Both the position numbers and the translations under genes were made by a program. Positions 1 through 64,000 of a DNA stretch of 64,000 bases are shown piece after piece. The stretch covers positions 10,675,831 through 10,739,830 of the forward strand of contig NC_057751.1 in the NCBI RefSeq assembly GCF_004010195.1, written 5' to 3'. The stretch comes from Chiloscyllium plagiosum (taxonomy: Eukaryota). The notes below the pieces were generated by a model. The model was not told the origin of the DNA. It worked only from the letters and a program-made list of their open reading frames with translations, and searched no databases. Each line of letters starts with the position of its first letter. Within the stretch, counting starts at the first letter, position 1.

Positions 1-342
1 TTGGGGGGGGGGGGGGGAAGGTCACTGAATGATCGCGGGTCATTCCGAGCTTGCATGGAGAAACCAACCAGTTTCTCCCCAGTGAGACAGCGTTAGAGTG
101 AGACGCGACTGCATCTTCCAAGGTTTTGAGAGGAGCCATGCCAATCCCCACGCCCCCCCCCCCGATGTGAATGTCATGCTTGCGGGCTGCAGACTGTCAA
201 TCAGAAGGAGCCGCCCAGTTTCTCCTCCCCATCTCGCGAGAGGCGCTACACCGAGTTGTCAATCAGCCGGAGCCCGGTAGCAAGCGCTGGCTCCCTCCCT
301 CCCTCCCTCCCTTTGCAATCTCGAGTTGCAATTTTTTCCAAC

Positions 343-407
343 ATGGCCTCGACTGGAACGTGTACCCGATTCAGCGATGAATACCAGCTTTACGAGGAGC
401 TCGGCAA
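343..407 (+). CDS. CAMK2D: Calcium/calmodulin-dependent protein kinase II, coding exon 1 (most likely delta)
   Basis: ATG at 343 reads MASTGTCTRFSDEYQLYEELG(K), the CaMKII N-terminus. The 65-nt coding exon ends GGC AA|gtaagt (canonical donor). The family call is firm; the paralogue call rests on the MAST start, the TGQEY motif, a short intron 1 and a very long intron 2. Confidence 0.93.
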
Positions 408-651
408 GTAAGTGTCCCAGCTTTCCTTTTCCCGCCTGTGTCTTTCTCCTGCCATCCCCACTACCTTCCCCCACCTCACCCCCCCCCCCCATGCCTTTGC
501 AGCAGCTTCAGAGAAAACCTTCACTAACCACCCTCCTTCCCCTTTACCGCAAAAGGGGAAAAAAAACATCGCAACAATTTGTGATCTTTTTTATGGTTGC
601 AAAATAACATCCTTTCTCTGCTACATTGTGTCTTGTTTCTGTTCAATCCAG

Positions 652-746
652 AGGCGCTTTCTCGATCGTCCGCAGATGCGTGAAGCTGTCAACAGGGCAA
701 GAATATGCAGCGAAAATCATTAACACCAAAAAGCTGTCTGCTCGAG
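652..746 (+). CDS. CAMK2D: CaMKII coding exon 2 (Gly-rich loop and AAK lysine of the kinase N-lobe)
   Basis: Pyrimidine tract plus ccag| acceptor. The 95 nt read (K)[31 protein letters not shown](D) in phase with exon 1. Donor is G|gttggt at 747. Confidence 0.95.
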
Positions 747-3244
747 GTTGGTAGATGTAAATGCTTTTATTGCAGTCCCCCCCCCCCCCCCCCGGACATT
801 TTCTTTTGGGGAGGCTGTGGGCTACAGTGGGAATGAAGCAGCTGTCAGTCTGTATCCACCCATCTCCGCCGTCTCAAAGCTAGTGACAGCCAAGCGACGC
901 TCAAACGCAGCCTCTCCTTCTCATCTGTCGGGATGTGATCATGTTTATGACACACACGTCAGAAATGCTCCTTAGCCCATTTTTTATTTGTTCCTCGGGT
1001 TTGTTTTTCTTGCCCGTTCGCGATTCAGTCACAATTTTAAAAGTGTGGTTGTCTATTCCCTTATATGTTTCAATTTGCACCTTAAATTTAAATTGGTAGC
1101 AATATTCGGCGAGGACAGGGCTTTGGTGGGAGAGAGTGTGTCAATCTCTCGTCTACAACTTGTTACAGTGTCACCCAGTTGGACACGGTTTTTTTTTTGA
1201 CTGGAGCTATTTTGACTGCAGATTGGTTGCAGCATTTGGTTTTCGCATTGCTTTTTATGACGAATGCAATTCTAAAAATGGTATGAAAAATATTAGGGGC
1301 CGAGCATTTCGTGAAACCTTCCACACGTGCACACCGAAAATAATCGGGATCGTTCATTTTTTTTTCAAATCTGTCACTGAAAGTACCTTGGTTCCTGGTG
1401 CAGGAAGATCTCTGTGGTGCTGAGATTAGACGGTGCTCATTAATCAACAAGCATTTTAAAACGTTGGCTTCAACTCTCATGAATTGGAGGTGGGGGTTAG
1501 GAAACGGAAATCTCTTGGTCGAGACGCATGACCGGGCTCATTCATCTCCCAGTTTCTCGTTCCTCGCCCAGTAGATGGGTTTGTTTAGCTGATCACACAG
1601 AGATCATGTGCTCGCCATGTCTGCGTGACAGTGCAGTCTTCTGGAACTAACCTCTCGAAGGTGCCTGCCCAGATTCGTTTCAGGAGGCGTTAACAAAATA
1701 CGGTCCTTAGAAGTGGGTTTCTGGCGTAGCCTGCCAATTTCAAACGATCTGTGTCAGTCGTGGTGTTTTTTGTATAAAAAAAAGGGTTGTGGAATAAATT
1801 GGACCAAATAAAACCTAGTTCTTGTTCAGAGTTAATAAGTGAATGATAGTTCATGATTCCCTTCAATTCCCTCACTTCACAAGTCTGTCGTCAGTACACC
1901 GTGCCTTGCTTCCAAGGCAGTCGCAGGCCTTCTGACAGGGTCTGCACTGGTTGTTTTGAATCATGTGTCGAGAGCAGCATTAAGTTATTGCTTTTTTGCC
2001 ATTTGTGTTTTTGTGGGTAGCACCAGACACAGGGAGAGGTCCCAGGGGAAGGGAGTATAGCACATCGCCCACATTGGTCGCATTGCAAGCAGCAGACTGA
2101 TTTCAGAGCAGAGTTTTGTTGTACAGTGTGATGGAGTGATGAAGACCATTGTATGCTCTATGCAAATAATCAGATTCTCAAAGCTCTCATCCTGCCGAGG
2201 GTTCAGTTTCTTTCTGTGTAAAATGGTAAATGCAGTTTATCTGGCAAGACATAGGTCCTGGTGAGATTCAGGCAGGGGAACTAAAGGTGTGGTCAAATAC
2301 CTGCTTTTGAGGTGCTTTCAAAAGGGTGTTGAAAGGTGATGGATGAGGAATATTCCAGATGTATGGAGCGACATGGGTCAGGATGTAAGAGAGGGTACAC
2401 TGATGTGAAAGCTGGCCAGCAAATTCACAGCTGGACCTGTTGATGTTTCTCAAAGTTATTCGCATGTGGTTCTATCTGTAAACATTAAAAACTACTTGAG
2501 GGAGGAGGAGATCTCTCTTTCATCGATCTGTTGCCTTTATGTTACTTGATCACATTGGCTGCATTCTGCACAATGCATTATTTTTGTGTGAATTACAATT
2601 TGACCTCCGGTATGAGGAAATGCAAGTGCTGTGCCAACTGGCATTTCACACCCTCCAAGCGCAGTTGTCGGGTATCGAGGTACAATTGTAATTGGTGTGT
2701 TGACAGAGGAAAGACTTTGCTGTGGGATATTGAAATGTCACATAGTTGGTGCAGTTAACTTCGAATTATCTCCACCACTGAACAAGGGTCTACCAAAGTT
2801 CAATTTCATTTGCAATTCACCAAAATCTTAACAGAATGCAAAACCTGGACTCTTGTAAAACCTTTTGAGCTCCACGAGACTTGCAGCTGTGCATTGGCTT
2901 CACTATCTCAAAGGCATGAAGGAGAAGATGTCTATCTAATGGCTTTTGACTGTTAAGGCAAAGAGGAGAGATGAGAACACGACAAGGTACAGCCCTGTTG
3001 GTTAATCATGTGTTAATATTAATTTTTCTGAGCTCCCCTCTGAGAAGTGGACACTTGGGTCTGGTTTTGGAGAGCAGCTGGAACTCCAGCACCTTATTTG
3101 AAGACTCATTGGGTGCAACTAAACTTCAACAGGGGTCTTCTTTCATCCTGGAGGAGAAAGTGAGTCTGCAGATGCTGGAGATCAAAGTTGAAACTTTATT
3201 GCTGGAACAGCACAGCAGGTCAGGCAGCATCCAGGGAACAGGAG

Positions 3245-3280
3245 ATTCGACGTTTCGGGCACAGGCCCTTCTTCAGGAAT
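3245..3280 (-). ncRNA. Minimal type-I hammerhead ribozyme motif
   Basis: Reverse complement reads ATTC-CTGAAGA-A-GGGC CTGT GCCC-GAAA-CGTC-GAAT, with intact core, stem II and stem I. Confidence 0.85.
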
Positions 3281-3815
3281 GAGCAGAGAGTGTTCAGCAG
3301 GAGAAGAAGAGCTTCTGTGCAGAGGAGATGACCTGGGGTGTGCAGTGAGAGAGGGACTCACTGAGATCTTTGTAGAGAGAGGATGCTGCCTGGCCTGCTG
3401 TGCTTTTCCAGCACTGCACTTTTTGACTCTTTCCAAGACAATGGGAATTTTTCATTGTTGTTTAGCATACAGTTCTATCATACATCAATGAAAATGCAAT
3501 ACGTGAAGGAGCTAATTACGTAGCTTCCTTGCATGAAAGAAAGAGGAATATAATTACATACTAACCAGGAGAAAAATAATAAGTTATGATTTAAGAAACT
3601 GAAATAAAATTTAAAAATAGGAAAATGTTAAATTCAAAAGAAATCAAGAAAAGATAGTTTTTAAAAAACTCTTTCGAGTCCTTGTTACGTTTTAAATGGA
3701 CACTACAGTTGCTTATCTTCGAGGAGAAAGTGAGGTCTGCAGATGCTGGAGATCAAAGTTGAAACTTTATTGCTGGAACAGCACAGCAGGTCAGGCAGCA
3801 TCCAGGGAACAGGAG

Positions 3816-3848
3816 ATTCGACGTTTCGGGCACAGGCCCTTCTTCAGG
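3816..3848 (-). ncRNA. Hammerhead motif with truncated stem I
   Basis: Same core and stem II as 3245-3280, but most of the 5' stem-I strand is removed by the inversion junction at 3848/3849. Confidence 0.65.
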
Positions 3849-4086
3849 GCCTGGCCTGCTGTGCTGTTCCAGCAATAAAGTTTCAACTTTGATCTCCAGC
3901 ATCTGCAGATCTCACTTTCTCCTCGAAGATTTCAACCTACTGCGAATCCTCTTACAAGGATGCCTTCCTTGAAGAAGCTCTCTGCCTCTCTCTACAAAGA
4001 TCTCAGTGAGTCCCTCTCTCACTGCACACCCCAGGTCATCTCCTCTGCACAGAAGCTCTTCTTCTCCTGCTGAACACTCTCTGCTC

Positions 4087-4122
4087 ATTCCTGAAGAAGG
4101 GCCTGTGCCCGAAACGTCGAAT
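4087..4122 (+). ncRNA. Minimal type-I hammerhead ribozyme motif, sense to the host gene
   Basis: ATTC(4087-90) CTGAAGA(4091-97) A GGGC-CTGT-GCCC GAAA(4111-14) CGTC GAAT(4119-22). The predicted cut is after GUC (C4118). Stem III is only the ACGU palindrome, as in PLE hammerheads that act as dimers. Confidence 0.88.
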
Positions 4123-5449
4123 CTCCTGTTCCCTGGATGCTGCCTGACCTGCTGTGCTGTTCCAGCAATAAAGTTTCAACTCTTCTTTCATCCTGGCAAG
4201 CTCACTTCACCATCAAGTTTTCGTGAGGCTGTGGAGAAAATTTCTTGGAATAGCCTATCTCAATATTTTTGCAAATCATCCAACAGTGATGTTTTATAGT
4301 ATCTCAGAATAGATAAGAAAAATAAATGAGTGAGTCAAAACTGTCCTGTCAATTTGTAACTACCCTCTCACCGGAGAAAGACTGGACAGTGAAATAAAGG
4401 GACAAGCTGCTGAAAGCACATGTTAGTGCAGGATGTTCTTGTTGTAGTTACGTGACCAGTAATGTTGACTGCTGTAAAAGCTGAATAATAATGCTTTTTT
4501 CCACATGAATTATATGAATAAACTGAAGTTTTTCTAAGGTCGTAACACAGTTACAGGAAGTGGCACTGCAAATTAGTTATAAAATTCTGTTGGATAGTCA
4601 ATGCCAAGGAATGATAGAGATGCAAAGAGGAAGTAGTTGAAAGCCAATTTTCTTATGTTCACTATGAGGTTTAATTTTCATTGGGGTTAGAGCTTCCCTG
4701 TGATTTGCCCCATTAGTCATTTTCCCAAGTCCAAGCTTGGCTAATGAGTACTGTCAGCCCCAGGCCCCAATCATTTATCTTAATGATATGAAGAATGAAT
4801 TTTACTGTTGTGAGTAGGATGTCTTGGACACTGTAGATAATCAAGGAGAGCAGCTTACATCCCTGACAATCTCTGATTTGTTTGTATTGTATCCAGACCT
4901 TTGTGCAAGGTTGGATAAATGAAGCAAACTTCTTCATGGAAATGAGCAGATTGCAGTTGAACACTACAAAAGTCTTCATTCCCAGCTGAAATATTTCTGA
5001 CTGGGAAAGTCAGCTCTTGCACTTCGCCTCTTGAAGTTTGGATCACAAGGTAACAGCCAAGAGCAGAAACGTTTCTTCTGCCCCCATTCTTTCTAGTTCA
5101 CAGCCATTGGGCCATTTGCAGAATCCCTGCATTTGTACTGGTGAGACCCACCGAACTGAGCATTGAGCATGGATTACAAACATTGTGAGCTGCCTTGTCT
5201 ATGCATGCATGCAGTGTGCCATTTCGCTACTGAGTATTGATGGAGTTGGCTTTGTTTAATGTACCTCAGAAAGCCAGTTGGTGAAGGATAATATAGCAGC
5301 TAATCTTTATCCTTATTTATTTACAGACATCAAATTGTAAGGACACAGTAACTTAGATCACAACTTTGATTTTAGTCGATATCTATTTACAAGGTTTCAA
5401 ATGAATATCAAATATTTGCAAGCAATTGATGTACAATTACGGATTCATT

Positions 5450-6480
5450 TTAGCACACAGGAGGCCATTTGGCCCATTGAGTTTTGGTGGTTCTATGGAA
5501 TGCAGTCTACTTAGTCGCACTCCTCTGCTCATCCAGTTTCTTTTTGAAATCATTGATCTTTTCTGCCTCCACCACCCAGAGAAGCACCATGTTTTGGATC
5601 ATGTACCCTTGTGGGAAAATAAATTCTTCTTTGTCCCAATCCCCATGACATCTCGATTTCAAATCTTAAATCTATGTCTCTCTATCGTTGTATGCCAAAC
5701 TAATGAGTACGACTTACCTTTTTCTTTTTTGCCTAAACATGTCTTAACTTTATATATTTCCTTTGCTCCAAGGAGAGTGACCTCAGCTTTTCCAAGGTAG
5801 TTGTGCAGCTAAGTTCCTGTCATCCTTAGTTATTCTGGTCCCTCTGCCACTGCCTCAAGATACCTTCCATGCGTCCTTAAGCTTCATATATTTTAAATGT
5901 TTGAATACAAAACAGCACTTAAATCTCTCAAGGACATAACAATGGGAGCTTGGGTAGACTACTTGGCCCTGAAACTTGATTTGCCTTTCAGTATAGTGCA
6001 AGCTGAATTCCACTTTCCTGTGTGCTCTTCATGTCATTTGATTTCCTGAGATACCAAATGGCTGTCAATTTCAGTCTTTAGCATACTTGTTGAAGTTGAG
6101 AAAGAGAATTATAATGATTCACAATTTTGTGGTTGAAGAAATATAAATAATTGACCCCTTATTCTGAGGTTGTGCTCCCAGGTTTGAGAAATTCAGCCAG
6201 GAGAAGCAACATCATAAACACCCCACCAATCTGTTTGGCAATCTTGCATGTTTCAAATGAGATTGTGGTTCATTTTTCTAAACTCCAGATGTTTCAGGCC
6301 CAATTTGCTGACCCTTTGAGAAAGCAACAACCTTCTCATCCTTGGAACCAAGCTGTCGAACCTTTGCAGTATTACTTGCTTACCCTTCAAAGACGGTGTT
6401 TTTCCTCAGATCTGGAGAACCAAATCATGCACAGTTCTCCAGCTATGACCTCACCCAAGTACGACAGAGTCCTACAACTT
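5450..6480 (-). mobile_element. Degraded CR1-type LINE 3' fragments
   Basis: Starts with the reverse-complement CR1 tail-like motif (caggaggccatttggccc) and shows decayed similarity to the younger CR1 copies in the window. Confidence 0.5.
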
Positions 6481-6689
6481 TGAACCAACTTTGTAATTTA
6501 CTAACAACTTGACATTGGATGAATAGACACCATTTTGAAATTGATTTTTGAGTTTATAATGAAAGACACTTGTGACAAATGTCTTCGCTTTTCACAGCCA
6601 CTGGAGAGACAGATGTTCTCATTGTTCCTTTGACAAAAGGTTAGCCTTTTATTCACTTTCACTTCTTGCCTTCCATTTGTTTCTCACGT

Positions 6690-6945
6690 CGCCGGATTGT
6701 CTTGCACCTGTGTGGATTGACTTGGTGTGGCTCTGCTCCACCAATGCTTTAATTCTTGCTCTCAGGTCTCTGCATTCCTTTTTGGCCTCACTGAAACCCT
6801 TAATTTCCATTGATTCACTAGTGGTGTCCTTGTCTCGGTCCTAAACTCTGGAATTACTTCCGTAAACTTTTGACCCGCTTTCTTCTTTTTAGGAGACACC
6901 TCAAAACCTCGACCTTTCAACAAGCTTCTGTTCAGCTATCCTACT
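6690..6945 (+). mobile_element. Degraded L2-like LINE 3' fragment
   Basis: The pattern ctctggaat...ctcaaaacc...ttcaacaagc is typical of L2 3' ends. A similar piece lies around 30770-31280. Confidence 0.35.
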
Positions 6946-8744
6946 TTTACCTTCTGTTGCTTTTTTTTTTTGTCCAAAGTTTTTTTATAGAGCATGTTGG
7001 GGATGTGTTAATAGACCATTGACATAATATCAGTATGAATTTTAGATTATTATATGAGTTGACCTGGAAGGATGGATGCTTGAGGATGGGAAGTGGAGAA
7101 ATGGTTGGCTCATGCTTCGATTTAATCGTGATTCCCATGTTATAGCTCTCCATTGATCTTTGGAAAAGCTGTGGAAACTGTTGATATCCAGTTTGTAGCT
7201 TGCTTCTTAACTGCAGTTCCTTTAAAGATCTCGGGCCAGTGTTTTGCTCATTAAATTATTGGATGAACGAACGGCTGCTGTAATCAGCGTTTTGAAACCA
7301 GATAAATAACTTGCTGGCGTTGTTCATTTAAATTCTAGTCCTGTCTCCCAATTTCATTGACCCCTCAAACATATTGTTGCCTGTTTCTGTGACCAGCAAT
7401 TTCTGCCTTCCTAAGTCCTGTACTTCTATTGAGAATGCCACGCAAAAACCATCCAAAATCATTCACGATAATTGTTCATCTCATTGCTGTATTCGAAAGA
7501 TTATTTATAAAATTGTCACACCAGTTGAGTAAGGGAATTAGTTGTGTGAGGTGTTTTGATGAAGTAAAAATGTAATTAAAAATGAGCAGATCTCATTTCT
7601 CGATTTGAATTCCGTATAACTTCCTTCAGAGGTGATTTAATTCCTCTTTACGCTTAAGAGTCAAACCTGAGCACAGTGTAGGATATTCATCTTTCTCTGC
7701 TGAAGAAACTTGGTAGTGTTATTGATGGACATATATTTGATTGACAGACAGGAACATGGATCATATTGAATTTGCTATCAGGGTTATTGGCCCAGCCTTA
7801 TTGTTTGAAATGAGTGCGAGTTGTTCGAGTTGCATATTTCCGACTGGTTAAGGTAATAATTTGCTTTCACACAGAACTTGTAATGTAATAATATGACTCG
7901 GGTTTTTGATGGTGTGTTGTTTAGCAAGCTTAACCAAGTAGCAGGCAGCACTGTTAAAACATTTCTCAGCATAGCAAAGCAAGCAAACACACTGGAATTC
8001 AGAGCATGAGACTCAAATCAAAAATCAAAGAACTTCGGTCATTCAACATGTTTTACTGTTCTTTGCATTTGCGTATTAGTATTTTCAGTCAACCAGTTCA
8101 GACATAATATGGCACATCTTTAGTGAAGAACAGGATATAAACCCAGATCTTCAGGTCCAGAGGAAGGGGCACTACCTCCTGGCCATAGGACATCTCCTCC
8201 CAATGATATTCCTACTCCAGTGACATGAATGTCATGTCACCACTTCCCCAATATCCTTGAGTCGTGCTGGGTCCCAAACTCAAGTCCCCCGTTACACAAT
8301 AGAAATTGCTGCTTGGCCCAAAGTTGAGCTTCCACATGATACTGACACTGCACCTGTTGTTCATGAGACACCAAAAAGGGTCCAATATCGAACCACCTCC
8401 TCTGCCACCTCTGCCCCCATTTGTACAAGTTGAGGGCTGAAAAGTTAGCTTTTCCTCATTTTGACTCTTTTGTTTTTGAAGTGCCAGAACATCACTGTTT
8501 GAGCCTGAAATCTTGGAAATTGGCAGGCCAAATGTTTGAAATAGAATGTGGAGCAAAGCAGCTGCTTGAAGAATAATTCAGTTTGAAGCAGGGCAGTTAT
8601 TAAATTGGTGAGGAATCAAACCTCTGGAGGCTACAACATTGAAGGTTGATTTGAGAGGCTTAAATTACACACATTTCTTGTTTGAAATCAACTCTTGTAC
8701 CAGTTAATTTAGAAAAAAAAAGGCTAACAGCTCAGAGAATTCGA

Positions 8745-8912
8745 TTGTGTTCGCAAGTTTTGAGAAGATTTGTAGCTCAGGTTGAGGTTCTGGATGTAAG
8801 TTTGCTCACTGAGCTGGAAGGTTCATTTCTAGACGTTTCGTCACCCTACAAGGTAATATCTTCAGTGGGCCTCCAGGCGAAGCACTGCTGATCATTCCTG
8901 CTTTCTACTTAT
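8745..8912 (-). mobile_element. PLE-type terminal fragment (second type) carrying a hammerhead motif at ~8828-8869
   Basis: Reverse complement reads CCCA-CTGAAGA-T-ATTACC TTGTAG GGTGAC-GAAA-CGTC-TAG. The surrounding sequence is unrelated to the main terminus family. Confidence 0.65.
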
Positions 8913-9849
8913 AAATTACGTGTTTGAATTTAATACATCGGAGAAAAATCGCCAAGTGCACAGAACCCTGGGTTAGGTCAAACTGAATTCATTCAGCTTT
9001 GTTTTAAATTGTACTTGTGGACAGCTTAGCTCATGCCTTTATTTCATCACAAACCCTCCCACCAATTTATACTCACTATACATAGCCACCTGCATTAGTG
9101 CTCCAAAGGTTACATTCCGAGGAGAGATTTAACATAATATATCACTTGGCTTTTTGCCTTCGGTCTTTTTCCATTTTGGAAACAGTTGAGAGGTAAGACA
9201 GGAACCGTGTGCACCAGTTGAGGAGGCTCCGACAAGGGACATAACCCTTACATGAGGGGCAAGTCGTTAAGAAGGTAAGGTACAAGCATCTCATCCTAAA
9301 ACAGATGAAGTGGAACTTTGTCCCATAAACAGCTGGGTGTGAATTTTATGTTCAGTGAATTTGTCATCTTACATTTAGGTTTGGTAGACTTGTGCAAACG
9401 AAAACTTTGAAGGGTTACGGAACCAAAGTAGGTGGAGAGAGGGAGGATCGGCAATCAGTTGTGAGCTCCTTGAATAGTGGTATTAGCTGATAGGGAATAT
9501 ATCTCTCTTCTATATAATGCAATCTTCTGCTTAATGAGTGAGTGTATTAAATAGTTCGTGGTCCAAAAGTAGGCATTAATTGAAGATTTTGCGAATGAGC
9601 TATTCATACCCGAGTGAGCTTGCAAGGTGAGAATAATTTAGCCGGAGTATGTTCAGGGCGTAATTTGCTCTTCCCACTGGGACTCAAAACAGGTAATGAG
9701 TTGTTCCCAGTAACTTGTTGCTTGTGTACCTCTGAACGAATGGATACGAAAGTGCTCAGGTTTGGCCTCTGGAATGGAGTGGAAACCAATCCTTGAGAGT
9801 TGAGCAAGAACAAAAAACAAGTCATTTCATGGCTTTAGGTGTTGTGGGC

Positions 9850-10200
9850 AAAGACTAGCATTTGTTGCTCACCTCCAATTGCTCTTGAACTTGAGTGACT
9901 TCCTCAGCCATTTCAGAAGGCAGTTCAGGGTCCTCCCCCAGTGCGCTGTAGATCTGGAGTCATGGAGGTTACAACAGATAAGGATGGCAGCTTCCCTTCG
10001 TTGAAGGGCTTTATCGGAGCAGATATGACTTTGACAACAATCAATGTTAGTTTCATGGTCACCGCTTCTGAGACCAGCTTTCATTTCTAGACTTTGTAAC
10101 TGATTTTAAATTCCACCAGCCTCTGTGGTAAAAGTTGATCCTGTGTCCCCATGGCATTAGCTTGGGTCTTTGGAATATTTCTAAAGTGGCATTGCAATTA
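9850..10200 (+). repeat. Unclassified dispersed repeat (SINE or LINE tail)
   Basis: Shares the motif order ggagtca..taaggatggcag.ttccttc..gacaa..atggtcacc with copies at ~16430-16740, ~25765-25960 and ~29600-29790. Confidence 0.5.
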
Positions 10201-10784
10201 TGCTCTCGTCTTTCCAATTTAGTTTGAGCTGTAATTCAAAAACAGGTCGTGCCCATATGCTGTGCTTCTGAAATGGTTAACTGATGGTGTGCCGTTTTCA
10301 GGCAATCAAATCATGCAGCACAAAGGAGAGTATTTGACTAATTTGTCTGCATGGGCTCACTGAACGTTGTATCCAATTAGTGCATCCCCCCCCACAAAAC
10401 CATCCTTGCCTGCTCTTTCCCTATTCTGCACACTTCATAGCTGTCTTCTTATGGCTCTTTATCGTCTTGTGACTGAGATTACCTCTGATTCCTCTTCAAT
10501 AAGGGTTGTTTTGGAAATTTGAAGTGTGTCCAAAAACAATTTAGAACTTGCAATTTGAGATTTCGCTGCCATTGCTCATGAAAACAGTTATCCTGCATTG
10601 CTGGATAATGCAGGGCATCAACTAAAATACTTTGGCACAGATGAAGGTGAATTCCACTACCTTGCATTTTATTGTCATAAGCTTAGCCAAGTGTCGCAAG
10701 ATTATTCAGTCACCGAATTTAAATACTTTTCCACCTTCCAAAACTGAGAGGTAAATGGGCAGACATGGAAAAAAAATCTAATGG

Positions 10785-12050
10785 CAGTAAACAAGGCTTT
10801 TTGGCCCATCAAGACTGCACCAGCTTTTTGAGAAGCATCCAGTCTGTCCCTTCAGCCCTGCACATTTCTGCCCTTGGAGTGCTCACGTGACTTTCTTTTG
10901 AAATCATTGACGTTCTCTGCTTCCACCACCTTATGTGCAGCAAGTTCTAGGTATTGCCTATCACCATGTTTGAAAAGAATTTCTTTCTTATTCCCCCTGT
11001 ATCTTTGGTCCACATTGTAATATTTGAGTCCCCTCATGTTTCACCAACAGTAATAAAAATAGTTTTTGTTTGTGTACCTTCTCTAAATCTGTCATATTCT
11101 TCTACACTTGAAAGAAATCTCCCCTCACTGCTTTTGTTTCATGGAGAATAGCAACATCTTTTCTAATTTAACACTTATGCTTAATTTCTGCATCCCTGCA
11201 ACACCTGATAACTCTCCTCTGCACTCTCTGACAGATATTCACATCTTTGCTGAAGTTCAGTGATCACATTTGGACACTTCACTGTTGCTGATTTTAGCTC
11301 AAAACCTCCAGTTTATGAAATCTTGAATCCATTATGCCTTGCGAACTATTGTTTTGTTATATATTGTCTTAGAAGAAATTTCTACATGAATTCCGAGATC
11401 CTTGCTTGCTCCTTAGAATATGCTGTGAAGATTATATTATCTTTTTATATCCTTTCTGTCAAAACGGCTCATTTCACACTTGTCTGTTTTAAACGAGGCC
11501 TGTCATTCACCTTCCATTCTGCTCCATTATCTAATTCGATCTTGGATTGCAATTGATTTGTAATTAGTGTCATTGTTTACCACACCCTTAAGTTAGGTAT
11601 CATTTGCAACTTTTGAAATTTTACGCTGTCTACCATTTTCAAAGTCATATATATGTTAAAATTATGAGGTTTGGTATTAATCCATGGCAAACACAGCTGT
11701 CAGCCATAGTCAGTCAAAAACAAATCACTGATTCCATGTATCTCTGTTTTTCTGTCCTTCAGTCAATATTCTATTATACTGATTCTAAGCCTGTCTGTGA
11801 GCTCAGATTTACTAATCAATGTTTCATGTCATTGTTTGTCAGCTTTCTTAAAATTTAAATAGATAACATCCGCTAAACTTTTCATGAGTTTCTCTGTTCT
11901 TTTGATCACAATGTCCAATGAAGTTTGTGGAATTTGATATGCCTTTTACAAATCTGGCTCTATTCAATAACTGAAATCTCTACAAATACATGTAAGCTTT
12001 TGTCTTTGATGTTCTAAAACTCATCCCGTCACTGATGTTAAAATAATTGA
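10785..12050 (-). mobile_element. Old degraded CR1 LINE
   Basis: Tail-like ggctttttggccc start, and a minus-strand remnant peptide (AAHKVVEAENVNDFKR) resembling the CR1 ORF2 C-terminus. Confidence 0.55.
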
Positions 12051-12051
12051 C

Positions 12052-13573
12052 CTAGAACTAGAACTCTGTCGGAAGCTCGAGAAGCGATTGCTGGGCCTCT
12101 TGTTGAGATATTTGTATCATCGATAGTCACAGGTGAGGTGCTGGAAGACTGTTTAAGAAGGGTGGTAAGGACAAGCCAGAATAGTATAGACCAGTGAGCC
12201 TGACATTGGTGGTGGGCAAGTTGTTGGAGGGAATCCTGAGGGACAGGATGTATGTGTAATCGGAAAGGCTAAGACCGATTAGGGATAGTCACCATGGCTT
12301 TGTGCATGGGTAATCGTGTCTCACAAACTTGATTGAGTTTTTTGAAGAAGTAACAAAGAAGATTGATGAGGGCAGAGCAGTAGCTGTGATCTATATGGAT
12401 TTCAGTAAGGCGTTTGGCAAGGTTTCCCTTGGGAGACTGATGGCCAGTTTAGGTCTCACGGAGTACAGGGAGAACTAGCCATTTGGATAAGAACTGGCTC
12501 AAAGGTAGAAGACAGAGTGTGCTGGTGGAGGGTTGTTTTTCAGACTGGAGGCCTGTGACCAGTGGAGTGTCATAAGGATCGGTGCTGGGTCCTCTACTTT
12601 TTGTCATTTACATAAATGATTTTGCGAGCATAAGAGGTATAGTTAGTAAGCTTGCAGATGACACCAAAATTGGAGGTGTAGTGGACAGCGAAGAAGGTTC
12701 CCTCAGGTTACAACAGGATCTTGACCAGATAGGCCAATGGGCTGAGAAGTGGCAGATGGAGTATAATTCAGATAAATGCGAAGTGCTACATTTTGGGAAA
12801 GCAAATCTTAGCAGGACTTGTACACTTTATGGTAAGGTCCTAGGGAGTGTTGTTGAACAAAGAGACTTGGGAATGCAGGTTCATAGCTCCTTGAAAGTGG
12901 AGTCGCAGGTCGATAGGATAGTGAAGAAGTCATTCGGTATGCTTTCTTTTATTGGTCAGAGTATTGAGTACAGGGGTTTGGAGGTCATGTGGCAGCTGTA
13001 CAGGACATTGGTGAGGCCACTGTTGGAATATTGCATGCTATTCTGGTCTCCTTCCTAAGGGAAAGATGTTGTGAAACTTGAAAGGGTTCAGAAAAGATTT
13101 ACAAGGATGCTGCTAGGGTTGTAGGATTTGAGCTACAGAGGGAGGTTGAATAGGCTGGGGCTATTTTCCCTGGAGCGTTGGAGGCTGAGGGGGTGACCTT
13201 ATAGAAGTTGACAAAATTATGAGGGGCATGGATAGGGTAGATATGTAAAGACTTTTCCCTGGGGTCGGGGGATCCAGAGCTAGAGGGCAAAGGTTTAGGG
13301 TGAGAGGGGAAAGAGATATAAGAGACCTAAGGGGCAACCTTTTCACGCAGAGGGTGGTACGTGTATGGAATGAGCTGCCAGAGGAAGTGGTGGAGGCTGG
13401 TACAATTGCAACATTTAAAAGCATTTGGATGGGTATAGGAATAGGAAGGGTTTGGAGGGATATGGGCCGGGTGCTGGCAGGTCGGACTAGATTTGGTTGG
13501 GAAATCTGGTCGGCATGGACGGGTTGGACCGAAGGGTCTGTTTCCATGCTGTACATTTCTATGACTCTATAAC
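12052..13573 (+). mobile_element. 5'-truncated CR1 (HER1-like) LINE with disrupted RT
   Basis: Peptides LGPLLFVIYINDF, SKLADDTKIGG, KCEVLHFG, LYRTLVRPLLEYC and FTQRVVRVWNELP. The 3' tail is ggaccgaagggtctgtttccatgctgtac..ctatgactctat. Stops and frameshifts are present. Confidence 0.93.
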
Positions 13574-13611
13574 TGCCAGAAGCAATTTGCCTCTCACTTA
13601 CTTTCACCAGT

Positions 13612-13718
13612 GATCTGAAGAAGGATCACCTGGACTTGAGAGGTAAACTCTGTGTTTCTCTCATCATAGATGTTGCCAGACTTATTGAACTTGTCCAGCA
13701 ATTCCTGTTTTTGTTCAG
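13612..13718 (+). mobile_element. Degraded PLE-type terminus with decayed hammerhead motif
   Basis: ctgaagaaggatcacctggacttgagaggtaa (GAAA lost) is followed by agatgttgccagac..tccagcaa, similar to the other PLE termini. Confidence 0.5.
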
Positions 13719-13924
13719 TCAGAAGTCATAAGGTTGGGCACAACAAAGGGTCTCAACTTAATTCATAATAATCAGTGCAATGTATTTTAGAGGTTTGAGG
13801 CAGTAAAGGACATTTGTCCATGATTATTACCGTAAATAAATTATTTCTATTATTCATTGTTGTCCTTCTTTGACAGGCGTACTGCGAAACGGGAATATCA
13901 GTGGCACTACAATCAATAGTTCTC

Positions 13925-13953
13925 TTTCCATGCTGTACATCTCTATGACTCTA
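13925..13953 (+). mobile_element. Extremely truncated CR1 3' tail
   Basis: tttccatgctgtacatctctatgactcta is nearly identical to the tail at ~13541-13569. Confidence 0.65.
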
Positions 13954-16900
13954 ATTACTTGGAATGTCTTGCATCTTTCCTTGAATGAAGGTGTCACATT
14001 TACTTCTTTCTAACTCTCTGGCATTTCCCCCCATATCAAGAAAAGATTGAAAGATGAAAGCAAACGTTTTTGCTATTTCCACCTTCCGTTTCCTGTGCAA
14101 CCTGGAATTCAGGAACTGACTGCTTCCTTGGCTCACATTAGTGAACTGATGTGGTCCTACCCAGGAACAACACCATCTTCTCTATTCTTTCAGTCAGTTG
14201 AAAGATCTCGGAGATTTTGGTTGTCTCGTTCCCATGCATGTTGAGAGCCAGAGTTGGAACCAGTTCAGAAAACAGTAAATGTTTCTGCTGCAGCTTATTG
14301 AGCCAACTGGCTTGCTCTTCTGACCAGAAAGACAATCACTTCATGTTGTAGCAGTTGTTTATCATTTGTAGCTTTTTTGGAACTCTTCCAGGACCATGTC
14401 TGATAAGAATCATTTTGACTAAGTGAAAAGAAGCAGAAACGTCCTCAGGTCTATTTCAGATCATTAAACCAAAACCTCTCTGGTAACATGATATATCCCA
14501 TGGTCTCTGAAGAAGGGCATTGATGTTCTCCCAGTAGCCTGACTAATTTTATCCTTAAAACAACACATTATCTGGTCTTTACCACATTGTGAGGGCTTGG
14601 TGTGCAGTGATTTTGTGTTATGTTTCCTTCTTTGTAGGAGTTCCCAACGTGTCTTTCTTTATCATCCAGGAATGCTCAATGAATGTTACAAGGTGTGTCA
14701 GCCACACAAACTGAGGTTTGTGATTATATCATGCTGTGATTCATTCTTCTCTTTGAGCTCCTACCACCAATTCAGTACAACGTGCATGGAGTCTTCGATA
14801 TACAAAGTTTTGAATGAATAGTGTCATCCCATACAGGTTGTAATTTTCAATATCTGACAAAGAAACATTTCTTGGATGTAAAAATGGCTGCTTTACGTTG
14901 TCCTGCCCTGTAGACTTGCAGACAAAACCCTTTGGGCGCAGACTTCACATGGAACCAGTTTGCAATCCAAGGACTGCCTTTGGTCTTGATACTGAGCAAC
15001 AGGACACACTCAGTAACCTCTGGTGGTTATTTGTCAGGCTGAAATTTATACACTAGCTCGTTCCGAAGTGGAATTCTTTCGCAATTGTCGCAACTGTAAT
15101 TTTATCTTCCCAATTAATGACAAAATTAATTAGACAAATTACTTTTGAGCTGCCTTGGTAAATAGTTGCCTCGAGCTTGCTACTTTCTGTCAGTGCAACC
15201 TGTTTGTTTCCAGAATCTGAGCCATTGTCCTCTCAAATATCAATTGAGGTTGACATTCCTATCTCCCACTGACTACTCTACAGTTACCCACGCCCTTGGC
15301 CAATTTATTGCATTGTCTTTGTTTGACTCTCCATTCAGTTTAGTTAAAGCAGCAGCAATTCCATGTCGGATCTTGTCAAACGGATTTAAAAGTCAAGGTT
15401 GGTCCAGGTTTAAAAAACAGTTGTCACTCCTTAGAGAAACAAAAGAGTAATGGAAAATGTATCTTAAACAGCTGTTATTTCCTGCGCATGATCAATGGTG
15501 TTTTATTCAAGTTGTGAATTGATTTTGTTCATAAATGTCATTCTTGGACTGTAGGTTGTGCTGGTTCGGCCAACATTTATTGACCATATCTCATTGCCCT
15601 TGAGATGTTGCTGAGCCATCATCTTGAACCAGTCCAGTCCTTGTGTCGAAAGTACTTCACAGTGCAAAGGAGGGATTACTAGAAATTTGAACCAGTATAG
15701 CAGAAAGAACAGTGTTAGAATTTTTCTGCAGTGTTAGCCACACTTGATCCAATGAGCAAAGACTTGTGCCTTCACAACCAAACCAAAATAAGCATGAAGT
15801 AAACATGAAATAGGAGGCAAATTGCAGTAAATAACCCATTTAAATAACAGATGCAACAAGGATAGATCTCAATGACAGAGTAGTTTCCTCTACAGAGATG
15901 ATACCAATTTGAGCTTCAAAGTTAGGAACTTCCTCCGGTTGAATTCCATTTCCTTTTGTTTGAGTACTTAACCACTGCTCCTTTTCAAACCCAGCTCGAG
16001 TTCCCTGTCTGTGGTCTTCTCTGAAGTGCTCCACTTGTGCCGAACTAGTTCATCTCAGCCTACAACAATTTTGCTGACATGAATTCACCAGAAATGCCTT
16101 CCCTCTGTCATAACCCTCCTTTTGTTCTGAAGCAGAAACGTTTACTTCTCCTTGAATCCATTCTCTGATCCAGTCTTGGTGTTTGCTGTTTTCCAACTGT
16201 GCCACAGCATCTCTCTTGCAAAGCTGGTGTGAGTTTTCACATTAGCTTGTGGGTTATGTGGGCATGTTTTGCATCTCACACCAGATCATGGGTTCATGAG
16301 TTCCTATTTCCTCTTGAAGGTCAGGCCGTCAGAGGAAGCATGACATGCTGAAAGCATCCCCATTGCCAAAGGGAACAGTAGCTCTACTTTGCAGAATTAT
16401 CTTGTAAAAAAATCTCTTTCATGAGATGTCGATATTGTTGGATGCTCTTTTCTTTGCCCGCTTGAACTGACTGGCTGACTAGGGCCATGTCACATGGTGG
16501 TTTAAAGTCACCACATTGCTTGGTCTCTACAGTCACATGTTAGGCCAAACCAGGTAAGGGCGACAGTTTTCCTTCCCCCAAAGGACTCTTGTGAACCAGT
16601 TGGATTTTAGAACAATCGAAAACTTGTAAAATCAGACGTTCATTGCTTCAGATTTCACCTGTTGGGATTGTAACCATGTCCACACGATATGAGCCTGAGT
16701 CTCTGGATTACTTGAATAATGACAATGGCACTGAGCCACCAACTGACCTCCAGGATAAGTGCCAGATACAGGCCACCCCTCCACCCAAAACACTCCTGGA
16801 GATTCCCTGTGCACATCATCTCTCTTCTCCTGGTCACATGAACTAATAGTGCCAGGTATCATCACTTCCAAGTCAGGGATGGGGTGTGATTTGCAGAGGA

Positions 16901-19329
16901 GCATGGAGGTGATGGTGTACTGATACTGGTAATGGTGTCCTCTATGCCAAGTTGCAAAGAAGGTTGAGAAATATTGTCACTCATTTTGAAACAATTGCTT
17001 GTGACTGGTCCCTCACAATTATGTTCTCCAGCATCTTCCAAACCCACAACTCCTATCACCAAGTTGAACAAAGGCAACATAAGCACAGCCACACCATTGA
17101 CCTTCTAGTTCCACCATTGCACAGCAGCAAACTGATATGGCTGGTCTTTCCCTCATATCAGGTCAAAGTCCTGGAGCTGTCTTCCAAAAGAGATATATGG
17201 ACGCCCTTGCATTCAAAACTGCAGTAGTTCAAGAAGATAGCTTACCCCCATCCTATCCAGGGCATTTGGAAAGTGGAATAAATGATGGCCTAGTCAGTGT
17301 TGCCGACATCCCATCAATGACTTGAAATAAAAAAATCTGCCAGTGACTTCGAGGACAGGAATTGTTTGGATATCATGTGAATAATCAGAGTCTTAATAAT
17401 TTTCAGTAGGCCAGCATATTTTCTTCTCTTTAATCTAAATTCCTGCAATTATTTGCAGGCTTCTGCTTGAGGCTGCTTTCAGCTGGTGTCTGAGACTGGT
17501 ATCAGTCAAGGAAAAGAATTGGAGAGGAATTTTCAAGGTGCTTTTTTGCAAACAGTCTTGGGTTCTTCACCTGTTCTTTCATCTCTCCTGGACAGTTATG
17601 TGGCTTTCAAGTCAGGACTGTCATGTAAATGTTGTGTTGTATAAGGTGACAGAATGGACAGTGGGTCTTGAACGGTCTGTCATCATTTGAATGTCATAAT
17701 TCGGGTCGAGCAACCATGGCTTGACTGTGATCAACCATTTTGCACCAACTGAAGTGGAATTGGTCAATACTGTCATGAGAGGGCGCAGTATGATTGGGTT
17801 TAAGGAATAATCCCAAGTGTCTTTCAGAAAAGGAGGATTAGGCCATGAAGTATTGGATGGTTATTCAACTCAATGTGCTGATCCTGTTCTTGAAAATGAC
17901 TTGCTGTCAAGAAATGTATACGTTTGAGGGCAGATGTTCTCTGAACTGTGCTTGGTTTGGAAAGGGCAGAGCAAAAAAGGAAGTTGCTTGGATTAATTGA
18001 AGTTCACTGTCTATTTAAAATCTGAGATGAGTTCCATGATTGATCTGTGGTTCCCCCAATGAAATTTTGTTCTTCCTGTCTGTTCTGTGTTCAAGTGATC
18101 CTTTAAGGCCAGACTGAAAAAGAGAAAATCTGTGTTTCAACATTTCATCGAAATGTGGAAAATAGGAGTAGACCAGTCAGCCCTTCAGACCTGCTCTGCT
18201 GCTCTTTATGAATGTGGCTGATCATACAATAATTACCTATCTTGTTAATTTTAGTCAGAGCTGACTGTTGACAGAGAGCCATGTCAGTCTGAAGGATTGG
18301 GGGAGAAAGAAGGGGAAGGGTTGTGAAACATCTCTGAACTGCACAGAGCTTTCCTTTCATGGCATTTTGTGTCACCTTGCCTGTTTGACAAAATGAATAC
18401 CTTTTAATTTAAGGTTCCTACTCTCAACAGCAAAGGTTGATTTTGATTGCTGCGATGCAAAGGCTGGTTCAGATTTGTTTACTCTCCTGACTGCTGGAGT
18501 GTAAAAATACCCGCCTCATGTTAGCCTTGCTGCTTTTGGACTAGCTGGCATTCCAAGGGACCTTGCTTGAGTTGGTGTCAGTGGACTGATTAGAATTCCT
18601 TCTGGCCTCCAACAGTCCTGGCCCATCTTCACCCTTTGTCAGGTTCATGTTACAGCCGAACTGGGGTTTTGCTCTTCTGATCAGGGCACAGAAAAAGCAT
18701 GTTAGAAAGGCACTATTACAGTAATTGTGGGAAATCAATTCACTGGTGGATTGGGAAGATTAGGAATGTCGTGGATCTCAAGAAAGATTAATTGTGGAAT
18801 GTCTAGAAGATAGTTTGCCCAGCATTCCCCCCCCCCCCCCTCCAAAATCATTTAGTCCTTTTTGTCTGAAGTTGAACCTTCTGCAATTGAACTGTAACTC
18901 TGTTGCGACACAAGTTAAAAGTGTGCTGCTTTTGTTCTCCATCTCAACAAATGGAGCTCTCAAAAGAGGCACTATTTCTAAAACGTCCTATGTCTGTTTT
19001 GGTGTATGAAGTCATTCGCTCCTCTGTGATCTTTTCCAAAGGCTCTTTGCACTGAATAGCACCCTCACCTAGGTTTTATTCATTCTTGCTCTCACTGTCA
19101 GTTTTCTCAGGTGCTTTCCGTCATTTTGCATGATGATAGGTCCATACTGAATTTGGAATTTAGGAACGGGACAGGAGAGAGGATCATTTTGAGTCATTGT
19201 GTTGAATTAAGTATATGCTTAAGAGCGGTGGAAGAATGTGATCTGACCCTAGCTGTGTCTGCATTCACCCCTTTAACCCTCCCCTGCAGATCTAAATTCC
19301 CCAGTTGCCCATTTTACAAGATATTTTGT

Positions 19330-20290
19330 TGACAAAAATGGCAGGTAGCCACTTCACTCTTCGTCATGTTGTGGGATTGCACTCCCATGGTGAAGAGCAG
19401 ATGGCTGGAGCCTGCAAACTGGAAATTCTGAAACTGATGTAAAGCTTCAGAAGAATCGCAGATATAAATGGCGAGGAGCTGGATGGGGGAGAAGAAATCA
19501 GGTTGAAGTCGGATGACCTGAATTCTGTGGGGCAGGAGCCAGCAGGAACAGCAGGTCTTTCTAGGCAATCCTGTTTGTGAATGTTGGGAAGAAGCTACAA
19601 GTGAGCAGTGTGGGGTTGGGGGACAGTCAGCTTGGAGGCACTGGGAGGGGAGCCCACCAGATGGAAGGAGCTTCTTTTCATTGTGGACTCAATGGTCTGA
19701 TGGTCAATGTTGGGGTCATGTTCCAGAGGGAGAATGGAGGAGGTGTCCGAGAGCTGGTGATCAGCCTCCGTAATGTATTGGTCAGTACGCCAGACAACAA
19801 CAGGCAGGCTTTGTCAGTCACTTGATCATCAGTCAGGTTAAGATCTCAAGAGTACGGAATGCACCCAGTTCAGAGGGGGAGAAGTTTAAATGGGTAAGGG
19901 GGCAGTGAAATTGAAGCAACCAGTGTCACATAGACTGTCCTTGATGAACAGGTTGAATGCACATAAAAAGCCTGAGGGAGGGGTACAAGTGCAGGGAGAG
20001 TGTTGGAAGCAGGTGAAGGTTTCTGTTGGATGGGCAGAGGACTCTGGTCCAAAGGAATAGGTGTAGAGGCAGAGGTGGCAGAAGAAAGATTCACTTTCAT
20101 GTTGTGGCTGAAATTCATGGAGGTGGGAGCGTAGAGGGGGTAAAACCTGAGATGCTGAGTACAGAACGTTCAGCATCAGAAAGTGGAAGGTCACAAGGAA
20201 CAGTGAATACATTAAAAGGTTCGGGAAGCAGAGGAAGGTTTCACAGGAGCCTAGTTAGGTTTCAAGTGTTGCAGATTTGAAGTTGTTCCT
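19330..20290 (-). mobile_element. Old degraded PLE internal fragment
   Basis: The reverse complement near 19780-19830 (gacaaagcctgcctgttgttgtctggcgtactgacc) aligns by eye to the DKRGAVVVWRTNLY region of the element at ~22690. Confidence 0.55.
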
Positions 20291-20307
20291 TATGCTTTGC
20301 TAGTGTA

Positions 20308-20532
20308 CAGGTATCCCCCACTATCCGAAAGTGGACCATTCCTTTGAAACCTTTCATTAGCCAAATTAGTGTAAAGCAAAGAAGCGTTAATTTATGTGGG
20401 AAAAACTTTGCCTTTATTTGTAAAAGTGAAAATCCTCTTTGGATTTCTTTCAGTTAGCAAAAACAGGTACTAATGTAGGTTTTTGTAAAAGTGAAGTGCT
20501 GTAAAGCGAACTTTTGAAAAACGGGATACCTG
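20308..20532. mobile_element. MITE derived from a Tc1/mariner/pogo (Tigger-like) transposon
   Basis: Terminal inverted repeats CAGGTATCCC...GGGATACCTG with TA on both sides (20306-07 and 20533-34). It is 225 bp and non-coding. Confidence 0.8.
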
Positions 20533-21409
20533 TACAATGCTAAAGATTTTTCTGAGCTCAGGCATTCAGCTGGGAGAATAGAGAGGAAGTTGACTCACTC
20601 TTTGATGAATCTCCCAACAGATGATTTGCGAAGGAGTAAGATTCAAGGGTGTGTCTGAGCATTTCTGTGCAAATATTTGCAGGATGTTTCGACTAAATGT
20701 AATTTAACTGTGTTGTTCTTGATGTTGTTTTGGTTTTGGTTTTGGAAGCAGGACAGCATTTATTAACTTTTCATCATCTTTTTCTGGTATTTGTCTCGTA
20801 TTCCCTCCAGTGGATGCTGGTAGTTCGAGGATGTCCGTGACAAATTTGTGATTGTGGCTGTTTCTCCTACCAGAAGTAAGGCTTAAACATGGGTAAATAT
20901 GAAGCAGCAAGCAGTGACGCAGAAAGGAAAAGGGATTGAAGCAGTGAAATCAGCATCTCTCTGCTTTAACTGACATCCTGTGCCTTTCAGTTGAAGCTGA
21001 ACTAAATTAACATCTGTTGATTGTTGCCTGACAGATGTACTCTTGTAAAAGATATTCAAGTATTTGTGGAAGTCGTGGCTCGATAGTCAGGTGTTGTTTT
21101 GAACGACTAGCATTTGGGGTCTGTTTGTGACATAGGGCTGGTTGTTAACATGCTGTGTTTCACAAGACAGCAAAAGGAATTATTGCCTGACTTGCTAATT
21201 GTTGGGATTTGTTAGCTGCCCACAGTTTCTAGTCATTGCGTTTGTAATCTGAGTTCAGCCAAGTGTATCTGCTTTCTTATTCAGTTTACCCTCTGTGCTT
21301 TAAGGTATTTGGAAGTTGTTTTTCTTTCACCTCAGGAAGATGCAGTTTTTGAGCTGGATTGCTTTCATGCACTGTTTTGGAGCTGGTCTTAGCTTGGGCT
21401 CCTGTAACA

Positions 21410-24400
21410 GGCCACATTCTGAAGCAGACTCGTTACCACAGCCACATCTCCTTCCTCAATGCCTGCCTGCGGAACTGAACTGTTCCCGAATGGACTCTGG
21501 ACTATATTCAGACCATCACATTTTGGACCTGTTCAGGACGACAGCTACCTACAGCAAATCCAAAGCCTTCAGAAACGGTTCTCCCTCTGGATCATCCGTT
21601 CCATGTTCGCAGCTATGCGCATCCGTGTGTCACCACCTACTCTCCCTGTAGTCAGCCTTGCGTCAGCTCAGGGCCACACTCTCCCAGACGTGCAAAGGAC
21701 CTTTGCTATTCTTCATCCTGAGAAGAATTCACACACTCAACAAATGCTTTCTCTCTACCGTATCGAACATTGGGGAACATTGGGGAACTAACCTTCATGT
21801 ACTTACCTCCAAACTCCCTCAATCATCCCAGAGGCTTCTCCCGGCCTCTGGAACCACTCGGACATCATGAGGCATGCGGCAGCTCCAGGCACCACCACCA
21901 AACGCTGCCATCACTTCTGTCCCACTGCCCCATAGACTGCAGCCACCGCCAACAATACCATCTCTGTGATCACCGGCAAGACAACCGCCTTTTCAACCGC
22001 TGCAAGAACCACTGCCGCTGAAACCACCCTGGAGTCTCCTCGGCATGTCACTTTCATTCCAATAGTTGCCGCCGCCGCAGCCACTTCCACCCCCCCATTG
22101 ACTACACTCACTGGAACACTGTAGATGACACTGCGAACATCATGTGTTATGTCACTTCTGCCCCCCTGACTACCCCCCAGGGTGAGGGTCACTTCTGTTG
22201 GTGACATTACCCACAATCCCATAACCACACCCACTCCAGAGACAGTCTCCACCCCACACTCCCAGTTCCAGCCCCACACCAGCTCCTATCTCCCAGCCCT
22301 GCCATGTTTTTAACCATCACCCCAGATCTCCCCCTCACTGAGGATGAATGATCAGACCTCACCTTCATCCCCCTATGCTCCCGAATCAATGAATTCAACA
22401 CGTGTTGGACATTGAAATGTTCTTCCGCCGCCTCTGCCTCCATGCTTACTTTTTCCATCAGGACTCCCACCCATTCTTCAAGGACCCTTCTCCTGTCTCC
22501 AACGCACCTCATCCACCTGGACACCCTGTGCTGGTCTGTTATCTGCCCTCGATCTCTTAATTTCTAACTGCCACCATGACATTGACTATCTCAACCTGTC
22601 CACCCCCTCACCCACTCCAACCTCTCACCCTGGCAATGTGCAGCCATCCACTCCCTCTGCTCCAATCTCAACCTCACCATCAAACCAGTGGACAAGAGGG
22701 GCGCGGTGGTAGTTTGGCGCACCAACCTCTACATCGTTGAAGCCAGGCACCAACTCGTGCCACCCCCTCCTCCTGTCCCCTTGACCACGACTTCATCTCC
22801 CATCACCAAACCATTATCTCCCAGGCTATCCACAACTTCATTACCTCAGGGGATTTCCCACCAACTGCCTCCGACCTCATAGTCCGGGAACCCCGAACCG
22901 CCTGGTTCTATCTCCGACCCAAAATTCACAAACCTGACTGCCTTGGTGGACCCATCATCTCAGCCTGCTCCTGCCCCACCAAACTTATTTCTGTACATCT
23001 TGACACAGCCCTGTCTCCCTTGGTCCAGGATCTCCCCACATACGTTTGGGACACCAATGCCCTCCACCTCCTCCATGATGTTCATTTCTCCAGCCCCTAA
23101 CGCCTCATCTTCACCATTGACATCCTGTCCCTGTACGCATCCATCTGCCATGATGAAGGCCTCCAAGCCCTCCATTTCTTCTTCTCCTGGTGACCCCACC
23201 AGTACCCTTCCACTGACACACTCATTTAGTTAGCTGAAATGGTCCTCGCCCTCAACAGTTTCTCCTTCAAATCCTCCCACTTCCTCCAAACCAAAGGGGT
23301 AGCCATGGGTACCCACATGGGTCACCGTTTTGCCTGCCTCTATGTCAGGAACATGGAACAGTTCACATTTCGCAGCTACACCGGCATCATTCCCCACCTT
23401 TTCCTCCGCTCCATCAATGACTGTATCGGCGCCACCTCGTGCTCTCACAAGAAGGTTGAACAGTTTAACAACTTCACGAACACCTTCCACCTCGATCTCA
23501 AGTTCACCTGGACCATCTTGGACACCTCCTTCCCTTTCCTGGACCTCTCCATCTCCATTTCTGGCAACTGACTCAACACAGACTTCAAACCTATCGACTC
23601 CCACAGCAATCTGGACTACGCCTCCTCCCGCCCTGCCTCCTGTAAAAACACAATTCCTCCGCCTCCGTCGCAGGTACTTCCAGGAGGACAAATTTCACCA
23701 CAGAACATCCCTGACAGCTTCCTTCTTCAAACATCACAATTTGTCCTTTCAAGTGGTCGACAGTGCCCTTCAGCACATCTTCTCCACAGTGCACATCCGC
23801 CCTTGAATCTCACCCCTCCCAATGCAACTTGGACAGAAACCCCCCCCTCCCGTCCTTGCCTCCCATCCCAACAACCTCCATATACATTGCATCATCATCC
23901 GCCATTTCTACTTGCTACAAACAGACCCCACCACCAGGGATATATTTCCTTCCCCAACCCTAATCTGCATTCTGTAGAGACCATTCCCTCTGCGACTCCC
24001 TTATTAGGTCCACATCCCCCAGCAACCAGCCCTCCACTCCCAGCAACTTCCCCTGCCACCACCAGAATTGCAAAACCCGTGCCCACACCATCCCCTTCAC
24101 CTCTGTCCAAGGCCCCAAAAGGATCCTTCCACATCTGACAGAGATTTACCTGTACTTTCACACACATCATCTACTGTGTCCGTTGCTCTCAATGTGGTCT
24201 CCTCTACATCGGGGAGAGGGGATGCCAACTTGTGGAATGTTTCTGAGAACATTTCTAGGACACACGCATTAAACAATTCCACCACCCTGTGGCCGAACAC
24301 TTTAATTCACCCTCCCACTCCACCAAGGACCTGCAAGTCCTGGCTGCTTCCACTGCCAAACTCTAGCCACCCGATGCCTCATCTTCTGCCTTGGGATCCT

Positions 24401-24721
24401 CCAACCACACAAGATAGAATGTGGATTTCACCAATTTCCTTATTTCTCCTCTCTCCACCTTATCCCAGCTCCAACCCTCCAACTCGGCACTGCCTTCTTG
24501 AACTACCCTCTCCACCCTCCTCTCTGACCTATCACCTTCACCCCCACCTATCGCGTTCCCACCTTGCTTCCCACCCAGTCCCACCCCCCTTCCCATTTAT
24601 CTTTCAGCCCCCTTGTGCCACCCCCTCATTCCTGATGAAGAACTTATGATCGAAACATCAACTCTCCTGCTCCTCAGATGCTGCCTGACTGGCTATGCTT
24701 TTCCAGCATCACGTTGTTTGA
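21410..24721 (+). mobile_element. Near full-length decayed Penelope-like retroelement, Neptune-type (RT + GIY-YIG)
   Basis: Disrupted ORF with DKRGAVVVW, FYLRPKIHKP, FTIDILSLY, QTKGVAMGT, FLRSINDC (YIDD position) and FPFLDL, a Cys linker CHHQNCKT, and the GIY-YIG motif IIYCVRCSQCGLLYIGE at ~24166-24216. The 3' terminus has a hammerhead remnant. TSD CTCCTGTAACA at 21399-21409 and 24722-24732. Confidence 0.92.
24628..24663 (+). ncRNA. Degraded hammerhead motif in the 3' terminus of the long PLE
   Basis: ATTC-CTGATGA-A-GAACTTATGATC-GAAA-CATC. The core is present, but stems I-III carry mismatches. Confidence 0.6.
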
Positions 24722-25401
24722 CTCCTGTAACAAACCAATGAATCATTATACTCCGCAGTATCGAGCTATGGTGTACAGATCACTGGCAGATGTTTCTGAG
24801 GTGATCAATGGAGCAGGCATTTGATACACTGAAAGTGGATTGAAGTTTCCTTAACCAGGGAAATAGAATGCTCCAACCAGCTTCCTAGTTACAAGGTCAT
24901 AAATTGGTGACTCCTTCTGTTCTTGGGAAAATAGACAAATGGAAAGTGTTGATGTCCAAATGCAGTAGCAGTAATTTGGAAGGCAGCAGATATGTTGGCC
25001 TTGATTGTAATAGAATTTGAGTACAGGAGTGAAGATATCTTGCGTCAATTGTACAGAATCATTGTGAGGTAGTGTCCTGGAGTATTGTGTACAATTTTAG
25101 TCCTCATCTCAAAGGAAGGATGAAGTTGCACAAAGGGAGTGCAGTGGAGTCTCACGAAGCTAATTCCTGGAATGATAGGACTGACCAATGTGGAGATATT
25201 TTCGCAGGGTTTGCCTTCATTCTGCAGAGTTGAGAATAACGTGAGGTGACCTCATTGAAATGCACAAAATTTATAAAGGCTCATCACAATGGACGCAGAC
25301 AGTATTTTTCCCTGAATGGGGAGTTTTTCTCTTCGAGGGAACAGTCTCAGAATAAGGGGCAAGCCATTGTGTTTCATGTTCATTGGCATGAGGATGTCTC
25401 T

Positions 25402-25534
25402 AGGTAAAAACAATGACTGCAGATGCTGGAAACCAGAGTCCAGATTAGAGTGGTGCTGGAAAAGCACAGCAGTTCAGGCAACATCCGAAGAGCAGGAAAA
25501 TCGACGTTTCGGGCAAAAGCCCTTCATCAAGAAT
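25402..25534 (-). mobile_element. Solo PLE terminus with hammerhead motif (core C-to-U)
   Basis: Reverse complement of 25499-25534 reads ATTC-TTGATGA-A-GGGCTTTTGCCC-GAAACGTC-GATT. Same variant as 42808-42907. Confidence 0.8.
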
Positions 25535-25539
25535 AAAGT

Positions 25540-25760
25540 AGACCCATTCCCCTCCACCTAACACTATGGACAATTTAGCATGGCCAGTTCACCTGACCTG
25601 CCCATCTTTAGACTGTGGGGGGGAACAGAAGCACCCAGGGGAAACCCACGCAAACACTGGGACAATGTGCAAACTCCACACAGACAGTTGCCCGAGGTGG
25701 GAAATGAACCAGGGTCCCTGGCGCTATGAGACAGCAGTGCTAACCACTGAGCCACCGTGA
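25540..25760 (-). mobile_element. HE1-type tRNA-derived V-SINE
   Basis: Reverse complement starts cacggtggctcagtggttagcactgctg (A box), followed by the V-domain gtgtggagtttgcacatt..gcgtgggtttcc. Confidence 0.88.
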
Positions 25761-26689
25761 TCCCTAGTTACCCAGAAGGCAGTTAAGAGTCAACCACTTG
25801 GCTGTGAGTCACATGTTGGCGTGACAAGGTAAAATGGCAGTTTCCTTCCCTCAACAACATTTAAGAAGCAGATGGAATTTTTTCGACCGTCGTTTCTTAG
25901 TCATCAGTGGATTTTTAATTCCAGACTTCTTTTATTGAATTCAAACGTCACCGTACACCACGTGACTTGAGTTGGACTGATTTCAGGAATTTCTTCACAT
26001 GTGGTGGATGTTTTCATACAGTCATGAATTTGGAGAGGTCTGTACCCCAAGTGCCTTTGCAAGTTCAGTCTTGGAGTTTGCTATGAGACCGAAATTAATT
26101 GGAGGTTCTAGTGTCAACAAAGGATATGAGCATATGCAGGAAAATGGCATTGAGGTAGATGATCAGCAGTGATCGAGAATGGTATAGCAGGTTTAAGAGA
26201 CTGAATGGCTTTCTCCTGGTTCTCTTTTGCCAAATGTATGTTGACACAAGGGGCTGTGCAAGCCTAAGCTTGGAAAATTTAGGCAAGTCAAATACTGGGT
26301 TCAGATTGTATCCCTCAACACGTGTGTCACACGATTCAGAACTGATTGATATAAAATATGTGTAAAAGAATGGCAGAAGGAGGTGTAGGCTGATGAAGAA
26401 TCAAAAAGGAAATTTGTTTTTGGAAGCAGTGTAAATGACTGATGAATAGAAACTACAAACAGGAGTAGGCCACTTGGTATTCTCCACCATTCACGATGAT
26501 CATGGCTGATCCTCAATCTCAATGCAATTTTCCTCTTTGTCCACATAGCTCCTGATGTCTTTATAATCTAAAAAAGTATGAATATATTCAGTGACATGAC
26601 CTCCATGGTCATCTGTGGTAGAGAATTCCGCAAGTACATTCCTCTTTGAATGAAGAAAGGTTTCTTCATTTAGATTTAGATAACTACAC

Positions 26690-26812
26690 GATAAGAAGTG
26701 TTTGGAGGGATATGGGCCAAGTGCACGCAGGTGGGACTAGTTTAGTTTGGGATTGTGGTTGACCTGGACTGGTTGGACTGAAGGGTCTGTATCCATGCTG
26801 TATGACTCTGTG
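26690..26812 (+). mobile_element. CR1 3' end fragment
   Basis: tttggagggatatgggcc...ggttggactgaagggtctgtatccatgctgtatgactct matches the end of the 12-13.6 kb CR1. Confidence 0.85.
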
Positions 26813-27344
26813 AGCTGCTCACTTTTATTCGTGGAGCAATGCAAGTGGAAGCTTGCAGAAGATTTTGATCACCACCTTAGTCAGCATCTATTTACAGAGT
26901 CCAAAAATTGAATGTTAGAAAATTAGTCCCCAAAAACGAGGCACTGTTCCAAATCAAATCTTTAATGTTTTGAAATCGTGAGCTGTGTTCAAATTCTTCT
27001 GTCTCCGAAACTCTCAAAATCCAGGTCAGTGAGAGCTGAATTGCTTTTCGGGAGAGCAATTTTCTGATTAATTGGCAAAACTTTAGTGAATTTCTGGCTC
27101 CAGATCAGAAGGAATCACCATTACATGTCAACCTCACAATGCACAAGACTCAGCAAATAGTGCCAGCCCAGGTCGTACCCTTGCCAATAGTGATTGACTA
27201 TATATATGTAGCTTAACGATTCAGTTGTGTGGTAACTCCTTTTTCAAATTTGGTCACCTGATCAAGAAGAGGTAAGAAATGGAAAATCATGAGCAGTATT
27301 TGGGTTTGGAGGATAAGTTGCCTGTCATGCTCACTGTTGTGTTG

Positions 27345-27620
27345 TCGGAAATGTGGCAGCCAATTTATGCACATCAAGATCCCACATAACAATGTGATAA
27401 TAGTGAGAACATTTTATCAAATATTATTCAAAGGATAATAATTTTCCTCTTTGAATAACCCACTGGGATGTTTACTTCCATGTGAGACTTCAAGTCGAAC
27501 ATTGTTTGAGCATCTCATCTGAACAACGATAACTGCACCAGTGCAGCACACCCTCAGTACTGCATTGGTGTATTAGCTTAACTTTTAATCATGAGATTTA
27601 AAACACTGAAGCCTAGCAAT
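27345..27620 (-). mobile_element. Ancient Deu-domain SINE (AmnSINE1/SacSINE1-like)
   Basis: gcagccaatttatgcac...catctcatctgaa...cagtgcagcacaccctcagtactgcattgg resembles the reverse complement of the Deu-SINE consensus as I recall it. Confidence 0.6.
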
Positions 27621-27964
27621 CAACATTTGGATGAGACTTGAAATTCAGTACTTTGTGTTGTTAGCTGGTGATTTTTATTTAAGTAGGCAGGGTATTCTTG
27701 TGGCAAGCTTGTTTTTGTTTTTGAAAAAAAATGTGCTGATTTAAAATGCACGACTGAATTGTGGTTCTGTTGTTCATGGGAAGTACTAGAGATTAACTTT
27801 TTGCCGTTGTTTATCTTTCGCAATGAAGGTTCCTTTTGGCAATTGTTTTAATACCAGTCAAATAGGCAACTACTGTTCGAGGTGCATGTAAGGCTGTCCC
27901 TGTTGAGCTGCATTGGAAAACCTTTTCAATGAAAGGCATGCGTGATATATTCGATGTATTTGTA

Positions 27965-29440
27965 GAATCATGTTCTAACGTTACAAAACAGGAGGAGGCC
28001 CAGATGGCCCTGTTGTGTCTCTGTCAGCCCCTGCAGGAGAAATTCATCTCGTACCACTCACCTGCCTTTTTGCCTTCTGATGACAAATTTTTATGCTTCA
28101 TTGAATTATTAAGAGCTATTTTGAAAGCCTCAATTTAGTTTGCGTCAGCTACCCTCTCAGACAGTGCATTTCAAATCCTGACAGTGTGCTGTGTGAAAAT
28201 GTTTCTCCTCATGCCAGCACACCCTCATTTGTTCATGAGTTGAAATCAGTCCTGCTTCGTTCTCAATCCTTGCACCAATAGGAACAGATTTTGCCAATGA
28301 ACACTCTCCAAATCTTCATTATTTTGAACACCACCCTTAAATCTCTTCTCAACCTTTGCCGAGGAGAACAGCTCCAGCTTCTCCAATTCATCTTTGTCAC
28401 TGAAATGTTTCCTCCCTAGAACCATTCTTGTGATTCTTTTTTTTAAACCCTCCATAATGCCTTTACATTATTTTTAAATAGTGGTGCCGAAAGCTGGAAA
28501 CAGTATTCTAGTTGAAGTTGATTCAGGGCTTTATACAGTATCTTCATCATACGGTTATTTCAGTGCTTTACAATGCTATAGTGCACTGTCCAATAATATT
28601 TATTCATTGCTTTCTCATTCTCATTCTACCACCTTCAGGAACATGTACGTACACCTCATTCAGCTCCAGCACTCCTTACAAATTGTGTGTTGCCTCTCCT
28701 CAATGTTCCTACAATTCTCTGCATTGACTTTTGTCTGCCATTTGTACACCATGTTTGTGCCTGTTTATGTCCTTATGACATAACATGATCCTTCTCCCTT
28801 TTCTTCGTCAGGTTAGGCTTCAAACCACCGATAAACTCTGAAATTGTGCCCTTCTAGTTGAAGAATGTATCTCGAGAGAAACAGCGGTCCTCAAAACAGC
28901 TCATGTGGAGTCCTGCAAAATCTCATCCTCTTGTCCAAAACACCCTTGATACTCTATCTCCTCTTTTTCTTGTCACTGATGGACTTATTACTTAAGCTAC
29001 CACAGCTTCTTTTAGTCCTTGGGTTTCAACTCTGCTGAGCAGACTGTTAGTTGGTACTTGATTCACTGTCTTGGCAGTCAGAGTACAACGCGTCAATCAT
29101 ATGATCTTCATAAACCCTATGATCTCGTCAAAAACTTGAGCAAGTTCATTAAACATGATTTGTCCTTCATGGAAACCAGAATGGAGTTGTTAATTCTTTA
29201 ACTTGTGTTATCTTTGTCCTGATTATCATTTCTGAAGACTTTACCACTGTCCATGTTAAACTAACTGGTGTTCACTTGCTGGGCTTATTCTTTGTTCCTG
29301 ACATCCTTCTTTGAACCGAGGTGTAATGTTTGCAATTCGTTGCCACCGACCCAGTTTTAAAGAAGGATTCAAAGATTCCGGCCACTACGTCAGCAGCTTC
29401 CAGCCTGAATTCCGCACTGTATCCTTGAATACATCTCTTC
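27965..29440 (-). mobile_element. Old degraded CR1 LINE
   Basis: Tail caggaggaggccc..ggcc, and a minus-strand remnant peptide KRITRMVLG...LEKLELFS. Confidence 0.6.
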
Positions 29441-30040
29441 CAGTCTGGTGTAATCAGCAACCTGAAGCACAGCTGGTCTATCCAATAGGATCCTCCATGG
29501 ATGCCATTGGCAAGAGCAGGACTTTGTATCAGTCTCCAATTGTCATTGCAAGGGCACCTTCTTGAATGACTACATTGTTTTGTATTTTATTGTTTTGGAA
29601 GGAAGTTGAGTGGTCATTAGGCCATTTCAGAGTCATCCATTCAGCAGGTTACCTGGAGTCATGTATTGACCAGAGCTGGAAGAATGAAGCAGATGGACTT
29701 TTCTGGCAGTCCTGTAGTTTCATGGTCACCATTGCTGGTACTTGTTTTTTGAATATCAAAGAATTCATTGAATTTTAGGTCTCCACCTGCACTGATTTCA
29801 AAAGCGTACTCCTCTGTATATTCCAGTCAGTGCCCAGATTTCTTAAGGACATTGAACTGAACGACCTAAAAGGCGGAGAAAGTGAATGGACTTAAAAGAT
29901 TAAATAGGAACTGTATGCTGATTTTAATCTTGATTATTTTGAAAAGCTGCAAGCAGATCTTCAAGTGCAAATGGTTCTTCAGGTTCTGTCAAATAGTTCG
30001 TCAGATTCTGAGTGACCTCCACTCATACACTTTCATTCTA

Positions 30041-30136
30041 ATTTCTGATGAAGGGCTTATGCCCGAAACGTCAACTCTTCAGCTCCTCAGATGCTGCCTG
30101 ACTGGCTGTGCCTTTCCAGCACCACACTCTTCAACT
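30041..30136 (+). mobile_element. Solo PLE terminus beginning at a hammerhead motif
   Basis: CTGATGA(30045-51)-A-GGGCTTATGCCC-GAAACGTC(30065-72), then the same terminal sequence as 24660-24721. Stem I is weak. Confidence 0.82.
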
Positions 30137-30625
30137 ATGTATTTTTTCCTGCTTTACTTGGCATAGCTGGACTGAAATGGTGTGATATGCCACAGTTTTA
30201 GTTTCTCAATTTACATTCTGTTTCTGCAGCTCTGCAGAAAGTAACACCCAGTTCCTTCAATTGACCAGTGCTAAACACAGGCCAAAAGGAAAACCCTTGC
30301 TTTCCTACAATGATTGGCAGCCATTTCAACACATTCTGTGTTTTGTGATTCAATAAGGTTTCTTCTGACTTTGTTTCTGAGTTTTGATGAGTTTATTTTG
30401 AGCCAGAGAATAACTTCCCAGCACACACTCAGAGCATTACTCAGATGTTTCCTTGTGTAGCATCACCTAATGCTGTGCCTCAGCTGAAACACTCTTCCTG
30501 CCTTTTGTAACACACAGACTTCACTGTTCCAACAGATTCCAATGGCCTCACAAGTTCCATCCTCTGCAAAGTTGAGGTCATTCAAAAATCTGTGGCCCAA
30601 ATTGTAACTTGCACAAATTTCCATT

Positions 30626-30744
30626 TGGAGAAAGTGAGGACTACAGGGATGCTGGAGGTCAGAGTTGAAGCTTGAAATGTTGATTCTCCTGCCCTTTGGA
30701 TGCTGCCTGATAGGCTGTACTTTGCCAGCACCACACACTTCAAA
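30626..30744. mobile_element. Mini PLE insertion (inverted tail + plus-strand terminus)
   Basis: ggagaaagtgaggact.. on the left and a plus-strand terminus on the right. TSD AAAT(T/G)TCCATT at 30615-25 and 30745-55. Confidence 0.7.
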
Positions 30745-30948
30745 AAATGTCCATTCTCCCACCATTCCTATTCTCGCTGGTCTGCATTGACATCTGGTTA
30801 AGCAAGTTTTGATCTGAACGTGCATCGTTGTTTTTGGGATTCATCCATGGCTTCATCTCTTCCTTACCTCTGACCTGCAACCTTTCAGACTCCTAAAATT
30901 ACCACACTGAGCAATTTCTGACCTCTTGAGCATGACCTTTTGTATATT

Positions 30949-31126
30949 AGGAGAAAGTGAGGACTGCAGATGTTGGAGATCAGAGCTGAAAAATGTGTTG
31001 CTGGAAAAGCGCAGCAGGTCAGGCAGCATCAAAGGAGCAGGCGAAGGACTCATGCCCGAAACGTCGATTCTCCTGCTCCTTGGATGCTGCCTGACCTGCT
31101 GCGCCTTTCCAGCAACACATTTTCAG
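30949..31126. mobile_element. Mini hairpin PLE insertion
   Basis: Inverted arms at ~30983-31041 and ~31072-31128, with a partial hammerhead in the loop. TSD CTTTTGT(A/T)TATT at 30937-48 and 31127-38. Confidence 0.85.
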
Positions 31127-34100
31127 CTTTTGTTTATTGGACCATATTGGTCGTCAAGCCTTTCGCTGCCGAGGTCCTCACCTCCGAGTTCTTGCCCCAA
31201 ATTTCTTTGCCTTTTGCTTTTCTTTCCTAATTTAGGGTATTTGTAAAAGCTGCTTTCTGTCAACAAGCATTTTGGTCATTTTGTCTCTGATCTCCTCATG
31301 TGGCTTGAAGTTCCATTGTATGGAACTTTGCCAGTTTTGCTTTTTATGTAAATCATCTTTGTAAGTCTGTCCTTAAAAACCTGAATAAAAACACTGTTTA
31401 AACTTTGGCTTCACTGAAGGATGTTGTTATTTGCAAGAGTCGATGTTTGGGATCTGACCAGCTCCCTGAGCTATTTCCTTAAGAAAGCACGACTTTCTGC
31501 AACTTGGAGCTTCTGTAGATTTAATGTTTGAAATAAATTATGTTTTGCCGTAGTGCATTGGGAGCCATTTTCACAAATGGCTTAACTTAACCCCTAAAGC
31601 TTACCATTGACATACCTGGTTTGCTGTATCTTTGGCAGTTACGTAATCCTGATGCTTTGTTGCATTGCTTGCAGTCAATAAATGAATCCTTTGATTGATT
31701 TCACCCAAAATTCTCGTCCTTTGGGTGTCATTATTTCTGGTTGACGCATTGAAACATTAAAGTTGAAGTCAAATCCTGTTGCTCTAATCCTGCTTCTCGA
31801 TTGTTGGATAATCCTAAGTGACTTTCACATCCTGTGCACATTTATTGCAACACAGCTTCTGCTGCACATGGGGTGAAGTATGTTCAGCAGAAGTTTGTGG
31901 AACTTTGTGAAAGAGAGAAAGCTTTGTTTTGAAGAAAACCCCTTCTTTCATTGACCTCTCCCAATTCCACCATTCCCTACCAATGCCACTTAAGTGTTTG
32001 TGCCCGCAGATTAAGAACCCAAGTGTTGAGAACCACGATAAGCTTGATAAGCTGCTTGCAGTTTTAAAGTGAATGTGAAATGCAATAAATAATTGGTGTC
32101 TGTAAAGTGGTTATGGAGCATTCAGATTTTTTGTGAAAGCACAGCTTTGAGGAAAGGTGATCTGTTGTCATTATCCAGTCTAATATCTTGGTGAGGCTAG
32201 TCCTGCATGAATGTGGGCTGCTGTTTAACTGAACTGGTCCAGCAAGTATCTGTTAATTAAACTGTAGCAGCAGTTGAAGAGTGTGGTCGCCATCACATCA
32301 GCAACAAATTCTAGCCTTGCAAACTGAATCCAACTTCTGAGTCTTTATAAATATACCTTGATGGAAATATCACATCTTACTTTATTGCATACTTTGTATT
32401 AATCCAGGAGAGTAGGGTTAAAACCGTTTAAAATTGAGAATCTAGTTTTTTTTAAAGAAAATCTGAAAAGGAAATGTTGATGTGTGTAAAAGTGGCCATG
32501 AACCTATTGAGTGACCATCATGATCTGTGTGTCAGTTATGGGTTTATCATGAAAGGTGAAGTAAGCCAATGTTGCAGACTCAGTGTAATGAACAAGTTCC
32601 TGTTGAAGCTAAAATCCTAGGTTAGTGTCACAGAACTGAATGTAAACCTTCTGGGGTGGGGTTTGGTTGTTCACCTCTTCAAAGAGGTTGGACAGAGAGG
32701 ATAAGTTTTTGGAACGTAAGTTAACAGTCTGGGTAGATCAAAAGATGTTTCCCTGTCTTTGGTTGTCATTTATTATCTACATAATGCCCTGAGTGGGGGT
32801 GGGGGGCTTGTTAGCTTGACACTTACTGTATATCAGTTGTGAGGATCTCCCTCCTGAATAGCAATTTGTTGTCTCGACACACACAGCATTTGTAAAAGAC
32901 AGCTCACCATCATCTTCTTGAGGACGATTATGCGCAGGTACTAGATGTAGCCTTGCCATTAGCATGCACATCCCATGATTGCCCAAAAGAAGTATTTCTG
33001 TTGTCAGATGAGTTTGCCTTGAAAACGGAGAATGGTCGCAACACCTGGGTAATAGATGGCTGTTGACACAACAGAGCTGTACCCCAACACAGATCAACAG
33101 TTTGATCGAACAAAATGATCTGGAAAGAGTGAGAATAGTATTTTTTTAAAAAAAAGACCTTCCCTGTTTCCTTTTGAGAACCAATAGATCAACTCCGTGC
33201 CCCTTCACAGTGCCTCAGCTGAGGGAGGGTGAAGTTTCCCAGTGTTCCATTGTGCTGTAGGCAACATTAGGAGTTGTGAGAAACAGGTAGAGATACCAGA
33301 AATACTTGGTTCTATTATGGAAAGGTTGGAAGTTGTGATGGGTTTCTGACAGTTACTGAAGAACAAGTAATGAGAAATGTTGACAGAAGAAAATAGTGAT
33401 CGCAGTAAGGTTTGTGCACAGGAAGTGCATATACCCTACATTAGATTTCTAATTACTTACAGCTAGTTGAGAGTTAACCGAAGTGGTTTACAGGAAGGAA
33501 ATTGCCAGTGCCTCATATACTGTTTACACAACTCAACCAAATTTTGGTGCCGAGTGAAGGGTCTAGGGTCAGACTGGATTCAGCAGGGTTTGTTCAGTCA
33601 GCACCATCAGAACTGATAAAAGTTGAAGATTAGTTCAAGTATTCATTTCGTATTTCAGGTAGACATGAAACAGACATTTGGCACAGCATACAAATAGACT
33701 CAAGACTGTGTTTCCGCTTTTTAGTCAACATCAGTTTGTTTGCAATTGTTAAAAAAGTTGTGGAATTCACTTAGACTTGAATTTTGAACACTTGGAGAAG
33801 AGAGTGGCAACACTGTATCTGCTTTTGCAGTGTCGGATATACTTTATCAGCAACAGACTTTTGGAAGTCCAGACGTATGTGAAGAGTGCTCCCCTCATCT
33901 ACTTAGTCCATTATTTCATACAAAAAATTTGTGAAATTGAATGAATAAAGTGTTTTGAAAATCTTCAATCTTGTTTGATTGATCCACCTTTATTGATATG
34001 TGAAGTGTTAGATCAATAACCAGCAAACCTAAATTTCAGTGCACATTATGTGATGTGCTACAGGAGGCGAGTGGAACTATTCATCTCGGGAATCTTGGAA

Positions 34101-37100
34101 AATGAATCCAGTCTCTCTGAGATGGCATGGAGGGAAACAATAGGACACTCTCAACTCACTTAACATGCAAAGGATGTTCAGAAATGCCTTTGGTGAAGTA
34201 ATTATTTAAGTAATTTACTGAAATATGTGATACAAATGTCCCTGTCAGCTCTTGACAGTAAACTTCCTGCAACAAGTTAAATTGTTTGTCAAGAGGTGAG
34301 GATGGCTAGATGTGAATAGTTTCCACCTGCCATTCTGGTATTGAAATGATGTAATGGTCATGAAGCTTTGAGGTAACTGTGACAGTCAGTCTTGGTTTAA
34401 CTGCATCCAATCAACTTAAAACGACATGCGACGCTTCAGTCAGGGAGCAGTTTAGAAGCTGTAGATTACAAATCATCTTTGTCCTTCCATTGAAATGTGT
34501 AAAATTGTGTTTACTTTGTTGTTTTCAGTCCTGCCAACACATGGTGATATTGTGCCACAAACTGGCCATATGGTGACAGTAAGATTCATGAGCATGTAAC
34601 CTATTATATGGCTCTGATAGCAATAAGTGAGATGCCATCACTTGAGAATGATCACATGAAGAGCGAAGTCTTCAGATGCCACACAAGAGCTGTTTTTGGT
34701 CCTCCTTTATTTACATCTTGTACAAAGTTAGTTATTACAGCACAGAGTTGAAAAGCCATACTTAGTGATAAGGAGCAAGCAGCCTCAGGGACAGTGTAAG
34801 TGCAGACACTGACAGCCTAGAGATACTCCAGATTGGTAGCTGAATATGCAGATCACAGTATTGGCTGAAACCACAAGGTTGAGCACATGTTTTGGACTAC
34901 TGTGCAAGTTTCCTTTGAGCAGTCAGCATATTATTTTAGTTTCTAACTTTAAAACCACAAGTGTATATGAGATTGCACTTGCCTTGGCCTCTCACTTTGA
35001 CTTGGAAGGACACTGAAAAATGACCCACTGTCAGCTGAACCTCACTCCCAGGCGCCCCTCTATCATTTGAACTGCAGTGTTTGCTAAACAGCAGTTGTTA
35101 AAAAAAAATGCTGCAGTGGGAAACCTTGTAGGGGAGAGTGGCAGCATAGGATCTGCTTTGCTGCACAGTGCGACAGTTACTAATCGCTCTATTGACAGGA
35201 GTCTCATTAACCTGTTTTCTTTTGCCAAATAGAATGTGATCCGTAATGATTCAAGGATGCAGACAAGTTTAATGCTTTGCAAGGAGAGGTTGATTTTTTA
35301 TTTGGTTCTCTTTTTGGTTAAAATATGTAATTTTGTTTGTGTCTTGTGTCTTTTGTTTGTGTTAAGATGAGCTGTGCATTTTGCTTCTTCACTAATGCCT
35401 TGTCTCGAAGATGGGGTTTCCGCTTCATGAAATCGTCAAGGCTGCATTATGTTGTGCACAAAACATATAGAATAAGCTTCCAGCACTCTGTCCCAGACTC
35501 TGCTGTTTTTGAATATGAAGTTGGACACTTAATGCTTTGCATTAATATGGCACAAAATGCACATTCGTTAGCCAGGTTTTGAGCTACAGAAGACAAGAAT
35601 GCCACACACATATCTGTGCTGTGGCATTTTATCCAATGTAAAATATTAAATAGTGCCTCAATCTGAAATAGTGCCTCAATAAGCTCAAATGGCTTATATA
35701 TGTCAAGTAACACAGATATGCAGCAAAGTGTTAAATCTTAATTATGTGGGAACTGTTTCAGACTGCCTGGTGATATAAGTGCGTAACTTGCTCAATTTCT
35801 CCCAGCTATCAATTGGACAACAGTGCTTCCAATTCTGCCTTTTTTATTGGTCATTTGAGCAGTATCATTTCCTTCGTTAATTGAACCGGGTAGAATTATC
35901 ACATCTTTTCTTCACTGTGGGGTATTCATCGATTCCTGGAGGATTTTGTTTGCTGCCAGTGTGTGCACTGAAGTGTCTACTCGCAATGTTTTACATTTCC
36001 CCTTCCTGTTTATTTGGTACATATACTGCAGCCTGCATTGGACTAGTCTGTCTATTCAGAGAGTATTGGGTTATGACGAAGAACATTAGGTGTGAGATGT
36101 TTAACAAATGTGAGATGAAGCTGTGGTTTTTGGGGAAAAGCAGCTAATTTTATGCCTTTTTCATTGAGTCTATTCATTTCTGTTTTTTTTCAAGAATGGA
36201 TCGATCGGTACATGCACATGAGTGTGCACGCACCCATCTGCCTGACTCTGATCTGCAGTCTGTAGTTGTGTATTCATTCCATCACATGCAGGATGAACTG
36301 AGTTCACAACCACTGCATTGCAGATATTAGTGAGCATGTGTCTGGAGTTAGACCTAAACACCTGCCAGAACTCTGTCGCTGAGTTATGCTTTCATTGGCA
36401 TTACAGACCCACCACAGGCAGCGATGGAGCTGCCTTCTGACTCGGTTCATCATCACATAAAATCTGATTCTATGCAGCGTGTTAAATGACCACGGGATAA
36501 AGGCAGAGGCAACCAGAGTTTCATGCATTTTTTGATAAAACACCTCTTTGTTTTTGTGTTTGCTACTTTTGCTGAGTAGCTCATTTTAAGTACTTTATTT
36601 TGCATTTTAAAAGCTTGGCTAACCCGAAGTGAAGAGTTACATTCAGGGAACTTATTCATAACTCTGCCACATCCCAGTGCTTTGCAGAAATCGCTGCCTT
36701 AAGGACCACTTGGGGGACATTTTATCTCCTTCCCAGGGTTCACTCAGACCGAACCATTCTCTGCTGTTTGTGCACTTTGACCTCCAAGACTAGATTTAAC
36801 AAGTCCCTCAGGAGTTCAGTGTTTATCTTTATAGATGTTTAATTATGACCGCTTAACGTAATGCCATTAGATCAATGTACTCTAACTGCCTGCTTAATCT
36901 CCCTTCAATGAGGCTGCACAAAAACATCTGTTTGCTAGTAATGAGGACATGGATGTTAGCTATGGGTTTCCACTCCCTGTATGTTTATAAACTCGAGATT
37001 GTTTTTATCAGGTCATCATCTCTCTACAGTCACTAGACTGATTCTTTTTCTTCACCATGGGAAGTTAAAAAGACAAAGTCTTGACTGCCCCAGACCTGAC

Positions 37101-39071
37101 CTTGCATGGCATTTTTTTGGTATGAAGGTCAGGTAATTTAATATCTTCTTATCGATGCATTATACCGATTGCCATTGCATAATCAGCAGCATTAAGGCAC
37201 AAGGATATACCAGCTTGAGTTGGATCTTATTAATGCTCAGGTTCTTCTGTTTTATGCATTTCCTGTTGCAGGAGGGCATGAGGTCCTTCTGGAGGAAGGG
37301 AAATCTGGCTTCTACCTTTATAGCTTGGGAGTGGTTGGTCTGGAGGAAAGTTTGCGATGGTTGGGGTTGTGGTGATGTTGCACGTTACCTTCTGTCACAT
37401 GATTGCTGATAGTGGGCATTATGAAACTCTGAGCAGCAAACCCAAGTTGCATTGTGGACTATTTGACCTTCGAAAATGTGGGATGAATGTTTCATGATAT
37501 TGGATATGAATTTTGTTCAAAGAAATCACAGATGGTGAGGTTTAAGATCATTGGTCAAATGGTGCTGGCAAAGCTTGTCTACTTGAAACCTGTCTTGTCA
37601 TAGCTTCTGAATGTGTCATGATCTGTGGGGCAAGGAAGTCGCTTTGTTTTCTCTCTGGGAGTGATATTGATGAACAGCTTCATGTGTTCTGCATTATGTG
37701 AGGATAGCAGAAGTGCACCTAGATAGCTTCCCATATCGTACTGTTTTTATTCTTGGGGTTACATTGCACATTTGGAACTGACAGAGGATTTAGTTTTTGA
37801 TGTAAGATTCATCGTAGTTTAACATAACAAGACCCACTTCTGTGAAATGTTGCAAAGAACTTTGATGCCCAAAAAGAGTTGAATCCTTGCACTTGCCACT
37901 TGTCTTCAAACAGGTAACCCCTTCTAACTATGTTGTGTGAGCTTTTTTGCATGGACCCCGATATGTTAATATTAAACATAGAGGAGGGAGTAAAAGATAA
38001 GAAGCTCGGGCTATCTGCTACTCCCTGGCGGGTATCTCTGAGATCATAAGCTTACAGGTTTGATTACTGCTCCTCCCTATACCCACAGGAAAAAACAGAT
38101 TCCAGCCGGTTGGTCTAGCCTCCTGTTCAGTCCGAGGTTGACTGCCTTAAATGGGTTAGCAAGCCACTCTGTCATCTACCTGTGATAAAGAAGGCTTCTC
38201 CATGGAACTGGACATGGAACTACATGATGTATTTCTGAGGAAGAAATTAAGGAAAAGATACATTTCCAGGTCAACAGTTGTTCATGTAAAGTTGTGTTTT
38301 CTCGCTCGCTGCTCAACTATGTTTGTGTCCAGCTGCTTTGAGTCCCTGTTGGAGGGAATCATTGACCCGTGTGTTTCAAAAAGATTAGCAACTGGAATCT
38401 GACAATAATTCATACTACTTGAAGAAAGAATAACCCCTCATGTTCTGATTCTTTGCTGCTTCACACCAAATAGAAGCTTTCTCATACTATTGAGGTCTCA
38501 TGAACTTGGAGAAGTTTATGCTTATGACAGTTGAGGAGGACCGTGAGTTGTGTCTTGGAGTATCTCAGTATTATTGGTCATGGAATCATTTAACTATGTA
38601 CACTGCTTCTGTTTTCTTTTAAACAAGTACTTTTGAATATTAGTGTGTAATGTACAAAATTGTATTCTGCTGTTTAGCTTTAGCCTGAAGTCAGGCAGAA
38701 GTTAATTCCTTTTGAAGTAATAGCTCTAACTGGTAGTAAATTTTATGCGTTGCTTCAAAAGAAGTTGGTGTGAAATGCTTTCTGATCTGTCAGTGCTGCG
38801 ACATTTTAGTATGATGGGTTATGAATCCCGTCCTTTGTTTCCCATTCCTCTCGCCTCCCTTCTGTTGTTACTTGTGGAAAAAGTAGGGATTGGCCCAGCG
38901 ATTTAATGATCAGAAAGCAAATCGAGGCCATGAAAATGAAAAGTCACCAGAACCTTGGTGTGGAGGACCGAAAAGTGCCTCATTTACAGGTGCACATTTT
39001 ACAGTTCATTACACAGGTTGGTACGAGGAACTTAGATCTATCTTCTCAAAGATTTTTTTAACTCAGCAAAG

Positions 39072-42025
39072 ACACAGTTACAGAGTCCTAGAGATGTACA
39101 GCATGGAAACAGACTCTTCGGCCCAACGTCTCCACATCGACCAGATATCCTAAATTAATCTAGTTTCATTTACCAGTATTTGGCCTTCTAAAGCCGCCGC
39201 CTTCATATACCCATCTAAGTGCCTTTTAACTATTGTCATTGTATCAGCCTCCACCGCTTCCTGTGGCAGCTCACTGCATATATGCACCACCCTCTGCATG
39301 GAAATGTTGCCCCTTATGTCCCTTTTACATCTCTCCCCTCCCACCTGGAACCTATGTCCTTCAGCTCTGGACTCCCCCACCCCAGGGGAAAAGACTTTGG
39401 CTATTCTCAGTATCCATGTCCCTCATTATTTTATAAACCTCTTATAAGGTCACTCCTCAGCCTCCGACGCTCCAGGGAAATAACCCCAGTCTGTGTCTCC
39501 TGATAGCTCAACCCTCCAACCCAGAAACATACTCGGAAATCTTTATGAACCCTTTCAAGTTAACAATATCTTTTCGATAGCAGGGAGACCAGAATTGCAT
39601 GCAGTATTCCAAAAGTGGCCAAAGCAATGTCCTGTGGCCACAGTGGCCGCAACATGACCTCCTAATGCCTTTACTCAGTGCACTGACCAATAAAAGCAAA
39701 CAAACCAAACATCTTATTCACTGCCCCATCCTCCTGGGAAACCACTTTCAAGGAACTATGAACCTGCACACTCAGGTCTCTTTGACCAGCAACACTCCCC
39801 AGGACCCTACTATTAAGAGTATAAATCCTGCCCTGATTTGTGTTACCAAAATGCAGCCCCTCACATTTATCTAAAATTACACCCTGTTTGCCACTCTTTG
39901 GCCCCTCGGCCTGTCTGATCAAGGTCCCACTGTATGCTGAGCTAACCTTCTTTACTGTGCACTGCACCACCAAATCTTAGGGTCGTCTGCAAACTTCGTG
40001 ACCATTCTTCCTTTATTCACATTGAAATTATTTATATAAATGACAAAAAGCAGCGGACCCAGCACCAATCCTGTGGCACACTGCTGGTCACAGCCCTCCT
40101 GTCCGAAGAAAAGCCCTCCAACACCACCCTCCGACTCCTCCCTTCAAGCCAATTTTGTATCCCAGTGGTTATATCTCCTTAGATTCCATGTGATCTAACA
40201 TTGTGAACCAATGTGGAATTTTGTCGAATACCTTTCTGAATTTCATATGAACAACATCCACTGCTCTGCCTTCATCAATCTCCTTTGTCACTTCTTTGAA
40301 AAATTCAATCAAATTACTGAGACCTGACTTCCCACGCACAAAGCCATGTTGACTGTCCCTCATCAGTCCTTGCCTTTCTAAATTCATGTAAATCTTGTCC
40401 CTCAGGATTCCTTCCAACAACTTGCCCACCACCGATGTCAGGCTCACTGGTCTATAGTTCCCTGGCTTTTCCTTACCGCCCTCCTTAAACAGTGGCACCA
40501 CATTAGCCAACCTCCAGTCTTCCGGCACCTCACCTGTGACTATCGATGATAAAATATCTCAGCAATGGGCCCAGTAATCACTTTCCCAGCTTCCCACAGA
40601 GTTCTGGGTACACCAGGTCGGGTGTGGGGGATTTTAGCCTTGTTTTGTACATTTTAAGACGTCCAGCACCTCCATCTTTGTAATATGAATGTTTTTTCCA
40701 CTGTCACTATTTAGTTCCCCAAATTCTCTGTCTTCAATATCCTTCTCCACAGTAAATACTGACACAAAATACTCAATTAGTATCTCACCCATCTCCTGCA
40801 GTTGCACACACAGGTGGCCTTTTTGATATTTAGGTGCCCTAGTCTCTCCCAAGTTAGTCTTTTGCCTTTAATTTTTATATAATCTCTTTGAGTTCTCCTT
40901 AACCCTATTTGCCAAAGGTATCTCATGTTCCCTTCTTTCCCTGTTGTGTATATACTCCTTATACTCCTCTCAGGATTCACTCAATCACATCTGTCTGTAC
41001 CTGACATACACCTTTTTCTTGATCAAAGACCCTCAATGTCTCTCGTCATCCAGCATTCCATACACCGACCAGCTTTGCCATTCACACTAATGGGAACATA
41101 CTGTCTCTGGACTATTGTTATCTCATTTTTGAAGGCCTCCCACTTTGCAACTGTCCCCTTCCCTGTAACTAGTCTCTCCTAATCAAGTTTTGAAAGTTCT
41201 TTCCTAATACTGTCAAATTTGATCTTACTCCAGTCTAGAATTTTAACTTGTAGATCTGGTCTCTCCTCTTCCATAACTATTTTAAAACTAATGGAATTAT
41301 GATCACTGGCCCCAAAGTGCTCCCCCACTGACCCCTTCATCACTTGCTCTGCCTTACTTTCCAAAGCGGAAGTCAACTTCTGCATCTTCACGAGTTGGTG
41401 CATCCACGTACTGAATAAGAGAATTTTCTTGTACACACTAAACAAATTCCTCTCCATCCAAGTCCTTACTGCAAAGGCAGTCCCAGTCTACATCTGGAAA
41501 GTTAAAAGCCCCATGCTTAACAAACCTTTCGCTCTTACAGGTATCTGAGATCTCCTTACAGATTTGCTTCTCTGTTTCCTGGGTGGGATATAGTACAATC
41601 CCACTAAGGGCATCATCCCCCTCCTATTTCTTACTTACACCCAAAGAACTTCACTGGGCATATGCCCAGTAATATCCTCCCTAAGTACAGCAGTAATGTT
41701 ATTCATAACTAAAGACTTCACTCCCTCTCCTCTCTTCCCCCCCCCCCCCCCCTTTCTATTCCTCCTAAAACATTGGTACTCTGGAACATTCAGCTGCCAG
41801 TCCTGCTGTTCCTTGAATCATGTCTCTGTGATAGCTGTGATATCCCAGTCCCATGATGCCAACCATGTTCTGTGTTCACCTCCTTACCTGTCGGGCCTCT
41901 TGCATTGAAATAAATGCAGTTTAATTTATCAGTCTTACCTCATCCTTTGCCTTGCTCTTGCCGACCTCGACCAGCACATCTCCCCTGGATACTGGTCCCC
42001 TTCCAATTCAGGTGCAACCCATCAA
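39072..42025 (-). mobile_element. Long decayed CR1 (HER1-like) LINE covering most of ORF2
   Basis: Minus-strand peptides PEDWRLANVVPLFKEGGKEKPGNYRPVSLTSVVGKLLE, QHGFVRGKS, GEHFGASDHNSISF (endonuclease end) and LLEYCMQFWSP. The tail lies at ~39072-39125. Confidence 0.92.
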
Positions 42026-42702
42026 ATTGGTCAGTGTACTCTTCCCTTCACCAGTTTTGCCCTTTTTTCTGATCTGATGGGTATATTGTCCAAGGAGCCA
42101 TCAGTACCATTGTCTGAAGGCACGTGCTGAGTAAACATCCTTTGCCTGTCTGCAGCCATTGCTCTATCTTGAAGCAACTCATTGGAATATTTTCTTTTCA
42201 ATTTCAAACCAAATTCATCCACCTGCTTTTCAAAATGATTTCCAAAAACTGAAAAAGTGTTGAATAAATTTCCAAAAGCTTGACTCAAGTGCAATTTGTT
42301 TGAACTTTGCACGTGTGTACGAGAGTGAAATGAAACCGTTTTTTTTCTCTCGTTACACACCTGTTGGAGCTGACCCCATTTTTTTTGTTTTCCCAACCAG
42401 AAAGCTGCAGTAACAACTGTCTTGTCTTGGTACAGTTTGAGTTCATTTACTTTGAAAAGAAAACACATTGAATTTTGAAGTAAACGGCTAGCTTCTAATT
42501 ATCTCATTGTCTCTTTTGTCGATGGATGAGATAATTAGAACGTTATAATTGGTTTCACCCATGAAGCAGCAGTACAGAGCGACAGGCAGTTTGTTCTTCT
42601 GTACGCTGGATGGAGACTGCTGGATACGCCTTGTATTACTTGCGAATTGGCACAGAAAGTTTCTTTTTTCTTCCATTTCTGTGTAATAGTTATTTGATTC
42701 AT

Positions 42703-43099
42703 AACAAAAATGCAATTCAACTGAAACATGTTGGGAATGCGAAGGGAGATGCTTGGAGCTGTCAGTTGCTCACTCATTTTCTGCGTAACAGTCTTATATC
42801 TGTTAAGAGAGTCAAAATTAGAGTGGTGCTGGAAAAGCATAGCAGGTCAGGCAGCATTTGAGGAGCAGGAAAATCGATGTTTCGGGCAAAAGCCCTTCAT
42901 CAGGAATCCCTTTTGTCCGAAACGTTGATTTTCCTGCTCCTCGGATGCTGCCTGATCTGCTGTGCTTTTCCAGCACCACTCTAATTTTGACTTTCTTAAC
43001 AGATATAAGACTGTTACGCAGAAAATGAGTGAGCAACTGACAGCTCCAAACATCTCCCTTCACATTCCCAACATGTTTCAGTTGAATTGCATTTTTGTT
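42703..43099. repeat. Long imperfect palindrome (190-bp arms, 17-bp spacer) centred on PLE termini
   Basis: 42703-42892 is the reverse complement of 42910-43099, with 10 transition mismatches by my count. Confidence 0.93.
42872..42907 (-). ncRNA. Hammerhead motif at the palindrome centre
   Basis: Reverse complement reads ATTC-CTGATGA-A-GGGCTTTTGCCC-GAAA-CATC-GATT. Stem III shows CpG decay. Confidence 0.7.
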
Positions 43100-46000
43100 G
43101 CAGAGCACAAAGGCTAATCCAAGCATCTAAACATTGTGTATCCTGAAGAGTTCAAGGAAACAAAGCTCCCAAAAAAAGGCGAATTCAGTCTTGGATTAAT
43201 TTCAAATTGTTTTATTTCCTATTGATAGATACATCCAAGACATTTATGCATGGTGATGTGATATGTCTTTCAGCTGAGAAGAATAAGGATTCATCTGATA
43301 GAAGCTTTTAAGATGCTAAACATCGAAATGTTTCGGCACGAGAGGAAATGGACATAGTTTGGATATTCTGTGAAAAGTCACTCACAAATCCAACTGGAAA
43401 CTCGGATGAACCATTTGTGCCTGATGAATGTAGAAACCGCTATCATAGGTCCTTGACTTCACTTGACGTGAAGGAAAGTTAAGTCAACACATGAGGGAGA
43501 AAAGAGGAGGCTTTATTACGCGGATTGGATAATGAGAAATAGGACGAAGCTTATGTGGAGCTTATCCCACATGTACAACAGGCATGTTTCTGCCCTGTAA
43601 ATATTTTATCAACCCCTTTCTTAATTGCTGCCCTCTGAACTCTGCTGGAAATTTTGCAGATATAGCCATGGACGCATGGGAGTTAGGTTCTGACCTGGTG
43701 GTGCCTTGGGATGAATGCCTTGAGTTCTTGTTTGAATTGACATGCAAAAATACTTGTTGAGTTAAGCGTCTGAGAAGTTAAGTGTGGAGCTGTAATCGAT
43801 AAGAGTCACTGAGAAGATCCATGAACAGCGGCTGTTTTATGTTTGTTACTGTGTCAAATGAGGCAGTGAATGTATTCACAGCTGAGTCAGAAGGATGTTG
43901 GTTTGGGTGTAACAGGCCTATGACAGGTACTTGACTGTTCAAGTATTTCCTTGAACATGATTTTATAAAGAAATAACTAGTAGAATAACTGAACTCTTGT
44001 AGTCTATAATAAATTGTGAAGACTTGCCCTTGACATGTAAAAGTACAGCTCAGCACTTTTTATAAATAGTCATTTCCACTCTGGGAGAAAAATAAATAGG
44101 ATACTTCATCCATTCATGTGATGCAAGTTGTGCTCCGGTTACAGACAATGCACATTGGGATATTTCCAAATGCCAAGTTTTGTGTTGTTCAGATACTCCT
44201 TCGGTGACTCTGTGTTGTGTTCAGAATTTCACATCAGAGTATCTTAGCCATCAGATTGTAAATGTTTTGAAGTGTTGAGCAAAGTTGTCATATATCTTGG
44301 AATGGGTGGGGGCGAACTCAAATTTCTGCTGCTCGCAAACCCGATCTGAAGTTCTGGAATCGACAGCAGCTGCAGAAAGCAAACTTGAATTGTCTGTCTA
44401 ACAGGTCGGGGAAGTCCAACTCCAGTGGAATCAAAGATATTTTCTACCTGTTAATTTTAAGCTTGCCAATTGCTCATGAGTTATTTGGATTTTGGTCATC
44501 AGCTTGTCTCCACAGGTTTCTTGCCTGTGGTTTCTGTAATTGGTAATTCTGTGCAGCGTGAAAAGTATTCACATTGCCAATGGATGTCACCTCTTCAAAC
44601 CAGCAACAGCAATGTTTCTGGTGTCATAGGAACAGTTTTCAAATTCAGGTTGACTTGGAGTCTCTAGAAACCTCGAGGAAACTGATGGGCGCATCACTGG
44701 AAAAAGGCTGTGGGCATGTTTTAAAATAAAATTAGTTTACTGTCTGATAGTCACTTATCATCTGAGCCAGTTGGTTCATTTCTGTACTGCCATACTGTTG
44801 CAGGTGGAAGAGTGGGGTGTGAACCGATGATTGTTATATCATATATCTTGGAATATTTCCAGTTAAACTTGCCAGCTTTCCATTTCCTCTTGCGCGTTTC
44901 CTTGAGAAAGCTCTTGATCTGATAAGAATCAGGACATATCTGTGAGAAATGGTTTCTGCCTCTTCTGTGTGAATGCATGCTTGTGTATTGAACATCAGTA
45001 GTGATGTCTGTTTATCACTTAACCACAGTACATTAATGGAGACATATCCATCAATTATCAATGTACCATGTTAAGTAAAGGCATTGATTCATCACTCCCT
45101 GATTTAGTAGGGATGTGGGAACCAGGAGGTGTCCGACAATATACCGATGTGCACAATATGCAAGGAGTGACAGGTACAACTAGAATAGAGGATAATAGGT
45201 TCAGAAGTGGGGTAATGAGAAATGGTGAGTTCTGAATTAGGGTTGCTATACACGTAAGTGAATGCACCGAGTGTTGTCAGTAAGATTGTGTTGCATGCAT
45301 AATTTGCCATGTGGCTGTGTGATGATCTGACTGTGCCAGTGACCTTTCTCAAGGACAGGCTTGATTCAATGTTAAATATTCCTGGACACAAGGTGTTCAG
45401 GAACAACACTAAAGGATGAAAAGGGGTCCAAACAGCAGTGTTGAGTAAGAAGGACATTTCAGTGATGGATAGAGAGGAAGTTGGGAAGGTTTCAAGGACA
45501 AAATTGATTTGGCAAGGTCTAAGGAACAAAAAGAAATGAGCAATTAGACTGTTCAGCGTTATCTGTGGGCCCCAAACTCAAAGGAAGATGTGGAGGAATA
45601 AATTGGTCATGAAATTATAGAGACATGCAAAAATATTGGGTGGTCATTGTGCAGAATTGTATTGCAAAGGGCAGAGGATGTTCAGGAGAACTTCTACAGT
45701 AGCTTTTCAGTCCAATAAGAAAGGCAGCACTGCTACACCTGGCAATGAAGTGGGCTGCGAAGATCATATATCAGTGGGTAAACATCTGAGGCTCAGTAAT
45801 CAGTGTACCGTTAGGTTTAGGGTGACTGTAGAAATAGTTAATAAGCAGTCAGAGAAAAAAATGGTTAGTTAAGAATGGCTCTCGGTCAAATAAATTGGAA
45901 TCCAGGATTGGCAGGAAAAATGGTAGCTAGATATTGATCTACCTTCAAGAAACAATGATTTGGACACAGTCAAGATATATTCACTTGAAATGGGAACACA

Positions 46001-46614
46001 GAACGGCAAATCCAGAACTCATTGCATGACGAAAGAGGCAGAAGTGATGGTGAAGAAGAAAAAGTGTGTTTGTGACACATAAACAAGACTGCATATAGAA
46101 GATTCAGAGGGGTTGTGAAAAAGAATAAAGGTTGCATGAAAGATGCTGGCAGTGAATATTAAAATTCTGAAGTCTTTTGTCGTGATGTAAAAAGTAAAAG
46201 GGTGATAAAAGAAGTGAAGCTGATGAGCAAGGCAGAGGAGATGCATAGCGCACGGCTCTTTGATCTGTCTTTACCAAGGAGGGAGATGCAACCCAAGCCA
46301 TGGTGGAAGAAAACAAAATTCATTTCTGATTTGGCTTCTCAATTGATGAGGAGTCCGTGGATAGGTAGTCAGAACTGACAAGGTGCCAGGACCAGATGAG
46401 ATGCATTGAAGGACAATGAGCATGGATACTGGAAGTAAAAATGGAACCTTCAGAGATACGAGGAATAATTTATTGTTCTTCCCAAGACTCGAGCAGTGCA
46501 ATACATATTGCATACATTGTGTCCTTGTTCCTAAATTGGTATGATGATAAGCCAAACAATTACAGACAAGTCTGTTTAGCTTATGTACATGGGAAAGTGA
46601 CTGATATAAAATAT

Positions 46615-47270
46615 GAGAAATAAGCAGAGACCATTTGACCCCTCAAGTATCCTCTGTCATTCTGCAAGATCGTGACTGATCTGTTTGTGTGTCAAAATAC
46701 ATGTTTCTCTCTCCCCAATAATATTTGAGTCGCTACCCTACAAAAAACTTTGCATTCAAAATGCTGTAAGAGCCTTACCCACAGTCTGCTGAGGCATAGA
46801 GTTGCATGTTGCATAACACCTCAGAGAGAAAACTCACTCTCTCAACCGCATCCACAAAAGGCAATCCCTAATTTTAAAGCACTGCTGCTTAGCAATGGAC
46901 TCATCTGCAAGAGGAAACATCCTTTCCGTGTCCACCTTGTCAAGACCTTTCAAGATGTGAGGCGAGTTAATCAAGTTGACCCCCTCTTTTCAGCTTCCTT
47001 ATTTTTATGTTCAGGTCCTCAAATAAGGATGCTTTTCCAAATGCCTTACTGATTGTGGTATACTCCTTTGTGAGTCCTGTGCAAGAATACCTTAATCCTT
47101 TGGAATTCTGCATTATATTCTCTGTTTGACCAGTCTTTTGCTTTTTCTGTTGTCTATCCAGTGTGAAAAGTTTCACTTTATCCCACATTATAGTCCATCT
47201 GCCAGATTTTTACCCACTCAGTCAACCTATCTCCATCTGTGTGCAAGCTCATCAGATCTCCCTCACTACA
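46615..47270 (-). mobile_element. Degraded CR1 fragment nested in the older element
   Basis: Tail-like gaccatttgacccctcaag start, and a minus remnant similar to the KCEVLHFG region near 47160-47200. Confidence 0.5.
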
Positions 47271-47717
47271 TGTATTTCGACTGATCTGTGTGCAAATTTA
47301 TCTGCCAGCTTTCGGGTCCCTTCATCTCAGACATGGAGTTAATTTGTAAAAAGTGCAGGGGCCAACATAAAGCCCTCTGTTTTCTCCCAACCTACCAATC
47401 TTGCGTCCATGCTAAATTGTTAGCTTCTGCAGTAAGCTTCAATGTATCTTCTCAGACAAGTTGGAAACTATTAGAAGCAATAATTGAGGACAAATGCAGT
47501 AGCAGCATGGGCAAATACAGCTTAATTGAGGAGAGCCAGTGTGGAATTCTATTGAGCCAGTCACGTTTAACTCCAATCAGGGAGTTTTTGATGACATGAC
47601 AGTGAGAGTTGATAGGAAAATGGTGTTGATTTGGTATAGAATTCCACCAGTGTGGAAGCAGGCCATTCAGGCCATCGAGACAATACCAACCCTCTTAATG
47701 ACATCCCACTCAGACTG

Positions 47718-47945
47718 GATGGAGTTTGCACATTCTCCCTGTGCCTGTGTGGGGTTTCTTCTGGATGCTCTGGTTTCCTCCCACAGTCCAAAAAACGTGC
47801 AGGTTAGGTGAATTGGCCATGCTAAATTGCCCACAGTGTTAGGTGAAGGGGTAAAGGTCTGGGTGGGTTGCGCTTCGGTGGGTCAGTGTGGACTTGTTGG
47901 GCCGAAGAGCCTGTTTCCACACTGTAAGTAATCTAATCTAAACCT
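47718..47945 (+). mobile_element. 5'-truncated HE1 V-SINE
   Basis: V-domain ggagtttgcacattctccc, then the CR1-like tail ggacttgttgggccgaagagcctgtttccacactgta and (aatct)n. Confidence 0.88.
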
Positions 47946-47984
47946 CTGAATAAGTAACCTAATCTCTCCCCCCCCCCCCCCCCC

Positions 47985-48230
47985 AACCATCCTGTCCCTG
48001 TAACCCTGTATATCCCTTGGTTAATCCACCTAACCTAGACATCCCTCGACACAATGGGCAGTTTAACATGGCCAATCCACCTGACCTGCACGTGTGTGAA
48101 CTGTGGGAAGAAACAGGAGCACCCGGAGGAAACCCACGCAGACACGAGGAGAATAAGCAAACTCCATACAAACAGTGGTCCAAGGCGAGAATCGAACCCA
48201 GGTCCCTGGTGCTTTGAGGCAGCAGTGCCA
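47985..48230 (-). mobile_element. HE1-related V-SINE (its 3' end probably at 47641-47715)
   Basis: B box gaatcgaacc at ~48189-48198 and V-domain ggagcacccggaggaaacccacgcagacac. Confidence 0.8.
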
Positions 48231-50094
48231 TTCCTGTGTAGCTGGACACCCAGAAGGGCTATGACACAGTGCCACACAAGACACATATCAGCAAAGTTTA
48301 CATTTGTGCATTAAAAGCAACAGCAGCAACGTGAATGCAAAATTATTTGATTAACTGGAAGCAGAGAATAATGCTGACAGATGTTTGTCAGGTTGGGAAA
48401 AGGTTTGTAGTGCAGCTCTAAGGGTCAGTGATGGATTCCTTGTTTTCCTGATCCATGTTGATGACCTAAACCTTCATGCGCAGAGCACATGTTCAGCATT
48501 TTGTGATGACCTGAAATGAAGCACAAGAAAATGTGAACAAGGTGATGAAAAAGTCAAGACAAGTCGGTGGAGTGGCTGAACAAGTGGCAATTGAAGTTGA
48601 CTGTGGAGAAGTGTAACCTGATAGATTTTGGTCCAAAGAGAATGTGGAAACCCGTTGTGCAGGAGTACAGTCATCTGGGTGATATGTCATGAAAGGTGGC
48701 AGGGCAGGTTGACATGTGAGTTACGAAAGGCCAGCATATTGTATGCTTTAGTAATGCTGGCATAGAGGATAGGAGGAGGGAAGTTATCTTGAATTTATCG
48801 AAGATAATAGTTCAGCCTCAGCTGGAATATTGTGTCCAGTTCTGGGTGCTGTACTGGAATGTGAATATTTGTTAGGAGTGCAAAGCAAGTTTGCAAGAAT
48901 GGTTCCAGGGCTGAGGAATTTGACTTGGGAAGATTGGACTGGATTACCTGGCACTGTTATCCTTGGAGAAAATGTGGCTAAAGGAAGATCTGGTGGAATT
49001 ATTTGAAATCATGAGAGGGTAAGGAGAAAATGTTCCCACAAGTGAAAAGGTTAAGTTTGAGGGCGGATTTGAAAATAATTAGAAAAAGAAGCGAGAGTGA
49101 TATAAGTGATGTAACAAGACCTCTACCTGGTTGCAGTACTCATTTCAAGTTTGGATGTCTGTGCTGTCAACTTTTGGCTTGAATTGGATAACAATACTCT
49201 TTGCTTCTGCTTTGAGCAGTATTATATTGTGTTTTTCAAAGGTGAAGGATATTCCTGGAGGGACTTGCCTGGTTTAGTATCAATGTCAAGCACTCGCATG
49301 TCAGTTGTGATGTTACTAATGACTTTTTTTTTTCTCTGCACTTGCTCAAATTACCTCAAGTCATACTTTTGACAGAGTGTCTTTTGTTGCACCAGTTTGA
49401 CATTTTCCCTTTTTCTGTTTCTTGCACCAGTTCTGTTGTCGATCGTGTCAGTGTCATGACCTGTTTCGAGCTGAATTGACAGTGGTTCTTTGCTTGCTTA
49501 GAAGCAGTATTGCAGGTAAAATAGAATAAGACACTGGCTATGTCCCATATTAATTTTAAACCTCTTCCTCCAACCATGGCATTAAAAGCCATTTGTAACA
49601 TCCTAGCCACATGTCAAGCAGAGCTAGATTGACCTAACACTGAACAGCAACAGAACCAAGCACCTTTTGGTTTCTCTGACTGATGAAATGCACATTGGCA
49701 GTCACAGCAGTATAAGTGAGGGAATTCAATTTGATGTTACTTCCCGTCTGATCAACTTTGTTGACCTTTCTATTATTTTAAAGACAATATTAATTGTCTT
49801 TGGGAGGGGAAGGAGAAAAGAAAACTTATAATTGCAACAAAATTGAATTATCCTCTGCTGATTACTTGTAATTTCTGAGCTGTTTTACTCAAAAGGTCAC
49901 AACAAATGTTTCCATCATGAGTCATTAATTCATTCAGGAGAATTAAATCATCAATTTATTTTACTGTTGTTTATCAGTCTGAAGTAATGGCATTAAAAGC
50001 CTTTCTAGTTGAAGCAACAGTTGAGCAATTTGACCATATCAGTGCAGAACTCTATCCCTGGAAGTGGATTTTAAAGTGGGAGCATCAATGGTTA

Positions 50095-51430
50095 AGTTTA
50101 CATTTGTTCCTTGTCCCCAGTCGATTCTGAGAACATTGTCGTGAATGCCCACTTGACCTGCTGCTGTCCATGTTGTATTGGCATAGCCATAGCACTGTTA
50201 GGAACAGGCTTCCTCGATTTTGACCCATTGACAATGTAGGAACAAGAATGTACTTCTCTAAGTCAGGATAGTATGAGGTTTTAATGGAGGAATCTTGCAG
50301 GTGGTGATGTTCCCATGCATCTGCTGCTCTTAACCCCCAAAATCTTGAAGGACATCAGCTTGGAAGTTGCTGTCCAAGTAATCTGGCTAAGTTGCTATAA
50401 TACAGTTTTGTAAATTAGACATAGTGTTGGCACTGCATTGCTGGTCTCAGGATTGAATGTTGAAGGTGGTGGATGGGGTGCTGATGAAATGGACTGATTT
50501 GACTTGGCTGGTGTCTGCCTCCTTGAGTATATTGAACCGAAACTCATTTACTTCACTGGGAACTCCTCTATCACACTGCTGACTTGTACTTTGTAGATGG
50601 TGGACAGGCTTGGGAGAGTCAGGAAGTGAGTTACTCCCTGCAAGATTTCTAACCTCTGACCTGCTCTCATAGCCACAATATTTGTATGGTTAGTCCAATT
50701 CAGTTTCTAATTGACGGTATCCTCCCAGAAAGGTGACTCGACTGCTTCAGCAATGGTAATGCCTTTGAGGTTCAGAGTTAATTGTTAGATTCTCTTTTGT
50801 GAGAGATGGTCATTGCCTTGTAGTTGTATGGCACAAAAGTGATGTGTGGCATATCAGATCAACCATGAATGTTGTACAGGTCTTCCTGCATTTAGAAACT
50901 GACTGAATTGGTTTCTGAGTCGTTCCGAATGGTGCTGGACATGATGTCAGGAAACATCCCTACTTATGCACCTCACAATGCAGTGTAGGCCATGGAGGGA
51001 GCAGCAGCTGATGTTGCATTGAGAACATGACTCTGAGCATTTCCTGCTGCATGGTCTTGAAGCTGAGCTGATTGAAATGCAGCAAGTGCAGTCATCTTCG
51101 TCGGTGTCAAGTGTGGCTCGAAACACTGCAAAATTTTCACAGAATTCTCATGAACTTCACTTTTCTCTGAAATTCATGATGACTTGGTTAAATGTTGCCT
51201 TGGTGGAAAAAGCATTCGCTTTCATGTCATATTAAGTTCAACTTTTGTGTTAATGTTTGGATAAGGCTTTCATGTGGCCTTGACAGAACCCACATGGCAC
51301 TTTGTGGCTAAAGGTGGGACTGAGTGTTTGACCCTTGTCTTGTGCATTGATGTACTGAACTCATCATCGTGAATGATCATATTTCTGGACCTTTTTATCT
51401 GGTTAGTTGTGCCATTGTCCACCAGCATTT
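50095..51430 (-). mobile_element. Degraded unclassified LINE-like fragment
   Basis: Begins with a tail related to the dispersed repeat at 9850/16430 and appears complementary to the decayed sequence at ~16800-17330. The family could not be determined. Confidence 0.4.
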
Positions 51431-53440
51431 GTGGCTGGGTTGCACTATTTCAGTGTTTTGTATTGGTGTTTTTGTGAATTTGTTTTTTCTGATAACTCTT
51501 GTCTCTTTGCCCTTTTAAACAGAATTACTGTCTCCTTTCATTATGATTATATATCAGTCTTCTGGAGCTGTATGATTTTTTTTGAGACCCTCTCCAAAGA
51601 AAGGGCGAATCTGTCAACGGGGAGAAAGAAAGGGCTATTCTGTCAATAAAGGAGAATTGATCATGTTTTTGTGCAGCATTCATCACAATGAATTTAATTT
51701 TGACATTCTGAGATGGCAGAGATTGCAAAGGAAGAGTTGCTGTGAACTGCAGCATTTTAGAACCTTTTCCAAGCCAAACATGGAAGTGAAGTCTGTTAAA
51801 AATGCTGTTGTTTGAGCTAGTCTCACTGCAGATAATATCTGAATTGACAGATTTTTCTATGATCAATGAAACTGGTGTTCGTTCAGTTTTTAGATTGGAC
51901 AGGGTATGTCTGACTCTTGTGAAGTTTTTTCTGTTCTGCTGCAGTTCTGCTTTGAACAGTTGGTTACTGTGTTAGTCACGTCGTTGTACATGACCATTTT
52001 ATACTTTCAAAGGTCATTTTTGATATCGGCTTTCAGAAGCCTTGTAAAACATGTCGCAGAATGGAATTCTCTACAGGTCGTAATATTGGTTAACTGTGTC
52101 TTTCAGTTACATTAACATGACAAACTTAGACCTAGGTCTCACACAATGTCTATTTTTATGTGAGTCACAATTTAATTTTCTTATGTGTAGATTCTCTTTC
52201 CTCACAAGTATTCCCATGTGTTTGAAAGGTCTTAGTTCATTAGCAACTGAATTAAGCTCACTCGTATAGTCTGGGGTGAAGAATATCGCCGTTTTATTTT
52301 CCATGCTTTTAAAGACTTGACTACTGCTCCTTATCTTCCCAAACTGTGAGCTTCTGTGCATTTGCATTATGCACAGCCTGCTCATTCATCAACATGTTCA
52401 AGTGGGAGAACCTGTGTTTGTGTCGACACATCACCGTGGGTGTGCCATGTCTCAGCACAGAAAGATGGAGTCTTCATCCTCTCAACTGATCTAGTGTCTC
52501 ATGTGACTGCCGTCTTGCTGGGGTCCTTCACGAGGTCCTGATTCATGACTACTTAGCTTTGGTGTAGGTACAGAAGATCAGGAGGAAGGAAGAGATAGGA
52601 GATTTTTTTTCATGTTGTCCGAATGATAAATGAATTTCATCTGTGTGCATGACAGAGATAATCATTTAGTCACTGATCAGACACGTAACTGCCTTGGTGA
52701 GACGGTCATTTCTTAAATGTGGCTGGAACATTTGCATAACAGCTGCTGATTTGTAAAACCTGAAAATAGCTGCCTTTTCATTTCTAATTAATTTGTGCAC
52801 ATATTGGCTCCCTGTGCTGTCAACACAGAACGGAGCATGGTGTCAGCAAAGAGCTGCTGTTTGTCTATTCTGAACCAAAGTATTGCTTTGCCCTCTGTTT
52901 TCAGGAGTGAAAAGGAGACTGGGTAATAAGTAAAATTGCTCTGAGTTCTTTGAATAAAACCAAATAAAAGGTATTTGGTGTCACACTGACTTTTGATTTG
53001 TATGAGTGAAGGATCTTCAGTGAATAAGAACTGAACATAATGCTTTGTGGTTTTGATGGAGAGTCATGGTAGTTTTGTTATTCACAAGTCTTGAGTAGAG
53101 TAGAGCTTGACTACAAATGCTCTTAGTCTTCTGTTAGTTTCATGAAAGTGGGGACATATGTATCCACCTTCATATTTGGGCAAGCAGGCTGATGTCTGGT
53201 GGGGGAGCTGGTGTCTGAACTGTGTTAGAAACAGTGTTTTGGAGGACTTGAACAGAGTCAACACCCAGCTGCTATGTTAGTCAACCTATCTCTCTCTCTG
53301 GACAGTGTGGAACTATATTTTACCATGCTGCCAATATCTGGCACCTGAGCTAATTACCACTCTGCAGTATAGCCAGTGGAGAGATATCCATTGTGAACTG
53401 TATTGCTACAGCATGGAAATGCAGGGACATTTCCCATGGA

Positions 53441-53752
53441 TAGATTGAGATAGATAAATAGATTCCCTGCAGTGTGGAAACAGGCCCTTTGACCCAACAA
53501 GTCCTCACCGACCCTTCAAAGAGTAACACACCCAGTCCCATTTCCCTCTGACTAATGCACCTAACACTTTGGGCAATTTAGCATGGCCAATTCACCTAAC
53601 CTGCACATCTTTGGACTGTGGGGCGGAAACCGGAGTACCCGGAAAAAACCCACGCAGACACTGGGAGAATGTGCAAACTCCACATAGTCGCCCGAGGCTG
53701 GAATCGAACCTGGGACCCTGGTGCTGTGAGGCAGCAATTGAGCCACCGTGCC
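53441..53752 (-). mobile_element. Essentially full-length HE1 V-SINE
   Basis: Reverse complement starts ggcacggtggctca (A box partly deleted), with B box GGTTCGATTCC at 53700-53710, the V-domain, a CR1-like tail and a short-repeat end. Confidence 0.92.
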
Positions 53753-54299
53753 AGAGTGGAAGCTGCAAAAGAAACTCTGTGTTCAGATCCCTTTGCCCAT
53801 TTCAGGATTCATTTATGAAGTGGAGATGGTGGCATCGTGAACATGTCAGTGGACCAGTAACCCAGAAGACCACACTTGTGGTATATAGGTTCAGATCCCA
53901 CCGCAAAGGCTGGTAGATTTCAAATTCATTTGGAAAGTCTGGAAAATAAAACAAGTAATGGTGACCATGATTGTTGTAAAAATTCTGGCTCACGAATGGC
54001 ATTTATAAAGGAAATCTGCCATCCTTACCGGGTGACTCCGGTGACTCCAGACCCACTGCAATGTCTTTTAATTGCCCTTTAAGGTTGCTTAGCCGGCCAC
54101 TAAAGCCAAAGATGCCCACATCCCATGAAAGTATAATGAAAGCTAAAAAAAATGTCTGAAGAGTGAAGACAGGCCAACAGTTAGGCTTTGAAGTGTATTG
54201 TAGTTATTGTCCACACCACAACCAATTTCTGCACAGTATTCCTTTGCAAGATTACTAAATTGATCAAACTTTTATATCATGTGTTTTTTTTTAATGAAG

Positions 54300-54550
54300 G
54301 AGAAATGTTGGTCAAGGTTCTGTCAATAACACCAGAGGTGCACTCCTTTTCTTGAAGTTTGTAAATTAGCATCTGTACCACCCATTTGGAGGCGAGATGT
54401 GACCATAACTTTGCATCTGGTTGAACAAGTACATCTCCAACAATGTAGCATTCCTTTAATACCACAGTGGAAGTGTTGGCCTCGCCTTTGTTTCTGCAGT
54501 GCAATTTGAATCCAGAGGCCTTCTGACTCCAGCATAAATCTGAGTTGTTG
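54300..54550 (-). mobile_element. Ancient Deu-domain-like SINE
   Basis: Decayed similarity to 27345-27620 (catctccaacaatgtagcattcctttaatacc). Confidence 0.45.
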
Positions 54551-55310
54551 CCTGACAACTTAAAACAAAGTCACTCTGGCCGACCCTTTGCAAAGTGTTC
54601 AGGGGGTGTCTGCGTTCACTTAAATTCAAAAGCTGCTGGGTCTTCCTCTGCTTGGCTGCTCACTGCCTAGTCTCTGGCTCTCTTTGATTAGAACCCAGTT
54701 GCATGGAAATCTTGCCTCTGTGACCACAATCTCCCTGTTTCATGTTCATGGACTAATATGCACAAAATATATATCAGTCCACAAAATGTTTATTTTTCTG
54801 TCAGTGACTGTCTTGGTTCTGGAGTGTTTGGCCCTGTTTTAAAATTGGAATTGTAACTGGTTAAACTGGCCTGTTCAGTGTTGTATTGATGGGTGACTAA
54901 CAAGACTTGGGTTTTGGGATATGATAATTCCTCGTCTTTTGATGGTTGGTTCATTCTGTCATTAACAAAGTGGTATTTAGTTTTTGCAAAGGTATTTGCC
55001 TTTAAGCTGTATTCGTCTGAACAGAACTGCAGTTTAGAAATCTGCACCAAATTTACTGAGTCATTTTATTTGTTTTGCAAAAGGCATTAAATCAAGGTCT
55101 TGTCTATCATTAAGGTGGAAGGTAAAGATTCTAAGAACTATTATCAAGAAGAACTGCTGATATCCCATGTGCTATACATGTTTATTCCTAATAGACATGA
55201 TTAAAAACAGAGAATGTGGTCATTATCATGCTCATGTTTGTGAGGTCTTACTGTGTTTAAAGAGCCTACCAACTCGGCTCTCCCTGTGTCTCTCTATCTC
55301 TGTCTCGATT

Positions 55311-55518
55311 TGGGGATGCTGGTGTTGGACTGGGATGGACAAAGTTAAAAATCACAGTACAACAGGTTATAGTCCAACAGGTTTATTTGGAAGCACTAGC
55401 TTTCCGAGCGCTGCTCCTTCATCAGGTAGTTGTGGAGTAGAAGATCCTAAGGCACAGAATTTATAGCAAAAGTTTACAGTGTGATGTAACTGAAATTATA
55501 TATTGAAAAAGACCTGGA
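55311..55518 (-). mobile_element. PLE-type terminus (third type) with hammerhead motif at ~55394-55429
   Basis: Reverse complement reads CTAC-CTGATGA-A-GGAGC AGC GCTCG-GAAA-GCTA-GTG, with palindromic stem III AGCU and a CUA triplet. Confidence 0.72.
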
Positions 55519-57344
55519 AACAATCGAGTAAGGTGGATCTGAGCAATGTTGCATCAGCTGTGATACTGCTGACGAGCAGAGCAGGATCGAGAGCCCAAAC
55601 GGTCAACTCCAGTTCTTATGGTACGCCACTCTTTGCCTGCACTATAGTTCTCTTAGATGTTCTGTCCCTTCCCCTTCACCAGTCTCCATTCCTCCCTCAA
55701 TTCTCTTCATCTTCCCTCTCTGTTCCCTTCTCTGACTTCCTTATTGTAACAACTCCTACTCTCTTTCCTTTCTGGCTTGTGGTATCAACTATTCTTTCTT
55801 CTCAGCCACCTACCCTCTACCCTCCTCTCTCATGTTCTCTCAAACTTTCTGACCCTGTTACCCCTGGAAAAGCAGGATTGACGTTCCAGAAGCAATTCTC
55901 TCAGGATACAAGAAAATTGAATCTGTTGCCTTCCCAACTGAACGTAGCCAGCTAGAATCTGACTATTGATCCCTGAGTTAGTTGAGTTTGAAAAAGGTGG
56001 AATGCAATATATGAAAATGCAATCTTTGTGAATGACTCTTGCGAATGCAGTGAGTTCTTTTTCTGACTGCGCTGTTTGTGAGTTTTCCGCTTTCTTGTTT
56101 GCTTCTGATGTATCTGCCAAAGTTTTTCTTTAACATCGAGTCCTGATGGATCAATGATATTGGTTCTTGATTTATTTCAGTTGCTGCTTCCACAGTTCCC
56201 TGGTTGAGAAAAGGGTATCGGTGCGCGGCCCACCCTCAGATTCTTCCAGTTTGGTGATTTCCAGTTTTAATGATGTGGTTCTCACTCTTTGTGCCATGTA
56301 TTATGAGTGGCTTTACATTTAATAATTTTTATCAACTTGAGTTTGAATTGTAGATACCTGATTTGGTTGTGTTTAAATCAGGTTAGTACAACATTGTTTG
56401 AACAAGATATTTCTTGAAGTCAAATATAATGTCATAACTGTGTAATTACTGTGGACCTCTTCTTGGGCTTATGACTGTCAGGTTTGGCTTCTGGTTTGAC
56501 AATCGTTCAGATTTTTCAATTCACTGCCAGACTTGGAAAGGAGGAGATCTTTCCAGCTCAGCTCGAGTGCTTTAGAAAGATACATTTATCGTGGGTCCAT
56601 TGTGGTCACTGGAGCCCTGCTCTAGTCTGAACTTTGACTATCGTCCTCGAGAACATCTGGAAGAATCCTTGACACATTTTCACGAGCAAATTTTATTGTC
56701 AACGATCTTCGAATTCAGTGACTGGTGCCTTTCCACATCAGACCAACAGCTTTATCCAACTTGATCATTTTTAGTTTTCAAGAACTAAGACTCATTGGCC
56801 ATCAGTGAAACTGTGAAATGAGAAATCTGTTCTTTTCCCTTTACCTTAAGTATGTGTGTGTGTTTTGAGTTGATTCAAGGGAGAGACATTTATATTTTCT
56901 TAGACAAATCAAGTGAGTAAATCCATTTTGTGTTTTCACTGAATATGTGGTTTAGGTTTGGTTGAAAAAACCTGGTTGATGGGTTTTTTAAAAGTTTAAG
57001 TCTAATATAGAAAATGCGGACGATTGGGCATGTTGTGAACCAGGTGTGAAAATTAAATTCATGTTGTAATCTGTAGAGCAGTGGGACAAAACAAAGATGG
57101 TGCACTCGTTAAATGACATCAAGTCATGACATCAAGATGATGCCTTCTTTCTATCTTACCTCCAGTAGTCCAGAATAGACCATGATCCCTTACTGTTGGG
57201 CGTTGCTCACTTGCTGCCACAATTTGGGGCTTGTGTTCTGTGATTGCCTTTTGCGTGAAAGCCTGACATAAAGACTAAACTGAAAGCTGATTGGAGGTGG
57301 TGGCTTGAATCATTGTTGGAGGTCTTGGCTTTGTTTAGTCCTCA

Positions 57345-58550
57345 GCAATTAGGGTTAAGGAAAATCCAAAGCGATTCTACAAGTGCGTTGAGGACAAGAG
57401 GGTAACTAGGGAGAGAACAGGGTCCTTAAAGATAAACAAGGCCACATATGTGTGGAATTGCAGGAGATGGGGTAGATACTAGATGCATATTTTGTGGAGC
57501 AGGATATGGAGGATACAGAACATGGGAAAATAAATAATGACATCTTGAAAAATGTCCATTTTACAGAGGTGGAGATGCTGGATGTCTTAAAACACATAAA
57601 TGTGGATAAATCCCCCAGAACCTGATCATGTGTACCCTAGAACTCTGTGGGAAGCTGGGGAAGTGACGGCTGGGCCCCTTGCTGAGATATTTATATCAAT
57701 AGTCACAGGTGAGGTGCCCGAAGACTGGAGGTTGGCTGACGTGGTTCCACTATTTAAGAAAGGTGGTAAGGATGAGCCAGAGAACTATAGACCGGTGAGC
57801 CTGATATTGGTGGTGGGCAAGTTGTTGGAGGGAATTCTGAGGGGCAGGATTTACATGGATTTGGAAAGGCAAAGACTGACTCGGGATAGTTAACATGGCT
57901 TTGTGTGTGGGGAATCATGTCTCATTAACATTATTGAGTATTTTGAAAAAGTAACGAAGAGGATTGATGAGGGCAGACTGGTGGATGTGATCTTTATGGA
58001 CTTCAGTAAGGCGTTCAACAAGGTTCCCCAAGGGTGACTGGTTCGCAAGGTTAGATCTCATGGAAGAGTTCAGAAAAGATTTACAAGGATGTTGCCAAGG
58101 TTGGAGGGTTTGAGCAATAGGGAGAGGCTGAATAGTCAGGGGCTGTTTTCTCTGAGATTCGGAGACGGAGGGTGACCTTACAGAGGTTTATAAAAGCATG
58201 AGGGACATGGATAACGTGAAGAACTAAGGTCTTTTTCCCAGGTGGGTGAGTCCAAAACTAGAGGGCATAGATTTAGGGTGAGAGGGAAAAGATTTAAAAG
58301 GGACCGAGAGGGGAACCTCTCCATGCAGAGGGTGGTGTGTGAATGGAATGAGCTGCCAGGGAAAGTGGAGGAGGCTGGTTTAGTGAAAACTTACGAAAGG
58401 CATTTGGATGGGGATATGAGTAGGAAGGGTTTATAGGGATACGGGCCAAATGCTGGCAAATGGGACTACATTTATTTCTGATATCTGGTCGGCATGGATG
58501 AGTTGGACCAAAGGGTCTGTTTCCGTGCTGTTTTTTTCTGTGACTATCTG
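57345..58550 (+). mobile_element. CR1 LINE with a large internal deletion near 58065
   Basis: ORF piece VPEDWRLADVVPLFKKGGKDEPENYRPVSL. The sequence jumps from gttagatctcatggaa to gagttcagaaaagatttacaagg, skipping the RT core present in the 12-13.6 kb copy. Confidence 0.9.
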
Positions 58551-58624
58551 ACTCAGGTTATACTTAGACCATCTGCTTTTAAACACATCCGCCATGTGGA
58601 ACAGATTCTCACAAAGTCCCCTGT

Positions 58625-60390
58625 CTGTGCCTCTCAGAGTTTTGTATACCTAATCAGATCTCCCCTCAGCCTCCTCTGCTCCAGAGAAAAAAAACCTAAC
58701 CTATCTAGTCTGTCCTCATGACTTTCCATCTCTGGCATCATCCTGGCTATACTCTGCACCGTCTCCAGTGCATTCACACCCTTGTAATAGTATTGTGACT
58801 GAAACTGTGGCCTAACAAATGTTTTATCAAATATTAGCAGGATGTCCTTTCTCCTATATTCTGTCTCTTGGTTTATGAAGGCAAACATTGCTTCATCACC
58901 AGCCTGTGGTGAAGTATGCCGTGTTTATTAGCCTATTGTCCTGTGCTGACACCTTCAGGGATCTATGGACTTGTGCACCAAGGTCCCTTTCGTACTTAAT
59001 ACTCCCTTGCCATCTACCTCATTGTGTATATCCTTCCTGCATTAGACATCCTGAAATGCATCATCTCACACTTACCAGGATTACATTTCTTCTGCCACTG
59101 CTCTGCCCAATTTGCCAGCTGATCAATATCAGACTTGCCTCAGACTATCCTCCTCACTATCAGAGACATTGCCAAGTTTTGTCTTATCTGCAAACATTCT
59201 AATTATATTTCATACATTCACATCCAAGTCATTAATGGACGTAAACAGCAAAGGGACCAAGACCAGTTCATATCATACACTGCTGGTCACAGGCTTCGAA
59301 TCACAAAAACAACCTTTCTTTATCACATTTGACCTCCTGTTTGTAAGCCAACTTGCCTTGGATCCGATGGGCTCTTAGCATTTGGTCATGTGAGACTTCA
59401 CTGAAATCTGTGTAAATCACATCAGCTGCAATATCCTCAATAATATATTGAGTCACCTTTGCAAAAAACTGAACAAAATTAGTCAGAAAGGATTTTCCTG
59501 AAACAAATCTGTGCTGACTATCCCTCTCTTTCCAAGTATTGATTAATCCTGTTCTTAAGAATCTTTTCCAATAATTTCTCTACAACTCACATCAGACTAA
59601 TTCATAGTGGGATAGAATCATACAGCAGAAAAGGCCTTTCGGCACTGATTCTGCACCGACATGCTGTTCCTATTTTCCTGCACTTGTCCCACATCCTTGA
59701 ATGTTATGATATTTCAAGTGTTCATCCAAATATTTTTTGAAGGTTTTACGGTTTCTGACCTCCACATCCCAGACAGTGTGTTCCACGTTACCACTCCCCT
59801 CTTGAGTGAAAAATTATTTTCTCAAATCCCTTCTGAATCTGTCTTGTCCCTTAAACTATGTTCCCTCGTGATGGACCCCTTAACCATAAGGAACAGGTGC
59901 TCCCTACTCACCAAATCAGTACTTATCTTCATCTTATAAACTTCAATCATGCCCATAACTCAGCCTTCTCTGCTGTCAAGAAGCCAGTCTAAACCTATCT
60001 ATTCTCTCCTTATAGCTCAGTTGCTTCACCCCATGCAGCATCCTGGTGAATGTCCTCTGCACGCTTCCAGTGCTGTTCCATCCTTTCTGTAGTGAGGTGA
60101 CCAGAACCGCGCAGTTCTCCAGCTATGGCTTAACTTGTCTTCTGTACAACTCAAAAATTACTGCTTTTGTCTATGCCACGATTTGTGAGAACAGGTGTCC
60201 CATATGCCTTCTTAACAATCCTATTCACATGCTCTGCCAACTTCAGCAATCTGTGAATAATTGCCCCAAAAGCCCTGTGTTCTTCTGAGTTTCTCAGTGT
60301 CCTGCAGTTCATTAAATACTCCCTCATTTTGTTGTTTCTTACAAAGTGCATCACCTCACACTTACCAGAGGTAGATACCATCTGCCCAAT
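58625..60390 (-). mobile_element. Two adjacent older CR1 fragments
   Basis: Minus peptides DRLDRLGFFSLEQRRLRGDLI and GKCEVMHF; a second tail starts near 59612. Confidence 0.7.
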
Positions 60391-61151
60391 TTACCCTCGA
60401 GTCACCTGGTACTTGACCTGTGGCCAGCCAAGTTTTATAAGTATATACCAGAGCCCCAGCAATCTCCTCCCGGAGCAGCCTGGGATATAGCTCAGGGGTT
60501 GATGTATAATTCTTATGTATTCATAAGGACTGCTCTGAGCCGTTTTGAATTCTCCATGGTCACCTGGACTGATTGAGTCGTAAAGAAATGTACTGACCCA
60601 CAGATTCTAGATGACTCAATTAAGCAATTGGCGTTATTGGTTGTTAATTGTGCTGCATGGGTAGTCAATTTTTAGTTTCTAAATTGGTTTCTCATTTGTT
60701 CTGTCAGGTGGGATAATGGAAGAATCTGGGATGTTGTCACCTTTTGCCAAAACAGAAACAAGAATTGTGTTATAAAGCAAAGGCTGACCTCTTTTCCCAA
60801 CTCCCCACACCCCATCCCTCCCAACCCCTCACTCTGAGAATTAAAATGGAATCACTCAAAGGGAAGTGCCTGACTCTGCAATCTGTAAAAGGTGTATGAG
60901 AAGGGGTGTATGTAACCTGTTTTCTCAGCCACATCTAATGGTTAAATAAAAGAAATCCCGGACACTCAGTTTACAGTCAACAAATGACAATATATTCATC
61001 TGACTTTAACAGTGAACAAATTAATTAAACTGTTAACAAATCATGTAAATCCCTTCTCTCCTATTCCTGAATAAAACACAAATATAAGCCTCACTTACAT
61101 ATTTTTTTTAAAAAGTTTAGTTTCTCAGAATTATAGCCAGGCGACCATGTC

Positions 61152-61757
61152 ATACAGTCATAGAGATGTACAGCATGGAAACAGACCCTTCGGTCCAACC
61201 TGTCCATGCCGACCAGATTTCCCAACCCAATCTAGTCCCACCTGCCAGCACCTGGCCCATATCCCTCCAAACCATTCCTATTCATATACCCATCCAAATG
61301 CCTCTTAAATGTGGCAATTGTACCAGCCTCCACCACATCCTCTGGCAGCTCATGCCATACACGTACCACCCTCTGCGTGAAAAAGTTGCCCCTTAGGTCT
61401 CTTTTATATCTTTCCCCTCTCACCCTAAACCTATGCCATCTTGTTCTGGATTCCCCCACCCCAGGGAAAAGTCTTTGCATATTTACCCTATCCATGCCCC
61501 TCATAATTTTGTAAACCTCTATAAGGTTACCCCTCAGCCTCTGACACTCCAGGGAAAACAGCCCCAGCCTGTTCAACCTCTCCCTATCGCTCAAATCCTC
61601 CAACCCTGACAACATCCTTGTAAATCTTTTCTGAACCCTTTCAAGTTTCACGATATCTTTCCGATAGGAAGGAGACCAGAATTGCACGCAATATTCCAAC
61701 AGTGGCCTAACCAATGTCCTGTAGAGCCGCAACATGACCTCCCAACTCCTGTAATCA
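61152..61757 (-). mobile_element. Young 5'-truncated CR1 3' end
   Basis: Uninterrupted frame 61232-61735 (LYRTLVRPLLEYCVQFWSP...FFTQRVVRVWHELP). It is closely similar to the reverse complement of ~12970-13570. Confidence 0.93.
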
Positions 61758-63084
61758 ATGTCTTGTGGAACTGTGTCTTCTTTGTTGAATTTGTGTCTGG
61801 AGGGTTCTCTCTGTGACTTCTTCTGTCTGGAATATTAGCTGTGTGCCGCGGTGCCTTTATTAATGAGATGGTGCTTTTTCTAAGAGCTGAGAGTTATTAT
61901 CTCTTAGCAAATGGCAGTTGGCTGCCTCTGGATTTTTCAACTTCCCCTTTCTTTTATTACTTTGATGATGTATCAATATTTTTACAATCATGTTGATCCT
62001 ACGCTGTCAAAACCATCAGATGTAAATTTGACAGCTTTTTGTTATCTAAGGATCTGATTTAAATTGACTGGGTAAATTTAAAAGCTGTTGTCTTGATAAA
62101 ACTGCTGTTTGGTCTTTTGATAGCAAATGTTTCAATTGGAGTGCTCTTGGTGCACCTGCGAAGCCCCCCAAGCTGCCACAAATCCATTTTTTAAAAGTTC
62201 AAAACACAGAATAAAACACCATCTTTTAAAGCAGCCGTGCAATGCTTTCTCCATTTTACAATTTTACATAAACCAACTTTGCAACACTTGTTAAAATGAA
62301 ACTAACCGAGCATAAAAATTGAACATTAAAATCATTTTTCATTTTACGTTTCGTGCCACATGTTCTGGTGAGGGGGTTTGCTCCTTTGGGAGCAGCTGCC
62401 AGATTTCCCCTGCAGTGACAATGGTATTAAGTGTTGAATTCAAATTATCGATATGTGCATGATTTTGAGACCCTGCACTTCTCTCTGTAAAAAGCAACTC
62501 TTTCAACACTTGTTGCAATCGCTTTGCAATTGCTACTTGAATAACACAACTGAAAGCTCAGGATATTTAAAACTGGGATGATTTGAAGCCAGGCTTTGAA
62601 CCTTATCATTGATGAATCTGGAAGAGAATCTGGAGCTTTGGACTGTTTAGTAAGTTGGTTGTCCTGATGGTTTTTCTTTGTCATTAGAAGAAACTTCAGA
62701 TACTCAGGGCTGTATCTTCTTATTTTGGCTAATTATGCCATGCATGAGCTTTTGGAGCGATGGGTACTTGCAGCATTATCACATCTCCTTAACTATCTGT
62801 CCCAGCTTTGTAGTATCCCTTGTGTTCAATCCTATCCCCAACTTACCATGCACCATTGCCAGAAAAACTTGCAACTCTCTGGGAATCCGCAAGATTGGGG
62901 TAAGGTATTGGCAGGTAAAGGGATGCCTGGCAGTGAGAGGCTTTCAAAAGGGCGATAACGAGAGTTTAGGGACAGAATGTTCCTGTTTGAGTGAAGAGCA
63001 AATCTTACATGAATAAGGGATATTAGATTACTGAAGATATTGAGACTCTCGAGAAACAGGAGACGTGCCACTTATTGTTTAAAT

Positions 63085-63700
63085 GAATTATGGGCTCAAG
63101 TCAATTCTTTGAGGAGTATAGGATGTAGGAGTACACTTATGAGGGAAATCAGAAGGGCAAGAAGGAGACATAGGATAGCTTTGACAGATAAGGTTAAAGG
63201 GAATCCAAAGGGATTCTACAAGTTTACTAAGAGTAACAAGGGAGAGAATAGAACCCCCAGTAAATGAATGAGGCCATTTCTATATAGAACCACAGAAGAT
63301 GAATGCAATCATAAGCAAATACTTACATCAGTATGTACTGTGGTGAAAGACGTGAGTTTTACAAGGATATTACTGAAACTGGGGGTTTTGAGCTGTAGAG
63401 AGAGGTTGGGACTTTGTTCCCTGGATCAGAGGAGGCTTGGGGGTGACTTTACAGAGGTTTATAAAATGATAAGGGGCATGGATAGGGTGACTAGCCAAGA
63501 TTTTTTCCCCAGGTTACCAGAGTCCACAACGAGAGGGTATAGATTTAAGGTGAGAGGGCAAAGATTTAAAAGGAACCGAAGGGGCAACGTTTTCACGCAG
63601 AGGGTAGTGCATTGAAATGGGACTATTTCAGCTACAACAATCTGGTCGGCATGGATGGATTGGGTCAAAGGGTCTGTTTCCATGCTGTATGTATCTGTGG
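63085..63700 (+). mobile_element. CR1 fragments joined by internal deletions
   Basis: Peptides DKVKGNPKGFYK and QRRLGGDFTEVYKMIRGMDRV, with tail gggtctgtttccatgctgtat. Confidence 0.8.
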
Positions 63701-64000
63701 CTCTGGAAGTGAAAAATTGGGTCATGTCAGTGTGGAGTTGACCTGCATACCTGCATATATTTACCTCAGACATGGCAGACGAGGGGAAATTGGCATCCAC
63801 TTTGCAGGCAGGGAGGTGTTGCTGGATGGGGTGGTGCAGATATAGGTGCCCCAGGACCAACAGTGGAGGTCACACCGCTAAACCGTGCCAGCTTGTTGGG
63901 AAGTTGCCAACTGGGTGAATGTGCGGTACTATACCAGGAAGGTTAATGATTGCCATGATTCCATTAATATAAGTGATAGCATCTTCTCTCTGATACCTCT

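What the first reader, a model, noticed from the sequence alone, without database searches (positions are those of the whole stretch)
3136..4196. Single TSD-flanked 1-kb insertion built from five segments, including ~285 bp of captured non-element DNA
Seen: a 16-bp direct repeat brackets 3152-4180 (one base at each end could belong to the element). Inside, orientation flips three times. An AT-rich segment (3431-3714) with no visible element similarity directly follows a terminus fragment of a different subfamily (3381-3430, ..cttttccagcactgcactttttgactct). Inference: the RT switched template onto a read-through transcript from another PLE locus and carried its 3' flank into the CaMKII intron, i.e. 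PLE-mediated transduction through the shared terminus.
Basis: partly seen in the sequence, partly recalled or inferred. Interest (0 to 1): 0.7.

Follow-up and report, generated by a model that had tools for sequence, protein, structure and literature searches.

The report
Penelope insertion carrying distant host DNA
A very young jumping-gene insertion has copied a 284-base piece of non-coding DNA from elsewhere in the genome into an intron of a CaMKII gene; public sequence data show both the unoccupied site and the source locus, making it a well-traced example of a kind of capture already described for these elements.

Summary
The anatomy is real. An exact 16-bp duplication brackets 1,029 bp: inverted arm A, old terminus B, AT-rich segment C (284 bp), inverted arm D, forward unit E. 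A, D and E are 97.5-100% identical copies of a 293-bp internally deleted Penelope-like element.

Contigs from 3 of 4 laid runs (one conspecific, two of a relative about 4% diverged) match the left flank to exactly 3151 and then run on without A. In the same 3 runs, B+C lies on a separate contig that continues into other DNA without D. So C is foreign here and the B-C junction is ancestral: capture is supported.

That donor allele was not seen, and no listed contig spans the insertion's own junctions.

Capture between Penelope terminal repeats with a target duplication is published (PMC3846280). The cargo is non-coding. Verdict: new member of a known kind.

The parts
3136..3151 (+). Left copy of the target-site duplication (14-16 bp)
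   Evidence: Exact repeat of 4181-4196, two copies in the window; empty-site contigs stop matching at 3151
3152..3382 (-). Segment A: inverted arm of the young mini-element, starting at the tail end; includes an intact hammerhead (3280-3245) and the deletion junction
   Evidence: 3186-3382 is 100% complementary to 3985-4181; hammerhead descriptor hit; its start equals the commonest terminus position, 3722 in D coordinates, among the listed loose ends of all 4 runs
3381..3430 (+). Segment B: last 50 bp of an older, different-subfamily PLE terminus, copied from the donor locus; shares 2 bases with A
   Evidence: Alignment of 13 termini; joined to C in contigs of 4 of 4 runs, from 3401-3411 onward
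3431..3714 (.). Segment C: captured non-coding host DNA, 284 bp, 28% GC; right boundary uncertain by 1-3 bases
   Evidence: Single copy in the window, no long reading frame; separate donor contigs in X1, X8, X14 continue 811, 263 and 806 nt into non-D sequence
3715..3848 (-). Segment D: second inverted arm, from 7 bases beyond the tail end to the front edge of the hammerhead core
   Evidence: 100% to E's end over 92 nt, 1 indel against A over 134 columns
3849..4181 (+). Segment E: 293-bp unit plus a 40-bp terminal repeat (partial tandem), ending at the pLTR end
   Evidence: 3849-3888 vs 4142-4181, 39 of 40 identical
3889..3923 (+). 35-bp 'tail' within E
   Evidence: Present at the outer ends of A and D, absent at E's right end; fits the 30-40-bp tail of PMC11167929
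3960..4061 (+). First 34 codons of the PLE open reading frame, then a deletion jump to the pLTR
   Evidence: 94% to residues 1-34 of P0001, whose later residues hit the decayed long element at 21410-22554; 16 of the 32 listed contig pieces begin at 3306-3309, 14 of them at 3306, the equivalent of 4061
4087..4122 (+). Minimal hammerhead ribozyme motif, predicted cut after 4118 (activity untested)
   Evidence: Descriptor scan: 3 hits in the window, 0 in 30 base-shuffled windows
4181..4196 (+). Right copy of the target-site duplication
652..746 (+). Context: second coding exon of a CaMKII gene; the insertion lies downstream of it (next exon not located)
   Evidence: phmmer to CaMKII chains, E 8e-13; splice sites read

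Best explanation
A very recent insertion made by Penelope-like (PLE) retrotransposition machinery acting on a non-coding 293-bp deletion derivative, carrying a 334-bp copy (B+C) of another locus. Most likely it arose in two ordinary steps. Step 1: a young copy landed at the donor locus 284 bp downstream of an old PLE terminus, as a usual inverted-arm plus forward-arm insertion (D-E). Step 2: a transcript beginning in the old terminus (B), running through C, D and E, was reinserted at the CaMKII intron. The bottom-strand nick primed at the pLTR end and copied E-D-C-B in one pass. The top-strand nick, about 16 bp away, primed at the tail end and made A. The two cDNAs joined at a 2-base overlap. 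Shown: anatomy, empty site, donor, ancestral B-C junction, youth. Inferred: the two steps, the RNA template, twin priming, transcription from B.
For: Empty site: X1 record 1 (8,750 nt) matches 2500-3151 with 0 differences, then runs on 4,560 nt. X14 record 17 and X8 record 26 also stop at 3151. Only one other record covers the interior of C in each of these runs. If X1 record 1 continues into the right flank it ends at 8756, where another hammerhead-core terminus begins by my reading: indirect support. Donor: B+C on separate contigs without D in X1, X8, X14; 9 differences in 305 nt in the relative, 1 in 302 (X1) and 0 in 317 (X10) in the same species. The two outer ends sit at the tail end and the pLTR end, the two RT start sites found in vitro for a PLE that cuts and extends both strands (PMC11167929). 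There are two head-to-head inversion junctions (A/B, D/E), one per step. PLE-terminus sequence covers only 1.4% of the rest of the window, so a cargo boundary inside an old terminus is unlikely by chance. Two direct plus one inverted pLTR around cargo is the geometry of PMC3846280. The 2 differences of E's first 82 nt from D, and D's 1 indel against A, allow different template copies.
Against: No donor allele bearing D was seen: 3 of 3 runs whose contigs extend beyond C lack it. The fourth (X10) ends at 3717, only 2 bases past where the relative's match stops, which decides nothing. Near-identity of A, D and E needs both steps close in time. No RNA data were laid, so transcription from B is unshown. 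B starts 16 nt and E 23 nt downstream of the predicted hammerhead cut, whereas unchecked earlier notes say most copies in this genome start just upstream of the core. A palindrome at 42703-43099 suggests these elements also copy DNA, which favours the first rival. The insertion's junctions lack independent read support.
Confidence: 0.5

Rival explanations
1. One event engaging two loci. The PLE protein nicked both the CaMKII intron and the donor. The donor's end of C primed D, the CaMKII ends primed A and E, and B+C was copied or transferred as DNA and bridged between them.
For: The donor lacks D in 3 of 3 informative runs. C/D looks like a primer junction with 1-3 shared bases. At 42703-43099 a terminus plus 106 bp of its own flank is duplicated in inverted form (flank arms 104 of 106 identical), which points to DNA-templated copying here. 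B and the start of E share a G found in 2 of 13 aligned termini, and 17 of 17 bases. The PLE endonuclease nicks its own pLTR in vitro (PMC11167929). L1 makes inverted duplications and joins to distal ends (passages of 10.1101/2024.12.14.628481).
Against: It needs four cDNA or DNA pieces and three joins in one event. Only 2 bases guide the jump from A to B. The shared G can also be read as part of a CAGG-G-CCTG snap-back at the D/E junction.
Confidence: 0.25
2. One reading: the RT switched from the young RNA onto a read-through transcript of the old PLE locus (B-C, without D-E) and back.
For: The donor with the B-C junction exists. Template jumps from read-through transcripts are proposed in PMC3846280.
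Against: The switch points are not in terminus homology (A/B 2 bases, C/D 1-3 bases). RT starting at B's end copies away from C (inference from PMC11167929). On the strand that would copy a sense B-C RNA, D is sense and would need an antisense template. D is not a copy of A plus target: its first 7 bases match the unit 7 of 7 and the target 5 of 7.
Confidence: 0.12
3. Assembly chimera: a plain A-E insertion, or nothing, at CaMKII was merged with the donor locus through PLE repeats.
For: No listed contig piece bridges the insertion's junctions in 4 of 4 runs (tables cut), and X10 has no cover at 2710-3129. PLE structures trouble assemblers (PMC8557442).
Against: There is an exact duplication of a 16-mer at the point where empty-site contigs diverge, and both outer ends sit at the family's start sites. 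The A/B and C/D joins have 1-3 bases of overlap, too little for an assembler to merge on.
Confidence: 0.08
4. C is native intron trapped between two independent insertions.
For: A-B and D-E each look like a typical inverted-plus-forward pair.
Against: Neither pair has its own duplication. CaMKII-flank contigs do not hold C, and C lies on other contigs in 3 of 4 runs.
Confidence: 0.02

Closest known systems
Host DNA mobilised between Penelope pLTRs in Adineta vaga (Arkhipova, Yushenova, Rodriguez 2013, PMC3846280; main text read)
   Same: Cargo between two direct pLTRs with an adjacent inverted pLTR, a target duplication and an empty allele. The paper also reports 'a few other cases' of non-coding sequence captured between solo pLTRs with duplications.
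   Different: Here the two direct termini are of different subfamilies and ages, there is an extra inverted arm (D) inside, the donor junction is traced in two species, and the cargo is 284 bp of non-coding DNA in a vertebrate.
Insertion chemistry of Poseidon from Anolis carolinensis (Frangieh et al. 2024, PMC11167929; parts 1-2 of 4 read)
   Same: Both strands are cut and extended; two adjacent internal RT starts define a 30-40-bp tail; the uncleaved hammerhead RNA is the substrate; the ORF's first bases are needed in cis. The mini-element keeps tail, leader and 34 codons.
   Different: That work did not address inversions or cargo in the parts read; nothing was assayed here.
Non-autonomous PLE derivatives / animal non-LTR retrozymes (bioRxiv 10.64898/2026.07.22.740005, part 1 of 5 read; non-autonomous Chlamys, passages of PMC8557442; min-HHR, passages of PMC4209133)
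   Same: Short non-coding unit with a type I hammerhead, derived from a PLE, in partial tandem.
   Different: Only 1.14 units stand in tandem here with one complete hammerhead in E, so the retrozyme criterion of two consecutive complete units is not met; the unit visibly keeps the ORF start.
L1 twin priming and transduction; 5-prime transduction by SVA (twin priming: passages; L1 3-prime transduction: passages of PMC6431247; SVA recalled, no call)
   Same: Inverted 5-prime arm joined at a short overlap; flank DNA moved from a source locus.
   Different: No poly(A); priming at internal sites; cargo lies upstream of the priming element.

Membership tests
Insertion of an endonuclease-bearing Penelope-like element | Partial tandem forming a pLTR, with adjacent inverted truncated copy | tested here: met
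   E repeats its last 40 bp at its start; A and D are inverted arms
Insertion of an endonuclease-bearing Penelope-like element | 30-40-bp tail at one end only | tested here: met
   35-bp tail at the left end (A), none at the right end
Insertion of an endonuclease-bearing Penelope-like element | Minimal hammerhead in the pLTR | tested here: met
   Descriptor hits at 4087(+) and 3280(-), 0 in 30 shuffles; not matched by Rfam; cleavage not assayed
Insertion of an endonuclease-bearing Penelope-like element | Target-site duplication with a single copy at the empty site | tested here: inconclusive
   Duplication exact; contigs of 3 of 4 runs leave the window at 3151, but their onward letters were not shown, so the single copy is inferred
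Insertion of an endonuclease-bearing Penelope-like element | Parent element encodes PLE-type RT followed by GIY-YIG endonuclease | tested here: inconclusive
   P0001 links the unit's 34 codons to the decayed element at about 21410-24724, which ends in the same terminus. RT-like and GIY-YIG-like motifs there are my recognition; Pfam and PDB gave no hit
PLE-mediated capture of host DNA (Arkhipova 2013 type) | Unrelated sequence between pLTRs inside one duplication | tested here: met
PLE-mediated capture of host DNA (Arkhipova 2013 type) | Cargo has a source elsewhere and is absent from the empty site | tested here: met
   Separate donor contigs in 3 of 4 runs; one record only covers C's interior in each run
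PLE-mediated capture of host DNA (Arkhipova 2013 type) | Structure confirmed by independent reads or PCR | tested here: inconclusive
   No listed piece bridges the junctions; tables cut
Non-LTR retrozyme (criterion of bioRxiv 2026.07.22.740005) | At least two consecutive tandem units with complete hammerheads | tested here: not met
   E is 333 bp of a 293-bp unit; no such array found by TRF
Non-LTR retrozyme (criterion of bioRxiv 2026.07.22.740005) | Circular RNA / self-cleavage in vivo | not tested
   No RNA run was laid

The most novel reading that the evidence does not exclude
Either of two readings goes beyond the papers I read. (i) A dead PLE stub of one subfamily and a fresh mini-element of another together turn the DNA between them into a mobile composite. 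With stubs this dense, any short interval between two stubs could move, and such moves would still be segregating in this species. (ii) One PLE complex bridges two chromosomal sites and copies DNA between them. In both cases such alleles would be natural records of how PLE inversions and captures form, an admitted open point.
Probability: 0.3. Interest if true: 0.6.

Novelty: new member of a known kind. Interest (0 to 1): 0.38.

Why it matters
How Penelope-like elements build inverted arms and pick up host DNA is described as undefined (PMC8557442). This case has what most lack: a very young event, an empty allele in the same species, and a traced donor whose old terminus predates a species split. 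One look at the donor allele separates a two-step RNA relay from one-step DNA capture. The cargo itself is non-coding and intronic, and no effect on CaMKII is shown, so the value is mechanistic and modest.

Tried and rejected
No whole genome was held, so the donor could not be placed. It is outside the window and not in the 1,038 nt upstream held by X1 record 1, but a site a few kb further upstream is not excluded.

A 27-base pattern from C found 0 matches in metagenome contigs. Sequence look-ups in earlier findings found 0 look-alikes, and there were 0 notes near this place.

The Rfam mir-15 hits (44 and 41 bits, gathering 57.3) and MIR533 (27 bits, gathering 80) come from the D/E hairpin and are rejected. 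Minimum-energy folding of 4075-4181 was no better than shuffles (z 0.60), so the hammerhead rests on its core motif.

Pfam: 0 hits for the 36-residue ORF stub, no meaningful hit for three stop-free frames of the decayed element (one chance IBR hit, E 0.32), and 0 of 2 for the read-through frames. PDB gave 0. Of 6 protein hits, only P0001, P0004 and P0006 match the window; P0002, P0003 and P0005 were dropped as chance.

The idea that C is a multi-copy repeat is not supported in X1 (depth 4.71 vs 5.14 for the flank). Depths of 15.7 and 5.55 in X10 and up to 15 in X8 are too noisy to count copies. X10's lack of cover at 2710-3129 is no evidence. The idea that B and E begin at a hammerhead cut was weighed: they start 16 and 23 nt downstream, and PMC11167929 found no reads ending at the cut; left as a weak hint.

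Only 4 of 21 listed runs were laid (15 hold the stretch), all contigs, and only 2500-3756 of the locus, so D/E and the right junction were not tested.

Six paper searches listed no paper whose title or abstract start concerns PLE capture in sharks. The library lacks most subscription journals, and no supplements were read; those of PMC3846280 may list its non-coding captures.
Full report
OBSERVATION. The 16-mer at 3136-3151 recurs exactly at 4181-4196 and nowhere else in the window; its per-position chance is 4e-10. One base at each inner end also fits the element. Between the copies lie 1,029 bp: A 3152-3382 (minus), B 3381-3430 (plus), C 3431-3714, D 3715-3848 (minus), E 3849-4181 (plus). 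A is 100% complementary to E over 197 nt, D to E's end over 92 nt, and D differs from E's start at 2 of 82, so these parts are very young. B agrees with E's end at 31 of 33 bases and then diverges. C has no second copy in the window, no long reading frame, and lower GC (28.2%) than all 1,275 sampled windows of its size. The site lies downstream of the second coding exon of a CaMKII gene; I did not locate the next exon.

THE ELEMENT. E is a 293-bp unit plus a 40-bp repeat of its end. It holds a 35-bp tail, a leader, 34 codons, and then a jump to a terminal region with a minimal hammerhead motif (3 descriptor hits in the window, 0 in 30 shuffles). The 34 codons match residues 1-34 of protein P0001 at 94%. 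Residues from 35 onward of the same protein match a decayed long element at 21410-22554, which ends at about 24724 in the same kind of terminus. I recognise RT-like and GIY-YIG-like motifs in its frames, but Pfam and PDB scans gave no hit, so that label is my recognition. Of the 32 listed contig pieces, 16 begin at 3306-3309 (14 at 3306), the equivalent of the jump. The unit is therefore read as an internally deleted, non-autonomous Penelope-like element. Summed contig depth at position 3198, diagnostic of the young terminus, is about 17% of the peak terminus depth in both organism-A runs and 0.09-0.15% in both organism-B runs. The tool warns that depth is no copy number, so this is only a hint of a recent species-specific burst.

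EMPTY SITE AND DONOR. Of 21 runs listed for C, 15 hold part of it, from organisms A and B. I laid 4 (X1, X10 of A; X8, X14 of B) on 2500-3756. Empty site: X1 record 1 matches 2500-3151 without a difference and runs on 4,560 nt unlike A. X14 record 17 (26 substitutions in 652 nt) and X8 record 26 also stop at 3151. X10 has no cover there. The onward letters were not shown. If X1 record 1 continues into the right flank it would end at 8756, where by my reading another hammerhead-core terminus starts, a natural break point; this is indirect support. Donor: B+C lies on different records. X1 record 8 matches 3402-3703 with 1 difference and runs on 811 nt. X14 record 24 and X8 record 32 match 3411-3715 with 9 differences and run on 806 and 263 nt. 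None continues into D. In each of these runs one record alone covers the interior of C. X10 holds 3401-3717 with no difference in two overlapping records, ending 3 bases into D, which cannot tell a shared overlap from a true C-D junction. So C is foreign to the CaMKII site, the B-C junction predates the split of A and B, and at least one conspecific sample lacks the insertion. Against this stands the fact that no listed piece bridges 3151/3152, A/B or C/D, with most rows not shown, and that D/E and the right junction were outside the laid stretch.

MECHANISM. In vitro, a Poseidon-type PLE cuts and extends both target strands and starts RT at two adjacent internal sites that bound the tail, using uncleaved RNA (PMC11167929, parts 1-2 of 4). 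A starts at the tail end and E ends at the pLTR end, so they are read as the two primed products (inference). The target's last 7 bases match the RNA just beyond the tail at 5 of 7. The interior has two inversion junctions: A/B with 2 shared bases and D/E with none evident. D abuts C like an ordinary left junction and is not a copy of A plus target (7 of 7 to the unit, 5 of 7 to the target). The simplest account uses two ordinary rounds: D-E landed next to C at the donor, then an RNA starting in the old terminus B and crossing C, D and E was inserted at CaMKII with A as its inverted arm (0.5). It explains why the cargo boundary falls in an old terminus, which covers only 1.4% of the rest of the window. 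It needs a donor allele with D that 3 of 3 informative runs lack. One-step capture of DNA from a second nicked locus (0.25) fits the empty donors, the G shared by B and E's start in 2 of 13 termini, and the palindrome at 42703-43099, where a terminus and 106 bp of flank appear copied from DNA. Assembly chimera 0.08; native intron 0.02.

COMPARISON. Arkhipova et al. [quoted passage not shown] This case works like that and meets the tested features, except independent confirmation of the structure. It is not a retrozyme by the two-unit criterion. Six searches listed no paper on such capture in sharks. Unchecked earlier notes from this genome report several other PLE-linked captures; they are leads, not support, but suggest the event is not rare here.

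VERDICT. Real by anatomy and by empty-site and donor evidence, unconfirmed at its junctions, a new member of a known kind with non-coding cargo. Its worth is that one look at the donor allele would decide between an RNA relay and DNA capture. Interest 0.38.

Noticed in passing
window 42703-43099: 397-bp palindrome: a tail-less PLE hairpin with 106 bp of flank duplicated in inverted form (104 of 106 identical), no duplication evident at the outer ends; looks like fold-back copying of terminus plus flank.
   Followed up: partly
window about 21410-24724: Decayed, 5-prime-truncated long copy of the parent element with frameshifts and stops, ending in the hammerhead terminus.
   Followed up: partly
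window about 8757-8875, minus strand: A different terminus with a hammerhead core motif read by eye, single in the window; not picked up by my descriptor.
   Followed up: partly
window 25417-25534, 30027-30139, 30627-30730, 30949-31130: Further short PLE termini of older subfamilies, two of them inverted-plus-forward pairs.
   Followed up: partly
window 12576-13573, 58061-58552, 61149-61834, 63380-63702: Dispersed fragments of another repeat with RT-like reading frames (CR1-like by my recollection); 12963-13573 and 61149-61759 are 91% identical.
   Followed up: no
window 3704 (X1 donor contig): The conspecific donor contig stops matching at 3703, 12 bases before the relative's does, suggesting an indel allele at the right end of C.
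   Followed up: no
window 3849-3865: The start of E is identical to B over 17 bases, including a G absent from the other 11 aligned termini; either templated from B or a junction snap-back.
   Followed up: partly

Follow-up and report, generated by a model that had tools for sequence, protein, structure and literature searches.

A 293-nt hammerhead-containing unit at a shark CaMKII locus: a PLE insertion from a probably shortened template

A shark CaMKII locus holds, in several near-identical pieces, a unit with a period of 293 nt and a minimal hammerhead motif. The question it raises is whether this unit spreads through a circular RNA, as a retrozyme would, or whether its pieces were laid down by the ordinary insertion process of a PLE. 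The initial annotation took it for an internally deleted PLE that propagates as a monomer or circle, with a Neptune reverse transcriptase (RT) supplied in trans. The coordinates of the features found in the window (the whole 64-kb stretch of DNA that was analysed) are collected in Table 1.

Table 1. Features of the window
Feature	Position	Strand	Details
CaMKII kinase-segment coding exon	653-745	+	From translation; same strand as piece C
Left TSD copy	3136-3151	+	16 bp; one copy only at the empty site (run X10 record 9)
Piece A, inverted arm	3152-3382	-	Cycle 3985 to 4181 to 3923; 0.79 period; one 1-nt deletion
Hammerhead motif in piece A	3245-3280	-	Identical to 4087-4122
Piece X, likely captured copy of another locus	3383-3714	+	332 bp
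Piece B, second inverted arm	3715-3848	-	Cycle 4090 to 4181 to 3930; 0.46 period; one substitution
Piece C, direct arm	3849-4180	+	1.13 periods; starts 23 nt after a cut site; its end is the inner family end point (+62)
40-nt block, first copy	3849-3888	+	Second copy 4142-4181
37-codon ORF	3960-4073	+	Codons 1-34 (3960-4061) correspond to the PLE protein N-terminus
Predicted 16-bp hairpin	4047-4108	+	4047-4064 paired with 4093-4108; would sequester hammerhead core and helix II
Junction plus 22-25 nt lacking an assigned source	4062-4086	+	Between codon 34 and the hammerhead
Minimal type I hammerhead motif	4087-4122	+	Predicted cut after C4118; by the consensus given in PMC4209133
Right TSD copy	4181-4196	+	16 bp
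Decayed, 5'-truncated copy of an older related PLE family	21410-24721	+	RT-like and GIY-YIG-like motifs by eye, hammerhead remnant, tail
Older PLE-end stubs	25412-25536, 30027-30139, 30627-30743, 30949-31128, 42808-42992		Three are head-to-head palindromes
LINE-type repeat copies	12060-13575, 39075-40912, 57345-58553, 61149-61760		Two with weak RVT_1 matches

The pieces all fall on one cycle. The two copies of the 40-nt block agree at 39 of 40 positions with a spacing of 293 nt, and the minus-strand pieces A and B map to the same cycle without a break, both as originally described; the limits first given for piece A (3151-3380) were off only by bases shared with its neighbours. The unit is 293 nt long, has a GC content of 50.2%, and contains no coding content other than the 37-codon ORF, in agreement with the earlier statement that the unit has no RT. 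Piece A carries the ORF/end junction together with one full hammerhead motif and is 100% identical to piece C over 197 nt, and the hammerhead of piece B is missing three helix I bases. One site occurs in three versions in these near-identical pieces, as a 1-nt deletion at 3164 in A, a C at 3735 in B and a T at 3910 in C. This site sits 13–20 nt from the priming ends of A and B, and the A version is also present in run X1.

Alignments within the window show pieces A, X, B and C to be contained in an insertion of about 1 kb at 3152-4180. A 16-mer direct repeat, found in the window at 3136 and 4181 only, brackets A, B and C as well as the 332 bp separating A from B. The corresponding empty site is present in a related species: the contig of run X10 record 9 (organism B) joins 2900-3135 directly to 4181-4460 with a single 16-mer, its flanks differing from the window at 13 of 236 and 10 of 280 bases. 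Both outer junctions of the filled site occur with 0 differences in run X1 (organism A, records 1 and 8). As the duplication brackets all the pieces and the site is empty in organism B, the whole of 3152-4180 is one insertion event, and it therefore postdates the divergence from organism B or is at any rate missing from that sample. The insertion lies downstream of the CaMKII exon, presumably in the following intron. The initial annotation had overlooked the 16-bp flanking duplication, the captured piece X, and the agreement of the piece ends with other PLE-end copies in the window.

That agreement is relevant to the apparent circular permutation of the pieces. Twelve piece ends in the window, read by hand off the alignments, fall at 61–71 nt (7 ends), 97–105 nt (4 ends) and 86 nt (1 end) after the cut site. 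The outer ends of the insertion lie at +98 on the left (A) and +62 on the right (C), 36 nt apart, and the outer ends of two older palindromes (30949-31128 and 30627-30743) fall at these same points. The 3' end of piece A coincides with the outer family end point (about +98), and at this same cycle position loose ends pile up in the sequencing runs: they accumulate at 3721-3724 in four of four runs, those at 3722 comprising 281 contigs in run X1, 333 in X10 and 82 in X16, and 233 reads in X21. In run X1 the summed contig depth reaches 5.1 million over the tail compared to 15–16 on the flanks, a value that reflects an abundant family end and is not a copy number. The 33-nt tail core has 13 matches in the window, 5 of them within the insertion. 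The "permuted" ends are the usual end points of the PLE family, that is, the known PLE tail, and since two PLE priming sites explain them, no circle is needed.

PLE insertions are described as having a 30–40-bp tail on one side and an adjacent inverted truncated copy, along with internal deletions and capture of host DNA (PMC3846280, PMC8557442). The insertion has a 36-nt tail on one end only, inverted 5'-truncated copies (B beside C, and A at the outer left end), and a TSD at a site that is empty in the relative (X10 record 9). In these structural respects it behaves as a non-autonomous template inserted in the manner of a PLE. Among the older stubs, the copy around 42808-42992 is part of a near-perfect 397-bp palindrome (42703-43099, 92.7%). 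Here about 100 bp of non-PLE sequence, itself inverted, extends the PLE palindrome on each side, a pattern which suggests that target DNA was duplicated in inverted orientation.

The PLE origin of the unit itself is apparent from its short ORF. When aligned to longer PLE ORFs, as had been proposed, its first 34 codons match, with 32 of 34 residues identical to P0001 (XP_060689572.1); the proteins P0001, P0003 and P0006 share these first 34 residues and then run on. Proteins of Hemiscyllium, Chiloscyllium and Rhincodon are the closest to the small ORF. In their later parts, P0001, P0003 and P0006 can be aligned to 21410-22709 of the decayed element; further along, this element has RT-like and GIY-YIG-like motifs, and it finishes with the same module of hammerhead and tail as the unit. 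Likewise, the contig of run X1 record 5 follows the window up to 4061 and then continues with unlike sequence. The unit thus consists of tail, 5' leader and 34 codons, joined via 22–25 nt to the hammerhead, and a search of the window for a source of 4062-4086 gave none that was convincing. The claim of an internally deleted PLE holds in that a PLE terminus with the ORF start is joined to the PLE end and longer relatives share codons 1-34. By these alignments the unit is a shortened PLE, although the same sequence would result from an internal deletion as from two end pieces in partial tandem, and the two cannot be distinguished. We also considered whether the unit is simply the normal terminal repeat of the autonomous element; this was rejected because in three relatives and one X1 contig the ORF continues beyond codon 34.

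The terminal repeat combines a minimal hammerhead with an ORF start, as in PLE units, and an ORF for RT and GIY-YIG is absent from the insertion, which makes the insertion a non-autonomous derivative and not an autonomous PLE member. Of the proposal that it was moved in trans by a Neptune RT, the trans part stands, as a PLE-type insertion with a 16-bp duplication and an empty site in organism B, and the Neptune label is plausible by eye only. It relates to a decayed Cys/His-rich motif at about 24048-24090 in the translation, ahead of the GIY-YIG-like stretch, a feature used for Neptune as described in PMC8557442; on this by-eye basis a partner element of the Neptune clade is plausible. The decayed copy that contains the motif is flanked by an 11-bp duplication (21399-21409/24722-24732) and starts exactly at the codon-35 position; Pfam and PDB searches of this copy yielded no RT or endonuclease match, its domains being by-eye calls. 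An atlas search with the N-terminus of P0001 returned no informative family. The shark gene model P0001, named "mucin-2-like", is a frameshifted PLE ORF as judged by its N-terminus and its alignment to the decayed element. Elsewhere in the window, 19891-20121 on the minus strand has a weak match to P0003 (E 1.6e-4) and is probably a more distant PLE remnant.

The first part of piece X is tail sequence from an older PLE family (about 3381-3432; two bases are shared with A), and AT-rich unique DNA follows. It has no second copy within the window. Two records follow it and then leave the window: X10 record 11 matches 3411-3715 and continues with 305 unlike letters, and X1 record 2 matches 3402-3703 and continues with 811. 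These matches suggest that piece X is likely DNA picked up from another locus during insertion. Its presumed source locus leaves the window 12 nt earlier in organism A than in organism B (3703 versus 3715), at about half the flank depth, and the departure at 3703 in organism A is possibly a donor-site scar. In run X1 a single contig covers X, with a depth of 8.84 versus 15–16 on the flanks, and departs from the window at 3703. The inner junctions A|X, X|B and B|C were not found in the records listed, and the interior rests on a single assembly.

The hammerhead motif in piece C has a helix I of 4 bp (4087-4090/4119-4122), followed by the core CUGAAGA (4091-4097) and one unpaired A, and a helix II of 4 bp (4099-4102/4107-4110); GAAA is present, and a self-complementary ACGU replaces helix III. 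A strict motif scan found 4 such motifs in the window compared to a mean of 0.1 across 30 shuffled windows. Rfam gave no hammerhead match at gathering score, so that the call rests on the consensus described in PMC4209133; weak Rfam miRNA-type matches at 3763-3882 merely reflect the B|C palindrome. The covariation score of the hammerhead helices among 8 window copies, two of which come from other families, was reached by 82 of 500 shuffles. Helix I is a perfect 4 bp in 4087-4122, and most older copies have a mismatch there. Other hammerhead-core-like strings occur on the minus strand at 8826-8865, 25881-25907 and 55401-55425; their sequence is unrelated to the main family, and they may belong to other PLE families.

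The motif was initially described as an intact minimal hammerhead, one per period. All core bases are indeed present, but folding predicts a block, and it is intact by sequence only. In the folding prediction the pairs of the 16-bp hairpin have probabilities of 0.98–1.0 and those of helices I and II 0.0. Whether the RNA is linear or circular, 11 kcal/mol are needed to impose the active fold, a cost that falls to 1.2 once the upstream segment is removed. The hammerhead is accordingly predicted by this model to be blocked by the hairpin. The unit as a whole folds better than shuffled sequences (z about −3; with the hairpin region left out, a cruder shuffle again gives about −3), and the predicted fold of the circle reaches −71.4 kcal/mol versus −57.6 ± 4.6 kcal/mol, with 0 of 200 shuffles as low. 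The part of the blocking pairing that lies in the ORF is at chance level, as equal strength is reached in 32 of 61 control windows and by 497 of 2000 synonymous recodings, whereas the pairing with the three junction bases included is equalled by only 3 of 61 control windows. A conserved anti-ribozyme helix as a designed feature of the full-length element was considered and is not supported, the pairing in the ORF part being at chance level.

These results lead us to favour, with somewhat better than even confidence, the explanation that a PLE protein acting in trans copied the linear RNA of a non-coding PLE copy already reduced to a period of 293 nt. The alignments above establish a single insertion, a PLE source for the ORF start, the captured piece and the positions of the end points; the course of events would be as follows. 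At a source locus elsewhere, codon 34 would have been joined to the front of the hammerhead, by internal deletion or as a partial tandem of two end pieces, and this copy would have been transcribed. The PLE endonuclease would nick both target strands 16 bp apart, the right target end would prime reverse transcription at the inner start site and give piece C, and the left target end would prime at the outer start site, about 36 nt further, and give piece A, yielding the inverted arm and the tail. For a third cDNA, B, synthesis may have begun at the outer site with the 3' end of a nucleic acid from the locus of X as primer. This primer could be RNA read through from an older PLE copy, which would agree with the orientation of X and with its start 16 nt beyond a cut-site position, or a second AT-rich DNA site that had been nicked. 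B would have been bridged in while the arms were joined by template switches at short homologies (0–2 shared bases). The hammerhead would play no part in this process, as it requires a partner copy and the hairpin is predicted to block it, and the outcome would likely be an inert intronic copy.

We infer that the codon-34 junction predates the insertion, because it does not differ between A and C, two arms of opposite polarity that start at different 3' sites, and because A reaches 36 nt past the end of C. Among the 24 listed of more than 85,000 contigs and reads there was no piece spanning the junction (4062-4087), and the source locus was likewise not seen there. Exact-pattern scans of metagenome, prokaryote genome and viral collections, which hold little or no shark DNA, gave 0 matches each; none of 5 window frames spanning the junction was present in a protein collection, and further protein searches found no homologue, both being weak proxies. 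The shares of sampled words in the sequencing runs ranged from 0.15 to 0.83 and are not convertible into evidence on the junction, since 0.29 or 0.43 of the words, according to the way of counting, belong to the unit and only 0.045 to the junction. A linear and a circular template would produce the same data, from which we cannot tell them apart.

A true non-LTR retrozyme would have tandem 293-nt arrays elsewhere, whose dimers self-cleave and circularise; the circles would be reverse transcribed by the PLE protein, and the pieces would be partial copies of circles. The short non-coding unit with a type I hammerhead agrees with this, its 293 nt being within the 150–450 range and its 16-bp TSD exceeding the 4 bp described in PMC7229834, with the GC content at the borderline of the less than 50% expected. 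Every piece fits one cycle, C is longer than one period, helix I is perfect, the predicted circle is stable, and families averaging 363 bp were counted in one chondrichthyan according to a preprint (bioRxiv 10.64898/2026.07.22.740005). However, no tandem unit of 293-nt period exists within the window, and the insertion contains one full hammerhead motif per strand. No piece passes the ribozyme cut site twice: the longest, C, spans 1.13 periods and would need 23 nt more for a second crossing, each piece has one cut site, and the ends are ordinary PLE start sites. The hammerhead is not of the canonical loop-loop type tied to retrozymes in PMC7229834, though it fits the descriptor of the 2026 preprint; it is a minimal PLE-type motif that is predicted to be blocked, while in most circles of animal retrozymes the motif is predicted to stay free, according to PMC7229834. 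The RNA data add no molecule-end pile-up in 1,836 reads, about 2/100 of run X21, a poly(A) single-cell library ill-suited to and uninformative on small circles; 271 of these 1,836 reads are at least 99% alike, and 97% continue with unlike sequence. Among the run-index matches listed, no RNA run contains words of the unit. Propagation as a monomer circle, as first envisaged, is not supported, and we regard a retrozyme as distinctly improbable here. As the defining tandem of complete units is lacking at this locus, the unit is not filed as a retrozyme.

Alternatively, the RT may have made a jump during the insertion itself, leaving the hammerhead front and landing on codon 34 of an ordinary PLE RNA, with A copied from the new DNA of C and neither a shortened template nor a family behind it. 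Other window copies also stop at the front edge of the hammerhead (cycle about 4084-4090), so such a jump would be easy, and the identity of A and C over 197 nt fits, as does the lack of a junction-spanning contig among those listed and of a protein record with a junction-spanning frame in weak searches. We nevertheless consider such a one-off unlikely: A has cDNA polarity, begins at the outer start site of the left target end and extends 36 nt beyond C; copying A from C demands one further switch; and A, B and C differ at one site, as separate cDNAs would. It is also conceivable that the unit is a natural short PLE RNA, reaching from the hammerhead front to the codon 34/35 break and closed as a circle or by an end-to-end jump independently of the ribozyme, which would make it a self-silenced family and a retrozyme precursor. 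The older copy at 21410 is 5'-truncated exactly at codon 35, where the ORF of the unit stops (codon 34), the unit folds well, and its junction lies inside the blocking hairpin, whose strength few control windows equal. These are two events only, noticed post hoc, and the ORF-only pairing is at chance level; our confidence in this possibility is accordingly quite low. Least credible of all is that, within a real outer insertion, X and/or B are an assembly chimera between PLE-end repeats. The missing inner junctions, the single low-depth contig over X in run X1 and the 0.83 of sampled words in the best run would be expected from a chimera, but the junctions are base-clean, B begins at a family start site, and the B|C palindrome matches other window copies. 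Moreover, short-read graph contigs commonly drop short links into very deep repeats.

With the copying of a shortened template in trans as the favoured explanation, the locus provides a clean, dated shark fossil of PLE transposition that combines both internal start sites, trans-mobilisation, DNA capture and an empty-site control. It supports the in vitro model of PLEs and adds no new mechanism. Should the junction turn out to be multi-copy or tandem, the unit would be a concrete intermediate between PLE and retrozyme, and the fixed break at codon 34/35 would hint at an RNA-processing or stalling site in the PLE cycle. PLE-derived retrozymes, including those of one cartilaginous fish, are already in print as a preprint (bioRxiv 10.64898/2026.07.22.740005). 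No paper on this particular shark unit was found in a search of mainly open-access literature; the chondrichthyan families tabulated in the preprint's supplement may include a relative.

The unit shares features with several known systems. Animal non-LTR retrozymes (PMC7229834; Li, Clavereau and Pollet 2026) are described as similarly short and non-coding, with a type I hammerhead, derivation from PLE termini, dependence on PLE enzymes and a long TSD; they are defined there by at least two tandem units with a complete ribozyme and by circular RNA, whereas the shark unit has 34 ORF codons and a minimal motif with a predicted block. The minimal hammerheads of PLEs (Cervera and De la Peña 2014, PMC4209133) likewise have a 4-bp helix I, an unpaired base before helix II and no helix III. 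Single motifs of this kind are reported there to be inactive in vitro and frequently to form opposite-strand pairs 100–700 bp apart. Helix II of the shark motif has 4 bp, unlike the motifs presented in that paper, whose main text does not contain the word "shark". Non-autonomous PLEs of the Chlamys type such as MRC1 (Craig et al. 2021, PMC8557442) are also short pLTR derivatives moved in trans; as described, they are proven to be multi-copy, are often arranged head-to-tail and have no canonical hammerheads, while the shark unit was examined at one locus.

The closest parallels are with insertions of endonuclease-bearing PLEs and with the green anole. Insertion units of endonuclease-bearing PLEs, as described in PMC3846280 and PMC8557442, have the same inverted and direct arms, one-sided tail of about 36 nt and TSD, as well as the ORF start inside the terminal repeat, internally deleted derivatives and capture of host DNA. 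The shark insertion differs from those descriptions in its 293-nt period and in its two inverted arms flanking a captured piece, and its TSD is 16 bp long, in contrast to the 8–10 bp given for rotifer PLE copies. In Poseidon of the green anole (Frangieh et al. 2024, PMC11167929) the ribozyme overlaps the start codon, unlike in the shark unit, and the start sites lie 111–118 nt inside the ORF, compared to shark end points about 37–72 nt upstream of the start codon; the shark family is known here from sequence alone. The template RNA of Poseidon is reported to need the ORF start. According to the same work, two internal start sites define a 30–40-nt tail in vitro, both strands are primed and ribozyme cleavage is dispensable, and the shark insertion is alike in having a tail that would be set by two internal start sites of reverse transcription.
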